Part shown: one piece after another, positions 1-22,380 of the stretch
How positions within the stretch are numbered: position 1 is the stretch's first letter
Layout of the letters: the number at the start of each line of letters is the position of its first letter
IMG/VR virus record: IMGVR_UViG_2778261510_000012
Source of the DNA: a virus
Lineage: Duplodnaviria; Heunggongvirae; Uroviricota; Caudoviricetes
DNA: 22,380 bases
Strand: one strand, 5' to 3'
Made by a program: the position numbers and the translations under genes
Notes under the pieces: generated by a model
Seen by the model: the letters and a program-made list of their open reading frames with translations, nothing else
Database searches by the model: none
Told to the model about the DNA's origin: nothing

Positions 1-468
1 ATGCCAGATCAAAAAGAAAGTGAGAACACCAAACTCACTTGTGAAGAACAAAAGGACAATGAACTGGTTTCTCGAGTAATCGAAAATCCAGAAGTCTTAA
101 ACAGGGTTTTGGAGAGCCCGCAGGTGCGAGCTATTGTTTGCCAGCATTTTCAGGGGCCGGTTCCTCCGCCATCAATGCTTAAAAAGTATGATCAACTGAT
201 GCCAGGGCTTGCAAATAGGCTTGTTGAGTTGACTGAAAAGGAGCAGGCTCATCGCCACAAAACGGTGGCTGATACCATTGATATTGCCAGAGATGGTCAA
301 ACAAAGGCTTTTTGGCTGGCGATATTGATTATCTTCGTTGCTGCTGTCTTTGGTGTCATGGGGGAGACTGTTCTTGCTGGAGCTCTCGTTTCAATAGATC
401 TTGTTGCATTGGTTACGGCATTTATTGTTGGAAAACATTATTCTAAGCAGGAACCTGATCAAGATTAG
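1..468 (+). CDS. DUF2335-like small membrane protein
   Basis: ORF from ATG at 1 to TAG at 466-468; PPP..L..Y...PG...RL.E..EQ.HRH motif followed by hydrophobic C-terminal helices, as I recall for DUF2335; the start may be cut by the window edge. Confidence 0.5.
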   Translation: MPDQKESENTKLTCEEQKDNELVSRVIENPEVLNRVLESPQVRAIVCQHFQGPVPPPSMLKKYDQLMPGLANRLVELTEKEQAHRHKTVADTIDIARDGQTKAFWLAILIIFVAAVFGVMGETVLAGALVSIDLVALVTAFIVGKHYSKQEPDQD

Positions 469-476
469 TCTCCAAA

Positions 477-499
477 CCCCGGCATCAGCCGGGGTTTTT
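477..499 (+). terminator. Rho-independent terminator after DUF2335 gene
   Basis: GC stem CCCCGGC / GCCGGGG with 4-nt loop followed by TTTTT. Confidence 0.55.
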
Positions 500-571
500 A
501 CATCAGTAAAGCAATATCAACATTTTTATCGGTTGTTAATTACTGGCAACGTTACAGCTGTATTTATTTCG

Positions 572-1690
572 TCAAACAACCAATTTAACCCATTCCTGAC
601 CACGAGTATCGTTATAACGATCGGTGGTTGCTTGGACTTTATGTCCCAGTAATGTTTTTGTATCGATACCCTGTGCGCGGTACAGTCGTTCTGACAGGGA
701 GCGTTGTTCATGAAATGTTGGTGGTGTTTTTCCTGCTGGTGGAGTTATTCCTGCCAGATCCCGCGCTTTAGCAAAGTAGTCGCTCAGGTTATCTTTACTC
801 ATTGGTTTTGGTTGTTTCTGGTGCCGACTATGAATCAGGTATGGACTCAATATTCTGTCCTTGCATCCATCAATCACTTCTTTTAGCGATATTCCAATGG
901 CATCACAGCGTAGCGTAAGCGGTAACGCCAGACGCATTCCGGTTTTTCCCTGGGTGATATGCAAGTGTTCGTTCCACACATCTGAAAAACGCATGTGGCA
1001 AATGTCATCACGGCGCTGACCAGTAACAATCGCAAGAAGCATTGCGTTACGGATAAAGTGTTTTTCTGGTGTTGAATTGTAAATTTTTTGCCAGTCCTCC
1101 AGGGTGAGTCTGGCTCTGGTTACTTTAGGGATCGGTTTACGGGTAGCCTCCGGAGGATTCCATCCAGGAGGAACTTCCCCTGCATGCTGTGCTTCTTTAT
1201 AAATATCAACCCATAATCCACGATTTACTCTCGCTGTGCTGACCATGTCTTTATCCAGCCACTCATCCAGTATTAATGCAAAGTCTCTTACTTCCAGTTC
1301 TTTCAATGGGTGGTTTCCCAGACGGGAAACCAGGTATGCAGCCATTCGGGCTTTTTCTTTGTGAGTTGTAGCTGCAATATCTCCATTTTTCAGTCGCGCG
1401 TCCTGTATTTTCAGATATCGATCAACCCATGCCTTTAATCTGATACCCCGACGTTTTGTTGCTGACGGACTTTCATCAATTTTGCGCATGAAATATTCAG
1501 CTTCTGCTGCAGCTATTCGCTGATTGGCTGTGGAAGCGATTTTTTCTGCTTTGCCTTTGTCTGTTCCGAGACCGTGAAATTTTCCAGTCACAGGGTTTTT
1601 ATACTGGTAGTAAACCCTGCCAGTTCTGCGATCAAACTTTTCGTAAAGACCGGTTACGTCAGTGCTGTTTTTTCGTGGCCTCGGTGACAT
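572..1690 (-). CDS. int: Tyrosine recombinase, lambda Int family (prophage integrase)
   Basis: 372 aa; N-terminal arm-binding-like region and C-terminal catalytic region align by eye with lambda Int (AMLLAIVTGQRRDDICHMRFSDV, HEQRSLSERLY, LLGHK...TDRYNDTRG); start overlaps xis stop as in lambdoid phages. Confidence 0.9.
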   Translation of the reverse strand: MSPRPRKNSTDVTGLYEKFDRRTGRVYYQYKNPVTGKFHGLGTDKGKAEKIASTANQRIAAAEAEYFMRKIDESPSATKRRGIRLKAWVDRYLKIQDARLKNGDIAATTHKEKARMAAYLVSRLGNHPLKELEVRDFALILDEWLDKDMVSTARVNRGLWVDIYKEAQHAGEVPPGWNPPEATRKPIPKVTRARLTLEDWQKIYNSTPEKHFIRNAMLLAIVTGQRRDDICHMRFSDVWNEHLHITQGKTGMRLALPLTLRCDAIGISLKEVIDGCKDRILSPYLIHSRHQKQPKPMSKDNLSDYFAKARDLAGITPPAGKTPPTFHEQRSLSERLYRAQGIDTKTLLGHKVQATTDRYNDTRGQEWVKLVV

Positions 1691-1928
1691 GAGTTAAAAT
1701 CTCCTTCAGTGCATCATCATCGCCAGTATGAATTTCCGGCGCAATTCCCGTTTCACCAGGTCCAACAAATACTGCCCGGCGATCTATCAGCCAACGCCCA
1801 CGAATTTTTTGTGGTCTTGGAACGATGTATCCTAGTTTTCCGTATTTCACCAGGGTAGTGTTTGTTATTGGGAGACTGAACCGTTTTGGCTTCCACTCAT
1901 CGAGCGTTATCAGGTACTGTTCGCTCAT
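1659..1928 (-). CDS. xis: Excisionase-like protein
   Basis: 89-aa ORF immediately upstream of and overlapping int; first ATG at 1928 preceded by GGAG; position and size typical of lambdoid Xis (the six-frame track extends to a GTG at 1937). Confidence 0.65.
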   Translation of the reverse strand: MSEQYLITLDEWKPKRFSLPITNTTLVKYGKLGYIVPRPQKIRGRWLIDRRAVFVGPGETGIAPEIHTGDDDALKEILTHVTEATKKQH

Positions 1929-1989
1929 GGCTATCACTCCGGAACGCGCCAGTTGCAGAATACCAACGACAACTGGCGACAGTTGAACA

Positions 1990-4461
1990 TTAAAAATCAG
2001 CCTGACTCGGGATCAGTTTTTGCCAGATAGCTGAAACGTATTTTGCCTGGTAACGAGCGTCATCAAGTGCATTATGGCGCTCACCTTCGAATGGGATAGC
2101 AGTTCTGGCATCGAAGTCTATGGCTTTCCCCAGCTCAACGATTGTGCGTACATCGCGATCGTTGCAGTAGCGCCACGGGCAGGGGATACCCTGTCGTTCG
2201 TATGAACGGCGTAAAATCACGTTGTCGAAGTTGGCCCCATTACCCCAGACCTGAACAAAAAATTCACCGGAGTTTTCGTCGATAAATTCCCGCAATTGCA
2301 GTAGTGCATCATCTAACGGGATTTCATCGGTCATAATGGCAGACTGCGCTTCACGTGATTGCTTCAGCCACCATTTAATGACGTCACGATCAATGACTCC
2401 GCCAGCAGTATCCAGATCGATGGTCTTGCTAAATTCCGGCCCCATCTCTCCGGTTTGTGGATCGAAAAATATTGCGCCTATTGAGATAATCGGGGCATCG
2501 GGATTTTTTCCCATTGTTTCAAGGTCGATCATCAGATGAATCCCCGCTCTGCTGGTGGATGTGAGCTTATAATGACCATTCACCTTAATTAAGGGATCTG
2601 TCGCCTCGCCAGTTTTATTATCGCTGGCGTGATGCTGATTGCCGCCAGGGTTCTCCTTGTGTGGATGTTCAGCGCCTTCCATTTCCTCCGGATCATTTTC
2701 CTGAACTTCAACCTGATTCTCTTCATCGAATGTTTCCTGGTATGTTGCGTCGCCCATCACCGCGCCACAATCAGGGCAGTTGCCGCCACCGCTCTGACCG
2801 CAGGCGGTGCAGACTTTTTCCGGTTCCTGTTGCGCTACTGGTTCGGATTGTTTCGTTTCTGGCTCGTTTTGTAACGCATTTGGGCTGTTTTGTTCCGCTT
2901 TCTGGTCGTTCTGTTCCGTTTCTTGCTGGTTCTGGTTCACAGAATCGCGGGTTTCAATCCCCTTCACCCATTTCGGATCATTCGGATCGCTAATCCCTGC
3001 AACAAATTCACCACGTGATACTGCAAGCAGTTCATCGGCGTCAGGCTGGCTGATATTGGCTGCCCGCATAATTTTGTTTACTTCGTCAGCGGTAACTTTT
3101 ACCGGCTCTGGTTGTGCGGTCGTGTCAGATGCACCAGTATTTTGTTGTGAACCTGAGTATGTACCGTTTTTGCGGGCGAAATATTCTTCTTTCGTGATTT
3201 CAGTAGCCCCGGCAGCCAGCGCCTTATCCAGACCAGAAAGTTTGTTTGCGCGACCGTATTTTTCGCCATTCTTGTCGGTGAAGAGGAAGTAGAACGGCCC
3301 CTCACGCTCTACAGATGGTTCGACTTCCACTTTGCATTCGGTTTTTTCGTTGTCCGGAATTGCCGTTTCCACTGCATCAGTTTCTGGTACTGGCGACGAG
3401 AGAGTATCAGTTGCGCTCTGATTTCTTCCTTCATCTTCAAACACGCCCTTTGTAGTCAGGTATTCAGTAATGTATTTGTTCAGTGCCACAGGGTCTTTGT
3501 GAATGTCGATCGGACGTTCACGGACAAGGCCAAAAATAGTCTGGCGGTCGTAGCGAAGGGCATCAGGCTGTTTGCGCATTGATGCCGAGATACGCTTCCA
3601 GTCTTCGCGGTCGTTGTCGATAACTTCTTTTTTTGCCCAGCGATGGATGCTGCCGTCAATGTTTCCGGCATCCACATCACTAGGCCAGAGAGCGTAGGCC
3701 AGTTCGTCATCCAGTGTTTTCCATGTCTGCTTGTATTCGCGATGAATGGCAGCAATGACCGGGCTGATTTTTCCTGTTGAATTTTCAGTGTACTGTTGAT
3801 TGGCTCTGGCGCGGGCGAGATCAACAACAGACGTGTATTTTCCGGTTTCCTTGCGTTCACCTTCGCGACGTTTTTTCCAGATGCACATCTCTGCCTGAAT
3901 TTCGGGCCATTTGGCACCAGGCTTACATTTATGCTTAACCCACCCGATGGCATGCAGCTTAAGCTCCGGATACATGGCGTTTACTTCTGGCATTTTCATC
4001 AACGCTTCAACGATATGGCCGTCGAATGTTGCCATGTCTTCCTGCAACAATTCCTGTGCGCTAATCACCATATCAACAGTGATGTTTTCACATGTGTCGA
4101 ACTTAACCATGACAGCGTTCTGTACTTCAGGGGCCAGCTTGTCAAAAGTGACGTTCATCGGATCTGATTCAGTCTCAACCGGGACAAAGGAAGCAGACTC
4201 CTCATCCCAGCGGTTTTCCTGCATATATTCAGCATCCCAGGAATCGAGGGCAGGGCGGGGTATACCGGGTTTATCCTCGCAGACAAGAAATTTATAAGCG
4301 CAGTCCTGAGCAGCCGGATAATGTTCCAGGAATTGCCAGTGAAATTTTGCGCGGGCGCGACGTTCATCACCGGCTTCAATGGCAGTAGCTACAGCGACTG
4401 CACCTTCTTCCTTTATTGCCTGTTCGTCCGGAATGGCGGCGCAAATAAAGACTTTACTCAT
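1990..4461 (-). CDS. Large prophage exonuclease-domain protein (YdfE-like); C-terminal DnaQ-like DEDDh 3'-5' exonuclease domain
   Basis: 823 aa; the C-terminal ~190 aa carry the three DEDDh motifs (MIDLETMG, WGNGANFDNVIL, HNALDDARY); internal CTACGQSGGGNCPDCG zinc-ribbon-like motif and an acidic/Gln-rich low-complexity stretch; occupies the exo position between xis and dicB/ydfD. Confidence 0.75.
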   Translation of the reverse strand: MSKVFICAAIPDEQAIKEEGAVAVATAIEAGDERRARAKFHWQFLEHYPAAQDCAYKFLVCEDKPGIPRPALDSWDAEYMQENRWDEESASFVPVETESDPMNVTFDKLAPEVQNAVMVKFDTCENITVDMVISAQELLQEDMATFDGHIVEALMKMPEVNAMYPELKLHAIGWVKHKCKPGAKWPEIQAEMCIWKKRREGERKETGKYTSVVDLARARANQQYTENSTGKISPVIAAIHREYKQTWKTLDDELAYALWPSDVDAGNIDGSIHRWAKKEVIDNDREDWKRISASMRKQPDALRYDRQTIFGLVRERPIDIHKDPVALNKYITEYLTTKGVFEDEGRNQSATDTLSSPVPETDAVETAIPDNEKTECKVEVEPSVEREGPFYFLFTDKNGEKYGRANKLSGLDKALAAGATEITKEEYFARKNGTYSGSQQNTGASDTTAQPEPVKVTADEVNKIMRAANISQPDADELLAVSRGEFVAGISDPNDPKWVKGIETRDSVNQNQQETEQNDQKAEQNSPNALQNEPETKQSEPVAQQEPEKVCTACGQSGGGNCPDCGAVMGDATYQETFDEENQVEVQENDPEEMEGAEHPHKENPGGNQHHASDNKTGEATDPLIKVNGHYKLTSTSRAGIHLMIDLETMGKNPDAPIISIGAIFFDPQTGEMGPEFSKTIDLDTAGGVIDRDVIKWWLKQSREAQSAIMTDEIPLDDALLQLREFIDENSGEFFVQVWGNGANFDNVILRRSYERQGIPCPWRYCNDRDVRTIVELGKAIDFDARTAIPFEGERHNALDDARYQAKYVSAIWQKLIPSQADF

Positions 4462-4553
4462 TTTGTTTTACCTCATTACAGATTTAATGGTGAACAAATC
4501 CCTGCCATTGCTGGCATATAAGAATGAAATCGGATGTTTATTACGGAACTGTT

Positions 4554-4745
4554 TTAAAGACCTGCCGGGATTTCGTTACTATCCTGGTGAATAACTTTAT
4601 CGACCGGGTAACAGTTACCGGGAATTTTCTGTTCGGTTGCTGCTGCCATACATTCCTGCATTGTTCTGTGAACACTGACTGCAATATCAACTGGCTCTCC
4701 GGAAACAAGAAAAACTGTCAGAACATGTGCAAATGCTGTATTCAT
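4554..4745 (-). CDS. ydfD: YdfD-like small lysis protein (63 aa)
   Basis: 63-aa ORF starting at an ATG that overlaps the dicB stop (ATGA); size and position match ydfD of the Qin dicB operon as I recall it. Confidence 0.6.
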   Translation of the reverse strand: MNTAFAHVLTVFLVSGEPVDIAVSVHRTMQECMAAATEQKIPGNCYPVDKVIHQDSNEIPAGL

Positions 4746-4930
4746 TGCCAGCATCCTTTTTGTATCGGACGTAAACGGGCCAGCATTGAAAGAATGCATA
4801 TTTTATTTAATAACTCCCGTTCGTGTTTTCTCTTGTTAATGGCATCTTCAGTAAATACAGGGTTACTGATAGTGACACCAATTTCAAAACAACCTTCAGA
4901 CGTATTAACGTTTGGTAATAACGTTTCCAT
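4742..4930 (-). CDS. dicB: Cell-division inhibitor DicB
   Basis: 62-aa translation METLLPNVNTSEGCFEIGVTISNPVFTEDAINKRKHERELLNKICILSMLARLRPIQKGCWQ is near-identical to my recollection of E. coli DicB; the track ORF 4742..5035 is an in-frame upstream extension. Confidence 0.85.
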   Translation of the reverse strand: METLLPNVNTSEGCFEIGVTISNPVFTEDAINKRKHERELLNKICILSMLARLRPIQKGCWQ

Positions 4931-5099
4931 TATCGCGTCCTCAACAATGAATTTTGTGATGCGGTGCCTGGTGCCTCCAGGTGACGTTAACCAGTTAACA
5001 ATTAACGTCGGATACAGAGAATCCACCCATAACACTGTTTTTGGTTTTAACTGTTCCGCGTGCGCTTAGCCGCATTCACCGCATCACAAAATTCACTTT

Positions 5100-5157
5100 A
5101 AAAAGGGCGGCAGAGCAGCCACGGAGTAAAACTGATACCGCCAAACGTCACCAGAAA
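5100..5157 (-). ncRNA. dicF: DicF small regulatory RNA
   Basis: Minus-strand sequence TTTCTGGTGACGTTTGGCGGTATCAGTTTTACTCCGTGGCTGCTCTGCCGCCCTTTTT matches the DicF sRNA as I recall it (about one mismatch), ends in a GC stem plus U-tract, and lies about 170 nt upstream of dicB. Confidence 0.75.
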
Positions 5158-5490
5158 ATTGATAACAGAGGGCGTTGTAGCGGGGTTGTCACTTAAGCGT
5201 ATGGTCAACCTGACAACCCGGTGTCCTCAACGGGGAAGGAATAACCCCGCCATACTTACCGTCGCGCCATTTCGCGGAGTGCCACAACCGGAAGCGCACG
5301 GTCGACGAAAATTTAACGACAGGCTATCTATGAACCAGCTACCTCGCCGTGCGCTTTCGCGTTATGGTCTGACTTTTCAGGGAAATATCCTTTCAGTAAA
5401 CTGTCAGTGCCGGATGCTCACCCGTGTCCGGCGCACGCACTCCACCTCACCCGTGGAGAACTCCTTAATTACCAACCCTCAGGAGGGTGA

Positions 5491-5724
5491 ATGTTAAAAT
5501 CAACTCTTATTGCTAAATGCCTTTATCAAAATCGCATGGTAAGCGGCATTTCAATAGGCGAGTCTGCAGTTAAAAGTATTTTCGAAGAGTACTTCACCGG
5601 GCATGATTTTAATAAATGGAATACCAAATTACCGCCAGCAGTTTCAACGCGTATTCTGAAAGCAACTGAAAGAGCAAGTACAATTCGCGTTAACTATTTC
5701 ATTAAAGATTTGTGGGATCTTTGA
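5491..5724 (+). CDS. Hypothetical 77-aa protein, plus-strand gene of an AT-rich cassette inside the dicB operon
   Basis: ATG at 5491 preceded by a strong SD (AGGAGGG, 4-nt spacer); AT-rich; its 3' end overlaps the 3' end of the convergent 135-aa gene by 23 bp; no recognisable motif. Confidence 0.45.
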   Translation: MLKSTLIAKCLYQNRMVSGISIGESAVKSIFEEYFTGHDFNKWNTKLPPAVSTRILKATERASTIRVNYFIKDLWDL

Positions 5725-6109
5725 TATCCACAGAGCCTAAAGTATGTGCATATGGATGTGCTATTGTGCGCCCTCGCAGATTTGCATCATTTTCTAAATT
5801 CACTGAACGAAACAGGGCATCAACAAGGCTCTGTACAATGCAAAGGCAATCGAAGACTGTCGCTGTTTCTGTTTTGATTGATGAAAGAACATGGCCATTC
5901 ACGCAAACAGAAATTACCCGTTCATTAACATCGCTTTCCTGCTTTTGATTATCAGAACCATATAGCCCAGAAAAAGCATTGCGCACATTACGAACCATAT
6001 TATCGATGGTTTCTTTTTTGGTGTATGCCGGGTCAATTTTCACCAGACTATCACCGAGAGTCGTTGCAGCAATTGTCTGGATTTCTTTTGGTAAATCTTT
6101 AAATTCCAT
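5702..6109 (-). CDS. Hypothetical 135-aa protein (operon-embedded cargo gene)
   Basis: ORF with RBS (ACGAGG) 22 bp downstream of the ydfC-like gene on the same strand; AT-rich relative to flanks; no recognisable motif. Confidence 0.6.
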   Translation of the reverse strand: MEFKDLPKEIQTIAATTLGDSLVKIDPAYTKKETIDNMVRNVRNAFSGLYGSDNQKQESDVNERVISVCVNGHVLSSIKTETATVFDCLCIVQSLVDALFRSVNLENDANLRGRTIAHPYAHTLGSVDIKDPTNL

Positions 6110-6131
6110 TATTAGCCTCGTTGGTTAGCTA

Positions 6132-6350
6132 TTAACGCGGGTATGTAATCATTCTGGCAATGCTCAATGCCGCTGCTTTTTCCAGATTGGTGATATCCTG
6201 CTCCAGAGCGGACAGATTTTCAGCTTGCTTAGCCCTGGCTTCATTGGCCCATTTCAGATCCTGCGCTGCCTTAATTTTCTGGCGCATCCACTCATAAAGT
6301 TCATCATCGGTATAGTCTGGCGCGATGATGACGGGTTCTCGTTTCTGCAT
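6132..6350 (-). CDS. YdfC-like small protein (72 aa)
   Basis: 72-aa ORF with RBS GAGGAA; third of three small ORFs (51/42/72 aa) whose sizes and order match ydfA-ydfB-ydfC of the Qin dicB operon as I recall them. Confidence 0.55.
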   Translation of the reverse strand: MQKREPVIIAPDYTDDELYEWMRQKIKAAQDLKWANEARAKQAENLSALEQDITNLEKAAALSIARMITYPR

Positions 6351-6379
6351 ACTGATTCCTCGCGGTGCTGTTTCGCTTA

Positions 6380-6508
6380 TCAGCCGTTAGATTTTGCCGA
6401 ACTGGAAAGCGCCTGTTTAAACTCACTGAAGCTGAGAGCTTCTGCGCCTTCGGCAAGGCCTTCGAAGTATTCTTCGTAAGCCTTTTTCATGATTGTGTCG
6501 AAATCCAT
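6380..6508 (-). CDS. YdfB-like small protein (42 aa)
   Basis: ORF MDFDTIMKKAYEEYFEGLAEGAEALSFSEFKQALSSSAKSNG, not in the supplied track (under 60 aa); ATG overlaps the upstream stop (TGATATG); RBS AGGTGAG. Confidence 0.45.
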   Translation of the reverse strand: MDFDTIMKKAYEEYFEGLAEGAEALSFSEFKQALSSSAKSNG

Positions 6509-6509
6509 A

Positions 6510-6665
6510 TCACTCACCTGAGTTTCTTTCCAGCCAGCGACGGGCACCATTTTCGGTTTTAAACGTTTTGCTTTTGGTATACGTCATCGCGGTGAATGTG
6601 CCGTCCTGGTTGGGAAACACGCCGTACACCAGAGATTCGTTGTTGCCAAGATTGATAGTATCCAT
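6510..6665 (-). CDS. YdfA-like small protein (51 aa), first gene of the leftward early operon
   Basis: Internal ATG at 6665 preceded by GGAAATGAGG gives MDTINLGNNESLVYGVFPNQDGTFTAMTYTKSKTFKTENGARRWLERNSGE (51 aa); the track ORF 6510..6746 is a longer in-frame extension. Confidence 0.5.
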   Translation of the reverse strand: MDTINLGNNESLVYGVFPNQDGTFTAMTYTKSKTFKTENGARRWLERNSGE

Positions 6666-6746
6666 GTTGACCTCATTTCCCCTTAACGCCGGGGTAGCGG
6701 AACAAAAACCTGCTGCATAGTTATTAAAGTTGAACCCTGCCGTCAT

Positions 6747-6957
6747 GTTCTTACGCCTCGGGCTGGCTACTTAACCCCTGACCACTGCTTGGTAACTCGA
6801 AGTATTGCCCTGCATTCTGTGGGGTGGGGTGAGGGAATGAATGAGGTTTAGAAAAATGAACCTTTCAGGTCAATGTTTTTTTATCAAAACATTTTAAGCA
6901 GGCAGCTGTTAAGCCATCACCACGATGGCATACAGTTAATCAAATAGATGAGGTTGG
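6747..6957 (-). promoter_or_regulatory. Leftward early promoter/operator region (pL/OL-like)
   Basis: Intergenic region between the repressor stop and the first leftward gene; contains GTTTTTTTATCAAAAC (6875-6890), sharing the GTTTTGAT half-site with the two OR sites; a GCCATC..GATGGC hairpin at 6913-6929. Confidence 0.4.
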
Positions 6958-7596
6958 TTAAATATCTTGTTGAATTTTAAAGCATACGCCCAATATGCAA
7001 GATAGATCATCCAGCATAATTGAAGGGTAGCGAGGATTTGTGGGGACTAAAAGAATATCCGGCCCTTCTATCTCCAGTTTACGAATGACAGGTGTTGTGG
7101 TCCCTTTGGGTAAGGCAAGGACAATATTTCCTGGTTGTACGGTTCGATCGGGATCAACAAAAACTGTTGAACCATTTGGGATGGAAACTCCCCCACCAGA
7201 TGTTGACATACTGTCACTCTCTAGAACAACTGCAAAGGTATTGGCCGGGATTTCTCCGACAAGCTGCACACAAGAGGTTATTGAGGAATTTTTCATATAA
7301 TCACTCCAGCTTGCTGCCTGCTGAAGTGATAGTAGCGGAACCGTTTTTATCGGCGGTAAAGATAGATCAAGCGAATCACCTGTATTTAACTCTCCTCCAT
7401 TAAGAAGCCAATTTTCGTTTACTTTCAATATCTTTGCCAGTGAACTTATGTAACGCGAGGACGGCGCTCCTCCACCGTTCATCCATTGACTTACGGAGCC
7501 TTTTGATGCGCCAGTGGCATTGACAAGGTCTTTGCCTTTCAGGTTTAGCGCATGCATACGTTGGGTTATGCGTTCAGATATTGTTTGCTTGCTCAT
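6958..7596 (-). CDS. Prophage repressor, CI-like (N-terminal HTH, C-terminal S24 LexA-like peptidase)
   Basis: 212 aa; N-terminal HTH-like segment (QTISERITQRMHALNLKGKDLVNATGASKGSVSQW); C-terminal S24-like Ser (ESDSMS) and Lys (VIRKL); divergent from the cro-like gene; no SD before the ATG, consistent with a leaderless pRM-type transcript. Confidence 0.85.
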   Translation of the reverse strand: MSKQTISERITQRMHALNLKGKDLVNATGASKGSVSQWMNGGGAPSSRYISSLAKILKVNENWLLNGGELNTGDSLDLSLPPIKTVPLLSLQQAASWSDYMKNSSITSCVQLVGEIPANTFAVVLESDSMSTSGGGVSIPNGSTVFVDPDRTVQPGNIVLALPKGTTTPVIRKLEIEGPDILLVPTNPRYPSIMLDDLSCILGVCFKIQQDI

Positions 7597-7687
7597 GTTT
7601 TGATTTTAAAACACAGATGGTTTTGTTTCTTGACTTTCTTTGGTTTTGATTATTAAACTTTTGGCGTTCAGTTTTATGGAGCGACTC
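7597..7687. promoter_or_regulatory. Rightward operator/promoter region (OR, pR-like, pRM-like)
   Basis: Two 16-bp pseudo-palindromes GTTTTGATTTTAAAAC (7597-7612) and GTTTTGATTATTAAAC (7643-7658); TTGACT at 7630-7635 followed 18 bp later by TAAACT as a candidate pR. Confidence 0.5.
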
Positions 7688-7918
7688 ATGAAAAAATCAG
7701 AAGTATTAGGCTATTTTGGCGGAGTTGTTAAAACAGCCGCAGCTCTAGGAACGTCAAAAACCACAGTCAGCATGTGGGGGGAAGAGGTTCCGTGGAAATG
7801 GGCGTTGCTAATTCAGGCAGTCACTGCCGGGGCGCTCAAATATGAGTTACACATACCGACGGTTGTCATTCCCGGTTCTGATCATAATCCGCCTTCTAAC
7901 CAAGGGGGGGATTCATGA
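7688..7918 (+). CDS. Cro-like HTH regulator (DicC/YdaS-like)
   Basis: 76 aa from the ATG at 7688 (GGAG RBS); LGYFGG...KTAAALG...SMW pattern resembles the DicC/YdaS Cro-type proteins; divergent from the repressor. Confidence 0.7.
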   Translation: MKKSEVLGYFGGVVKTAAALGTSKTTVSMWGEEVPWKWALLIQAVTAGALKYELHIPTVVIPGSDHNPPSNQGGDS

Positions 7919-8340
7919 AAATCAAGCATGAACACATCCGCATGGCGATGAATGCCTGGGCGCGTCCTGATGGCGAAAAAGTTCCAGCAGCTGGAATAAC
8001 CCAGGCTTATTTTGAGTTGGGTATGACGTTTCCTGAACTGTATGACGACAGCCATCCGGAAGCCTTGGCTCGCAATACCCAGAAAATTTTCCGCTGGGTA
8101 GAGAAAGACACCCCTGATGCAGTTGAAAAAATTCAGGCGTTGTTACCAGCGATCGAAAAGGCAATGCCACCTTTGCTGGTGGCCAGAATGCGCAGCCACA
8201 GTTCAGCTTATTTTCGGGAGCTGGTGGAGACGCGGGAGCGATTGGTGAGAGACGCTGATGATTTTGTCGCAGTGGCAATCGCCGGTTTCAATCAGATGAA
8301 CCGTGGTGGCCCGGCAGGAAATGCTGTGGCAGTACATTGA
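7915..8340 (+). CDS. YdaT-like protein (CII-like position)
   Basis: 141 aa; N-terminus MKIKHEHI matches the YdaT family as I recall it; ATGA overlap with the cro-like gene. Confidence 0.65.
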   Translation: MKIKHEHIRMAMNAWARPDGEKVPAAGITQAYFELGMTFPELYDDSHPEALARNTQKIFRWVEKDTPDAVEKIQALLPAIEKAMPPLLVARMRSHSSAYFRELVETRERLVRDADDFVAVAIAGFNQMNRGGPAGNAVAVH

Positions 8341-8411
8341 CTGACAATAGCCATATCGAATCGCTTCCGGCAACTCGTGAGTAAAAAGATTCGGTATCAG
8401 AAGAGGTGAGT

Positions 8412-9482
8412 ATGGCTAACGCCTGGCTCAGATTATGGCATGACATGCCAAATGACCCTAAGTGGCGAACAATTGCCAGGGTGTCAGGGCAGCCAATTGC
8501 AACAGTGATGGCAGTGTATATCCACCTCCTGGTGAGCGCGTCACGAAATGTCACGCGAGGTCACATTGATGTCACGACAGAAGATTTGGCAAGTGCGCTC
8601 GACGTGACAGAAGAGGTAATTGATTCAATTTTGCAGACGATGCAGGGGCGGGTACTTGATGGTGATTTAATCACTGGATGGGAAAAACGCCAGGTGCTTA
8701 AAGAGGACAACGGCAATATTTCGCAAACCGCAAAATCTCCTGCAGAGCGCAAGAGGGCGCAGCGAGAGAGGGAAAGAAAGCGGGAACAAAATGGCGATTG
8801 TCACGGCGCGTCACGAAATGTCACGCACATGTCACGACGAGTCACGACAGATAAAGATACAGATAAAGATACAGATCAAGAAGATCAAAACACTATGGTC
8901 CATGGCGTAAAAAACGCCACGAACCAGGCAGGGGATGTTCAGACCGTCAATCTTGGTCAGCCAGCAGGCACGACACCGGAAGCCGATTCAGCGTATGCGC
9001 TGAAAGCCGATTCGGGCGCTGTGCAGCAGGTGATGACCGCAAGGCCGGAGCAATCACACCAACTGCAGCAGCCTGAAGCCGATTCCGCCATTCAGCGGGA
9101 AGCCGATCGGGTAGTCCCGGAAAACACCGGGCAGCCTGTGGGACGAGTAGATTATCCGGATGTGTTCGAACAGGTCTGGCGGGAATACCCGTTGCGTGCT
9201 GGGGCAAACCCGAAGAAATCCGCTTTCAGTGCTTGGAAGGCCAGATTACGCGAGGGGGTGTCACCAGAGGCCATGCTGGATGGCGTGAGGCGTTACGCAA
9301 GATACCTTGCGGCTACCGGGAAAACGGGAACGGAATTTGTTCAGCGAGCGACGACGTTTTTTGGACCGGACCGGAATTTTGAAAACCCCTGGCTGCTCCC
9401 GGTAAGCGGCACGAACAACCAGCGTTGTGTGAATCATATTTCTGAACCGGATACCGAAATTCCACCGGGCTTCAGGGGGTAA
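8412..9482 (+). CDS. Replication initiation protein (phage replisome-organiser N-terminal domain type) with internal iterons
   Basis: First ATG at 8412 with RBS AGAGGTGAG; N-terminus WLRLWHDMPNDPKWRTIA fits the replisome-organiser N-domain pattern; C-terminal FEQVWREYPLRAGANPKKSAFSAWKARL motif common in phage replication initiators; iteron clusters inside the gene. Confidence 0.7.
   Translation: MANAWLRLWHDMPNDPKWRTIARVSGQPIATVMAVYIHLLVSASRNVTRGHIDVTTEDLASALDVTEEVIDSILQTMQGRVLDGDLITGWEKRQVLKEDNGNISQTAKSPAERKRAQRERERKREQNGDCHGASRNVTHMSRRVTTDKDTDKDTDQEDQNTMVHGVKNATNQAGDVQTVNLGQPAGTTPEADSAYALKADSGAVQQVMTARPEQSHQLQQPEADSAIQREADRVVPENTGQPVGRVDYPDVFEQVWREYPLRAGANPKKSAFSAWKARLREGVSPEAMLDGVRRYARYLAATGKTGTEFVQRATTFFGPDRNFENPWLLPVSGTNNQRCVNHISEPDTEIPPGFRG
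8540..8608. repeat. Iteron cluster 1 (GTCACG repeats with helical spacing)
   Basis: GTCACG/GTCACA at 8540, 8550, 8560 and 8571 (spacing 10, 10, 11 bp) plus an inverted CGTGAC at 8603. Confidence 0.55.
8800..8880. repeat. Iteron cluster 2 plus AT-rich tandem repeat (putative origin core)
   Basis: GTCACG at 8800, 8810, 8820, 8831 and 8841 (spacing 10, 10, 11, 10 bp), followed by a tandem GATAAAGATACA x2 A+T-rich stretch (8850-8873). Confidence 0.55.
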
Positions 9483-9522
9483 GTGTTGATTTCTGGTCAT
9501 GAGGTAATTTTCAGGAGGACTT

Positions 9523-9945
9523 GTGGCAAAAGTTTTTACACAAGAAGAGCGAGAAAAAATTAAAGGGCAGGTTGTTGAACTCGTACGCCAGAGTGGGCGT
9601 GAGACGTTACGGCAACTGGAAGTCAAAACAGGTGCGACAAGATATCTGATGAGCGTTCTCGCAAGAGAGCTGGTTGCCAGCGGCGATGTATACAACTCTG
9701 GTTACGGGTTATTCCCGTCTGAACAGGCGCGTAAGGACTGGCAAAATGCCCGTAAAAAGCTCTCAAGGGCAAAGCTGAAGAAACCATCTGCGGTTGATTC
9801 GGACCTTATCTGGTCATTACCTGACGGAGAAATACGTCGCTACGACAGGCGTCAGAACATAATCTGTCGCGAGTGCCGGAAGAGTGAAGTTATGCAGCGC
9901 ATATTGTCGTTTTATCAGGGGGATGTTCGGTATTTATTGAAGTGA
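9523..9945 (+). CDS. Hypothetical 140-aa basic protein downstream of the replication initiator
   Basis: ORF with AGGAGG RBS and apparent GTG start; no recognisable motif; sits where lambdoid phages usually encode a helicase loader but is too small for one. Confidence 0.45.
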   Translation: MAKVFTQEEREKIKGQVVELVRQSGRETLRQLEVKTGATRYLMSVLARELVASGDVYNSGYGLFPSEQARKDWQNARKKLSRAKLKKPSAVDSDLIWSLPDGEIRRYDRRQNIICRECRKSEVMQRILSFYQGDVRYLLK

Positions 9946-10012
9946 CGAGATTCAAGTGCATTAGTTCAGATGCAAATTGACTTTTTGTGGCACAGGGTAG
10001 AGCTAGCGTGGT

Positions 10013-10038
10013 TGTCCGCTTTGTGCCAACAGCGGACA
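10013..10038. other. Inverted repeat / hairpin between convergent genes
   Basis: TGTCCGCT - 10 nt - AGCGGACA perfect 8-bp stem; no strong U-tract. Confidence 0.4.
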
Positions 10039-10091
10039 TTATAGATGGTATATGTAGAAAGTGAACATGCGTAGATTGTATGATTTAGCCG

Positions 10092-10316
10092 TCACTTAAT
10101 TATTGGATAACTCACACAAGTATGACCGTTGCTTATCGCATACATTTGGTTTCCCTTAAGATTTACAAATGGAAATGTCGTATACTCATAATTTATAGAG
10201 GTCATATTAAATGTAAGGAATTTATCTTCAAGTTCTAATTTTGTAGAGTGGGCAGGGTATGTTCCTTCATTTTTCATTGTGATAATAAAACCGATAGGGA
10301 AAAATGTAAAGCACAA
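10092..10316 (-). pseudogene. Probable frameshifted 3' portion of the HNH-like gene
   Basis: A +1-frame ORF overlaps the end of 10274..10900; a single-base insertion in the A5/T5 run at 10300-10304 would fuse both into one ~265-aa frame; the track start is TTG and the first ATG has no SD. Confidence 0.4.
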
Positions 10317-10900
10317 ATAAATGCCACATGTCCTTCGTTCATAAATGCTACACTTTGAGCGGATATGTGCATTCTGTGTGGGTAAAACCAGTAGTAAATA
10401 TCATGAGTTTCCTCAAAACTTGAATTTTTACCCAAAACATAATCCTTTAAAGGTGTATAGAAGGGGCTATCTACGGGTTCTTTTTTACAATCTTCAACTG
10501 AAGTTGCTGATAGCACGTGCCCAATCATAGCCTTAGTGAAAGATATGCTATCAAAAGGTATTCTAATGAATGGATATACATTCATACCATTCATATATCG
10601 CCTTAACTGTTCTTTAAAGGACTTTGTTACATTTTCAATTGCAACATCGAGCCCACCTAATACCTTATTGTTACAGTGGCTGCAAATGGTTCTGAAATAA
10701 GAGCCATTTTTAGCATTTAATGGTTTAACTGGTTCCTGAATACCAAAAAATTCGCTAACTGTTTTCTGCAAAACAGGGCCTAAGGTTATGGCGCACTTTG
10801 GAGGAACATGATCTTTTGTGAGCAAGCCATATTTCCCACAAATATTGCAATAACCTTCAGTAATGCCATTGTGCTTCCATCGTTCACTAATTTTCGTCAT
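10274..10900 (-). CDS. AT-rich cargo gene encoding a protein with an HNH-like Cys/His motif
   Basis: 208 aa; RBS GAGGGA; CNICGKYGLLTKDHVPPK (CxxC-x9-DH) and CSHCNNK motifs resemble the zinc-bound HNH fold with an unusually long spacer; low GC relative to flanks. Confidence 0.6.
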   Translation of the reverse strand: MTKISERWKHNGITEGYCNICGKYGLLTKDHVPPKCAITLGPVLQKTVSEFFGIQEPVKPLNAKNGSYFRTICSHCNNKVLGGLDVAIENVTKSFKEQLRRYMNGMNVYPFIRIPFDSISFTKAMIGHVLSATSVEDCKKEPVDSPFYTPLKDYVLGKNSSFEETHDIYYWFYPHRMHISAQSVAFMNEGHVAFICALHFSLSVLLSQ

Positions 10901-11524
10901 TTTTATTCCCTCAGTAGCATAAGCTATCTATACGTTTTTTAATCCTATCAAAGATACAACTTAACGTCAGGAAAATGATAGTGTTTATCTAAGTAATACA
11001 ATTAACTTCAACGCGTGACAGTCTGCTTTTCGCTCAAAGCGGACTAGAAGGTTAGCTTGCGTCGGACTTGGCGTATTTAAAGAAGTGCTGGTGGTGACTG
11101 GTTGTTGTGTTCCATTTCTACAGAACAAAATCACAGAAACTATACCCAATAGTTGTATTGAATCACTGACGAGACAGCCTCATATTTATCAGGACTGGTG
11201 TACGTCCAATACAGGAGGTTGTGGTGCTGGTTCTCAAATGTGCGCTGGCTATTGCTGCTGTAATGGCAATTTATTGCCTTGCTGTTGTTCTTATGGATCG
11301 CCTTTCTGACTGATTTCATATTGGCGAGGTAACGGGAGTTAAGTAGAATGGCTGCGGGTGCTTGAGGCTATCTGTCTCAGGCATGAACACCAAAGGCAGA
11401 TAGAGAAAAGCCCCAGTTAACATTACGCGTCCTGCAAGACGCTTAACATTAATCTGAGGCCATATCTATGCTCTACACACATAGGTTAGCCTCTTACGTG
11501 CCGAAAGGCAAGGAGGAGCAGTCT

Positions 11525-11680
11525 ATGAAGCAGCAAAAGGCGATGTTAATCGCCCTGATCGTCATCTGTTTAACCGTCATAGTGACGGCACTGGTAACGA
11601 GGAAAGACCTCTGCGAGGTACGAATCCGAACCGGCCAGACGGAGGTCGCTGTCTTCACAGCTTACGAACCTGAGGAGTAA
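11525..11680 (+). CDS. hokD: Hok-family type I toxin (HokD/RelF-like)
   Basis: 51-aa translation MKQQKAMLIALIVICLTVIVTALVTRKDLCEVRIRTGQTEVAVFTAYEPEE matches HokD/RelF as I recall it; AGGAGG RBS 8 nt upstream; the track ORF from 11468 is an in-frame extension. Confidence 0.85.
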   Translation: MKQQKAMLIALIVICLTVIVTALVTRKDLCEVRIRTGQTEVAVFTAYEPEE

Positions 11681-11750
11681 GAGACCTGGCGGGGGAGAAA
11701 TCCCTCGCCACCTCTGATGTGTCAGGCATCCTCAACGCACCCGCACTTAA

Positions 11751-11768
11751 CCCGCTTCGGCGTTTTTT
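11751..11768 (+). terminator. Weak terminator-like hairpin after hok
   Basis: CCCGCTTCGGCG with TTCG loop followed by TTTTTT; the stem is short. Confidence 0.35.
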
Positions 11769-11823
11769 CCGTTGATTAACTCTAGTTATTAGAGAACCGA
11801 ACTTTTATTGATGGGGCAGGGAG

Positions 11824-12216
11824 ATGAAGAAACTTGTTTTAGTCGTAGGTGTAATGATTGCAACAGTAATGTTGGGAGGGTGTGCAGCAAAGGTCGATCC
11901 AGCGTTGAAAGCAGAAGCAATGAAGCCACTAACATGTAAAGATGAAAAGCAATGTGACTTTTATTGGAAACGAGCGCAATTCTGGTTGGCTAATAATTCC
12001 TCATGGAAAATTCAAACGGCGACAAACACGCTAATTTCCACTTATAACCCTTCACCAAATAGCCCATTCCTCGCTTATCAAGTGAGTAAAATGCCAAATG
12101 AAGATGGATCCGCAAGAATTTTCATCAAGCCTTTTTGCGATAATATGTTTGGCTGTCAACCAAACCCCTATCAGGCAATTGTTTCCTTTAAAAACTTCGT
12201 TAAAACTGGGCAGTAA
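11824..12216 (+). CDS. Putative lipoprotein (130 aa)
   Basis: Signal peptide with lipobox-like LGGC (MKKLVLVVGVMIATVMLGGCAAK); RBS GGGCAGGGAG; four further Cys in the mature part. Confidence 0.6.
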   Translation: MKKLVLVVGVMIATVMLGGCAAKVDPALKAEAMKPLTCKDEKQCDFYWKRAQFWLANNSSWKIQTATNTLISTYNPSPNSPFLAYQVSKMPNEDGSARIFIKPFCDNMFGCQPNPYQAIVSFKNFVKTGQ

Positions 12217-12346
12217 TGTATAGCGGGACGGTAAATTATTAGTGAAAACGCTGTAAATCCTATGGGTTGAGTCAGGATTTAATCCGATAATTATTCTATC
12301 GTTCCTTTACAAGTCCGGCATATTACCTTCAGTTTGTTTTAGCATA

Positions 12347-12372
12347 CCCGCTTCGGCGGGTTTTGTTTTTTT
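12347..12372 (+). terminator. Rho-independent terminator after lipoprotein gene
   Basis: CCCGC-TTCG-GCGGG stem-loop followed by TTTTGTTTTTTT. Confidence 0.65.
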
Positions 12373-12443
12373 CTGGCATTCTGGTTTACAATACGCACGC
12401 CAGCCTGAACAACTGGCACCTGCTGCGCCAGCAGAGACAACCG

Positions 12444-12722
12444 ATGGCGCACGATACCAAATTACACAATTCTAATGATTCTGCCGTCTTTGCCAGCAGG
12501 CGCGGACGGCGTTTTCACGTATTCAAATCAGACTGGTTCCAGCATCCTCCATGCACTGAAGAGCAGGCGGAATGGATAATTCAGTGTTACCGCAGGCGCG
12601 GATACGAGGTTAAGAAAGCCCTCAGCCTCGATTATCGTCACTGGATAATCTATGTCAGGCTCCCTTATTCCGAACGCCCACCGCGCCCATCCCGCACATA
12701 CCAGCAACGGATCTGGAGGTAA
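12444..12722 (+). CDS. Hypothetical 92-aa protein translationally coupled to the DUF968 gene
   Basis: First ATG in the frame (the track ORF starts earlier on a non-ATG codon); ends TAA 1 nt before the GTG start of the next gene; weak RBS. Confidence 0.4.
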   Translation: MAHDTKLHNSNDSAVFASRRGRRFHVFKSDWFQHPPCTEEQAEWIIQCYRRRGYEVKKALSLDYRHWIIYVRLPYSERPPRPSRTYQQRIWR

Positions 12723-12723
12723 C

Positions 12724-13779
12724 GTGCGGATATTACTTCGACCTGTTCTGGTACCGGAACTTGGGCTGGTGGTCCTTAGGCCGGGCCGTGAATCCATGCA
12801 AGTATTTCATAACCCTCGAGTGCTGGTGGAGCCTGAACCGAAAAGCATGCGCGGTCTGCCGTCCGGAGTCGTCCCTGCCGCTCGCCAGCCGCTGGTGGAA
12901 GACAAAACATTGCTGCCGTTTTTCAGTAACGCACGGGTGATTCGTGCTGCTGGTGGTGCTGGTGCATTGTCTGACTGGCTGTTGCGCCATATTAAATCCT
13001 GCCAGTGGCCACACGGCGATTATCATCACAGCGAAACCGTCATTCACTGTTATGGTACCGGCGCAATGGTGTTGTGCTGGCACTGCGACAACCAGCTACG
13101 TGACCAGACATCCGAATCACTCGAGCAACTTGCTCATCAAAACCTGTCAGCATGGATGATTGACGTCATCGGTCACGCAATAAGCGGTACGCAGGAGCGT
13201 GAATTATCTTTGGCTGAATTATCCTGGTGGGCGGTCCGCAATCAGGTGGCGGACGCGCTACCGGAAGCGGTATTACGTCGTTCGCTGGGGTTGCGTGCGG
13301 AAAAAATCCGCTCAATGTACCGTGAAAGCGACATCGTGCCGGGAGAGCAGACCGCCACCAGCATACTGAAGCAGCGCACAAAAAATCTTGCGCCGCTGCC
13401 TCACGCCCACCAGCAAAACCCGCCACAGGAAAAGACGGTGGTAAGCATTGCCGTTGATCCGGAGTCACCGGCTCAGTATCTCCAGCGCCAGAAACCACAA
13501 CGGGAAGAGATGCCTGTATACACGCGCTGGGTAAAAACGCAGAAATGCATGACGTGCGGTAATCAGGCAGATGATCCGCATCACATCATTGGTCATGGAC
13601 TGGGAGGGATGGGAACAAAGGCTGATGATTTGTTTGTTATTCCGCTGTGCCGTAAATGTCATAACGAACTGCACGCCGGGGTAAAAGATTTTGAAGAAAA
13701 ACACGGCAGCCAGCTGTTGTTGCTGATTCGTTTTTTAATGCACGCGAGAAATTCGGGTGTCCTGAAGTGGAAAGCATGA
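12724..13779 (+). CDS. DUF968-family prophage protein (YdfU-like)
   Basis: 351 aa from the GTG at 12724 (GGAGG RBS 5 nt upstream); C-terminal CMTCGNQADDPHHIIGHGLGG...LCRKCHNELH Cys/His motif characteristic of DUF968 as I recall it; same position relative to hokD as ydfU in Qin. Confidence 0.7.
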   Translation: MRILLRPVLVPELGLVVLRPGRESMQVFHNPRVLVEPEPKSMRGLPSGVVPAARQPLVEDKTLLPFFSNARVIRAAGGAGALSDWLLRHIKSCQWPHGDYHHSETVIHCYGTGAMVLCWHCDNQLRDQTSESLEQLAHQNLSAWMIDVIGHAISGTQERELSLAELSWWAVRNQVADALPEAVLRRSLGLRAEKIRSMYRESDIVPGEQTATSILKQRTKNLAPLPHAHQQNPPQEKTVVSIAVDPESPAQYLQRQKPQREEMPVYTRWVKTQKCMTCGNQADDPHHIIGHGLGGMGTKADDLFVIPLCRKCHNELHAGVKDFEEKHGSQLLLLIRFLMHARNSGVLKWKA

Positions 13780-14145
13780 ATGACTGAACGCATAGAATTT
13801 GTTTTGCCTTACCCGCCGACGGTGAATACCTACTGGCGACGTCATGGCAATACGTATTTCATCTCGGAAGCCGGAAAGCGTTATCGCCGTGATGTGGCGC
13901 TAATTGTTCGCCAGCAGCGGCTGAAATTAAGCCTGTCCGGAAGGCTGGCGATAAAGATTATTGCAGAGCCACCGGATAAGCGCCGCCGCGACCTGGACAA
14001 TATCCTGAAGGCACCACTGGATGCGCTGACGCATGCCGGACTACTTATAGACGACGAGCAGTTTGATGAAATCAATATTGTGCGCGGTCAGCTCGTTCCT
14101 GGTGGGCGGCTGGGGATAAAAATCACAGAACTGGAGTGCGCATGA
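13780..14145 (+). CDS. rusA: Holliday junction resolvase RusA
   Basis: 121 aa; LPYPPTVNTYWRRHG...RRRDLDNILKAPLDALTHAGLLIDD...GGRLGIKITE aligns by eye with E. coli RusA including the catalytic acidic residues. Confidence 0.9.
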   Translation: MTERIEFVLPYPPTVNTYWRRHGNTYFISEAGKRYRRDVALIVRQQRLKLSLSGRLAIKIIAEPPDKRRRDLDNILKAPLDALTHAGLLIDDEQFDEINIVRGQLVPGGRLGIKITELECA

Positions 14146-14831
14146 ATAACCAGTATTTACAGTTTGTGCGTGAGCAGCTCATTATCGCCACCGCTGATTT
14201 GAGTGGGGCAACAAAAGGTCAGCTTGAAGCCTGGCAAGAGAATGCCATGTTCGATACAGGGCGTTACAGGCGAAAAAAAATCCGGTACCGCGATGAAGTG
14301 ACTGGAAAAATGATAACGCGGGATAATCCACCAATTCCGGGAAAGCAATCGCTGGCGAAGGGGACGTCAATTCCTCTGGTCAGTCCGGTTGAGTTTTCGA
14401 CATCATCGTGGCGGCGGGCTGTTCTGTCTCTTGAAGAACATCATAAAGCCTGGTTGTTGTGGTGTTACAGCGGGAGTATTTGTTGGGAATATCAGATCGC
14501 GATAACACAGTGGGCGTGGAATGAATTTAATACTCAATCCGGTACCAGAAAAATTGCAGGGAAAACGCAGGAACGCCTGAAAAAATTAATCTGGCTGGCG
14601 GCGCAGGCAGTAAAAGCAGAACTTTTTGGTGGGGAAGGTTATGAATACCAGGAGCTGGCATTACTGGCGGGAGTGACAACTAAAAACTGGTCCAAAACAT
14701 TTACTCGTCACTGGGTTGCAATGAAACACATTTTTTACCGACTGGATAGTGGGGCTTTATTGTTTGTAATGAGAACGCGTTCAAAACAAAAGGCGGCATT
14801 TTCAAAGCAAAGTGTTGCAAAAGTAGATTGA
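14142..14831 (+). CDS. Putative late-gene regulator (Q-like antiterminator by position)
   Basis: 229 aa from the ATG overlapping the rusA stop (ATGA); sits immediately upstream of a promoter-like sequence, a short terminated leader and the tRNA/lysis region; family not confirmed. Confidence 0.45.
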   Translation: MNNQYLQFVREQLIIATADLSGATKGQLEAWQENAMFDTGRYRRKKIRYRDEVTGKMITRDNPPIPGKQSLAKGTSIPLVSPVEFSTSSWRRAVLSLEEHHKAWLLWCYSGSICWEYQIAITQWAWNEFNTQSGTRKIAGKTQERLKKLIWLAAQAVKAELFGGEGYEYQELALLAGVTTKNWSKTFTRHWVAMKHIFYRLDSGALLFVMRTRSKQKAAFSKQSVAKVD

Positions 14832-14843
14832 AAGGCATATATT
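14815..14843 (+). promoter_or_regulatory. Candidate late promoter (pR'-like)
   Basis: TTGCAA (14815-14820), 17-bp spacer, TATATT (14838-14843), about 50 nt upstream of a terminator; positional analogy to lambda pR'/tR'. Confidence 0.3.
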
Positions 14844-14894
14844 TCATGCAAATCTGATATTTTGCCGATTTTGTACGTGATGGCAAAAGCAAAC

Positions 14895-14920
14895 AAAACC
14901 CGCCGAAATGCGGGTTTTTT
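14895..14920 (+). terminator. Rho-independent terminator (tR'-like)
   Basis: AAAACCCGC-CGAAAT-GCGGGTTTTTT stem-loop with U-tract. Confidence 0.6.
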
Positions 14921-15040
14921 GTGCCACTTATCTCGGATAGACATGGTGAATGCGCTGGTGGAGGAAGTAAGGGGGATTTTTAACCAGGTGATTTTTGAAT
15001 GCTTGCAACATTGATTTTGTAACGTTATTATCCTGCGCCC

Positions 15041-15115
15041 GGCCCTTTAGCTCAGTGGTGAGAGCGAGCGACTCATAATCGCCAGGTCGCTGGTTCAAAT
15101 CCAGCAAGGGCCACC
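15041..15115 (+). tRNA. tRNA with CAU anticodon, tRNA-Ile2 (lysidine)-like
   Basis: 75-nt cloverleaf: acceptor GGCCCTT/AAGGGCC, D-arm GCTC-AGTGGTGA-GAGC, anticodon loop CTCATAA, T-arm GCTGG-TTCAAAT-CCAGC, 3' ACCA; closely parallels E. coli tRNA-Ile2; Met cannot be excluded from sequence alone. Confidence 0.85.
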
Positions 15116-15118
15116 ATT

Positions 15119-15195
15119 CCGCCACCAGCTCATCTGGATAGAGCATCAGCCTTCTAAGTTGATTGTGCGAGGTTCGAGCACCCGGTGGCGGACCA
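15119..15195 (+). tRNA. tRNA-like sequence with Arg (UCU) anticodon loop, probably degenerate
   Basis: D-arm GCTC-ATCTGGATA-GAGC and anticodon arm TCAGC-CTTCTAA-GTTGA are canonical and the 3' end is ACCA, but the acceptor stem has one mismatch, position 8 is C, and the T-stem pairs at only 3 of 5 positions. Confidence 0.4.
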
Positions 15196-16131
15196 TTCCA
15201 TGCAAGTTTAGCTGGCAGCGCTATTAGCTCGGCGTAATAGGGCTATTCGTCAGGCCCTGTTAGTTCACTATATTGCGTCAAAGCTTTTCTATCAACGATA
15301 CAATTAACGTTAAACGTTACAAAAACCACTGCTGATGTAATTCTTGCGCTCCGTTGTTCCCGGAGTATTTCCTGTTATTTATTGCGACAACGGAATTGGT
15401 TTGTTCCCAAACTGATCATGTTTGTGTTATTTTTTAGCAATCTCTTGCGTAAAATCAGAATTCTGGATGAAATAAAGTAATTTGTATTTATCTGATACAT
15501 ATTTATACACATATTAAAATCTTAAAACCAATTATTTTTTGATGTCATATGATTTATCGGTAATATTACTCCCGACCCAAAAGGCAGCGAGTCTGTGTTC
15601 ACTGGCGCATGACCAGCTGCCTCGCGGGTCATTGCTGGCATCCGTTTAATCATATTGTTATAGTATCATTACTGTGGTTACGGAGGCCCGCTCTATATAC
15701 AGGTATCGTACAGTGGCTATTACTTCAGCCTTTTAGGTTAGTGATACTGGTTCGATTCCTGTTCTCCGTACCTTCATTGTTCTTTGATGAGTTTTTACAG
15801 CACTGGCGTTTTTTGTGAGGAACAGATCTCGTTAATTCCTTTGTTGGGCCTCATTCTGTAATGGAGATCGGTTACGGATTCAGTGCTGTATTTTTTTATG
15901 ACACAGAAATGGCGCATTGCCCACGACAGGAAGCCGGATTTAGCGTTGAGTAACCAGTGATGCGCTTCTCTGTGTTGAAAAACATGAATTGGGGCGTTCC
16001 TCAGCGCGAGGGTGGTTTATAGAGTCGGTTTAGCGGGAAACCACAGTATCCATACAGCACGGAATACTTCGGGAGGCACCCGGCGCCTCGGTTTAATAAC
16101 AATTAAAAAATTCATCCCTTGCATTGACCAA

Positions 16132-16156
16132 CCGCCATATCTGGCGGTTTTTTTTA
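16132..16156 (+). terminator. Rho-independent terminator in the late-region spacer
   Basis: CCGCCATATCTGGCGG hairpin followed by TTTTTTTTT. Confidence 0.55.
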
Positions 16157-16482
16157 TTCCTTTCTCAGGACAAAAAAAGACACGAGCATCCAGGAATACT
16201 CGTGGGACAACGTCCTTTAGATAGCAATTTGCGAGAGGGTAAAAAGTAGCGCGGTCGTCGGATTAAGACCGCGGGACAAAGTCCATGAAGAATAATAAGT
16301 ATTGGCCCCCTTCCGGGGACATGTTCATACTACTAAGCTTCAGAAGTGGTTTAAATCCTCAAATTAACCTTAATTTTCGGTAAGTCTTATTTCATTTCTT
16401 TGCGCCACATCTGGTGCGCATCAAATAACGCCACACAAAGGGCATCTGCGGATGCCGGTGCTTTTGACGGGGTGTTTTTTAC

Positions 16483-16505
16483 GGGCCGCTGGTGGCCCTT
16501 TTTTA
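16483..16505 (+). terminator. Terminator-like hairpin just upstream of the lysis cassette
   Basis: GGGCC-GCTGGT-GGCCC followed by TTTTTTAT; preceded by a second hairpin GCATC-TGCG-GATGC. Confidence 0.45.
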
Positions 16506-16522
16506 TTTACAGGAGAAAAAGT

Positions 16523-16915
16523 ATGTCTGAACCCTTATCCGGTTCCGGCACGGCTGCGGCGCTCGGTGGAGCGACGGTATTCGGGCTGTTTACCGGAACG
16601 GATTTCGGGATTGTGTTTGGTGCGTTCGCCGGGGCGTTATTTGTGGCAACGATGCCGCAGGCGCTTTCAGCCTGGCGTGTGGTGGCGCATTTTCTTGTGT
16701 CGTTCATTATCGGCGTGCTGGGCGCAGAGGTTCTGGCGTCCTGGCTGGTAAAGCATACAGGGTTTGACGGTGCACCTGTTGACGCATTGTGTGCAGTACT
16801 GGTGTCAGTGGTGTCGGTAAAGATTCTGTCGTTCATCCACCAGCAGGATATTGCATCACTGGTGTCCGGCCTGTTCTCCCGCCTGCGGGGCGGAGGAGGC
16901 GGCAATGTTAAATAA
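16523..16915 (+). CDS. Holin-like membrane protein
   Basis: 130 aa from the ATG at 16523 (AGGAG RBS); Gly/Ala-rich hydrophobic helices; first gene of the lysis cassette. Confidence 0.5.
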   Translation: MSEPLSGSGTAAALGGATVFGLFTGTDFGIVFGAFAGALFVATMPQALSAWRVVAHFLVSFIIGVLGAEVLASWLVKHTGFDGAPVDALCAVLVSVVSVKILSFIHQQDIASLVSGLFSRLRGGGGGNVK

Positions 16916-17180
16916 CCTTCCCGGATTGCTGAATGTGGCGTTGTGCTCGTTTATCGTGCCGACGCTCTTTTTTTATCGCCGTCGTGACTCCAGACACAAA
17001 CCGCTGATGTCATGGCTGGCCTGGTTGTTGATGACGGTATATGCGCTTCCGCCACTTGCCTTTCTCTGTGGCACCATTCTTCCCGGTAACTGGCTGGTCG
17101 TGTTTTTTAATCTGTTGTTCTGCGTACTGGTAATACGCGCACGCGGGAACGTCACAAAAATCTTTCCATTGTTGAGGTGA
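16905..17180 (+). CDS. Small membrane protein (second holin or antiholin candidate)
   Basis: 91 aa with 2-3 hydrophobic segments; overlaps the end of the holin-like gene and abuts the endolysin start. Confidence 0.4.
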   Translation: MLNNLPGLLNVALCSFIVPTLFFYRRRDSRHKPLMSWLAWLLMTVYALPPLAFLCGTILPGNWLVVFFNLLFCVLVIRARGNVTKIFPLLR

Positions 17181-17182
17181 AT

Positions 17183-17560
17183 ATGTCGGGTAAATTCAGA
17201 TTTAGTCGTCGCAGCGAAAAGAATCTGGAGGGCGTCAAACCACAGCTGGTTGCCGTGGTTCGCCGTGCGCTGGAGCTGACGGAGGTTGATTTCGGTATTA
17301 CGGAAGGCCTGCGCACGAAAGAACGCCAGAAACAGCTGGTTGCAGAAGGCAAGAGCCAGACCATGAACAGTCGTCACCTGACCGGTGATGCGGTGGATGT
17401 TGTGGCTTACGTTGGCAGCCAGGTGTCATGGGACTGGGCTCTGTACGAGAAAATCGCGCAGGCATTTAAGCAGGCTGCCGCAGAGCTGGGAACTGCCATC
17501 GAATGGGGCGGGGACTGGAAAACACTGAAAGACGGGCCTCACTTTCAGTTGAAACGCTGA
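17183..17560 (+). CDS. Endolysin, peptidase M15 family (L-alanyl-D-glutamate endopeptidase-like)
   Basis: 125 aa; GLRTKERQ...SRHLTGDAVDV...GGDW...GPHFQL matches the His/Asp zinc-binding pattern of M15 endolysins; RBS GAGGTG. Confidence 0.8.
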   Translation: MSGKFRFSRRSEKNLEGVKPQLVAVVRRALELTEVDFGITEGLRTKERQKQLVAEGKSQTMNSRHLTGDAVDVVAYVGSQVSWDWALYEKIAQAFKQAAAELGTAIEWGGDWKTLKDGPHFQLKR

Positions 17561-17574
17561 TAACCAGGTGTGTT

Positions 17575-17757
17575 ATGAGCAGAAAACACTGGACACACAG
17601 AATGCCACGAGTGGCGGCGAAATGGGCACTGGTAGCGATACTGGTGCCTTTTTTCTTGGCGGGATGCGTCAGCCTGGATAAGGCGCGTCAGCTTTTCGAT
17701 ACAGCTTCTCAGGTCTGCGAAATTGTTGATAGTGTCCGGCAGTGTCTGCAGAACTGA
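17575..17757 (+). CDS. Small lipoprotein (outer-membrane spanin-like candidate)
   Basis: 60 aa with signal peptide and lipobox FLAGC immediately after the endolysin; not proline-rich like lambda Rz1, so the assignment is positional. Confidence 0.4.
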   Translation: MSRKHWTHRMPRVAAKWALVAILVPFFLAGCVSLDKARQLFDTASQVCEIVDSVRQCLQN

Positions 17758-17799
17758 CCGACGGTGAGAGCAGAATATTTTTTAGCGGAGCGAAATTCT

Positions 17800-18150
17800 A
17801 TGCCATCACAAATCCCCCGCGCCTGCCGTAAGCGTGGATGTGCAGGTACAACCACAGACAGTTCTGGTTACTGCGATAAACATCGTGGCGAAGGATGGGT
17901 ACAGCATCAGCGCGGACTGAGCCGCCACCAGCGTGGCTATGGCTCGAAATGGGATGCCATACGTGCGCGCATACTGAAGCGTGATAATCATCTGTGTCAG
18001 AACTGCATGCGCAATGGGAGAGCCGTTGAAGCCAGAACTGTGGACCACATCATTCCGAAAGCTCATGGTGGCACGGATGCAGACAGTAACCTGCAGAGTC
18101 TGTGCTGCCCCTGTCATAAAGCAAAAACAGCGCGCGAACGCATCAATTGA
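17800..18150 (+). CDS. HNH endonuclease (terminase-associated)
   Basis: 116 aa from the ATG at 17800; CxxC...DHIIPKAHGG...NLQSLCCPCHKAK is the classic HNH motif; directly upstream of the small terminase. Confidence 0.85.
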   Translation: MPSQIPRACRKRGCAGTTTDSSGYCDKHRGEGWVQHQRGLSRHQRGYGSKWDAIRARILKRDNHLCQNCMRNGRAVEARTVDHIIPKAHGGTDADSNLQSLCCPCHKAKTARERIN

Positions 18151-18298
18151 TAACAGTTCCCGTCTGTAGGGGAGGGGCGGGTCAAATCTCTGCAGCCCTG
18201 GCTGCTCAGTACCGCCGCCTGACCCTTCCTCACATCGCCGCAGGTTCGAAAACTTTTTTTTGGGAATGTGATTAAATGATTGATAGGTAAAACCGATT

Positions 18299-18781
18299 AT
18301 GTCAGGACCCCCGAAAACCCCGCCACGCCTGCATTTGATACGAGGCAACCCCTCAAAGCGCCCCGTTAAAGACCCAAAAAAAACCGCTAAAAAGGATGAA
18401 AAAGGTCTCCCTAAAATTCCGCAACATTTAGGGTCGCAGGGGAAGTACTGGTTCAGGCGAATGGCGGAAGAACTGAATGCGGAAGGGATCATTTCTCAGC
18501 TTGATGCGCGTGCACTCGAGTTACTGGTGGAAGCCTACACCGAATACCGGCATCACTGCGAAACACTTGATGCTGAGGGTTATACCTACCGCACGGAAAC
18601 GCAGAACGGTGATGTGCTGATTAAGGCACACCCGGCTGCTGCGATGAAAGCGGATGCCTGGAAGCGGATCCGGGCGATGCTTGCAGAGTTTGGTATGTCA
18701 CCGGCAAGCCGGGCGAAAGTAAATACCGCCGGACCGGATGATGTTGATCCGCTGGCGGAACTTTTAAAAGCGAGAGACTGA
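18299..18781 (+). CDS. Terminase small subunit (P27-family-like)
   Basis: 160 aa; basic N-terminus, conserved LDARALELLVEAY...AEFGMSPASRAK pattern; stop overlaps the large-subunit start. Confidence 0.8.
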   Translation: MSGPPKTPPRLHLIRGNPSKRPVKDPKKTAKKDEKGLPKIPQHLGSQGKYWFRRMAEELNAEGIISQLDARALELLVEAYTEYRHHCETLDAEGYTYRTETQNGDVLIKAHPAAAMKADAWKRIRAMLAEFGMSPASRAKVNTAGPDDVDPLAELLKARD

Positions 18782-19974
18782 TGGCAAAAGTGGCTGACGG
18801 GATCCGCTACGCCGAACGTGTTGTTGCAGGAGAAATTGTCGCTGGCGAATTTGTCCGTCTGGCCTGCCAGCGTTTTCTTGATGATCTGAAGTACGGCGAA
18901 GAGCGGGGGATTTATTTCAGTGAACCCCGTGCGCAGCACATCCTGAATTTCTACAAATTTGTGCCTCATGTAAAAGGGGCGCTGGCAGGCCAGCCTATTG
19001 AGTTGATGGACTGGCATGTATTTATCCTCATTAATATTTTTGGTTTTGTCATTCCGCTGGTCAATGAAGAGACCGGGGAAGTTGTCATGCGCAGCGATGG
19101 CAGCGGACGTCCGGTGATGGTGCGCCGGTTCCGGACGGCGTACAACGAAGTCGCCCGTAAAAACGCAAAATCAACCCTGTCATCGGGTATCGGTCTGTAT
19201 ATGACGGGGGCAGATGGTGAAGGCGGTGCTGAGGTGTATTCAGCCGCAACTACGCGTGACCAGGCCAGAATCGTGTTTGAAGACGCCAAAAATATGGTCA
19301 GAAAAGCCCGGTCGACACTCGGGCGGTTGTTTGATTTCAACAAGCTGGCGATTTACCAGGAGCAGAGCGCATCAAAATTTGAACCGCTTTCTTCGGATGC
19401 AAACAACCTGGATGGTCTGAACATCCACTGCGCCATTATTGATGAGCTGCATGCACATAAAACCCGTGACGTGTGGGACGTTCTGGAAACGGCAACCGGT
19501 GCCCGTCTGCAGTCCCTTTTATTTGGTATCACCACGGCAGGGTTTAACAAGGAAGGGATTTGTTACGAGCAGCGTGATTACGCCATCAAGGTATTGCGTG
19601 GCTATAACAGCGACGTGGAGGGCGCGGTAAAAGACGACTCCTACTTTGCGATTATTTACACCCTCGATGAGGGAGATGATCCGTTTGATGAAACGGTCTG
19701 GCAGAAAGCGAATCCCGGCCTGGGCATCTGTAAACGCTGGGATGATCTGCGTCGCCTGGCGAAAAAAGCGAAAGAACAGGTCTCTGCGCGGGTGAATTTT
19801 TTTACCAAGAACGTAACATCACGCCGTAACAACAGTGCGGCCTGTCCTGATTTTTTTAGTAACCAAATGAAAGAAAAAGATTTTTTCTTGTTCGTCGTTT
19901 TTGTTTTTTCTGGAAGGTTCTGGCTGTTTTCATCATTTGTGTATTGCACTGTGTATTGCAAAAACGGGTTATAA
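18781..19974 (+). pseudogene. Terminase large subunit, 3'-truncated (ATPase region only)
   Basis: About 340 aa of terminase-like sequence, then the frame runs into AT-rich low-complexity codons (FFTKNVTSRRNNSAACPDFFSNQMKEKDFFLFVVFVF...) and stops; the nuclease domain expected in a ~550-aa protein is missing. Confidence 0.75.
19938..19960. repeat. Tandem direct repeat TGTGTATTGCA x2 upstream of the P4-type integrase
   Basis: TGTGTATTGCA at 19938-19948 and 19950-19960, about 20 bp before the int start. Confidence 0.6.
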
Positions 19975-19979
19975 ATCAC

Positions 19980-21203
19980 ATGGCGCTAAACAAACTGAGC
20001 GATAAAAAACTTCGTTCCCTGCTTGGGCGCAGGAGTGAGAGGCAGGAAACCATCGCTGATGGTAACGGGCTTTCGGTACGGGTCAGTAAATACGGATGTG
20101 TTAGTTTTGTTTTCTTTTACAGACTGGCGGGAAGGGGAACCGCGCCCATCTGGCTGACACTTGGAAAATATCCTGATCTGAGTCTCAAATCAGCGAGAGA
20201 GATGCGCGATCAGTGTCGAACCTGGCTTGCGGAGGGCAGAGATCCACGGATTCAGATAAAAATTGAACGGGAAGCCACCTTGCAACCTGTTACCGTTCGT
20301 GAGGCGCTTGAATACTGGCTTGATAATTATGCAATGGATAAGCGTAGGGGAGCAGAACATATCAGGCAGTGCTTTGGTAAACATATTTATCCGGTGATTG
20401 GTCATGTACCACTTAGTGATTGCTCAATATCTATGTGGATCAAGTGCTTTGACAAAATAAAAAAAGTAGCACCTGTACAGGCCGGAGCTTTATTGCGTAT
20501 ATCAAAACAGGCGCTTAAATTTTGTCGGGTAAGAAAATACGCGATTAGTCATGAAATTGATGATCTTGAGGTCTGTGATGTGGGAAAAAAGTCTGCGCGA
20601 AGAAGCAGGGTTTTAACAGATGATGAAATCAGAGATTTATGGCGAAGTATTAATACTGATTATGACAATCACGAATTATCATATGAAAACCGAATTATTT
20701 TACGTTTCCTGGTAGTTTTTGGTTGCCGACTGTCAGAAGTATTACTGTCCTCCTGGGGAGAGTGGGATTTTGATAAGAAATTATGGCGCGTTCCCGCTGA
20801 TCATAGCAAAAATGGCAGGGAAATAATCAGACCGATTCCTGATGGCATGTTTAACTGGTTAGTTACGTTAAAAAAAATAACAGGTAACAAAGAAAATGTG
20901 ATTGGGTTTGATATGCGTCAGTGTACGGCAAGCGTAACTATCGGTAAGACATGGAAAAGGATGAAACACTCGGAGAAATGGACGGCGCATGATATGCGAA
21001 GAGTGTTTGCCACAAAGCTAAGTGATCATGGTTTTGAACATAATGTGGTTGAACAGTTGCTTGGGCACACATTAGGCGGTGTTGCCGGGGTTTATAACAG
21101 AAGCCAGTATATGGACAGAAAAAAAGAAGCTATGAACTGGTGGTACGACTACCTGAATAAGCTAATTAGTGGTGATGGTAATGATTCAAATAGTTACGCG
21201 TGA
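19980..21203 (+). CDS. Tyrosine integrase, P4 type
   Basis: 407 aa from the ATG at 19980; N-terminus MALNKLSDKKLRSLLG...GNGLSVRVSKYGCVSFVFFYRLAGRG...LGKYPDLSLKSAREMRDQ matches the P4-integrase arm-binding region; C-terminal HDMRRVFAT...LLGHT...YNR catalytic motifs. Confidence 0.9.
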   Translation: MALNKLSDKKLRSLLGRRSERQETIADGNGLSVRVSKYGCVSFVFFYRLAGRGTAPIWLTLGKYPDLSLKSAREMRDQCRTWLAEGRDPRIQIKIEREATLQPVTVREALEYWLDNYAMDKRRGAEHIRQCFGKHIYPVIGHVPLSDCSISMWIKCFDKIKKVAPVQAGALLRISKQALKFCRVRKYAISHEIDDLEVCDVGKKSARRSRVLTDDEIRDLWRSINTDYDNHELSYENRIILRFLVVFGCRLSEVLLSSWGEWDFDKKLWRVPADHSKNGREIIRPIPDGMFNWLVTLKKITGNKENVIGFDMRQCTASVTIGKTWKRMKHSEKWTAHDMRRVFATKLSDHGFEHNVVEQLLGHTLGGVAGVYNRSQYMDRKKEAMNWWYDYLNKLISGDGNDSNSYA

Positions 21204-21402
21204 AGAACTTGAAAATGATAAAACAATCGACAGGATGATTAAGGAAGATGAATGTGCATGGTTAACTGCTCTTGGCAGGAGACACAGATCGTTACTTGAA
21301 AAGGAAGGAAAATTTCCACGAAAAATATGTATTGGCCCACAAACAAAAGTCTGGCGCTTATCTGAGGTGCTGGAATGGGTAAAGGGTGAATGGAAACCCT
21401 GA
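21181..21402 (+). CDS. alpA: AlpA-family transcriptional regulator
   Basis: 73 aa; WLTALGRRHRSLLEKEGKFPRKICIGPQTKVWRLSEVLEWV fits the AlpA HTH pattern; start overlaps the int 3' end (alternative ATG at 21175). Confidence 0.7.
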   Translation: MIQIVTREELENDKTIDRMIKEDECAWLTALGRRHRSLLEKEGKFPRKICIGPQTKVWRLSEVLEWVKGEWKP

Positions 21403-21425
21403 GCTAAATTAAATGAGATATAATC

Positions 21426-21450
21426 AACCCGTCTTTTGGCGGGTTTTTTT
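21426..21450 (+). terminator. Rho-independent terminator after alpA
   Basis: AACCCG-TCTTTTGG-CGGGTT followed by TTTTT. Confidence 0.5.
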
Positions 21451-21465
21451 ATAGGTGATATTTTT

Positions 21466-21744
21466 ATGCAAAAATTTATTTATCCTACACCCGAAGAACG
21501 CATTCAGATTCTGAAAGAGCATGGCGAACCGTATGATCGCCGTATACGCGAACATGAGTGTGCCAATCGTACCGGGCTTTCAAGAAGCAGACGTTGGGTA
21601 CTTGAACAGGAGGGAGCATTTCCTGCTCGTGCTCATTTAGGGAAAGTGTCTGTTTCCTGGTTGCTCTCTGATGTGCTCTGGTGGGTTATGCATCCGCCAG
21701 GAGTAAAGGAAGTAAACAGCCCATACAAAAACGCCAATAAGTAA
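21466..21744 (+). CDS. Second AlpA-like small DNA-binding protein
   Basis: 92 aa from the ATG at 21466; ECANRTGLSRSRRWVLEQEGAFPARAHLGKVSVSWLLSDVLWWV resembles the AlpA/HTH_17 pattern. Confidence 0.5.
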   Translation: MQKFIYPTPEERIQILKEHGEPYDRRIREHECANRTGLSRSRRWVLEQEGAFPARAHLGKVSVSWLLSDVLWWVMHPPGVKEVNSPYKNANK

Positions 21745-21754
21745 TTACCGACAA

Positions 21755-21782
21755 CCCCGCACCACGCAATGCGGGGTTTTTT
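21755..21782 (+). terminator. Rho-independent terminator
   Basis: CCCCGCA-CCACGCAA-TGCGGGG followed by TTTTTT. Confidence 0.6.
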
Positions 21783-21801
21783 GTATGTGAGGTAGAAAGC
21801 G

Positions 21802-22380
21802 ATGAATAAAAATATTGCCGTGACGGGCAAGGGTGACGCACGTCATGTGAAAAAATTCTGTGATATTCGTGATCTGGTCGTTCTGCGCTTTGATGGTGTG
21901 AACGTTCGCGTGGTGTATCTGAACGGCGATCCGTGGTTTGTTGCAAAGGATGTTTGCGCTGCGCTGGAACTGACCAATTCGCGTACGGCGTTGCAGATGC
22001 TTGATGATGATGAAAAGGGAGTAAATTTAACTTACACCCCCGGAGGAAATCAGAATATGAGCATTATCTCTGAGTCAGGTTTCTACAAACTAATAGCCCG
22101 CAGCCGCAAAGCAACGACGCCTGGCACATTTGCTCATCGTTTCAGTAACTGGGTATTCAGGAATGTGATACCAGGTATCAGAAAGACAGGGGCTTATGGT
22201 ATCCCGTGGGGCGCATTGCAGGATTTTTCCCGCCGTAAAGAGCAATATCAAATAAGTGCCAGTGAGAAGGGGAGGGAGCTACAGGCCTGTAAGCGCAAAA
22301 AGCGTGAACTGGAGGAAGAAGAAAAAAGGCTGATACGTGAATATCAGCCTGAGTTTTACTTTGACAACTGCATTCAGTGA
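21802..22380 (+). CDS. Bro-N domain protein (antirepressor-like)
   Basis: 192 aa; FDGVNVRVVYLNGDPWFVAKDVCAALELTNSRTALQMLDDDEKG matches the Bro-N pattern; charged coiled-coil-like C-terminus. Confidence 0.65.
   Translation: MNKNIAVTGKGDARHVKKFCDIRDLVVLRFDGVNVRVVYLNGDPWFVAKDVCAALELTNSRTALQMLDDDEKGVNLTYTPGGNQNMSIISESGFYKLIARSRKATTPGTFAHRFSNWVFRNVIPGIRKTGAYGIPWGALQDFSRRKEQYQISASEKGRELQACKRKKRELEEEEKRLIREYQPEFYFDNCIQ

Follow-up and report, generated by a model that had tools for sequence, protein, structure and literature searches.

An exonuclease of the DEDDh type joined to RecE-related segments at the recE position of a lambdoid prophage

The exo gene and its operon

The window analysed here is a stretch of 22,380 nucleotides from a Caudoviricetes virus (IMG/VR record IMGVR_UViG_2778261510_000012), in which one large gene, here called exo, closes the leftward early region. 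The following features define the locus.

572..1690 (-): tyrosine integrase (int)
1659..1937 (-): excisionase (xis; phrog_629), directly downstream of exo
1990..4461 (-): exo, 823 aa with an ATG start; a phrog_2082 match covers residues 1-823 of 823
4554..4745 (-): ydfD (lysis protein in K-12), directly upstream of exo and in the same operon
4742..4930 (-): dicB (cell division inhibitor)
5105..5156 (-): DicF small RNA and its terminator (Rfam RF00039, 75 bits, E 3.5e-15)
6958..7596 (-): cI/LexA-like repressor (phrog_4, phrog_8558), heading the leftward early region

The leftward early operon reads ydfA-ydfB-ydfC-DicF-dicB-ydfD-exo-xis-int, with exo as the last early gene before xis and int, and a terminator-like site of DicF falls at 5122..5107. 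The preliminary description had seen here a single 823-aa protein at the position of the Red or RecET genes; the open reading frame is exactly of this kind, and the position is right in the operon sense, given that Rac recE-recT likewise precedes xis and int. Owing to its distal place in the leftward early operon, exo should be made on induction or infection. A promoter scan in front of the gene gave no signal above the shuffled expectation.

The encoded protein is identical to WP_089563989.1, labelled 'exonuclease', and the databases use the names 'exonuclease', '3'-5' exoribonuclease' and 'exodeoxyribonuclease VIII' for exo interchangeably; we found no functional study of it in the literature. 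Matches at a coverage of at least 80% are present in 3533 of 5426 complete E. coli genomes, with a median of 2 places per genome and a maximum of 10, and the 90%-identity cluster to which exo belongs has 23,183 members. It is among the commonest E. coli prophage genes, and its presence in most complete genomes means that the sequence itself is not new. It also occurs in the plaque-forming lambdoid phages mEp460, Evi, Tritos and HannyBb. Length is well kept (804-831 aa in 70 of 77 viral-contig copies), and purifying selection is evident from a dN/dS of 0.11-0.17 in the folded domains, as against 0.44 in the segment at aa 474-624. Given the low dN/dS of the folded domains and the conservation of the catalytic residues described below, exo is not a chance open reading frame.

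Single-strand annealing proteins (SSAPs) were looked for with PHROG profiles and with tblastn from four reference families, Sak4/RecA-like and Gp2.5-like proteins being covered by PHROG only. Among the 20 early-left and early-right ORFs the PHROG scan detected no member of the RecT, Bet, Erf or Sak families, and tblastn searches of the window with four queries (Rac RecT, lambda Bet, P22 Erf, the Rad52-like domain) gave no match, in line with the earlier remark that no RecT-, Erf- or Sak-like gene is apparent nearby. Across 80 related DEDDh-type loci and the window, RecT, Bet, Erf, Gam, Abc and the Rad52-like domain were all absent, and no homology to lambda Exo, Bet or Gam was found. As exo adjoins xis, there is no space for an SSAP gene between the two. 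The small uncharacterised ORFs nearby could conceivably include a novel annealase.

Domain architecture of exo and its relatives

Along the protein, from the C-terminus to the N-terminus, the following parts can be distinguished.

2023..2538 (-): aa 642-813, DEDDh (DnaQ-like) 3'-5' exonuclease domain of the DexA/Rv2179c family (Pfam PF16473)
2590..3042 (-): aa 474-624, RecE-derived segment with a PNDPKW box, a Gln/Glu-rich acidic linker and CxxC...CxxC
2767..2811 (-): zinc-ribbon-like motif C551-x2-C554...C562-x2-C565, followed by GDATY
3166..3300 (-): aa 388-432, domain D4, small beta-hairpin plus helix (GPFY...GRANK...EEY.ARKNG; AF2)
3442..3729 (-): aa 245-340, domain D3, helical, remote homologue of RecE 272-373 (AF2, hhalign, BLASTP)
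3796..4149 (-): aa 105-222, domain D2, helical (AF2)
4162..4461 (-): aa 1-100, domain D1, small alpha/beta with a ferredoxin-like fold

The catalytic domain matches PF16473 (Rv2179c-like 3'-5' exoribonuclease domain) over profile positions 2-177 of 177, with an E value of 2.6e-66 and 223.1 bits against a cut-off of 27, and more weakly the Pfam model RNase_T. Its DEDDh residues are D646 and E648 (in DLET), D746 (in GANFD), and H796 and D801 (in HNALDD), which align with D7, E9, D119, H186 and D191 of T4 DexA; D646, D746, H796 and D801 are retained by all 78 sequences compared, and E648 by 76 of them. The earlier assignment of a DEDDh rather than a PD-(D/E)XK fold is borne out both by this profile match and by the presence of all five catalytic residues. 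BLASTP found no similarity between exo and the C-terminal part of RecE (approximately residues 615-1048 of Rac-SA53 RecE). Among proteins of solved structure, the nearest in sequence is a 227-aa 'Exodeoxyribonuclease' (PDB 8kel/8ken, E 1.6e-5), which we take to be T4 DexA.

The region in front of the catalytic domain is composite. No known fold or family was found for aa 1-240. Residues 241-341, on the other hand, are remotely related to RecE 272-373 (hhalign probability 94.6%, E 7e-8; BLASTP E 2e-4), and aa 474-624 are 74% identical to residues 471-614 of Rac-SA53 RecE, with a partial match to PRK09709 at aa 444-626. The preliminary description, which had no function to assign to the first 500 residues, overlooked these RecE-like parts, as it did the identity with ydfE, the wide occurrence in E. 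coli and the other fusions of the N-terminal modules in relatives. That the N-terminal region might belong to a known SSAP family is ruled out: profile and fold searches with the N-terminal 440 aa gave no profile match and no Rad52, RecT or Erf fold. D4 is the most conserved stretch of the family, with invariant columns at G388-Y391, G403-K407 and E425-T434.

Both sequence features pointed out earlier in the RecE-derived segment are present. The linker (approximately aa 501-600) has an acidic, Gln-rich composition (D+E 0.15-0.33, Q up to 0.20, K+R at most 0.07), and the CxxC...CxxC lies at 551-554 and 562-565, its cysteines being kept in 76-78 of 78 homologues. Only weak Pfam matches cover the CxxC region (DZR, E 0.022, and Zn_Ribbon, all within E 0.02-0.2). 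A regular-expression search across the fetched loci confined this motif to the exo family, RecE and the tail of a Dam-like methyltransferase, whose C-terminus it forms in L114, L116 and L119; a 49-aa query with the motif for other carriers returned only 8 short fragments.

D1 and D2 together make up a 'YdfE-type' N-terminal module, which Rac RecE lacks. This module (aa 1-240) occurs in relatives with each of three C-terminal types, namely the DEDDh domain, a RecE-type PD-(D/E)XK nuclease and a Rad52-like annealase. The shared N-terminal modules are joined to DEDDh domains in P0121, P0124, P0144, P0228 and others, and to the RecE-type nuclease in P0130, P0181, P0207, P0264 and others; P0128 is an example of the Rad52-like fusion. 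Both PD-(D/E)XK-type loci with downstream sequence, L088 and L089, have recT directly downstream. A profile scan of genome contigs with a narrow exo-family alignment returned only 6 loci (Escherichia/Shigella/MAG). Close homologues carry the precomputed Pfam families PF27430 and PF27432.

Proposed function and alternatives

We consider the chances about even that exo is a 3'-5' DNA exonuclease built on a RecE-family scaffold, which processes DNA ends and is not a two-component Red/RecET recombinase. Its scaffold, aa 1-630, would comprise four folded domains and a disordered acidic linker with the zinc-ribbon-like motif, while at the C-terminus a two-metal-ion DEDDh exonuclease of the DexA/Rv2179c type would take the place that the PD-(D/E)XK nuclease has in RecE. 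This domain would strip nucleotides off free 3'-OH ends of DNA in the 3'->5' direction, and the N-terminal modules may bring the nuclease to, or hold it at, the target that the N-terminal region of RecE recognises. The enzyme could then act on ends during phage replication and recombination, either by trimming 3' tails or flaps or by 3'->5' resection, and would do so without a cognate annealing protein, and hence not as a two-component recombinase of the lambda-Red/RecET type.

Several considerations temper this proposal. The predicted 3'-5' polarity is opposite to what SSAPs or RecA usually need and no SSAP was found, so that a role in recombination is suggested by association only. Given that the Pfam family bears the exoribonuclease name, RNA substrates are conceivable. 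The occurrence in other temperate phages of a stand-alone domain (~190 aa) at the same operon slot without the scaffold means that the nuclease may have a scaffold-independent job. Lastly, the function of the RecE N-terminal region is itself unknown (PMC11611040), and the shared scaffold alone therefore gives no mechanism.

The main rival to end processing is an anti-phage nuclease like DexA or EcD, which would exclude superinfecting phages by degrading incoming, possibly modified, DNA from its 3' ends, with the scaffold targeting those ends; we regard it as rather unlikely. It would suit a gene that shares its operon with dicB, since DicB has been reported to protect cells from phage infection via inhibition of inner-membrane receptor proteins. 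An intact gene under purifying selection, found in most E. coli genomes (median 2 places, maximum 10), also fits a benefit to the host. Furthermore, EcD ('HREX'), an E. coli homologue of DexA that we identified as the 189-aa protein HAK9828821.1 and that is 36% identical to exo aa 631-823, breaks down 5hmC-containing DNA and confers protection from T4 (Kang et al. 2025, PMC12153337). However, exo has the 5hmC-recognition residues replaced (C766, A780) and the Asp D718 retained, and the PADLOC match is weak and to a generic DEDDh domain only (E 1e-4). The distal position in a repressed early-left operon, with no above-chance promoter, also makes expression in the lysogen doubtful. An anti-phage role would moreover not account for the relatives in which this scaffold bears a Rad52-like annealase, or a RecE nuclease accompanied by recT.

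Other readings appear less probable still. A nuclease that scavenges host or damaged DNA (ssDNA, oligonucleotides) into nucleotides during lytic growth, with no specific role in recombination, would agree with membership in the domain family of T4 DexA, for which a host-DNA scavenging role has been described (PMC12153337), and with the wide occurrence of the domain in stand-alone form (665 phage records, lytic phages among them). Bulk degradation, however, needs no conserved 630-aa N-terminal region under purifying selection, and the associations of the scaffold with RecE and with annealases indicate specific DNA transactions. We also know of no case in which temperate lambdoid phages degrade the host chromosome, and we give scavenging a slim chance. 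The same slim chance applies to a 3'-5' exoribonuclease like Rv2179c that works on the 3' ends of RNA, for instance in the trimming or turnover of operon transcripts, of DicF and other small RNAs, or of RNAs of the host. While the best Pfam model is Rv2179c-like, with RNase_T as a weaker match, many copies carry the NCBI label '3'-5' exoribonuclease' and the processed small RNA DicF shares the operon with exo, such names are automated transfers, sequence searches brought up exodeoxyribonucleases as the only relatives of solved structure, EcD as the closest characterised E. coli relative acts on DNA, and the scaffold is common to DNA nucleases and annealases. As for a decaying, functionless recE-like remnant of defective prophages, the idea draws on the K-12 copy, which is only an IS2-truncated pseudogene, and on numerous partial database entries. 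It is largely refuted and in our judgement very improbable: near-uniform length in the viral-contig copies, almost invariant catalytic residues and cysteines, low dN/dS in the folded domains and the carriage of exo by viable phages all speak against it, and most 'partial' labels come from NCBI, with many such entries lying on contigs of a few kb.

The RecE slot of lambdoid prophages can hold another nuclease fold, of predicted opposite polarity and without an annealase, and an 'exonuclease VIII' label is thus no proof of Red/RecET-type recombination proficiency. Where a relative with this label has a Rad52-like domain at its C-terminus, the annotation is probably wrong, and such proteins represent candidate new annealases for recombineering. 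A single scaffold that bears either a Rad52-like annealase or a nuclease of one or the other polarity (5'-3', 3'-5') could also offer a handle on the role of the N-terminal two-thirds of RecE, which boosts linear-linear recombineering. A more speculative notion, to which we attach a low probability, somewhat below that of the anti-phage reading, is that the YdfE/RecE N-terminal region is a general DNA-end adaptor with three interchangeable ends (PD-(D/E)XK, DEDDh and Rad52-like). Were this so, the DEDDh version would run an SSAP-independent 3'->5' resection pathway for recombination, end repair or the destruction of end-targeted foreign DNA. To our knowledge no such pathway has been described in lambdoid phages, the nearest analogues being poxvirus recombination driven by the 3'-5' exonuclease of the viral DNA polymerase and, in E. 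coli, the in vivo cloning that depends on XthA.

Comparison with known systems

Rac RecE (exodeoxyribonuclease VIII) occupies the same slot as exo, at the distal end of the leftward early genes and close to xis and int. Both proteins are large, with a long non-catalytic N-terminal region, and they share the pre-nuclease segment (exo aa 474-624) and the helical domain (aa 241-341), whereas the first 240 aa of exo are unrelated to Rac RecE. RecE carries a PD-(D/E)XK 5'-3' nuclease and is followed by recT; exo carries a DEDDh domain of predicted 3'-5' polarity with no recT after it. Membership in the RecE equivalog (NCBIfam NF007259) is ruled out by a score of 283.7 bits against a cut-off of 1269, only exo aa 444-626 matching (profile positions 437-603). 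The lambda Red genes (Exo/Bet) take the same leftward early location in a lambdoid prophage, but with an annealase partner, another nuclease fold and a polarity opposite to that predicted for exo. K-12 DLP12 exoD, a candidate relative, showed no similarity.

With regard to the catalytic domain, T4 DexA (exonuclease A) belongs to the same DEDDh family, and all five catalytic residues align at an overall identity of 25%. DexA is a stand-alone protein of 227 aa from a lytic phage, while exo has a 630-aa N-terminal extension and lacks the extra loops of DexA. Both DexA and EcD are biochemically shown 3'-5' DNA exonucleases; W152 and D169 of DexA are reported to recognise 5hmC, and loss of the Asp at DexA D90 (Ala78 in EcD) is reported to make EcD dimer-only (PMC12153337). 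W152 and D169 correspond to C766 and A780 in exo, the D169 column being less certain in the alignment. Like exo, EcD is a DexA-family DEDDh exonuclease on an E. coli mobile element; EcD-like genes stand alone (for example a 196-aa ORF in L116), with a Dam-like methyltransferase as neighbour and an integrase close by. At the D90 position, EcD has Ala and exo the Asp (D718); at the W152 position, EcD has retained the Trp and exo has Cys. These recognition (C766, A780) and tetramerisation (D718) residues rule out exo as a member of the HREX/EcD group.

The stand-alone DEDDh exonucleases of ~190 aa in the temperate enterobacterial phages Lys8385Vzw and Serratia OS31 are closer, at 53-59% identity to exo aa 631-823, as is that of Yersinia YeP2 (~56% identity to the exo domain by tblastn). 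Like exo, the OS31 gene closes the early-left genes ahead of xis and int, and those of Lys8385Vzw and YeP2 are found in the same operon towards its integrase end. All three come without the RecE-like scaffold and have no annotated SSAP nearby. In K-12, the counterpart is ydfE of the Qin prophage (b1577, a pseudogene), the same gene in the same operon, with 98% identity over exo aa 1-256. There, IS2E cuts the gene after residue 256, and the nuclease domain and everything downstream are missing; exo is this Qin gene in its intact form.

An intact ydfE in a dicB-type operon

The 823-aa reading frame proposed in the preliminary description is real: it lies at 1990..4461 on the minus strand with an ATG start, and its product is identical to WP_089563989.1, 'exonuclease [Escherichia coli]', in public protein collections. 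The accession belongs to a 90%-identity cluster of 23,183 members, and PHROG 2082 ('exonuclease') covers the protein end to end. By megablast the gene is matched in 4799 of 5426 complete E. coli genomes (median 2 and maximum 10 places per genome), with at least 80% of it covered at a single place in 3533 of them. Sequenced lambdoid phages carry it too, with DNA identities of 91-96% (mEp460_ev081, Evi, Tritos, HannyBb, PhiR42_1, PPompW prophages of EHEC). So common a gene is ordinary; its sequence, DEDDh domain and N-terminal families are already in databases, and the observation is not new in itself. It is maintained rather than decaying: 70 of 77 related viral-contig copies are 804-831 aa long, and dN/dS against 53-77 homologues is 0.11-0.17 in the folded domains and 0.44 in the acidic linker.

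In the best-matching annotated genome, E. coli EC416, the prophage adjoins potC and carries a LexA/cI-like repressor, ydfA, ydfB, ydfC, a hypothetical gene, dicB, ydfD, the exonuclease gene, xis and int, in that order. The DicF small RNA is present in the window at 5105..5156 (-) (Rfam RF00039, 75 bits), with a terminator at 5122..5107. The operon corresponds to the dicB operon of Qin in K-12, where IS2E interrupts the counterpart of this gene, the pseudogene ydfE. Because the operon is the same and K-12 YdfE is 98% identical to aa 1-256, the window gene is an intact ydfE; a literature search found no published study of ydfE function.

Several other features of the prophage deserve mention. 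DicF sits inside a stretch of about 670 bp (5035..5702) without a minus-strand ORF, overlapped by a plus-strand ORF at 5491..5724 (phrog_10348, function unassigned). The cI/LexA-like repressor at 6958..7596 (-) is full length (212 aa, with both HTH and S24 peptidase-like parts), whereas in the EC416 prophage, otherwise 99.8% identical, the annotation has no more than a 339-nt LexA-family CDS, and a frameshift interrupts the cro-like gene; the window copy may still be inducible. A sok antitoxin RNA at 11356..11530 (+) (RF01794, 112.6 bits) indicates a type I toxin-antitoxin locus of hok/sok type, which in the matching genome is hokD-like. Genes for tRNA-Met(CAT) and tRNA-Arg(TCT), at 15041..15195 (+), follow closely on the Q-like antiterminator gene (14136..14831). 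Finally, a low-GC island at 10000..11000 (GC 0.35 against about 0.48 in its surroundings), with a 208-aa ORF at 10274..10900 (-) (phrog_21495, function unassigned) on the strand opposite to the early-right genes, looks like a moron insertion.

A DEDDh exonuclease domain on RecE-like modules

The sole strong Pfam match of the protein is PF16473, the Rv2179c-like 3'-5' exoribonuclease domain, on aa 642-813 (E 2.6e-66; 223 bits, cut-off 27 bits); RNase_T matches weakly in addition. The only solved structures reached by sequence search, 8kel and 8ken (a 227-aa 'Exodeoxyribonuclease'), are taken to represent DexA of phage T4, since the dexA product in NC_000866 (227 aa) aligns in the same way. DexA catalytic residues D7, E9, D119, H186 and D191 align with D646 and E648 (DLET), D746 (GANFD), and H796 and D801 (HNALDD). 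When the protein is aligned with its 77 viral-contig relatives, four of these never vary, and 76 of the 78 sequences retain E648. Given the Pfam match and the conserved residues aligned with DexA, the earlier assignment to a DnaQ-like DEDDh fold rather than PD-(D/E)XK is correct.

Upstream of this domain, aa 1-640 have no match in our local Pfam copy except weak zinc-ribbon ones at the CxxC pairs, and close homologues carry precomputed annotation to two new Pfam families, PF27430 and PF27432. Aa 474-624, which contain a PNDPKW box, a Gln/Glu-rich acidic stretch and both CxxC pairs, are 74% identical (BLASTP) to residues 471-614 of the 1048-aa RecE of phage Rac-SA53; the zinc-ribbon-like pairs and acidic linker noted in the preliminary description are thus a RecE segment. 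Aa 241-341 match RecE residues 272-373 (hhalign with a profile of the N-terminal region, probability 94.6%, E 7e-8), and the NCBIfam RecE equivalog is matched in part only (284 bits, cut-off 1269). From a 37-sequence alignment, AlphaFold2 gave a confident model of aa 1-440 (mean pLDDT 86; at least 90 for 333 residues), which contains four domains.

Domains in the AlphaFold2 model
D1, aa 1-100: alpha/beta
D2, aa 105-222: helical
D3, aa 245-340: helical
D4, aa 388-432: beta-hairpin and helix

The N-terminal region, to which no function had been assigned, does not resemble a known single-strand annealing protein (SSAP): the domain search found no such family, no annealing fold is seen in the four modelled domains, and a Foldseek search of BFVD with the model gave no match at E <=1e-3.

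The CxxC...CxxC-GDATY motif of aa 551-575 and RecE recurs in the tail, CDACGHHGGGYCPDCGPVTGDATY, of a Dam-like DNA methyltransferase at three viral-contig loci (L114, L119 and L116, 4465..5445 (-)); in L116 the methyltransferase adjoins an EcD-like exonuclease gene. Present in methyltransferase, window protein and RecE alike, the Zn-ribbon-like piece behaves like a tail module that moves among different DNA enzymes.

Exchangeable C-terminal ends and the search for an annealing partner

An exhaustive HMMER search of 1.84 billion cluster representatives found only 192 homologues of aa 1-440, and their named carriers are all Enterobacterales (Escherichia, Shigella, Klebsiella aerogenes, Enterobacter, Citrobacter, Atlantibacter, Kluyvera, Yersinia). 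Mapping of the YdfE-type N-terminal module (aa 1-240), the shared mid module and RecE-type N-terminal sequence on long representatives showed that one or more of them precede four types of C-terminal domain.

C-terminal types
(a) DEDDh domain
(b) RecE-type PD-(D/E)XK nuclease (Pfam DUF3799/PDDEXK)
(c) third domain (Rad52-like), about 290 aa, in about 20 representatives
(d) fourth, unassigned domain, about 200-270 aa, phrog_26058, in 7 representatives (P0126, P0215, P0219, P0224, P0231, P0243, P0261)

Type (c) proteins are named 'exodeoxyribonuclease VIII', 'exonuclease' or 'hypothetical' in databases, and P0126, the one type (d) protein scanned against Pfam, has no match. Where type (b) follows a YdfE-like N-terminus, recT lies directly downstream at two loci (L088, L089) and a third (L087) runs into a contig edge.

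The absence of a RecT, Erf or Sak-like gene nearby was borne out. A PHROG scan of ten leftward and ten rightward early ORFs recovered the repressor, Cro/CII-like regulators, a replication initiator, Ren-like, HNH/DUF968, RusA, Q and several unknowns, and none of its hits belonged to a RecT/Redbeta, Erf or Sak family. By tblastn the window had no match to Rac RecT, to Bet, Exo or Gam of lambda, or to Erf, Abc1 or Abc2 of P22; the same queries and a Rad52-like one were equally negative in 80 viral-contig loci with a DEDDh-type gene, most of which run from this gene through xis and int to the contig end. Beyond the fusion, aa 631-823 match 665 phage records (tblastn). In Escherichia phage Lys8385Vzw, Serratia phage OS31 and Yersinia phage YeP2, stand-alone relatives of about 190 aa (53-59% identity) occupy the xis/int end of the leftward operon or a place close to it, in OS31 directly before xis; none of the three phages has an annotated annealase. 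In the data at hand, whose non-DEDDh sample is small (type (b), two informative loci; type (c), one), the fusion genes and their loci show a pattern: the PD-(D/E)XK end with recT, the DEDDh end without a detected SSAP, and the Rad52-like end as a putative built-in annealase.

Possible roles and comparison with known systems

We consider it an even call that the protein is a DNA 3'-end exonuclease on RecE-family modules rather than part of a Red/RecET-type pair, and this is our best explanation. It has an intact, conserved DEDDh site, RecE-derived or RecE-like non-catalytic modules, a distal early-left position and no detectable SSAP, and relatives join the same scaffold to a 5'-3' nuclease with recT, or to an annealase. 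The protein would be made on induction or infection, its N-terminal modules would bring it to the RecE-family site of action on DNA ends, and there it would remove nucleotides from 3' ends, presumably without an exonuclease-annealase pair of the Red/RecET type. Any recombination role might proceed via trimming of 3' tails or flaps, via 3'->5' resection, or alongside host or co-resident functions.

Four alternatives were weighed. Kang et al. 2025 (PMC12153337) describe T4 DexA as a 3'-5' DNA exonuclease whose substrate changes with oligomeric state, and a homologue in E. coli, EcD (HAK9828821.1; 'HREX'), as active on 5hmC DNA alone and protective against T4. A similar exclusion nuclease would suit a pervasive gene under purifying selection and adjacent to dicB, but its position in a repressed operon and the missing 5hmC recognition residues make this role unlikely. 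Scavenging in the manner of DexA, with which the domain family is shared, is more doubtful still, since a conserved 630-aa scaffold would be superfluous for bulk degradation. Equally doubtful is an exoribonuclease, as the Pfam namesake and NCBI names would have it, given that DNA is the substrate of the closest characterised relatives. A decaying remnant, as the K-12 pseudogene might suggest, is highly improbable, being contradicted by conserved length and catalytic residues and by dN/dS.

We identified the EcD sequence from cloning primers in the supplement of PMC12153337 and a viral-contig scan; it is 189 aa long, starts MIDTETLGNGPDAA, has Ala at residue 78 in agreement with that paper, and is 36% identical to aa 631-823. 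DexA W152 and D169, implicated there in 5hmC recognition, correspond to C766 and A780, the D169 column being less certainly aligned, and DexA D90, lost in EcD, is retained as D718; because of these differences the window protein, although of the same domain family, falls outside HREX. The W152-aligned position (aa 766, nt 2164..2166) is variable among fused DEDDh domains: the window protein has Cys, close relatives in E. coli mostly have Tyr, and the copies of Citrobacter, Kluyvera and several others have Trp. This variation could reflect diversifying substrate specificity. EcD corresponds to a stand-alone 196-aa ORF of L116 (5679..6269 (-)) on an integrase-bearing element; PMC12153337 makes no mention of a prophage or mobile-element origin.

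We found no description of a nuclease of different fold, with no annealase, placed in the RecE slot on part of the RecE scaffold, nor of a RecE-type scaffold as shared platform for three different DNA-transaction domains. The result corrects 'exonuclease VIII' annotations, and the protein offers an experimentally tractable route to the role of the RecE N-terminal region. In the Rac prophage, recE-recT occupy the operon slot of this gene, and in RecE as in the window protein the zinc-ribbon/acidic segment directly precedes the nuclease domain.

Follow-up and report, generated by a model that had tools for sequence, protein, structure and literature searches.

The window analysed here, a stretch of 22,380 nucleotides from a tailed-phage record (IMG/VR IMGVR_UViG_2778261510_000012), is a defective lambdoid prophage that extends from the integrase through to a truncated terminase. 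It contains a dicBF operon, a textbook cryptic-prophage locus whose products DicF, DicB and YdfD affect cell division, lysis and phage resistance. The order of the leftward genes, ydfA/ydfB/ydfC followed by dicB/ydfD, is that of the Qin prophage, as had been read in a preliminary description of this DNA, and the sRNA DicF is recognized by its Rfam model. Between ydfC and the leader of dicF, two additional small genes are located on opposite strands. The features of the region are the following:

5478-6111, no strand: accessory cassette of 634 bp with lower GC content, absent from K-12 Qin as judged from flank contiguity
5481-5486, plus strand: Shine-Dalgarno sequence AGGAGG of the 77-aa gene, 4 nt before its ATG (sequence reading)
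5491-5724, plus strand: 77-aa gene encoding an all-helical protein (phrog_10348); no other gene of the left arm is on this strand
5702-5724, no strand: 3' overlap of the two genes, 23 bp
5702-6109, minus strand: 135-aa gene, co-oriented with the dicBF operon (phrog_1363, E=2e-46; RefSeq CDS WP_000394519.1)
5936-6109, minus strand: N-terminal 'MEFKDLP' helical-hairpin domain of the 135-aa protein (aa 1-58), which is constant within the polymorphic locus
5702-5935, minus strand: core domain of the 135-aa protein, aa 59-135 (phrog_23433), delimited by alignment with the Serratia, Klebsiella and Dickeya partners
6116-6119, minus strand: GAGG ribosome-binding site of the 135-aa gene, 6 nt before its ATG (sequence reading)
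5105-5156, minus strand: DicF sRNA (Rfam RF00039, 75 bits)
5157-5477, minus strand: dicF leader, 97.6% identical to K-12
6132-6350, minus strand: ydfC, directly upstream of the cassette in the operon (RefSeq annotation)
6958-7596, minus strand: CI-like S24 repressor controlling the leftward operon (212-aa ORF, annotated as LexA family protein)

Extent, strand and overlap of both ORFs are as previously described, and so are a ribosome-binding site of its own for the 135-aa gene and a strong Shine-Dalgarno sequence for the 77-aa gene. At the position of GAGG, K-12 carries AAAG. The borders of the insert were set by alignment to K-12 Qin. The window segments 6112-6500 and 4900-5477 are ~97% identical to K-12, where their equivalents are directly contiguous (positions 4062 and 4063 of the K-12 locus, L002). 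Because the aligned flank positions are directly adjacent there, the extra DNA between ydfC and the dicF leader comprises exactly 5478-6111. The earlier statement that K-12 Qin has no genes at this site is borne out by the alignment. The proposed lower-GC insertion was found as well: The GC content of the insert is 39.3% compared to 48.9% and 47.9% in the flanks of equal length, which places it among the lowest 5% of all 634-bp intervals.

The cassette is absent from K-12, occurs in 12% of genomes and has either gene disrupted in some loci, all of which are signs of dispensability. The insert is a mobile, dispensable, lower-GC cassette, and its two genes move together as a cognate pair. In the window, the two genes form the fourth and fifth unit of the dicBF operon and do not adjoin pL. 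YdfC-like genes precede the partner of the 77-aa gene also in two other loci (L091 and L093). The two-domain composition of the 135-aa protein, the wide distribution of the pair outside E. coli and the polymorphism of the cassette site in E. coli go beyond the preliminary description.

Two small proteins and their families

In the RefSeq genome EC416, whose copies are 100% identical, both ORFs are annotated as hypothetical proteins, and all copies in public collections carry the same label. A literature search by accession and locus found no study of these genes. Both proteins match PHROG families of unknown function only. Neither of them has a match in Pfam or NCBIfam, the PADLOC-DB defence models yielded 0 families at E<=1 for both, and sequence and profile searches of the PDB were empty. 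The earlier statement that neither protein has a recognizable motif is in agreement with these results. Structure prediction, which had been recommended as a check, provided AlphaFold2 models of both single proteins, but the fold comparison of these models returned no meaningful structural neighbour for either of them. Altogether, sequence, profile and fold searches detected no similarity to a known toxin-antitoxin (TA), defence, anti-defence or exclusion family, and no helix-turn-helix or transcription-factor domain or fold was found in either protein.

The 77-aa protein is modelled as five helices (pLDDT 96.8), and its GRAVY value of -0.12 is that of a soluble protein. Full-length homologues with 53-70% identity, almost all of exactly 77 aa, are encoded in Klebsiella, Serratia, Dickeya, Xenorhabdus, Yersinia, Morganella and Salmonella. 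An exhaustive HMMER search yielded 163 representative clusters, nearly all of them stand-alone proteins of 74-80 aa; the analysis of genomic context covered a handful of these clusters. Viral scans using distant 77-aa members as queries gave no matches. Across 15 loci (14 divergent pairs plus that of the window), the gene is under purifying selection with pN/pS of 0.24/0.75. Missing conservation of this ORF had been named beforehand as a finding that would speak against a two-gene cassette. A spurious ORF is ruled out by the fixed length, the 163 representative clusters and the pN/pS values: the 77-aa ORF is a real gene. A charge complementarity between a basic 77-aa protein and an acidic partner was considered as a TA-like sign. 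It is true in the window and fails family-wide (median pI 6.6).

According to sequence comparison and its AlphaFold2 model (pLDDT 74.5), the 135-aa protein is a two-domain fusion. In the model, helices 8-23 and 32-49 form a hairpin, residues 50-60 a disordered linker, and a beta-hairpin plus helices follow past the linker. The N-terminal MEFKDLP domain recurs in many proteins with unrelated C-termini (among them P0042, P0044, P0045, P0051 and P0052) and is also present in phrog_9419, phrog_2151, phrog_6937 and phrog_33007. Other genera encode a stand-alone homologue of the core domain, 75-80 aa long, and this protein is the partner of their 77-aa gene. The fusion with the N-terminal MEFKDLP domain is that of E. 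coli and Salmonella; in some other members, a ClpX-type zinc finger takes the place of this domain. A profile search assigned 76 clusters to the core domain; a scan of genome contigs with the core profile found one locus only. Like the 77-aa gene, the core is under purifying selection in the same 15 loci (pN/pS 0.38/0.73).

An old, linked pair in Enterobacterales

In 92 of the 92 loci with a 77-aa gene, among them about 15 divergent non-E. coli lineages, the core gene converges on it, and the 23-bp overlap is kept in nearly all of these loci. In the Klebsiella, Serratia and Dickeya prophages, the convergent neighbour of the 77-aa gene is always a gene for 77-79 aa, and the overlap is again 23 bp. 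Even a distant pair (L293, ~37% identity) has the same overlap. The conserved C-terminus of the 77-aa protein reads FIKDLW, and the length of the overlap is fixed because the partner stop codon falls within the conserved F-I-K-D-L-W codons. A bidirectional terminator in the overlap was considered and ruled out: The hairpin that can form there is weak (-9.4 kcal/mol) and lacks a U-tract, so that it is not an intrinsic terminator. Synonymous sites are saturated in the 15 loci compared (pS about 0.75). When the overlap is excluded, the divergence of the two proteins is still correlated (Mantel r=0.68; 1 of 5,000 permutations reached this value). Flanking genes and repressors are reshuffled around the pair. 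The pair is an old, linked module that is inherited as a unit across Enterobacterales. Co-occurrence is not obligate: Two loci have 77-aa homologues without partner (L177 and L292), and a 201-aa variant described below has the core and no 77-aa gene.

In prophages of Klebsiella, Serratia, Dickeya, Yersinia and Xenorhabdus, the pair is located in the sieB position beside the repressor. The order in the first three genera is cI, operators, core gene (minus strand) and then 77-aa gene (plus strand). In the Klebsiella and Serratia loci (L007 and L005), the CI-operator palindromes of the cI-cro region recur just upstream of the partner gene, and a good -35/-10 pair adjoins them. Therefore, the partner is the first gene of a CI-repressed early-left transcript in these two loci. 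Early-left accessory neighbours of the pair in relatives are RdgC, YfdP and DUF2303. The 77-aa gene is preceded, 35-40 nt upstream of its ATG, by an invariant motif TG-n-TA-nnn-T in 12 loci whose silent sites are saturated. Judged by its sequence, this motif is the signature of a putative extended -10 promoter for the 77-aa gene in these relatives. The distant locus L293 deviates from this layout, since the module is inverted with respect to the early genes YfdP and DUF2303. Here, the 77-aa homologue has the operon sense and the core gene is counter-oriented. The pair is also found in prophages without dicF or dicB downstream.

In the window, a K-12-like dicF leader is present in place of the native promoter region of the 77-aa gene. 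Due to this replacement, the gene may be poorly expressed from this locus. The sole promoter-like match, TTTTCA-17-TAAACT at 5374-5402 on the plus strand, is weak and the same in K-12; a convincing promoter or terminator for the cassette was not found in the window. The preliminary description had pointed out that a 77-aa transcript would be antisense to read-through towards dicF and dicB, which follows from the geometry of the genes.

Alternative cassettes at the E. coli site

The interval that ydfC/ydfA and the dicF leader enclose is polymorphic in E. coli, where at least three unrelated pairs of a large and a small protein alternate. Type A, the cassette of the window, encodes 135 aa and 77 aa with an overlap of 23 bp. 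Type B combines a 201-aa protein with an unrelated 63-aa gene, also overlapping by 23 bp. In type C, a gene for 210-216 aa abuts an unrelated gene for 69-73 aa. Forms beyond these three types also occur at the site. None of the large proteins of the cassette types contains a Pfam domain. The leader of the 77-aa gene, CAGGAGGGTGAA, also precedes the unrelated 63-aa gene in type B cassettes. Types A and B, which have this small-gene leader in common, differ exactly in that type B contains 395 bp in place of the 77-aa ORF (5492-5725).

Each small gene always accompanies its own large-protein C-terminal domain, and for type B this applies outside the locus, too. The type B C-terminal extension and the 63-aa gene constitute an independent pair family: In 32 IMG/VR loci, a 69-aa homologue with 54% identity to the 63-aa protein converges, overlapping by 32 bp, on the gene for a ~120-aa protein, whose C-terminus matches the type B extension. 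A remote homology among the three small proteins was sought with hhalign and not found; they are unrelated at the profile level. In the 201-aa variant of type B, the core is present without a 77-aa gene. The opposite derivation, with the 135-aa gene as a truncated 201-aa gene and the 77-aa ORF as an antisense artefact, was rejected: The stand-alone 75-80-aa partners in other genera end exactly like the 135-aa protein, and because they share this end, the 201-aa form, whose extension is part of another pair family, is the derived one.

Type A is present in 646 of 5,426 complete E. coli genomes, i.e. in about 1 of 8, including O157:H7, O145:H28, O103 and O111:H8 strains. It is also found in phage Evi and PPompW prophages. 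Near-identical cassettes adjoin at least 10 unrelated repressor types, and the cassette is therefore independent of the immunity type.

Possible functions of the pair

The position of the pair in relatives invites comparison with sieB of P22 and lambda. In the annotated genome of P22, c2 is followed by OL/pL and gene 24 (minus strand) and then by sieB/esc (plus strand), which has its own promoter and converges on gene 24. An antisense RNA, sas, reportedly derives from the pL transcript, as Ranade and Poteete are said to have found in 1993. SieB is an exclusion protein expressed by the prophage, and P22 escapes from it via sas and the Esc polypeptide (PMC12197685, PMC7067206). Both systems have a rightward gene with its own promoter (for the 77-aa gene, in relatives) inside a leftward CI-repressed early operon. 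Furthermore, the convergent neighbour of sieB, like that of the 77-aa gene in the relatives, is the first pL gene beside the repressor, and transcription from pL is necessarily antisense to the counter-oriented gene. In addition, both include a second polypeptide as candidate antagonist, Esc in one case (PMC12197685) and the core protein in the other. The differences are substantial. Our pair has no sequence or fold similarity to sieB and no Pfam match, SieB's own family included, and SieB is much larger. Whereas Esc is an in-frame internal product of sieB, the candidate antagonist considered here is encoded by a separate convergent gene with a 23-bp overlap. Moreover, the pair of the window is not situated at pL.

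A position antisense to lytic genes is regarded as typical of accessory loci (PMC7067206, PMC3594210). With the morons of lambdoid phages (PMC3594210), the cassette shares an insertion between genes that are adjacent in a relative, a deviating composition, dispensability and occurrence in many different prophages. A classical moron has its own promoter and terminator. The window shows no convincing example of either, and relatives in other genera carry the conserved extended -10 element upstream of the 77-aa gene; one of the two cassette genes depends on the host operon for transcription.

The preliminary description regarded the cassette as toxin-antitoxin, superinfection-exclusion or anti-defence cargo. 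The sieB position in relatives speaks for exclusion-type cargo, and no similarity to a known TA, defence or anti-defence family was found. That the layout is typical of TA systems did not hold for type II modules. Type II TA systems also consist of two small, tightly linked, co-inherited genes on mobile elements. In contrast to them, the cassette genes are convergent with a 3' overlap, not co-directional or co-transcribed, the proteins match no TA family, and each gene can occur without the other (77-aa gene alone in L177 and L292, core alone in type B).

The most fitting description of the feature is that of a convergent cognate module of two proteins, of the prophage accessory/exclusion-slot kind, which forms one allele of the polymorphic dicBF locus. 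Slot, topology and allele-like diversification point to a conflict function rather than a core phage function. We tentatively favour, at somewhat less than even confidence, the reading of this mobile two-gene accessory module as a cognate pair of effector and antagonist, with one member expressed in one regulatory state of the prophage and the other in the opposite state. In the lysogen, with the early operon under repression, the 77-aa gene would be transcribed from its own promoter and its protein produced. Upon induction or infection, the repressor-controlled promoter (dicBp in the window) would transcribe antisense through the 77-aa gene and silence it by antisense or collision effects. 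The same early transcript would yield the 135-aa protein, whose core domain might bind or counteract the 77-aa protein. By analogy to the sieB/esc/sas logic, the pair would most likely serve exclusion or abortive infection on behalf of the prophage, with the partner made early for self-protection. Almost equally likely is the reverse polarity, in which the effector is toxic and early and the antidote constitutive. The sieB-like polarity is slightly favoured since the 77-aa gene has a conserved independent promoter, is more conserved and can stand alone. Due to the inverted module in L293, orientation is no guide to the roles of the two genes across the whole family.

The reverse polarity would follow a colicin-immunity or TA-like logic. 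The operon-made 135-aa protein would be a host-directed early effector like DicB, DicF and YdfD, and the small gene its constitutive cognate antidote, which might guard the lysogen against leaky expression or against the same effector from incoming relatives. This explanation is possible, though clearly less probable than not. A constant N-terminal domain with a variable C-terminal 'warhead', each with a small neighbour, is reminiscent of polymorphic toxin/immunity loci: the MEFKDLP domain is common to types A, B and C, whose alternative C-termini co-vary with the adjacent small gene. The small genes have strong Shine-Dalgarno sequences, and the inverted layout of L293 leaves fixed roles uncertain. 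Immunity genes of pore-forming colicins converge on the SOS-controlled toxin gene, and our small gene likewise converges on a repressor-controlled gene. The host operon is also rich in toxic products (PMC5069750). However, no toxin, immunity, secretion or delivery domain and no toxin-family similarity was detected in the cassette proteins, and the 77-aa protein is soluble, in contrast to the membrane type of the colicin immunity proteins. Conservation is also stronger in the 77-aa protein than in the core (pN 0.24 versus 0.38), the 77-aa homologues in L177 and L292 have no partner to neutralize, and L082 and L083 retain an intact 135-aa gene next to a disrupted 77-aa gene.

Three further explanations are less probable. 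The two proteins might be subunits of one early accessory complex, e.g. for anti-defence or host takeover, with the convergent overlap only as a linkage device. Strict co-inheritance and correlated divergence would fit to this, as would the occurrence of the module in either orientation relative to the early operon (L293) and among the early-left accessory genes RdgC, YfdP and DUF2303. It is nevertheless unlikely: An extended -10 promoter, conserved and independent, precedes the counter-oriented member, the strong early promoter would read this member antisense, and each member is found alone in some phages. An RNA-level function, in which the plus-strand transcript of the small gene acts as an antisense brake on read-through and tunes DicF/DicB with the proteins being secondary, is more improbable still. 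Any 77-aa transcript is, by geometry, complementary to the operon mRNA between ydfC and dicF, no terminator separates the genes, and all three E. coli cassette types have a counter-oriented gene at this spot. Against it stand the strong amino-acid constraint on both proteins despite saturated synonymous sites, the prophages that carry the pair without downstream dicF or dicB, and the lack of an evident promoter in the window. In other temperate phages, small counter-oriented ORFs beside repressor genes govern induction (PMC10432266), and the pair is directly beside cI in relatives. The small protein might accordingly be a non-proteolytic antirepressor and the partner its regulator, constituting an SOS-independent induction module like the TF-smORF pairs (Silpe et al. 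2023, PMC10432266). These pairs also combine a small ORF opposing its neighbour near a repressor gene with diverse sequence and similar architecture. They are, however, divergent with a shared promoter region, whereas our genes are convergent, and neither cassette protein has a helix-turn-helix or transcription-factor domain or fold. Since the near-identical cassette adjoins at least 10 unrelated repressor types, independent of repressor type, antirepressor specificity is incompatible with its distribution, and this explanation is very improbable.

To return to the effector/antagonist pair, a broader reading would regard the cassette as one allele of a previously unrecognized class of prophage conflict modules, in which an operon-made and a counter-promoter-made protein are encoded by convergent 3'-overlapping genes. 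This is speculative and rather doubtful. Equally speculatively, such modules could amount to a sieB/esc switch that uses two proteins and new folds, with types A, B and C as interchangeable alleles in the dicBF operons of E. coli, O157:H7 included. With the same reserve, these alleles would set which related phages superinfect a lysogen or are induced in it.

If the pair acts in exclusion with self-protection or as effector and antidote, prophage conflict systems would gain a new protein family pair together with a new helical fold, and a recombination hotspot in lambdoid early operons would be accounted for. About one eighth of the complete E. coli genomes, with O157:H7, O145, O103 and O111 among them, hold the pair in the middle of the dicBF operon, and others hold alternative pairs. 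Since dicF follows the cassette on one and the same transcript, the insert may also change how much DicF and DicB is produced in pathogenic strains.

Upstream repeats and gene overlap

In addition to the extended -10 motif, two conserved inverted repeats are found upstream of the 77-aa gene in its relatives. They were read about 30-90 nt before the ATG in six prophage loci (L003 from Serratia, L007 from Klebsiella, L086, L088, L091 and L093). The first, CCAC...GTGG, spans the -35/spacer region and has an apparently compensatory variant, CCACA/TGTGG, in L091. The second, CTTGG-N13-CCAAG, is located in the presumed 5' UTR. The first may be an operator and the second a translational control hairpin, or the reverse.

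The 201-aa and 63-aa genes of type B, the alternative cassette at the same E. coli site, overlap by exactly 23 bp at their 3' ends (3584-3606 in prophage locus L011; also L180 and L182). This is the overlap length of type A, despite differing, unrelated sequences. In both types, ATT-A.. codons of the large gene coincide with the stop codon of the small one. The equal length is either a coincidence or the result of a structural constraint.

Domain fusions, gene loss and neighbours of the pair

In some lineages, a ClpX-type C4 zinc finger (PF06689, E=6e-9) replaces the MEFKDLP hairpin N-terminal to the partner core, i.e. aa 59-135 of the 135-aa protein.

Partner cores fused to the zinc finger:
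P0116, P0141-P0143: proteins from Citrobacter
L088 4212-4685, minus strand: gene in a prophage locus

The core thus gains different small N-terminal domains repeatedly, and these are possibly dimerising. Furthermore, a resident prophage can lose either gene of the pair, since the 77-aa gene is frameshifted beside an intact 135-aa gene in loci L082 and L083, and the 135-aa gene beside an intact 77-aa gene in L027, which equals L152.

In L293 (1604-5231), a distant metagenomic phage, the entire pair lies the other way round with respect to the YfdP/DUF2303 early genes: Here it is the 77-aa homologue that runs with the sense operon, as its third gene, and only the core homologue is counter-oriented. 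A small CsrA-like gene directly adjoins the pair in Xenorhabdus-like prophages, and one Serratia prophage carries an extra gene between repressor and pair.

Neighbouring genes:
L085 3725-3919, minus strand: CsrA-like small protein (MLTLTRRP...)
L091 3640-3849, minus strand: CsrA-like small protein (MLTLTRRP...)
L003 5713-6636, minus strand: 307-aa protein

The 307-aa protein has no match in Pfam. Its gene would correspond in position to the defence gene bstA of BTP1.

Other loci of the window prophage

Features of the window:
6958-7296, minus strand: repressor, annotated in RefSeq as a 113-aa 'LexA family protein'
about 7688-7931, plus strand: cro-like gene next to the repressor, annotated as a frameshifted pseudogene
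11356-11530, plus strand: hok/sok type I toxin-antitoxin locus (Rfam sok, 112.6 bits), adjoined by hokD (annotated in the identical genome EC416)
15041-15192, plus strand: two phage-borne tRNA genes, annotated as tRNA-Ile and tRNA-Arg

The repressor reading frame is uninterrupted over 6958-7596 (minus strand) and encodes 212 aa with an HTH-like N-terminus; an identical 212-aa repressor was found again in IMG/VR loci. K-12 Qin likewise has a hok/sok locus. The tRNA pair is flanked by the Q antiterminator gene on one side and the holin/lysis genes on the other, and its second gene scores only 32 bits.

The prophage is truncated (about 18781-21203): It has only part of the gene for the large terminase subunit. 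Next come a second tyrosine integrase, HTH regulators and a BRO-N gene, an arrangement suggesting the insertion of a further element into the late region.

Follow-up and report, generated by a model that had tools for sequence, protein, structure and literature searches.

Does the replication initiator gene of this prophage contain the origin at which its own product acts? The window, meaning the whole 22,380-nucleotide stretch of viral DNA analysed here, is a lambdoid E. coli prophage. An earlier note had described clusters of a repeated hexamer inside the initiator gene and proposed an origin resembling that of phage lambda. Our analysis indicates that the segment at 8538–8926 is probably the prophage replication origin, lying within the coding sequence of the initiator expected to read it. 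It is best understood as an iteron-type origin resembling those of lambda or RepA_N plasmids, with an auxiliary array upstream.

Phased iterons in a phage initiator gene

The repeats do lie within a replication initiator gene, as had been claimed. The frame at 8412–9482 on the + strand (356 aa; ATG at 8412, alternative GTG at 8406; from the ORF list) has a full-length match to phrog_3729, 'replication initiation protein' (residues 1–356 of 356, E 1e-257). Database sources label the protein a 'phage replisome organizer', and members of its family are mostly annotated 'hypothetical protein'. The gene follows cro (7640–7918) and a cII/YdaT-like gene (7915–8340) in the rightward early operon, upstream of the Q antiterminator gene (14136–14831), and is itself followed directly by a DUF977 (Ren-like) gene. 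Upstream of cro, a pR-like promoter consensus match at 7630–7659 on the + strand (TTGACT-18-TAAACT, 9 of 12 matches) is the probable source of transcription across the putative origin. No P, DnaC or DnaB family protein appears among the larger ORFs of the window.

This initiator is common. Full-length copies occur in 1,647 of 5,426 complete E. coli genomes (~30%), DNA of phage Tritos is 99.7% identical to the gene, and relatives are found in prophages of alpha-, beta- and gamma-proteobacteria. Searching 50,697 phage records with the N-terminal domain matched uncharacterised phages only, including Tritos, Aeromonas pAEv1818, Pseudomonas phi1 and P7869, and Ralstonia Firinga. A literature search on the motif, on replisome organizers with iterons and on DnaT-like phage initiators found no paper on the family.

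Two arrays of direct iterons lie on the + strand of the gene. The clusters reported ~260 bp apart, with motifs spaced 10–11 bp, are there at the exact positions given. Array 1 (8538–8578) holds four iterons at 10/10/11-bp spacing; GTCACG stands at 8540, 8550 and 8571 as described, but the copy at 8560 is GTCACA, one mismatch away. Array 2 (8798–8848), the proposed core origin array, holds five GTCACG iterons at 8800, 8810, 8820, 8831 and 8841, and Tandem Repeats Finder places a 10-bp-period array at 8799–8849. The iteron consensus is (T)GTCACG(A/C), with cores of 6–7 bp that lack an internal dyad. A single inverted copy, missed earlier, lies on the − strand at 8603–8608 (CGTGAC on the + strand), 32 bp past array 1. 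Many GTCACG-type homologues retain it at gene nt ~192. In the GTAACG-type homologue L025, the Asp-Val-Thr codons of the inverted copy read GACGTTACA, a synonymous change that matches L025's own iteron.

Array 2 runs directly into the least stable DNA of the gene. An A+T-rich, purine-rich tract occupies 8847–8895 (+ strand; 71% A+T, 71% purine) and consists of the 12-mer ACAGATAAAGAT repeated 2.9 times at 8847–8881, as scored by Tandem Repeats Finder, followed by the GATC-containing AAGAAGATCAAAACA. The tandem repeat of the earlier note, given as GATAAAGATACA, is this same repeat in another register. Stability along the gene, scored in 41-nt segments, is lowest in the one beginning at 8850 (dG −44.7 vs a gene mean of −58.7 ± 3.8), a segment among the least stable 0.7% of the 22 kb, and GC content reaches a minimum of 35% at the tract. 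An AGA[TG]N purine tract lies 3' of array 2 in 38 of 47 homologues. We propose that 8847–8895 is the DNA-unwinding element. Directly beyond it, an inverted-repeat scan found an imperfect 13-bp inverted repeat at 8896–8926, with a terminator-like match on the − strand and a DNA hairpin of −8.7 kcal/mol (z −2.69; 3 of 200 shuffles equally good).

No other iteron-like cluster occurs in the 22-kb window. A DnaA-dependent origin was rejected: DnaA-box-like words are not enriched in the window (49 vs 51.8 expected), and none falls inside the arrays. A structured RNA was rejected as well, with no Rfam match at E <= 1 in 8200–9700.

Selection on the repeats as DNA

The repeats are not a product of chance. 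The whole window carries 17 copies of GTCACG vs 8.45 ± 2.8 expected, and 9 of these fall inside 310 bp. At least three copies of a complex hexamer per 60 nt occur in the 22 kb only at the arrays, apart from two trivial cases; a density of five per 60 nt is seen once, and 20 shuffles produced at least four copies at one locus in total. Synonymous-codon shuffles of the initiator gene contain 1.65 ± 1.02 copies of GTCACG vs the 8 observed, a count that none of 20,000 reached. Dinucleotide shuffles, cluster scans and synonymous-codon shuffles thus rule out a chance origin.

Nor are they conserved for the peptide they encode. The earlier note took the repeats to be in frame, so that the protein itself carries repeated segments. 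ASRNVT is indeed encoded twice, by the pair GCGTCACGAAATGTCACGC, because the arrays are offset by 270 nt. The hexamers themselves, however, occupy all three codon phases, at codon positions 3, 1, 2 and 1 in array 1 and 2, 3, 1, 3 and 1 in array 2, and are read as SR, VT or (C/G)H. With one hexamer read in three frames, at a spacing of 10–11 bp that is not a multiple of 3, it is the DNA word that is conserved and not the peptide. We therefore reject the peptide-repeat explanation; the repeats are selected at the DNA level, and the peptide repeat is their by-product.

Homologues carry the same signature. We fetched 60 related loci from alpha-, beta- and gamma-proteobacteria and examined 56 homologous genes; a further search using only the N-terminal domain yielded largely fragments and, apart from a deeper alignment, contributed little. 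The hexamer count exceeds that of synonymous-codon shuffles in all 44 typed homologues. At most 2 of 2,000 shuffles reach the observed count in 36 of the 44, and none does in 29.

The layout is conserved while the word changes. Phased arrays lie at the same two gene positions across homologues, and their core differs by lineage between GTCACG, GTAACG and CGAACGC. In every one of 39 typed genes (21 GTCACG, 13 CGAACG, 5 GTAACG), both arrays are built on the same core. Gene-specific oddities are likewise common to both arrays, such as CGTCACGTCACGTCACG in L024. A rough neighbour-joining tree needs ~12 changes of core state, if the loss of typable arrays is scored as one of the states. Array 2 is present in nearly all homologues as 3–6 phased copies, and among 41 with a typable array 2, 39 have an array 1 with the matching core at the same gene position. 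Successive cores are spaced 10 bp apart in 145 of 229 cases family-wide, 11 bp in 31 and 20–21 bp in 15. Copy number differs between close relatives through in-frame indels, and the distance between arrays ranges from 168 to 350 bp across the family with no obvious helical register.

Array 1 is absent from L038, L052 and L057, which keep array 2, so it is not indispensable; in L056 and L058 it is displaced to gene nt 87–107. Eight homologues have only 0–2 degenerate sites, and some relatives may use another arrangement.

Recombination moves the N-terminal domain and its arrays together. E. coli relatives share with this gene either nt 1–458 or nt ~448/476–1071. In L063, the N-domain and arrays of the present gene are joined to a DnaT-like C-domain (PF17948), and a lambda-P-like gene comes next. 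Conversely, L062 pairs the C-domain of the present initiator with an unrelated N-domain that has two arrays of its own, plus a DnaC-like gene. The family of that unrelated N-domain has phased arrays with GAAGGGGCTTC at nt 185/196 and at nt 440/451/463 of the gene and a purine-rich repeat after them; its two-array layout is a case of convergence. Because the N-domain gene physically contains the arrays, the two would be inherited together whatever the function of the arrays. Taken with the concerted change of cores and the excess over shuffles, this joint travel argues for DNA sites read by the initiator itself.

A putative origin and its alternatives

The initiator is predicted to consist of two folded domains joined by a disordered linker. 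AlphaFold2 confidently predicts an N-terminal winged helix (aa 1–97, encoded at 8412–8702, + strand), the presumed iteron-binding domain, whose fold is nearest to the DnaD N-terminal domain and RepA_N-type initiators. In the model, array 1 codes for aa 43–56, the end of helix 29–45 and the winged-helix loop ahead of the helix-turn-helix, and array 2 and the tract code for the linker between the domains, array 2 accounting for aa 130–146. The full-length protein matches no Pfam family at E <= 0.01. A scan of aa 1–133 at E <= 10 returned only HTH_Crp_2 and PF09681 (Phage_rep_org_N; E 0.009), the latter aligning residues 5–123 to positions 1–119 of the 121-position model at 16.4 bits, below the cut-off of 23.3. 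PHROGs labelled 'replisome organizer' match the N-terminus (E 4e-6 and 2e-4).

A basic helix is the candidate specificity element. This helix, AERKRAQRERERKREQ (aa 110–126, encoded at 8739–8789, + strand; pLDDT ~70–78), falls into classes that track iteron type across ~50 homologues: RK..QR with GTCACG, R...[YF]RE with GTAACG and R[AS][KR].[WH]R with CGAACGC, a correlation confounded by physical linkage to array 2. The recognition helix of the winged helix was rejected as the determinant, as it does not track iteron type across lineages. The winged-helix domains of the GTCACG-type L027, L038, L056 and L058 cluster with those of CGAACG types.

The C-terminal domain (aa 246–356, encoded at 9147–9482, + strand) presumably contacts single-stranded DNA or recruits the host helicase. 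Residues 251–330 are modelled at pLDDT 88–98, and phrog_1701, 'DnaD-like helicase loader', is a match at E 5e-63. An alignment profile of the domain matched DnaT chains in the PDB (6aep, E 0.004; 2ru8, 0.08; 9zbt, 0.23), and the NCBIfam DnaT model matched the last 24 aa only (E 0.0015, 18 bits vs a cut-off of 201). A Pfam search with aa 227–356 gave no match, DnaT PF17948 included. By sequence, the domain appears weakly DnaT-like.

From this architecture we infer how initiator binding, tract melting, helicase recruitment and array 1 would fit together. The winged helix, probably together with the basic helix, would bind the iterons, and because these are spaced one per helical turn, bound subunits would line one face of the DNA. 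Assembly of an oligomer on array 2 would distort and melt the adjoining tract at 8847–8895. The C-domain, tethered by the ~120-aa disordered linker, would then engage the opened strands, recruit host DnaB, or both. Host DnaC would probably take part in helicase recruitment, since the phage has a gene for neither a loader nor a helicase. Array 1 and the inverted copy would be an auxiliary set of sites of the array 2 type, which may increase the amount of initiator bound locally and contact array 2 through a DNA loop, or modulate firing.

The role of array 1 invites the strongest alternative. Array 2 and the A+T-rich tract may alone be the origin, leaving array 1 as a control element outside the firing complex, which we consider possible though not the likelier outcome. 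The incA and incC iteron arrays beside P1 repA and F repE titrate or 'handcuff' their initiators. Array 1 could act in the same way, or, with initiator bound, as a roadblock that limits transcription of the initiator gene itself and of genes further downstream, Q among them, an idea that suits the position of the gene in the rightward early operon. The control-element idea also fits the near universality of array 2 with its tract, the loss or displacement of array 1 in the five homologues named above, and the lack of unstable DNA adjoining array 1. It is hard to see, however, why a lytic phage would need much negative copy control. A matching second array has moreover been kept or re-acquired in many lineages and in an unrelated family, which a positive contribution explains at least equally well.

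A more ambitious proposal joins three claims, and we hold it tentatively, as doubtful in its entirety. The two arrays would form one looped bipartite origin complex, the design would be general, and the basic helix would carry a specificity code. Initiators on array 1 would pair with those on array 2 across ~260 bp and channel torsional stress into the purine-rich tract. The design might be general, given that the two-array layout has also evolved in an enterobacterial initiator family with no relation to this one. The code would pair Q with GTCACG, Y or F with GTAACG, and W or H with CGAACGC.

It is improbable that the arrays serve another factor and that the origin lies elsewhere. Candidates would be a host protein, a different regulator of the phage (Cro-like, cII/YdaT-like or DUF977, for instance), or a partition or packaging function. 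We infer initiator binding of the arrays, which leaves room for such a factor, and DUF977 weakly matches a 'DNA binding protein' PHROG. Yet the arrays persist in distant hosts with different neighbouring genes, and they remain linked to the N-domain where the C-domain and the genes beyond it have been exchanged. Phages of related enteric hosts use GTCACG or GTAACG, so a conserved host factor is disfavoured. The unenriched DnaA boxes and the lack of another iteron-like cluster in the 22 kb weigh further against an origin elsewhere.

Least credible, and in our view very improbable, is that the repeats exist for peptide reasons or by neutral slippage and duplication without DNA function: the doubled ASRNVT, the predicted tolerance of the loop and disordered linker, and the in-frame changes in copy number would suit it, but it conflicts with the spacing and the shuffle excess, with the concerted core switching seen in all of 39 genes from three proteobacterial classes, and with a pattern kept at 35–60% protein identity, which neutral slippage would not maintain.

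The iteron-origin reading gives a very common replication module, mostly filed as 'hypothetical protein' and the subject of no study that we found, a putative origin and a recognition word. Both provide a handle for prophage-replication assays, incompatibility and exclusion studies, and origin-plasmids. The family also amounts to a natural specificity experiment, with three iteron dialects and a candidate specificity helix that tracks them. The N-domain and putative origin swap as a block between types of helicase recruitment: a DnaT-like domain with P, the present C-domain with a DnaC-like protein, or no loader. The locus further illustrates an unusual coding constraint, with putative binding sites written in all three frames of a loop and linker of their own reader protein.

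Relation to known origins

Paired iteron clusters are known from several replicons. In P4 (ori/crr), P1 (incC/incA) and F (ori2/incC), one initiator serves two separated clusters, one at the melting site and the other acting as a distant enhancer or in copy control through looping or pairing. Those arrays lie outside the rep gene, flanking it or at kilobase distances, and their roles were established by experiment; the roles proposed here come from comparison.

Phage SPP1 offers another parallel. Its oriL lies inside gene 38, whose product G38P binds direct repeats beside an AT-rich unwinding element in its own gene, plus a second, separate repeat set (PMC6316719). The present gene shares the repeats beside an AT-rich element and the second repeat set, with binding putative here. 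In SPP1, ~13 kb separate oriL from oriR, and loader and helicase are both phage-encoded (PMC6316719), whereas the arrays here are 260 bp apart in one gene and no loader is encoded.

RepA_N initiators (pSK41 Rep, pTZ2162 RepA) and Vibrio PLE RepA form a further comparison group. RepA_N is mostly a Firmicutes family and, to our knowledge, has not been described with a second in-gene array. The present initiator and RepA_N proteins share a DnaD-NTD-like winged helix, predicted here, and their genes carry repeats centrally, in the part encoding the linker; in pSK41 the Rep boxes are central in rep, and the origin DNA codes for the linker (PMC5703833). RepA_N iterons differ in being longer, semi-palindromic and centred on poly-A (PMC7145576), and the initiator studied here has no PF06970 match.

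Lambda, to which the earlier note had likened the locus, offers a similar design. Its origin iterons and their AT-rich tract occupy the central part of gene O; the N-terminal part of the initiator binds the direct repeats, and the A+T-rich tract beyond them melts (PMC7466680). As in lambda ori and in the Stx phages 933W and P27, the putative origin lies mid initiator gene, with direct repeats followed by A+T-rich DNA, here the least stable of the gene. Again as in lambda, the N-domain and iterons form one specificity module separable from the C-domain, and the gene stands in the rightward early operon past cro and a cII-like gene. The likeness stops short of homology. The Pfam scan found no Phage_rep_O match, and membership in either the lambda O or the RepA_N family was rejected for want of Pfam support (Phage_rep_O, PF06970). 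Lambda has 4–6 iterons of ~19 bp with internal symmetry, in contrast to the 6–7-bp cores without a dyad found here, and it has no counterpart to the second array 260 bp upstream, inside the region coding for the DNA-binding domain. The partner loader gene P lies directly downstream in lambda, whereas none is present here and the C-domain looks weakly DnaT-like. The arrays and their A+T-rich neighbour most likely form a replication origin of lambda-like design, carried by an as yet unstudied family of initiators.

DNA repeats inside a prophage initiator gene

The window is lambdoid prophage DNA from E. coli. In order, it carries integrase and exonuclease VIII genes on the minus strand, an S24 cI-type repressor (6958-7596, minus), P22-Cro-like (7640-7918) and cII/YdaT-like (7915-8340) genes, a 356-aa initiator ORF (8412-9482), a DUF977/Ren-like gene (9523-9945) and, farther along, DUF968, RusA and a Q antiterminator. 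Along its full length the initiator ORF matches the phrog_3729 family, 'replication initiation protein' (E 1e-257), and is named 'phage replisome organizer' in sequence sources; Pfam returned no family above threshold for it. Phage Tritos DNA is 99.7% identical to the initiator gene. Elsewhere, the exonuclease VIII gene contains a 21-bp tandem repeat (2848-2931, 4 copies, 71% match). Between the replication and Nin-like regions, in an island of low GC (low-GC stretch 10050-10200), lies a 208-aa minus-strand ORF without a Pfam match (10274-10900). It resembles an inserted moron or defence-type gene, and Tritos carries a different gene at its site.

Two helically phased iteron arrays lie within the initiator gene. 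Exact plus-strand GTCACG copies start at 8540, 8550 and 8571 (array 1) and at 8800, 8810, 8820, 8831 and 8841 (array 2), with an inverted copy at 8603-8608. All but one of the copies listed in the earlier note are exact; the copy at 8560 reads GTCACA, one base off. Tandem Repeats Finder detected a 10-bp-period array at 8799-8849 and bore out the tandem repeat proposed to follow the second cluster, a 12-mer ACAGATAAAGAT present 2.9 times at 8847-8881. GTCACG occurs 17 times in the window against 8.45 expected, with 9 of the 17 copies inside 310 bp. Two trivial cases apart, the arrays are the sole spots in 22 kb with at least three copies of a complex hexamer per 60 nt.

Selection acts on these repeats as DNA words. 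Relative to the codons, the nine direct copies begin at positions 3, 1, 2, 1 (array 1) and 2, 3, 1, 3, 1 (array 2), and the hexamer is translated as SR, VT or (C/G)H. Shuffling synonymous codons with the protein sequence held fixed yielded 1.65 ± 1.02 copies against 8 observed, a count reached in 0 of 20,000 shuffles; when codons were instead drawn according to their usage in the window, the count was 0.68. The GTCACG repeats are thus DNA repeats, not peptide repeats. The repeated SRNVT peptide described in the earlier note is real as a duplication of ASRNVT, encoded twice because two adjacent iterons recur at a distance of 270 nt, which is divisible by three, but it is a by-product of DNA iterons whose hexamers fall in all codon positions.

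Unstable DNA adjoins array 2. The tract directly 3' of it (8847-8895) is 71% A+T and 71% purine. DNA stability in the gene is lowest in the 41 nt that begin at 8850 (dG -44.7 versus a gene mean of -58.7 ± 3.8), within the top 0.7% of the entire window for instability. Right after the tract comes an imperfect 13-bp inverted repeat (8896-8926; DNA hairpin -8.7 kcal/mol, z -2.69), which also scores as terminator-like on the minus strand and overlaps the conserved linker peptide TMVHGxKNAT. Two GATC (Dam) sites (8874-8877 and 8883-8886) lie within the proposed unwinding tract, whose minus strand reads GATCTGTATCTTT, a sequence resembling the oriC 13-mer consensus.

An AlphaFold2 model built from a 68-sequence alignment places the repeats within the protein. 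A confident N-terminal domain (aa 1-97; helices 3-14, 16-25, 29-45, 56-63 and 67-77, a loop at 46-55 and a beta wing) is followed by a basic helix (aa 110-126, coded by 8739-8789), a disordered stretch (aa 127-245) and a C-terminal domain, again confident (aa 246-335). The loop and the last part of helix 29-45 are encoded by array 1, and aa 130-157, within the disordered stretch, by array 2 with the 12-mer repeat. The repeats thus fall in parts of the protein that tolerate arbitrary sequence.

Concerted change of the arrays across Proteobacteria

Both arrays are conserved in most homologues and change in concert. Scanning one genome per prokaryotic species with the N-terminal domain yielded 60 loci encoding it, at 35-99% identity, in alpha-, beta- and gamma-proteobacteria. 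In nearly every gene the commonest hexamer forms two phased clusters (~nt 129-160 and ~nt 360-430), matching the positions in the window gene. Of 229 core-to-core spacings, 145 measure 10 bp, 31 measure 11 bp and 15 measure 20-21 bp, and copies exceed synonymous shuffles in 44 of 44 typed homologues (29 with 0 of 2,000 shuffles, 36 with at most 2). The core varies by lineage between (T)GTCACG(M), GTAACG(C) and CGAACGC, yet all 39 genes typed in both arrays carry the same core in each, with 0 discordant. A rough neighbour-joining tree of the domain, which omits iteron-encoded residues and, with only ~86 positions, is not robust, requires ~12 state changes if loss of typable arrays is treated as a state too; the concordance is therefore not due to one or two ancestral events. 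Finer details follow suit: both arrays of locus L024 have an overlapping CGTCACGTCACGTCACG together with an inverted GTGAC, and the inverted copy 3' of array 1 reads GACGTGACA in the window versus GACGTTACA in GTAACG-type L025, a synonymous change that co-varies with iteron type.

Array 2 and the tract are nearly universal among homologues, a tract beginning YAGATAAAGA or YAGAGAAGAG following array 2 in 38 of 47. Array 1 is absent from L038, L052 and L057 and displaced to gene nt 87-107 in L056 and L058. The core of the putative origin is thus likely array 2 with the tract, and array 1 a likely accessory, kept or re-placed repeatedly.

Variant homologues also occur. An in-frame deletion in P0020, a 302-aa E. 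coli variant, takes out most of array 2 and the A+T-rich tract, and P0003 and L003 carry extra iterons in both arrays; such variants resemble natural alleles with a defective or an expanded origin. HNH endonuclease domains (PF01844/PF14279) are fused to short N-domain homologues (P0155, P0173, P0174, P0186, P0213, P0215, P0225). L044 and L055 lack the usual arrays and have an insert like a GIY-YIG-type nuclease motif (YVYYV...GISRNPWAR) with ACTACG/CTACGT repeats.

Specificity and modular exchange

The basic helix is a candidate specificity determinant, judged from sequence covariation. Across ~50 genes (the window and L003-L060), its motif class, set by Q, Y/F or W/H at one position, tracks the iteron core: RK..QR with GTCACG, R...[YF]RE with GTAACG and R[AS][KR].[WH]R with CGAACGC. 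L027, L038, L056 and L058 belong to the RK..QR group even though by winged-helix domain they cluster with CGAACG types; in L038, which lacks array 1, helix and array 2 are GTCACG-type and the winged helix belongs to the other clade. The covariation may instead reflect linkage, because the DNA coding for the helix abuts array 2.

In chimeric initiators the DNA-binding domain moves together with its sites as a unit, as is also described for lambdoid O/ori and the RepA_N chimera pPR9 (PMC5703833). A full-length initiator copy occurs in 1,647 of 5,426 complete E. coli genomes, and partial E. coli matches break at gene nt ~448-476, just 3' of the A+T-rich repeat. E. coli STEC383 (L063:1501-2995) joins a window-type N-domain and GTCACG arrays of six and five copies to a genuine DnaT-type C-domain (PF17948); a short lambda-P-like gene comes next. 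Reciprocally, an E. coli O157:H7 str. 2149 prophage (L062:981-2072; NZ_CP017436 3495619-3496710) joins the window-type C-domain to an unrelated N-domain (MRDYAKVSPRFW...), and a DnaC/IstB-like gene follows. The L063 C-domain seems to be matched to a loader type of its own, whereas the window phage has no loader at all. The L062 N-domain family (L062, L064-L143) also has two phased arrays, with GAAGGGGCTTC at gene nt 185/196, within the helix-turn-helix coding region, and at 440/451/463, in the linker before a purine tract of the form (GAHCAG)n, including (GAACAG)n. The bipartite layout is therefore found a second time, independently.

A putative origin and its known counterparts

The arrays and tract are probably a replication origin. 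By analogy with lambda (PMC7466680), RepA_N (PMC5703833) and SPP1 G38P (PMC6316719), the N-domain would bind the iterons along one DNA face, perhaps together with the basic helix; an oligomer on array 2 would melt the tract; and the tethered C-domain would engage single strands and recruit host DnaB with host DnaC. Array 1 could reinforce assembly by looping, or else modulate it.

An in-gene iteron origin as such will not surprise a specialist. We found no publication on this initiator family in the searchable literature, which omits most subscription journals, so an earlier description is possible. Its prevalence, three iteron dialects and recurrent bipartite layout make it a good experimental system.

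The putative origin would work much like lambda ori/O and RepA_N replicons. The lambda likeness drawn in the earlier note holds for iterons and an A+T-rich tract inside the initiator gene, but sequence searches matched the protein neither to the lambda O family nor to RepA_N, placing the initiator in neither family. It is at most a distant relative of Phage_rep_org_N. What sets the window apart from both systems is its very short iterons in tight phase, the second array within the region coding for the DNA-binding domain, the weak likeness of the C-domain to DnaT and the lack of an encoded helicase loader.

Follow-up and report, generated by a model that had tools for sequence, protein, structure and literature searches.

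A gene on the minus strand of a Qin/Rac-like lambdoid prophage of Escherichia coli is best explained, and probably correctly so, as a mobile stand-alone HNH-type defence nuclease module, which in the copy analysed here has been broken by a one-base contraction. The stretch of DNA that was analysed (hereafter the window) is 22,380 nucleotides long. In it the gene sits between a DUF977 replication-region gene (9523-9945) and the sok/hokD locus, and is transcribed against the early-right operon. The disrupted gene, its parts and the neighbouring locus are positioned as follows:

10092..10900, minus strand: whole disrupted gene (809 nt in the window, 810 nt when intact)
10274..10900, minus strand: reading frame 1, encoding the shortened 208-aa product (WP_249539053.1)
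10300..10304, minus strand: frameshift site, T5 on the coding strand (A5 on the plus strand)
10092..10299, minus strand: out-of-frame remainder, coding for conserved residues 201-269
11356-11530: sok (Rfam)
11525-11680: hokD CDS

The GC content of the gene (35.2%, versus 47.2% for the window) agreed with the original prediction of a low-GC minus-strand gene. As also predicted, the first frame, which opens with an ATG at 10900-10898, was closed by a TGA at 10276-10274, and a second ORF in a different frame extended to a TGA at 10094-10092 on the same strand. The 208-aa product consists of 200 native residues followed by eight aberrant ones (SLSVLLSQ), and it contains both of the motifs that had been quoted for it: CNICGKYGLLTKDHVPPK at residues 18-35 and CSHCNNK at residues 73-79. 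The frameshift falls at codon 200-201, on the invariant F200-x-P202, and the residues left out of frame (201-269), among them the nearly invariant F243-P244, make up five of the eight beta-strands that the C-terminal domain comprises. With one T added to the run, the two frames fused as had been proposed, although the length of the fused product was 269 aa and not about 265 aa.

The gene is well beyond a chance ORF, because an exhaustive profile search of 1.84 billion representatives recovered 1,742 cluster representatives of its protein at E <= 1e-3 (336 at E <= 1e-30), almost all of which were matched end to end and were ~260-300 aa long. A search of 5.8 billion proteins yielded 93 clusters (nearly all of 268-280 aa) spanning Enterobacterales, Vibrio, Pseudomonas, Plesiomonas, Alishewanella and others, and a profile search of an annotated collection showed that the family reaches cyanobacteria, Betaproteobacteria and candidate phyla. 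None of the 93 clusters carried a Pfam domain, their names being “chaperonin”, “metal-binding protein” or “hypothetical”; the members found in the annotated collection were all “hypothetical” and without a precomputed Pfam domain. The sole strong library match was PHROG 21495, which covered the full length and has no function assigned there. NCBIfam returned no match for the protein, and none of the 5,027 models of PADLOC-DB v2.0.0 (including validated hotspot systems) was matched at E <= 10, so that no described defence family was recognised in that collection. GiPD474 and SNIPE were also compared and were found to be unrelated proteins. A literature search by accession and keyword, with the prophage-defence screen of Brenes & Laub 2025 lying outside its coverage, found no paper on the family. 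Databases already list the gene, as a nameless hypothetical protein that at times bears a wrong label and as a PHROG to which no function is assigned; the NCBI label “chaperonin” was rejected because nothing supports it.

The conserved residues of the N-terminal part of the protein are arranged in a putative nuclease core:

10646..10858, minus strand: HNH-like, zinc-buttressed beta-beta-alpha core, residues 15-85 (from conservation and models)
10838-10849, minus strand: C18xxC21
10799-10813, minus strand: D30-H31-V-P-P
10670-10684, minus strand: C73xxC76-N77
10646-10648, minus strand: D85

Several lines of evidence suggested that this core is of the HNH type: i) Among 131 members of the family, down to ~20% identity, C18, C21, H31, C73, C76 and N77 were invariant (as were G127, W171 and P202), and D30, P33, P34, D85 and H128 were conserved in at least 90%. 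The order CxxC, D-H, CxxC-N reads as the signature of zinc-buttressed His-Me-finger nucleases: the invariant Cys of the two CxxC pairs form a putative structural zinc site, a feature of HNH_5, Endonuclease VII and McrA-type enzymes, and both the D-H pair with the presumed catalytic His and the Asn ligand on the helix are conserved; ii) The window protein itself scored 11.5 bits on HNH_5 (cut-off 27.5) and stayed far below every Pfam threshold, but when each of the 131 members was scanned, matches were obtained to HNH_5 for 96 of them (E <= 1; best E 1.9e-6), to Endonuclease_7 for 20 and to HNH for 16, and no unrelated family recurred. The sub-threshold matches covered the two halves of the HNH_5 model, with an insertion between them; iii) In the AF2 models (full length, pLDDT 83.3 and pTM 0.85; N-domain, pLDDT 82.8), a strand at 24-32 ends in D30-H31, a second strand occupies 67-73 and a helix begins at C73xxC76-N77, with the insert at 33-66 predicted at lower confidence and containing a helix at 42-51. 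The predicted topology is thus beta-beta-alpha-metal around the DH and CxxC residues, the arrangement for which structure prediction had been proposed as a check; iv) A PDB sequence-profile search found nothing with the full profile, and with the N-domain profile the best match was the HNH endonuclease 4h9d at a non-significant E of 0.93, despite which both half-motifs were aligned in the right order; v) In hhalign comparisons with a canonical HNH profile, which was seeded by the bona fide terminase-associated HNH protein at 17800-18150 of the window (57.5 bits), the unmodified family aligned through its first half-motif only, whether against a single sequence or the profile. After excision of residues 38-63, 44 contiguous columns were aligned with CxxC, D-H and CxxC in register and N77 opposite the canonical final His, and the score was 21.1 versus 11.1 +/- 2.5 (maximum 19.9) for 200 column shuffles, where the excision boundaries were chosen with the motif already known and the significance is relative to shuffles only and applies after excision only. 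Each of these lines is modest but jointly they are strong; therefore an HNH-type core is very likely, and the predicted HNH-like motif with an unusually long spacer is supported, the spacer being an insert of ~35 residues (33-66) that splits the core.

Whether such a core still cuts DNA was weighed against a second use of the same fold. Catalytically dead His-Me fingers exist, and a scaffold derived from HNH that binds zinc but does not cut, serving instead as a DNA-binding regulator or a protein-interaction module, would agree with database names that say only “metal-binding protein” or “chaperonin”, with HNH models that stay below threshold and with a hairpin split by a 35-residue insert. 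However, in the 131 members at ~20% identity the invariance is not restricted to the zinc ligands but extends to the catalytic H31 and N77 and, nearly, to D30. This is the pattern expected of an active enzyme, and a non-nuclease scaffold is unlikely in its light.

The split core is joined to a second domain, the one that is truncated in the window copy:

10095..10585, minus strand: C-terminal alpha/beta domain, residues 106-269 of the intact protein

This domain has eight strands and conserved G127-H128, W171, Y173 and P202. It showed no Pfam or PDB-sequence relative, and no relative in a PDB-fold search in which it was searched within the larger protein. Similarity was likewise absent to McrA-N, SRA, YTH, ASCH and PUA-type modified-base readers and to sensor domains. 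The domain may supply target recognition or infection sensing.

The position of the gene was compared with that of K-12 Qin, where ydfV/flxA/relB/relE lie directly upstream of hokD. The two prophages share a backbone (dicB-ydfABC-repressor ... hokD ... DUF968/ydfU-Q) and a variable slot directly upstream of hokD. In the window, however, relBE, ydfV and flxA are missing and one divergent nuclease-like gene fills the slot, which is the replacement of relBE that the original prediction had described; moreover, unlike in the relBE-hokD arrangement of K-12, hokD here has a sok/mok control region of its own. In sibling E. coli prophages that share these flanks, the position is occupied by a SIR2-family protein, which weakly matched the defence models Aga_SIR2 and PDC-S21, or else by a DUF5677 pseudogene, QueH, an alpha/beta hydrolase or a DUF7167 protein. 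The DUF977/hokD junction of Qin/Rac-like prophages is thus a cargo-swap hotspot, of which relBE-hokD of K-12 is one occupant among many and not a fixed operon.

Beyond this slot, comparison of copies indicated that the gene is a self-contained, horizontally mobile single-gene module of ~1 kb. A conjugative IncF plasmid of Shigella sonnei carries window positions 10005-11044 at 99.1% identity, beside IS26, and the protein was found at >=99% identity on ~47 plasmids of E. coli, Shigella and Klebsiella, which are mostly conjugative and of which the one examined is IncF. The P2-like phage pro147 contains positions 10014-10986 at 94% identity, its copy lying between the tail-fibre-assembly and tail-sheath genes. 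This is the Z/fun position, an established cargo and defence hotspot of P2 (PMC13586616; bioRxiv 10.1101/2024.10.15.618418). In other genera, homologues were located i) in a P4-like integrative island, beside ParE/RelB pairs; ii) adjoining a filamentous prophage and a DUF2726 gene; iii) in a serine-recombinase island interrupting an FKBP gene; iv) among HEPN-AbiU2, Shedu and PLD-nuclease genes; v) in a small accessory island; and vi) in integrase-bounded islands beside PIN toxins, GmrSD_N plus HEPN, or Mrr-type nucleases plus AbiTii. Family members were thus found in P2 Z/fun, a P4-like island, a lambdoid slot shared with SIR2 and defence-gene neighbourhoods, the association with defence genes being a qualitative one over about a dozen neighbourhoods. 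In the neighbourhoods examined, no neighbour gene recurred and no methyltransferase was adjacent.

The module carries signals for its own expression and related repeats at its edges:

10908..10912, minus strand: ribosome-binding site GAGGG, 7 nt upstream of the ATG
10942..10970, minus strand: candidate promoter, inferred from sequence only
10006..10037, strand not given: hairpin-forming 32-nt repeat at the 3' edge of the module
11013..11044, strand not given: related 32-nt repeat at the 5' edge of the module

The ribosome-binding site that had been claimed is present. The candidate promoter combines CTGACG (10970-10965), a 17-nt spacer, an extended -10 TG (10950-10949) and TAGGAT (10947-10942). 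The upstream region with these elements is common to copies of the module, and its TTGATAG(G/T)ATT block is kept even in a Pectobacterium copy whose CDS is 82% identical; a scan for consensus promoters and terminators reported no site for the gene. The two edge repeats are identical at 23 of 32 positions and both can form hairpins (with an 8-bp stem at 10013-10038 within the 3'-edge repeat). They match the ends of the plasmid homology, 11013-11044 being where the 99% IncF homology stops, and both are present in the plasmid copy. As general boundaries of hotspots the repeats were only partly supported, since neither the P2-like copy nor the prophages whose cargo is SIR2 or the hydrolase have them. 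The downstream hairpin was not significantly stable relative to shuffles (z = -0.93) and had no U-tract, and thus its role as a terminator is unsupported.

Such a module might also be propagated by its own nuclease. In that case the gene would encode a free-standing HNH homing endonuclease, or another purely selfish mobile nuclease, whose C-terminal domain binds a specific target and which spreads by cutting cognate sites that lack the gene. The compactness of the ~1-kb module with its own candidate expression signals, the 94-99% nucleotide identity among copies in a lambdoid prophage, a P2-like phage and IncF plasmids, the union of an N-terminal HNH core with an uncharacterised C-terminal domain and the related repeats at the module edges are all compatible with this. 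On the other hand, the flanks differ in every element (DUF977/hokD, G/FI, IS26/DUF2254, P4-like cargo, chromosomal islands) and sibling elements hold unrelated cargo in the same slots, a distribution that fits hotspot recombination and not homing. Moreover, NUMOD, IENR1, AP2 and HTH modules were not detected, and many homologues reside in defence islands outside phages. A homing or otherwise selfish nuclease is therefore quite unlikely. Between the homing and defence roles that had been offered for the gene, it is the defence nuclease that the comparisons favour, with the window holding an inactivated copy.

As to that copy, there is high confidence that the T5 run is a real mutation, which abolished function very recently in a single clone or lineage. 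Megablast of window positions 10000-11000 found the whole stretch in 136 of 5,426 complete E. coli genomes at 99.7-99.9% identity. The best matches listed each span 1002 bases versus 1001 in the query, and the extra base aligns to the T run, which is T6 in UMNF18 and EC416; strain 120899 has T7CC at the run and is likewise in frame. Relatives annotate a single 810-nt CDS (WP_000161639.1 or WP_000161640.1, “hypothetical protein”). An 81-nt probe centred on the T run matched 119 complete E. coli genomes, none of them exactly, and all 119 encode the intact protein in one ORF; thus T5 is absent from all complete E. coli genomes.

A difference of one base in a homopolymer belongs to a classic class of error, and this, together with the absence of the T5 allele from the complete RefSeq genomes of E. 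coli, is what a sequencing or assembly artefact in a strain with an intact gene would produce. However, the same T5 occurs in an NCBI draft and in re-assemblies of separate runs: the 208-aa WP_249539053.1 is encoded in draft assembly GCA_002231025.1, the same product is encoded in the Logan assemblies of the separate runs SRR14510407 and SRR11147213, for the latter of which the contig is recorded from 4 samples, and these loci are 100% identical to the window and all T5, although these independent read sets may all derive from one clone. Furthermore, all 22,380 bases of the window aligned at 99.9% identity with a prophage of E. coli EC416, with 32 differing positions. Thirty of these are substitutions, grouped in three recombination-like patches (3628-3804, 11461-11553 and 15117-15182), and the sole homopolymer indel is the one in the gene, although the window has 154 runs of >=5 bases. 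An assembly that is error-prone in general was therefore ruled out, and since the T5 allele recurs in independent read sets the mutation is taken as real; an artefact is very unlikely. The repaired 269-aa protein is identical to a sequence on 222 public contigs, and thus the gene has undergone no further decay. Since 69 conserved C-terminal residues are removed, the window copy is a fresh pseudogene, inactivated by a very recent T6-to-T5 contraction at codon 200-201, in line with the pseudogene option of the original prediction. The frameshift itself is an ordinary loss-of-function allele, and it could be used as a natural negative control in experiments.

Expression of the full protein from the two frames by programmed -1 frameshifting, transcriptional slippage or a phase-variable T run, which had also been suggested, is most improbable and appears largely refuted by comparative data: some restriction systems are indeed switched by homopolymer tracts and a -1 slip of tRNA-Phe on CA-TTT-TTC would, judging from the sequence, restore the wild-type HFFP exactly, but the surveyed homologues are all single ORFs and not two genes, so that neither the two-frame arrangement nor the slippery site is conserved, the T5 allele was found in none of the 119 complete E. 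coli genomes and apparently occurs only where the sequence matches the window at 100% identity, the site does not form a canonical X-XXY-YYZ heptamer when read in the zero frame, and a run as short as T5 or T6 does not permit slippage to be efficient or phase variation to proceed at a high rate.

For the defence nuclease module, the following mode of action can be proposed. A module of ~1 kb, comprising a promoter region, a ribosome-binding site, the CDS and flanking hairpins, would have been inserted opposite to the early operon in a cargo-swap slot. The N-terminal ~100 residues would form a divergent His-Me-finger (HNH) core in which the four Cys of the CxxC pairs coordinate a structural zinc, His31, closing strand 1, acts as the general base, Asn77 at the start of the helix binds the catalytic metal with Asp30, and the insertion of ~35 residues splits the beta-hairpin. 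Expressed from the resident element, the nuclease would cut the DNA of an invading phage or plasmid. Because no methyltransferase or immunity partner accompanies the gene, self/non-self discrimination must, in this scheme, lie in the C-terminal ~165 residues, the alpha/beta domain. How that domain discriminates is a matter of speculation: it might be Type IV-like, with recognition of modified or foreign DNA as by the prophage-borne McrA, or it might respond to an infection cue, as in abortive systems. Nuclease activity, zinc binding and a defence role, taken jointly, are slightly favoured by the conservation and context described above.

The family thus appears to be a variant of HNH nuclease whose core is split and whose partner domain is novel; as a single-gene defence system it is a credible candidate. 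A more ambitious reading, which we regard as tentative, is that the protein is the founding member of a widespread and hitherto unrecognised single-protein anti-phage family, in which a split, zinc-buttressed HNH nuclease is coupled to a self/foreign discriminator of novel fold, and whose module may shuttle between P2-like, P4-like and lambdoid hotspots and conjugative plasmids. If the proposed defence role is correct, the defence field would gain a compact, 269-aa single-gene candidate for which a clear hypothesis of catalysis exists (H31, N77 and a four-Cys zinc site), together with an unexplored sensor or recognition fold. The family already extends over Enterobacteria, Vibrio, Pseudomonas, Betaproteobacteria and cyanobacteria, and clinically relevant IncF resistance plasmids carry it as well.

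The closest known kind of protein is the zinc-buttressed HNH/His-Me-finger nuclease (HNH_5, PF14279; HNH, PF01844; Endonuclease_7, PF02945), of which the HNH endonuclease of phage GVE2 (5h0o), the Geobacter HNH protein 4h9d and the HNH domain of ZRANB3 (5mkw) are solved examples. The gene product differs from the known HNH proteins in the following respects: i) an insertion of ~35 residues lies between the DH strand and the second strand; ii) the last metal ligand is predicted to be Asn and not His (an H-N-N variant); and iii) the core is fused to a 165-residue C-terminal domain without a known relative.

As mobile cargo, the family differs from validated hotspot systems in that it matches 0 of 5,027 PADLOC models and that no phenotype was found for it in the literature. 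On the other hand, it resembles the cargo described for such hotspots (2022, PMC9122126; P2 Z/fun) in occupying the Z/fun position of pro147 and the cargo region of a P4-like element, in its low GC, in consisting of a single gene with its own candidate promoter, and in being swapped with defence-like genes.

Among defence enzymes the comparison is with McrA. The domain order is reversed relative to McrA, the HNH core being N-terminal here, and, unlike in McrA-type enzymes, no recognisable modified-base-binding domain was detected. McrA of e14 is, together with SRA-HNH and SBD-HNH proteins, a solitary Type IV HNH restriction enzyme of prophages, and the likeness to it is as follows: both are stand-alone HNH proteins of about 270 aa which are borne on mobile elements, possess a second, non-catalytic domain and stand without a methyltransferase or immunity partner beside the gene.

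Qin/Rac-like E. coli prophages have a single-gene cargo-swap hotspot where the DUF977 gene meets sok/hokD (window 9946-11525; loci L015, L016 and L017). Besides the nuclease module, cargo at this junction includes a SIR2-family protein, a DUF5677 pseudogene, QueH, an alpha/beta hydrolase and DUF7167, while the K-12 occupant is ydfV-flxA-relBE. The features in and around this region, and those of the regulatory loci, are as follows:

5105-5156, minus strand: DicF sRNA (Rfam, clear match, 75 bits)
10006-10037: 32-nt hairpin-forming repeat, one edge of the nuclease module
11013-11044: 32-nt hairpin-forming repeat, other edge of the nuclease module
11356-11530, plus strand: sok antitoxin region of hok/sok (Rfam, clear match, 112.6 bits)
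11824-12216, plus strand: ORF of 130 aa whose N-terminus is lipoprotein-like (MKKLVLVVGVMIATVMLGGC)

The two repeats are related (23 of 32 positions identical) and both sit exactly where the homology of the nuclease module to IncF plasmids ends; they may be insulating terminators or recombination scars. The 130-aa ORF represents a second variable cargo gene, because the prophage of strain 120899, otherwise collinear, lacks the segment 11769-12345. This ORF found no match in Pfam or PADLOC, and its product is possibly a surface or exclusion lipoprotein.

The Rfam matches to DicF and sok confirm both the Qin-like dicB-dicF module and, adjoining the gene under study, an intact type I toxin-antitoxin locus (hok/sok). 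A Cro/CI-type regulator (7640-7931) in the lysis-lysogeny switch may be another disrupted gene of this prophage, the second one, since the window is identical throughout this stretch to the EC416 prophage, where the regulator is annotated as "frameshifted".

All substitutions relative to the EC416 prophage (99.9% identical) fell within three short patches:

3628-3804: within the exonuclease gene
11461-11553: hok/sok leader
15117-15182: spanning the tRNA-Arg(TCT) gene

Such clustering indicates that related prophages have exchanged segments by mosaic recombination. Against the Rfam tRNA model, the tRNA-Arg of the window reached just 32 bits, compared with 72 bits for its neighbour.

Many members of the nuclease-module protein family (e.g., P0003, P0005 and P0332) are named "chaperonin" by NCBI and UniRef. 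This identity found no support in sequence, structure or context, and the name appears to be a propagated misannotation.

Further downstream, the window encodes the following:

12652-13779: DUF968 protein with an HNHc_6 match
17764-18150: terminase-associated HNH endonuclease of the canonical type (Pfam HNH, 57.5 bits)
19944/19980-21203: tyrosine integrase, directly after the terminase large-subunit gene
within 18781-22380: a BRO-N protein and two HTH regulators, with the integrase, directly after the truncated terminase gene

The two HNH-type proteins make the gene under study the third His-Me-finger candidate in the prophage and by far the most divergent one.

The terminase large-subunit gene breaks early within its nuclease domain: the match to the Pfam TerL_nuclease model is limited to positions 2-65 of 286, and the EC416 annotation gives the gene as partial, to 19815. 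The whole arrangement (18781-22380) looks like an element integrated into this prophage late gene and recalls the helper-embedded PICIs of PMC10111431.

Follow-up and report, generated by a model that had tools for sequence, protein, structure and literature searches.

We have analysed a window of 22,380 nt whose gene content is that of a lambdoid, Qin/Rac-like prophage, with attention to the interval 10901-11680, which is bordered on the left by a minus-strand gene and on the right by the end of a Hok reading frame. The left part of the window carries, reading rightwards, an integrase, a large exonuclease, dicB and DicF, ydfABC, a repressor/cro pair and YdaT. These are followed by a replication block whose last gene is a DUF977 gene. 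Beyond the hok region come DUF968/YdfU, RusA and Q, with two tRNAs and the late genes further on. The hok module is thus placed between the DUF977 replication-region gene and the DUF968/RusA/Q block. Features of this part of the window are as follows.

5105-5156: DicF, identified by an Rfam match
9523-9945: DUF977 gene, the last gene of the replication block
10274-10900, minus strand: gene forming the left border of the studied interval
11224-11313: hydrophobic ORF of 29 aa, with a GTG start and GGAGG 6 nt upstream
11468-11680, plus strand: mok-type upstream frame, starting at an ATG that is in frame with hok and 57 nt upstream of the hok start
11512-11516, plus strand: hok Shine-Dalgarno (SD) sequence GGAGG, 8 nt before the hok ATG
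11525-11680, plus strand: hok coding sequence, 51 aa and a stop, MKQQKAMLIALIVICLTVIVTALVTRKDLCEVRIRTGQTEVAVFTAYEPEE
11663-11666, plus strand: TACG motif at the Tyr47 codon, a putative editing site

An earlier note on this DNA described the Hok frame as intact, HokD-like and provided with a ribosome-binding site, and this description holds. The frame matches Pfam PF01848 (HOK_GEF) with 81.6 bits (cutoff 22), and the protein is identical, residue for residue, to UniProt HOKD_ECOLI. The PGAP label for the toxin in matching E. coli genomes is hokD, PHROG 251 ('MokW-like host killing') matches the frame with an E value of 8e-33, and the NCBIfam Hok models also match, with scores below their cutoffs. 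The hok SD region of the window carries two rare substitutions, found in 2 of ~130 copies. By analogy with K-12 hokD, where TadA carries out A-to-I editing (Tyr to Cys), the TACG motif may be an editing site; such editing of hokC/D/E at the aligned position has been described (PMC5630033).

The frame that opens at the mok-type ATG (11468-11470, 8 nt after a GAGG) gives a 70-aa Hok with an N-terminal extension. This exact 70-aa mok-hok product is recorded on 59 contigs, and the 70-aa frame is annotated in VT2-Sakai as 'MokW-like host killing'. The in-frame mok is the second and smaller lead to come from this analysis, as it would imply that an extended Hok of 70 aa is produced.

The interval has further content upstream of the hok module, where ~435 bp are mosaic DNA unrelated to it. 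Its first bases, from 10901 to ~11020, belong to the divergent upstream gene, and the next stretch, 11021-11335, is conserved as a block of its own, which occurs in ~2,545 E. coli genomes and carries no RefSeq annotation. The 29-aa ORF is intact in all 25 of the copies sampled, with conservative replacements only, and the alignment reveals a conserved promoter-like site for it. Some submitters name it 'membrane protein'; Pfam, PHROGs and NCBIfam gave no match, and a literature search for the peptide found nothing. This ORF lies outside the hok module, and Sp5-type copies of the module occur without it. A 74-aa Cys-rich ORF at 11085-11309 was judged spurious, with its start removed by a 14-nt deletion in ECONIH1 and with no family match. 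The conserved and unannotated 29-aa membrane-type ORF is a side observation that may be worth a specialist's attention.

The slot just upstream of the hok module is a cargo hotspot whose contents vary by genome. They include a 269-aa PHROG-21495 gene, a 340-aa gene, a DUF262 gene with an AAA ATPase, a methyltransferase with QueH, a DUF4209 gene and, in K-12, relBE. The 269-aa gene adjoining the module is frameshifted in the window. A PADLOC scan of Hok and its neighbours for defence systems returned no match.

Extent and conservation of the module

The module is a self-contained hok/mok/sok unit of ~430 bp (~11336-11768). In an alignment of five copies from differing mosaic contexts, similarity extends from ~11336 to ~11762, and column entropy across 99 distinct viral-contig copies gave the same limits. 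Upstream of ~11336, unrelated DNA is found in the Sp5, 689R5 and Rac-type copies, all of which retain the whole module. Judging from these alignments, the unit is a ~430-bp moron and not a 600-bp leader. The earlier note was right to place the promoter and a Sok-like control upstream of hok, but the ~600 bp that it allotted to them contract to the proximal ~190 bp (~11336-11524).

By megablast and blastn, hokW-sokW of VT2-Sakai (Sp5) shares 92.7% identity with the 441-nt unit 11340-11780, and the copies in mEp460, a Rac-type phage and elsewhere share 93-96%. Of 5426 complete E. coli genomes, 4290 carry a 141-nt core of the leader, the median being 2 copies and the maximum 8. The tac, fbi, anti-SD and Sok promoter elements described below are conserved far more tightly than synonymous sites.

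The predicted hok mRNA and the predicted Sok antisense RNA

The elements of the plus strand are listed here in order.

11321-11349, plus strand: candidate hok promoter (-35 TTGGCG at 11321-11326, 17-nt spacer, -10 TAGAAT at 11344-11349), from a consensus scan
11356-11768, plus strand: predicted full-length hok mRNA of ~410 nt, from +1 (~11356) through the U-run that follows a weak terminator
11356-11367, plus strand: tac element, GGGUGCUUGAGG
11368-11377 and 11394-11403, plus strand: arms of a 5' leader stem-loop, CUAUCUGUCU/AGGCAGAUAG, from the Rfam structure line and folds
11410-11460, plus strand: closed anti-SD hairpin, formed by the anti-SD/ucb GCCCCAG (11410-11416) and CUGAGGC (11454-11460)
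11489-11493, plus strand: putative dcb, GCCUC, partner of GAGGC (mok SD region, 11456-11460) when the RNA refolds to the target hairpin, from the Rfam structure line and folds
11687-11710, plus strand: 3' UTR stem-loop, GGCGGGGGAG AAAU CCCUCGCC, from the fold
11730-11742, plus strand: fbi element, CCUCAACGCACCC, the complement of tac apart from one bulged C
11753-11768, plus strand: weakened intrinsic terminator, CGC-UUCG-GCG and a U-run

The Rfam covariance model RF01794 (sok) matches the hok-sense strand over its full length (model positions 1-157) at 11356-11530 (112.6 bits, gathering score 59, E value 3e-26); the match ends at the hok AUG. Compared with the consensus of the model there is one 16-nt insertion, which is exactly the GCGTC-loop-GACGC hairpin. 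An Rfam match to the ceN48 snoRNA (24 bits vs 70) was dismissed as chance. The site at 11321-11349 probably functions as the hok promoter and would put +1 near 11356, at the start of the Rfam match; its -10 and the bases that follow are kept across unrelated upstream contexts. Both ends of the predicted hok mRNA are placed by analogy with R1 (PMC9841398).

The tac element has alternative partners, namely fbi, the segment 11374-11384 just downstream (metastable hairpin) and the anti-SD (ucb). Its pairing with fbi comprises 12 bp and one bulge, with a duplex energy of -21.5 kcal/mol, and in the minimum-energy fold of the 415-nt RNA (z -6.2) the 5' end is closed on the 3' end through tac and fbi. 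Of 115 distinct homologues, at least 95% retain the tac-fbi pairs, with a few GC-to-AU double changes, and across the homologues pairing fades immediately upstream of 11356. The earlier note had proposed that the leader be compared with the fbi, tac and ucb elements of known hok/sok loci, and counterparts of all three were found. It had also noted a stem-loop at 11376-11400, which is real, although that span is mostly loop and the arms lie at 11368-11377 and 11394-11403.

The mok SD, GAGG at 11456-11459, is buried in the closed GCCCCAG/CUGAGGC hairpin, whose upper part consists of two TTAACATTA repeats and GCGTC/GACGC. Folded as an isolated 61-nt sense fragment, this hairpin has an energy of -17.8 kcal/mol (z -5.0). 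The nascent 55-mer folds into the metastable hairpin, with tac paired to 11374-11384, and a 110-nt fragment folds into an open form, in which tac and the anti-SD GCCCC (11410-11414) pair and enclose the 11368-11403 stem-loop. These folds of the 55-nt, 110-nt and 61-nt sub-fragments match the conformations described for R1 (PMC9841398), and the role of dcb is assigned by analogy with the same system (PMC9841398). Switching between anti-SD and dcb, as expected of the family, is thus predicted in silico. The minimum-energy fold of the 3'-trimmed hok RNA did not switch spontaneously to the open conformation, a result that is not counted against the model because the sub-fragments show the open form.

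By analogy with R1 (PMC1635323, PMC9841398), the stem-loop at 11687-11710 in the 3' UTR is likely to be the road-block that would set where the processed, translatable mRNA ends. The stem of the terminator at 11753-11768 is cut to 3 bp in the window, a minority form seen in 6 of ~130 copies, most of which have CCCGC-UUCG-GCGGG; a terminator scan did not detect it. Formation of the 3' end may therefore differ.

On the minus strand, the following features were predicted.

11511 to 11483, minus strand: Sok promoter (-35 TTGCCT at 11511-11506, 17-nt spacer, -10 TAACCT at 11488-11483)
11400-11476, minus strand: predicted Sok-type antisense RNA, ~77 nt, from folds and an R1-like architecture
11476 to 11462, minus strand: predicted 5' single-stranded tail of Sok, ~15 nt
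11461 to 11409, minus strand: predicted stem-loop of Sok, 23-bp interrupted
11408 to 11400, minus strand: predicted U-rich tail of Sok, CUUUUCUCU

A putative Sok antisense gene of the kind that typifies the family, with promoter, 5' tail, stem-loop and U tail, can accordingly be read from the minus strand. The -35 and -10 of its promoter are identical, base for base, to those of Sp5 sokW and are nearly invariant among homologues. A second promoter-like site on the minus strand (11549-11520) was considered as the Sok promoter and dropped, as 11511-11483 is the homologue of the validated promoters of sokW and R1. In R1, Sok starts ~7 nt beyond its -10 and has a recognition tail of 11 nt (PMC1635323); by analogy with R1 (PMC1635323) and sokW (PMC8621323), Sok of the window would start near 11476, and its 3' end is placed in the same way.

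The note had reported the direct repeats TTAACATTA at 11417-11425 and 11443-11451 around a GCGTC/GACGC hairpin. The coordinates are exact, and these are the sole two copies in the 22 kb window, where 0.17 would be expected by chance; two or more matches arose in 3 of 100 shuffles. The 9-mers are 26 bp apart, with GCGTC at 11427-11431 and GACGC at 11438-11442 between them. The repeats had been taken for a separate element flanking the hairpin. In the predicted fold they instead pair with each other via G-U in the Sok stem, of which they are the two arms of the middle helix and GCGTC/GACGC the tip; that they belong to the antisense control was correctly foreseen. From 11465 to 11405 (61 nt), the minus strand folds with -28.7 kcal/mol (z -6.3), compared with -17.8 for the same bases of the plus strand. 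The antisense fold is the stronger because the G-U pairs of the TTAACATTA copies become A-C mismatches in the sense RNA. Notable polymorphisms among homologues fall, within the Sok hairpin, only in the loop (11433) and the bulge (11426), and the extended hairpin is also found in hok loci of Kluyvera, E. albertii, E. ruysiae and Shigella.

Proposed function, alternative readings and the variable Sok tail

The region contains the sequence and structural elements of a hok/mok/sok locus and is nearly identical to a locus that has been tested. We are therefore confident that it is a complete and autonomous type I toxin-antitoxin module of the HokD/HokW clade, carried as a ~430-bp moron in a lambdoid prophage. 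As such the system is already known: this is a routine copy of an intact hok/mok/sok, which ranks with the best-understood toxin systems under RNA control, and a near-identical allele has been tested at the bench. With PGAP labelling the toxin hokD and Rfam modelling the leader, the finding as stated matters little.

The course of events that we infer for this module, including transcript ends, processing, toxicity and biological role, is the following. The promoter at 11321-11349 would give a hok mRNA of ~410 nt, in which tac (11356-11367) would pair with fbi (11730-11742) and the anti-SD GCCCC (11410-11414) would lock the mok SD (11456-11459), and the full-length RNA would therefore be stable but untranslatable. 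Slow trimming from the 3' end would remove fbi, and tac would then capture the anti-SD; the region of the mok SD and start would refold to the target hairpin, and ribosomes could start at mok, in frame with hok. Meanwhile, constitutive transcription from the antisense promoter (11511 to 11483, minus strand) would supply a short-lived Sok of ~77 nt, the body of which would be a long terminator hairpin with the two TTAACATTA copies as middle helix and GCGTC/GACGC as tip. The Sok tail (11476 to 11462) would seed pairing with the target hairpin, translation of mok and hok would be blocked, and the duplex would be cleaved. Were Sok synthesis to stop, whether on prophage induction, loss of the element or shut-off of transcription, Hok would be made and the inner membrane depolarised. 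Its role, as taken from Sp5 hokW-sokW, would be to aid lysis and phage release after induction.

We consider it unlikely that the module is structurally complete but silent or decaying, and rides along with neither killing nor antitoxin activity. In earlier tests several chromosomal hok loci, hokA, hokB and hokC among them, failed to bring about post-segregational killing (summarised in bioRxiv 10.1101/2025.08.07.668861), and the window itself has a short terminator stem, rare substitutions beside the hok SD and, in the adjoining frameshifted 269-aa gene, a hint of prophage decay. Against such a state, however, all elements of the module are intact, the tac, fbi, anti-SD and Sok promoter are held more tightly than synonymous sites, and the closest tested relative is active (PMC8621323), the Sp5 copy working without a canonical terminator. 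The earlier note would have given up an expressible toxin if the leader had proved identical to that of a characterised inactive chromosomal hok locus; the leader is in fact near-identical to that of the experimentally active hokW-sokW (PMC8621323).

Very improbable is an orphan hokD left without its relBE driver, with a promoter and control elements spread over ~600 bp of upstream DNA. The absence of relBE, on which this picture was built, was confirmed: tblastn of the whole window with the K-12 RelB and RelE proteins found no similarity (best E 4.7-8), and membership in a K-12-type relBEF operon was rejected, there being no RelB/RelE in the window. The 625-bp interval 10901-11524 also has no RefSeq-annotated gene in matching genomes, as such a reading would have it. 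The regulatory elements, however, all lie within ~190 bp, and the DNA above ~11336 is swapped for unrelated sequence in the Sp5, 689R5 and Rac-type copies, whose modules are complete. It was thus a misreading to regard the toxin as retained without the K-12 driver, as it is the K-12 locus that is a truncated derivative and the leader type of the window that occurs in the 4290 of 5426 genomes. Least credible of all is a reading of the TTAACATTA repeats as DNA-level features, either sites bound by a protein or the target-site duplication left by a small hairpin element on insertion, for although the 9-mers are exact at their 26-bp distance and the intervening 16 nt are an insertion relative to both the Rfam consensus and R1, the strand asymmetry (-28.7 vs -17.8 kcal/mol) is expected of an RNA stem and not of a DNA site, homologues vary only in loop and bulge, and the same extended hairpin in Kluyvera, E. 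albertii, E. ruysiae and Shigella makes it old, with no recent insertion. An ancient duplication is conceivable as the origin of the hairpin extension.

With the region read as an autonomous hok/mok/sok module, its most variable part is one further feature.

11461-11482: hypervariable block comprising the predicted Sok 5' tail, the target-hairpin apex in the hok mRNA and the codons flanking the mok ATG

Copies for this comparison were chosen by an exact 23-mer adjoining the block. Among 95 distinct HokD/W-type copies, nucleotide diversity in 11461-11476, leaving aside the mok ATG, is 0.42, compared with 0.03-0.05 in the leader, Sok promoter and hok codons and 0.04 at hok four-fold sites; the block is thus ~10 times as diverse as the four-fold (synonymous) sites of hok. 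The mok ATG, which lies in the predicted Sok target, is invariant in all 95 copies although it is inside the hypervariable block. At least 20 alleles of the tail block occur among the 95 distinct modules; the major alleles all keep the reading frame open, and nearly all alleles hold the target hairpin at -13 to -15 kcal/mol. Co-resident copies had different Sok-tail alleles in 5 of 6 genome sets, a small sample of six sets in which ~91% would be expected to differ by chance.

The pattern of tail diversity fits selection for toxin-antitoxin pairs that do not cross-react. We tentatively suggest, as a possibility falling somewhat short of probable, that the 15-22 nt for the Sok tail and target apex (11461-11482) are a specificity cassette under diversifying selection. 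If this were true, co-resident prophages would carry orthogonal pairs unable to neutralise one another, in the manner of immunity types. A literature search found no paper describing a hypervariable Sok-tail pattern. The hypervariable tail is the only lead with some novelty to come from this locus. The variation is sharply confined to this tail in prophage modules that are otherwise nearly identical; like the 29-aa ORF, it may merit a specialist's attention, and it would make antitoxin cross-talk between co-resident prophages directly testable.

Comparison with hokW-sokW, R1 and K-12 hokD

The closest tested relative is hokW-sokW of the E. coli O157:H7 prophage Sp5, in which HokW is toxic and sokW, under the control of its own promoter, neutralises it (Takada et al. 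2021, PMC8621323). Inactivation of the sokW -10 through TAGGTTAG to CCGGCTCG (primer YO-421, promoter-less construct; PMC8621323) releases HokW toxicity (PMC8621323). After mitomycin C, sokW falls and HokW rises (PMC8621323), and hokW-sokW roughly doubles phage release (PMC8621323). Over 413 nt of the module the window is 92.7% identical to this locus; the tac, the anti-SD, the extended Sok hairpin with both TTAACATTA copies, the Sok -35 and -10 and the fbi are identical. The Hok proteins share 47 of 51 residues and differ at the C-terminus (TAYEPEE in the window, VDYESEK in Sp5), and both loci have a 70-aa in-frame Mok-Hok frame and a lambdoid prophage as carrier. The allele of the Sok 5' tail and target loop differs at 6 of 16 positions (CATATCTATGCTCTAC in the window, TCAATCCATGCTGAAC in Sp5). 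The flanks and the position in the phage differ as well, the Sp5 copy being located beside ea22-like genes near the genome end, and so does the 3' end, Sp5 having no canonical terminator.

With the archetype, hok/mok/sok (parB) of R1, the window shares the same elements in the same order from tac through fbi: tac, metastable hairpin, anti-SD/ucb, mok ATG, dcb, an antisense promoter inside mok, hok SD, 3' road-block hairpin and fbi. Even the C-A mismatch of the anti-SD against GAGG is the same in both (PMC9841398). R1 Sok folded alongside has the same layout as that of the window with a shorter stem; the window Sok would be ~77 nt compared with 64 nt in R1, its stem carrying the 16-nt insertion. 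The mok and hok starts are 57 nt apart and in frame in the window, whereas in R1 they are 58 nt apart with mok in a separate frame, and the mechanism that couples mok to hok may therefore not be identical. Hok is only ~44% identical to R1 Hok, a figure stated for HokW (PMC8621323), and the R1 module is borne on a plasmid, that of the window on a prophage.

K-12 hokD (relF), the third gene of relBEF in the Qin cryptic prophage, encodes a Hok protein identical to that of the window, and the prophage neighbourhoods are related (DUF968/ydfU, Q). Only 11511-11768 of the window aligns with K-12 Qin DNA (97.7%), such that similarity begins 14 nt before the hok ATG. K-12 hokD keeps the SD, the coding sequence, the 3' UTR and fbi, and lacks everything upstream of 11511, namely the promoter, tac, anti-SD, mok start, Sok hairpin and Sok -10. 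In K-12, relE ends at the break, where the leader should be and where the window has a full hok leader. On this alignment, relBE-hokD of K-12 is best described as a derived, truncated form and the window as the common, intact one. The value of the present analysis is corrective: the K-12 relBE-hokD arrangement is the odd one, and most E. coli carry the autonomous form.

Hypervariability of the predicted Sok tail

The segment at 11461-11482, which spans the predicted 5' tail of the antisense RNA Sok and the apex of its target hairpin, is hypervariable. Across 95 distinct HokD/W-type copies, nucleotide diversity was 0.42 in this block versus 0.04 at hok four-fold sites. At least 20 alleles of the block were found, within which the mok ATG is invariant, and the stability of the target hairpin is kept despite the variation. 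The Sok-tail allele in the window is the commonest one, and differs from sokW, the tested homologue from Sp5, at 6 of 16 positions. One matching genome, Enterobacteriaceae MGYG-HGUT-00110 (L144), carries two hok/sok modules in tandem, with matches 562 bp apart, differing tail alleles and differing Hok N-termini.

Region upstream of hok and prophage setting

The following features were located outside the hok module:
10274-10900 (-), upstream gene, first 200 residues of the 269-aa family phrog_21495
11021-11044, hairpin GTCTGCTTT-TCGCTC-AAAGCGGAC, marking the left boundary of a conserved block of 315 bp
about 11157-11185 (+), candidate promoter-like site TTGAAT-17-CATATT, conserved, from one alignment of copies (A3)
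11224-11313 (+), unannotated hydrophobic ORF of 29 aa (MLVLKCALAIAAVMAIYCLAVVLMDRLSD), starting at GTG, with GGAGG 6 nt ahead of the start codon
5105-5156 (-), DicF sRNA (Rfam, 75 bits)
15041-15195 (+), tRNA-Met(CAT) and tRNA-Arg(TCT), downstream of Q

DicF and the tRNA pair are both typical of lambdoid prophages of the Qin-like and Stx-like kinds. Comparison of the window with matching loci L001, L002 and L007-L010 revealed a slot at about 9950-11020, bounded on one side by a DUF977 gene and on the other by the block of conserved sequence that precedes hok, in which the cargo differs by genome. Examples of cargo include a PHROG-21495 gene, DUF262 with an AAA ATPase, a methyltransferase with QueH, a DUF4209 gene and, in K-12, relBE. 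The slot resembles a hotspot for accessory or defence genes of prophages. In the window, the gene at 10274-10900 matches UMNF18 at 100% identity over the first 200 residues of the 269-aa family; a T6 run at about 10299-10304 is short by one T, resulting in a frameshift, so that the gene is a pseudogene unless the missing T is a sequencing error. At the position of the 11021-11044 hairpin, ECONIH1 has GTCCGC, which replaces a U-G pair with C-G.

The 29-aa ORF, preceded by the candidate promoter-like site, ends 8 nt before the candidate hok -35 element. It is intact in all 25 copies sampled, with conservative substitutions only. Pfam, PHROG and NCBIfam gave no match for it and a literature search on the peptide found nothing. 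Some GenBank submitters have named it 'membrane protein'.

The hok 3' end and a candidate editing site

The hok terminator (11753-11768) has a stem of only 3 bp, lacking GG relative to CCCGC-UUCG-GCGGG. This shortened form is a minority allele linked to the following downstream gene, into which transcription could possibly continue:
11824-12216, lipoprotein-like gene of 130 aa, phrog_16082

Within hok, the Tyr47 codon TAC lies in a TACG motif (11663-11666); TadA A-to-I editing (Tyr to Cys) at this motif has been reported for K-12 hokC/D/E (PMC5630033).

Reading frame of mok

Some Kluyvera copies (e.g. L136) have no ATG at the mok start position. In the window, the mok and hok ATGs are 57 nt apart and in frame (11468-11680, +), so that a 70-aa extended Hok is predicted. 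In contrast, mok is out of frame with hok both in Rac442-type alleles, which have a 65-nt spacer, and in loci of the plasmid R1 type, where the spacing is 58 nt.

Follow-up and report, generated by a model that had tools for sequence, protein, structure and literature searches.

The question raised by this locus is why a large terminase gene (terL) should run out into AT-rich DNA directly before the gene for a P4-type integrase. The DNA analysed (the window) is a stretch of 22,380 nt, and an earlier note on it proposed either that a satellite-like element had integrated into, or recombined with, the packaging gene of a helper prophage, or that a deletion had fused two elements, with an assembly artefact as a further possibility. 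The features around the junction are these (window coordinates):

17764..18150, + strand: HNH endonuclease gene of the helper prophage, partner of the P27/HK97-type terminase (Pfam HNH, E = 1.5e-15)
18299..18781, + strand: small terminase subunit gene (terS) of the helper, P27 family, Terminase_4 (Pfam Terminase_4, E = 4.5e-26; RefSeq concurs)
18781..19808, + strand: 5′ part of helper terL, codons 1-343, with the whole ATPase domain and the first ~60 nuclease-domain positions; B arm of attL (identity to the 585-aa TerL, Pfam, RefSeq)
19802..19808, + strand: attL crossover core TTACCAA, the identity block common to attR (identical 7-mer at attR, L001 37568-37574; published att identity 'ttaccaa')
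19809..19979, + strand: P′ arm of the satellite attachment site, 171 bp, 36.8 % G+C, with 54 terL-frame codons to the TAA at 19972-19974 (published attL match)
19938..19960, + strand: doubled motif TGTGTATTGCA-C-TGTGTATTGCA, presumably bound by the integrase arm domain or by AlpA (shuffle test, published spacing)
19980..21203, + strand: tyrosine integrase gene (int) of the satellite, 407 aa, P4-type architecture (Pfam Arm-DNA-bind_3 and Phage_integrase)

RefSeq places the start of the HNH endonuclease gene later (window 17800-18150).

The interrupted terL gene and its attachment sites

The terL ORF (18781-19974) encodes a protein of 397 aa with a complete TerL_ATPase domain (Pfam profile positions 16-176 of 178), followed by a match to only positions 2-65 of the 286 in TerL_nuclease, and RefSeq enters the 5′ part as a pseudogene with a missing C-terminus. 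The truncation described in the earlier note is confirmed by alignment to the intact protein, with 343 rather than about 340 matching residues: residues 1-343 are identical to a reconstituted 585-aa TerL, and the last 54 are encoded by satellite DNA. The codons beyond the junction are AT-rich, as had been reported, the 171 bp up to the int ATG having the low G+C content listed above against about 50-55 % in terS and terL. The stop at 19974 also stands, although five bases, and not six, separate it from the integrase ATG at 19980.

In Escherichia coli EC416, a near-identical genome with 100 % identity to the window over positions 18200-22380, the missing 3′ part of the gene is found 15,965 bp farther downstream. 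The 7-bp core TTACCAA is present at both junctions, 15,965 bp apart (attL in the window, attR in EC416), and a search inside the satellite found no further copy. When the EC416 flanks are joined they form a terL ORF of 585 aa, and a junction-spanning 809-nt piece of this joined gene matches uninterrupted terL alleles of many genomes at 100 % identity, with 905 E. coli genomes aligning in one piece over at least 80 % of it. The attB of the restored gene reads GTGAATTTTTTTACCAAACACATG.

This kind of arrangement has been described by Tommasini, Mageeney & Williams (NAR Genom Bioinform 2023; PMC10111431) as the class of helper-embedded phage-inducible chromosomal islands (helper-embedded PICIs, HE-PICIs), which includes a site group A:Terminase_1:246 with the core "ttaccaa" and helpers at potB. 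One listed element, Eco1645.15.A_Terminase_1_246 (helper Eco1645.57.potB, att identity 'ttaccaa'; PMC10111431), has a published attL of 163 nt that matches window positions 19745-19907 exactly and a published attR of 154 nt with an exact match in EC416. The designation 'Terminase_1 position 246' is not directly mappable, since the Pfam model is now split into TerL_ATPase and TerL_nuclease; the junction lies near TerL_nuclease position ~60, which is roughly consistent with Terminase_1:246, and the published att identity was used as the criterion. We assign a probability of about 0.93 to the reading that the window holds the attL of an HE-PICI of this site group, integrated in the co-oriented terL of a lambdoid prophage between potB and potC. 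The biology of such elements, down to this site and its att sequences, was published in 2023.

The doubled motif in the P′ arm fits the same class. It consists of two 11-bp units, TGTGTATTGCA, one base (C) apart, so that the tandem 11-bp repeat reported earlier at 19938-19960 is present but has a period of 12, with a one-base spacer, and is not directly tandem. The motif occurs once in the window and, even with three mismatches allowed, in none of 100 shuffles. The published HE-PICI signature is a doubled tgTGTATTGCantgTGTATTGCa occurring twice, at 81 ± 2 bp on the upstream and 132 ± 2 bp on the downstream side of the attP centre, and a doubled TGTATTGC motif is described for these elements by the same authors (PMC10111431). 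In the window the motif begins 133 bp downstream from the centre of the attL core, a second co-oriented copy in EC416 (L001 37470-37492) ends 79 bp upstream of the attR core centre, and the spacing in E. coli 042 is the same. We also considered the 11-bp repeat as the att core itself and rejected it, since its distance from the junctions is asymmetric at the two ends and it equals the published arm motif, the core being TTACCAA.

Of 5426 complete E. coli genomes, 36 have the junction of terS, the terL 5′ part and int, and 36 likewise have a full-length int gene; the junction is also present in dozens of draft assemblies listed by Tommasini et al. (PMC10111431). E. coli 042 has the same insertion in a different lambdoid backbone, where joining the flanks again restores a 585-aa TerL, and this points to independent site-specific integration.

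These observations bear on two other explanations of the locus. Deletion or illegitimate recombination could have fused a truncated prophage to an unrelated integrase island, with terL irreversibly lost and no right end to be found. The 22-kb window taken by itself, which shows the left junction only and a terL frame running into AT-rich DNA, would suit such an event, but the 7-bp core recurs immediately before the terL 3′ part, the two halves once joined match intact alleles at 100 % identity, and the same precise junctions recur in another prophage backbone and in the published att alignments. The fusion of two elements by deletion, one of the two origins first proposed, is refuted by attR and the exact reconstitution of terL, and we give it virtually no weight. 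A chimeric join of two prophage-like regions during assembly is just as improbable; prophage-rich E. coli genomes are indeed prone to mis-assembly at repeated phage modules, and the element does carry a second set of terS, terL, portal and capsid genes, but recurrence of the identical junction in 36 independent complete genomes, together with the published drafts (PMC10111431), rules it out. The satellite TerL moreover is only 31 % identical to the helper TerL at the protein level, so that no repeat-mediated mis-join would be expected, and it is without the core sequence. The integration of a satellite-like element into a helper packaging gene, the other origin put forward in the earlier note, is borne out by attR, the reconstituted terL and the gene content of the satellite.

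Gene content of the satellite and its relatives

The P4-type integrase recognized in the earlier note has the corresponding Arm-DNA-bind_3 and Phage_integrase architecture, and its motifs GCRLSE (residue 248), HDMRR (337), LGH (361) and GVY (370) fit the active site of tyrosine recombinases. A search of genome contigs with the integrase for related loci returned only two Xenorhabdus loci, at 66-67 % identity. The domain architecture, the att DNA identity to A_Terminase_1_246 and the equal counts of int genes and terL junctions argue indirectly that the protein belongs to the integrase clade of HE-PICIs, whose subclades correspond to the site groups and whose members target prophage late genes (PMC10111431). 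The expectation that a P4-type integrase should lie beside a tRNA or tmRNA gene is inapplicable to such a clade, although it is correct, as had been remarked, that none adjoins int here (none within 4.7 kb by ARAGORN and Rfam). The window has tRNA genes only at 15041-15195, where two carried by the phage lie downstream of Q, the antiterminator gene; a tRNA or tmRNA attachment site was rejected, since these genes of the phage itself lie ~4.8 kb upstream of the integrase and the att core is within terL. The remaining satellite features in the window are:

21169..21402, + strand: first AlpA-family gene (excisionase/regulator), overlapping the end of int (Pfam Phage_AlpA, E = 1.9e-9)
21426-21445: intrinsic-terminator-like hairpin after the first AlpA gene (terminator scan)
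21467..21744, + strand: second AlpA-family gene (Pfam Phage_AlpA, E = 7.2e-10 on ORF 21436-21744; RefSeq CDS 21466-21744)
21753-21778: terminator-like hairpin after the second AlpA gene (terminator scan)
21802..22380, + strand: gene for a Bro-N domain protein, forming the satellite 'Bro zone', with its stop codon at the end of the window (Pfam Bro-N, E = 5.6e-20)

The promoter and terminator scans are simple consensus matching; on the + strand between the terL 5′ part and int they gave neither a sigma-70-like promoter nor a good terminator-like hairpin, a result compatible with late-operon transcription reading through.

Beyond the window, the EC416 satellite continues with IS1414, an Icd-like gene, DUF4222, a DUF927 primase, SSB and ProQ, and then a late module of major capsid protein (MCP), protease, portal, connector, HNH, TerS and TerL genes, after which come attR and the helper terL 3′ part. 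Four zones thus succeed one another: Int with two AlpA genes, Bro-N, DUF4222/DUF927 primase/SSB, and the late module, all seven genes of which have Pfam matches, including Phage_capsid, Peptidase_S78, Phage_portal and Terminase_4. The annotation of EC416 has no tail, lysis or holin gene between attL and attR. The element lies between the 5′ and 3′ parts of terL with its int, alpA and primase genes on the same strand as terS and terL, and after the terL 3′ part come the portal, protease, MCP and tail genes of the prophage. The helper is a lambdoid prophage located between potB and potC, and the potB/potC island of ~56 kb is accordingly a nested composite of a ~40 kb helper and a ~16 kb satellite.

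With Eco1645.15.A_Terminase_1_246 the satellite shares its species, potB helper locus, terL target codon, core TTACCAA, doubled motif with its spacing, and the order of the zones (Int/AlpA, Bro, replication, late); at 15,965 bp the EC416 element is larger than the published one (14,645 bp), a difference that fits the annotated insertion of IS1414 after the Bro-N gene. The HE-PICI that has been studied by experiment, Eco567.11capE, lies in the lambda-E-like capsid gene of prophage 50icd (PMC10111431). It probably has an integrase of the same clade and has the doubled attP motif; it too is co-oriented in a helper late gene with no replacement sequence, so that the gene is restored only by excision. 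It differs in its target (capE), its 10-bp core block, its size (~11 kb) and its lack of terS, and is presumed to use the packaging machinery of the helper, whereas the satellite described here has its own TerS and TerL.

In its late module the satellite resembles the capsid-forming PICIs (cf-PICIs), elements that make small capsids themselves and draw just the tails from their helper, and of which EcCIEDL933 is the prototype (Alqurainy et al. 2023; 10.1101/2022.09.08.507074): it has its own MCP, prohead protease, portal, head-tail connector, HNH, TerS and TerL, while tail and lysis genes are absent. The cf-PICIs are described at chromosomal attB sites, a search criterion being that the sites are never occupied by prophages (10.1101/2022.09.08.507074), and searches of the cf-PICI papers turned up no mention of prophage-embedded integration. 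The present satellite lies instead within a prophage gene and has what is probably an HE-PICI-clade integrase; the site rule, however, is a criterion of the search and not a mechanistic requirement.

The satellite is like P4 in having a P4-type tyrosine integrase at its left end, an AlpA-like regulator and dependence on a helper. Satellite P4 integrates at a tRNA-Leu gene and remodels the capsids of its helper P2 with Sid and Psu, whereas here the att core is in terL, no tRNA gene lies within 4.7 kb of int, and capsid and terminase genes of its own are found in the element, with no detected Sid or Psu. No annotation or Pfam match to sid, psu, delta or epsilon was found among the satellite proteins, but five small ORFs match no family, so that such genes are probably, though not certainly, lacking. 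The earlier name 'P4-like element' is apt for the integrase clade only; in gene content the satellite is a PICI that has a capsid-forming module of its own.

Excision, helper packaging and the open terL frame

With the anatomy and the precise att sites of the element established, terL reconstituted, the insertion seen again in independent genomes and its att sequences matched to the published ones, the life cycle may be pictured as follows. The P4-clade tyrosine integrase recombined the 7-bp core TTACCAA of attP with helper terL at codons 341-343. Doubled TGTATTGC motifs, ~80 bp from the core on one side and ~132 bp on the other, presumably serve as arm-type protein-binding sites. While the satellite is integrated, the only TerL available from the helper is a fragment that has the ATPase domain but lacks most of the nuclease domain, and the helper cannot package its DNA. 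On induction the composite would excise and replicate, and Q-antiterminated late transcription would read from terS and the terL 5′ part straight into int and alpA, whose products, by extension to the terminase-site group, would excise the satellite precisely and give back an intact terL of 585 codons. This 'regulated gene integrity', in which terL is restored by excision, would be to the benefit of the satellite. Equipped with a capsid, protease, portal, connector, HNH, TerS and TerL of its own, the satellite would need little from the helper beyond tails and lysis, a form of tail piracy suggested by the literature. Induction-dependent excision has been shown experimentally only for the related capsid-gene element 11capE, excision following replication of the composite having been measured by qPCR and deep sequencing, and no virions were recovered by the authors even for the model composite (PMC10111431).

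The insertion in terL is precise and site-specific, and should be reversible by Int and AlpA. The packaging-defective state ascribed to the prophage in the earlier note thus applies while the satellite is integrated but not as a permanent condition, since precise excision would restore terL.

A curious feature of this group is that the interrupted terL frame remains open through the whole 171-bp P′ arm and stops 5 nt before the int ATG, which is without a strong Shine-Dalgarno sequence. The open frame is kept in the E. coli members examined (the window, L020 and L119) and would be expected in only about 3 % of shuffled arms. It might couple translation of Int, and hence excision, to late translation of the helper, or the resulting ATPase-only TerL fusion might block packaging by the helper or by superinfecting relatives, but both ideas seem improbable to us. 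Among 51 motif-plus-integrase loci taken from IMG/VR and GTDB, an open frame through the arm is absent in the capE group, where the interrupted frame stops at the core, in the portal and Terminase_1:132 groups, and in the Arsenophonus A_246 members, and for this reason the open frame is most likely incidental. A general HE-PICI design in which translation of int is coupled to that of the interrupted late gene was rejected, as most groups terminate at or near the core.

The element may also be a genuine HE-PICI that has reached a dead end, with helper and satellite decayed to a cryptic remnant and terL permanently interrupted in this strain. We consider this unlikely on balance, though a good deal less so than the explanations by fusion or mis-assembly. 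Several details in EC416 would accord with it: the genes for the side tail fibre and for tail-fibre assembly are entered as partial pseudogenes, a frameshift is flagged in cro, and the satellite has IS1414 after the Bro-N gene; many HE-PICI helpers, moreover, look truncated (PMC10111431). Yet int, both alpA genes, the replication module and the whole head and packaging module are intact ORFs, both att sites are intact and all four motif half-sites are kept, and in the helper the J-type tail module, Q, the lysis genes and the ORF of a 212-aa CI-like repressor are intact as well. The EC416 composite may be inactive now, but satellites of the HE-PICI kind could still be mobilized by an incoming helper.

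A helper-embedded satellite is a distinctive kind of molecular parasite that holds an essential late gene of its helper hostage and rides on helper replication and late transcription. The practical value of recognizing it lies in annotation, since a 'truncated terminase' of this type should not be scored as prophage decay. Where our description goes modestly beyond the wording of the published one is in noting that the terL-embedded group has a complete head and packaging module of the cf-PICI type, so that the insertion disables exactly the one helper function, DNA packaging, that the satellite itself can spare. This module is related to that of EDL933, the strain of the cf-PICI prototype, with ~83 % nucleotide identity to a region of its chromosome across 78 % of the module, and it is present in 174 complete genomes as against 36 for the integrase, which implies that the modules reassort.

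An element nested in terL

The ORF at 18781-19974 encodes 397 aa, and its N-terminal part is a P27/HK97-type large terminase, with the Pfam TerL_ATPase domain present in full and TerL_nuclease represented by positions 2-65 of 286 only. The 171 bp from 19809 to 19979 (the P′ arm, on the satellite side of attL) have a G+C content of 36.8 %, against ~50-55 % before the junction; the terL frame ends in a TAA at 19972-19974, and an integrase starts at 19980. The truncation before an integrase reported in the earlier note is thus confirmed, with minor corrections such as the number of residues (1-343) that the truncated ORF shares with a reconstituted 585-codon terL.

Window 18200-22380 is 100 % identical, and window 1-18000 99.8 % identical, to E. 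coli EC416 (NZ_AP027404.1), in which a lambdoid prophage (the helper) contains the inserted element (the satellite).

Gene order in E. coli EC416; the opposite prophage end adjoins potC
1. terL 5′ part, an annotated pseudogene with its C-terminus missing
2. int, two AlpA-family genes and a Bro-N gene
3. IS1414 copy
4. Icd-like gene, DUF4222, DUF927 primase, SSB and ProQ-like gene
5. Complete head and packaging module: Phage_capsid, Peptidase_S78 protease, Phage_portal, head-tail connector, HNH, Terminase_4 TerS and full TerL
6. Directly after the satellite TerL, 'TerL endonuclease subunit, missing N-terminus'
7. Portal, protease, capsid and lambda-like tail genes belonging to the prophage itself, ending at potB

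This order shows that what the window holds is the left junction between a prophage gene and an element inserted in it. TTACCAA is present at attL (19802-19808) and at attR (37568-37574 of L001, the EC416 locus extending past the right end of the window), a spacing of 15,965 bp, with no further copy within the element. Joining the flanks at TTACCAA yields the 585-codon terL, and the reconstructed uninterrupted site (809 nt) is 100 % identical to the intact terL of many E. coli. By sequence, integration was precise, brought no replacement sequence and thus split terL early in its nuclease domain; since the break lies ahead of the VGVDLA segment (residue 380 of the reconstituted TerL), the helper can make a TerL fragment only, for as long as the satellite stays integrated.

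The earlier note had weighed integration of a satellite into the helper's packaging gene against a deletion fusing two elements, and had proposed looking for repeats at both element ends and for strains lacking the insertion; both were found. The uninterrupted site occurs in one piece in 905 of 5426 complete E. coli genomes and the terL-integrase junction in 36 (a full-length integrase gene likewise in 36), which puts occupancy at ~4 % of this terL's alleles. E. coli 042 carries an insertion of 15,245 bp with the same core and motif spacing and a reconstituted TerL of 585 aa, in a lambdoid prophage whose Q and lysis genes are unlike those here, and this different backbone points to independent site-specific integration. 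A deletion is excluded by the core at both ends, the terL 3′ part and attR retained in EC416, joined flanks that match intact alleles, and the 042 insertion. An assembly artefact, also raised, is excluded by the 36 genomes with the junction, the reconstitution of terL and, again, the 042 insertion. Satellite integration is upheld by the core at both junctions, the restored reading frame and a match to published att sites.

Identity of the satellite and its integration zone

Helper-embedded PICIs (HE-PICIs) have integrases forming a clade within the P4/PICI group, four zones in the order Integration (Int, AlpA), Bro, Replication and Late, and a doubled motif, tgTGTATTGCantgTGTATTGCa, found twice per attP, 81 +/- 2 bp upstream and 132 +/- 2 bp downstream of its centre (Tommasini, Mageeney & Williams, 2023; PMC10111431). 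Their E. coli group A_Terminase_1_246 (supplementary table) has the att identity 'ttaccaa', elements of ~15 kb and helpers that include Eco1645.57.potB (PMC10111431). The published attL (163 nt) and attR (154 nt) of Eco1645.15.A_Terminase_1_246 match window 19745-19907 and L001 37516-37669 exactly, so the insertion has already been described; the satellite is evidently an instance of a known element at a known site, down to identical att sequences. The EC416 copy is 1,320 bp longer than the published 14,645 bp (PMC10111431), an excess for which the annotated IS1414 insertion fits. This IS256-like element lies at L001 24429-25637, straight after the Bro-N gene and just past the window's right end; at its position 042 has a partial hypothetical gene.

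The tandem repeat before int does comprise two 11-mers at 19938-19960, as previously noted, with one base between the units (TGTGTATTGCA-C-TGTGTATTGCA). The doubled motif was absent from 100 shuffles of the window with <=3 mismatches permitted. Its start is 133 bp downstream from the centre of the attL core, and another copy in the same orientation (L001 37470-37492) ends 79 bp upstream of that of the attR core; these distances led us to reject it as the att core.

The integrase (407 aa; Arm-DNA-bind_3 plus Phage_integrase) has GCRLSE, HDMRR, LGH and GVY motifs fitting the usual tyrosine-recombinase active site. For its 042 counterpart (15668-17005 of the 042 locus) RefSeq takes a start that lies in the P′ arm, 113 nt further upstream; the resulting 445 versus 407 aa is an annotation inconsistency between genomes. 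Integrases 66-67 % identical occur in Xenorhabdus hominickii and X. bakwenae; in the latter the doubled motif lies 40 bp upstream of int in a different core context (TTATACCTTATCTGAGC), probably another HE-PICI-type site. ARAGORN and Rfam found neither a tRNA nor a tmRNA close to the integrase, in agreement with the earlier reading; the sole tRNAs are phage-borne, downstream of the Q antiterminator gene, and unconnected with the integrase:
15041-15116, tRNA-Met (CAT) by ARAGORN, tRNA-Ile in RefSeq (presumably lysidine-modified Ile2)
15119-15195, tRNA-Arg (TCT)

When the P′ arm is shuffled by mononucleotides, a terL frame open to just before the int ATG arises in ~3 % of cases. Of 51 IMG/VR and GTDB loci in which an integrase ORF follows the doubled motif, those of the E. 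coli terL group alone have a stop at −5 relative to int, and one other group overlaps int; elsewhere the interrupted frame stops at the core, in the capE group in the capsid gene (−132), in further groups (−148 and −162) and in the Arsenophonus A_246 members (−111). Designed translational coupling as a general HE-PICI feature was therefore rejected, and the run of the terL frame on to int is probably incidental.

Late functions and state of the composite

The satellite carries its own TerS, TerL (31 % identical to the helper TerL), HNH, portal, protease and capsid genes, and no tail or lysis genes; with this complement it should behave like a capsid-forming PICI (cf-PICI), mainly needing helper tails. 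O157:H7 EDL933, the cf-PICI prototype's strain, has a region to which the satellite late module (L001 31032-37051) aligns over 78 % of its length at ~83 % identity. The module is present at >=80 % coverage in 174 complete E. coli genomes, versus 36 for the integrase, indicating that integration and late modules reassort; the same cf-PICI-type module is thus joined elsewhere to other integrases and att sites. Three short repeats based on GCGGGTTAT / TAACCCGC lie directly 3′ of the satellite terL and recur in inverted orientation ~100 bp on (L001 37127-37187 and 37262-37290), with two further tandem copies between the primase and SSB genes (L001 29400-29441); possible roles are as origin iterons or as packaging (cos/TerS) sites of the satellite.

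For a related capE element, the whole composite excises and replicates after mitomycin C and the satellite leaves later, restoring the late gene, which the authors term 'regulated gene integrity', serving the satellite (PMC10111431). Given this precedent and the precise insertion, the packaging defect proposed earlier is not supported as a permanent state of the prophage. Q-antiterminated late read-through would express int and alpA, and the scan fits this: it gave no good + strand terminator-like hairpin between the interrupted terL and int, no + strand sigma-70-like promoter in 18200-22380, and a strong terminator-like hairpin downstream of each alpA gene.

The composite may be cryptic in EC416. 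IS1414 interrupts the satellite, and in the helper the genes for the side tail fibre and tail-fibre assembly carry a partial-pseudogene annotation (13347-15945 of the EC416 locus near potB), other lambda-like tail genes (tape measure, L, J and others) being intact. A CI/LexA-type (S24) repressor ORF of 212 aa is open at 6958-7596 (−), but RefSeq has only a 339-nt 'LexA family protein' there in EC416, and the adjacent cro at 7688-7931 (+) is flagged as frameshifted, so that helper inducibility is uncertain. Despite these signs of decay, every late gene of the satellite is intact, as are int, the two alpA genes and the two att sites. Rfam also identifies a DicF sRNA at 5105-5156 (−), with dicB/ydfD-like genes beside it, and at 11356-11530 (+), beside hokD, a sok antitoxin RNA; DicF and sok-type RNAs are typical cargo of Qin/Rac-like lambdoid prophages.
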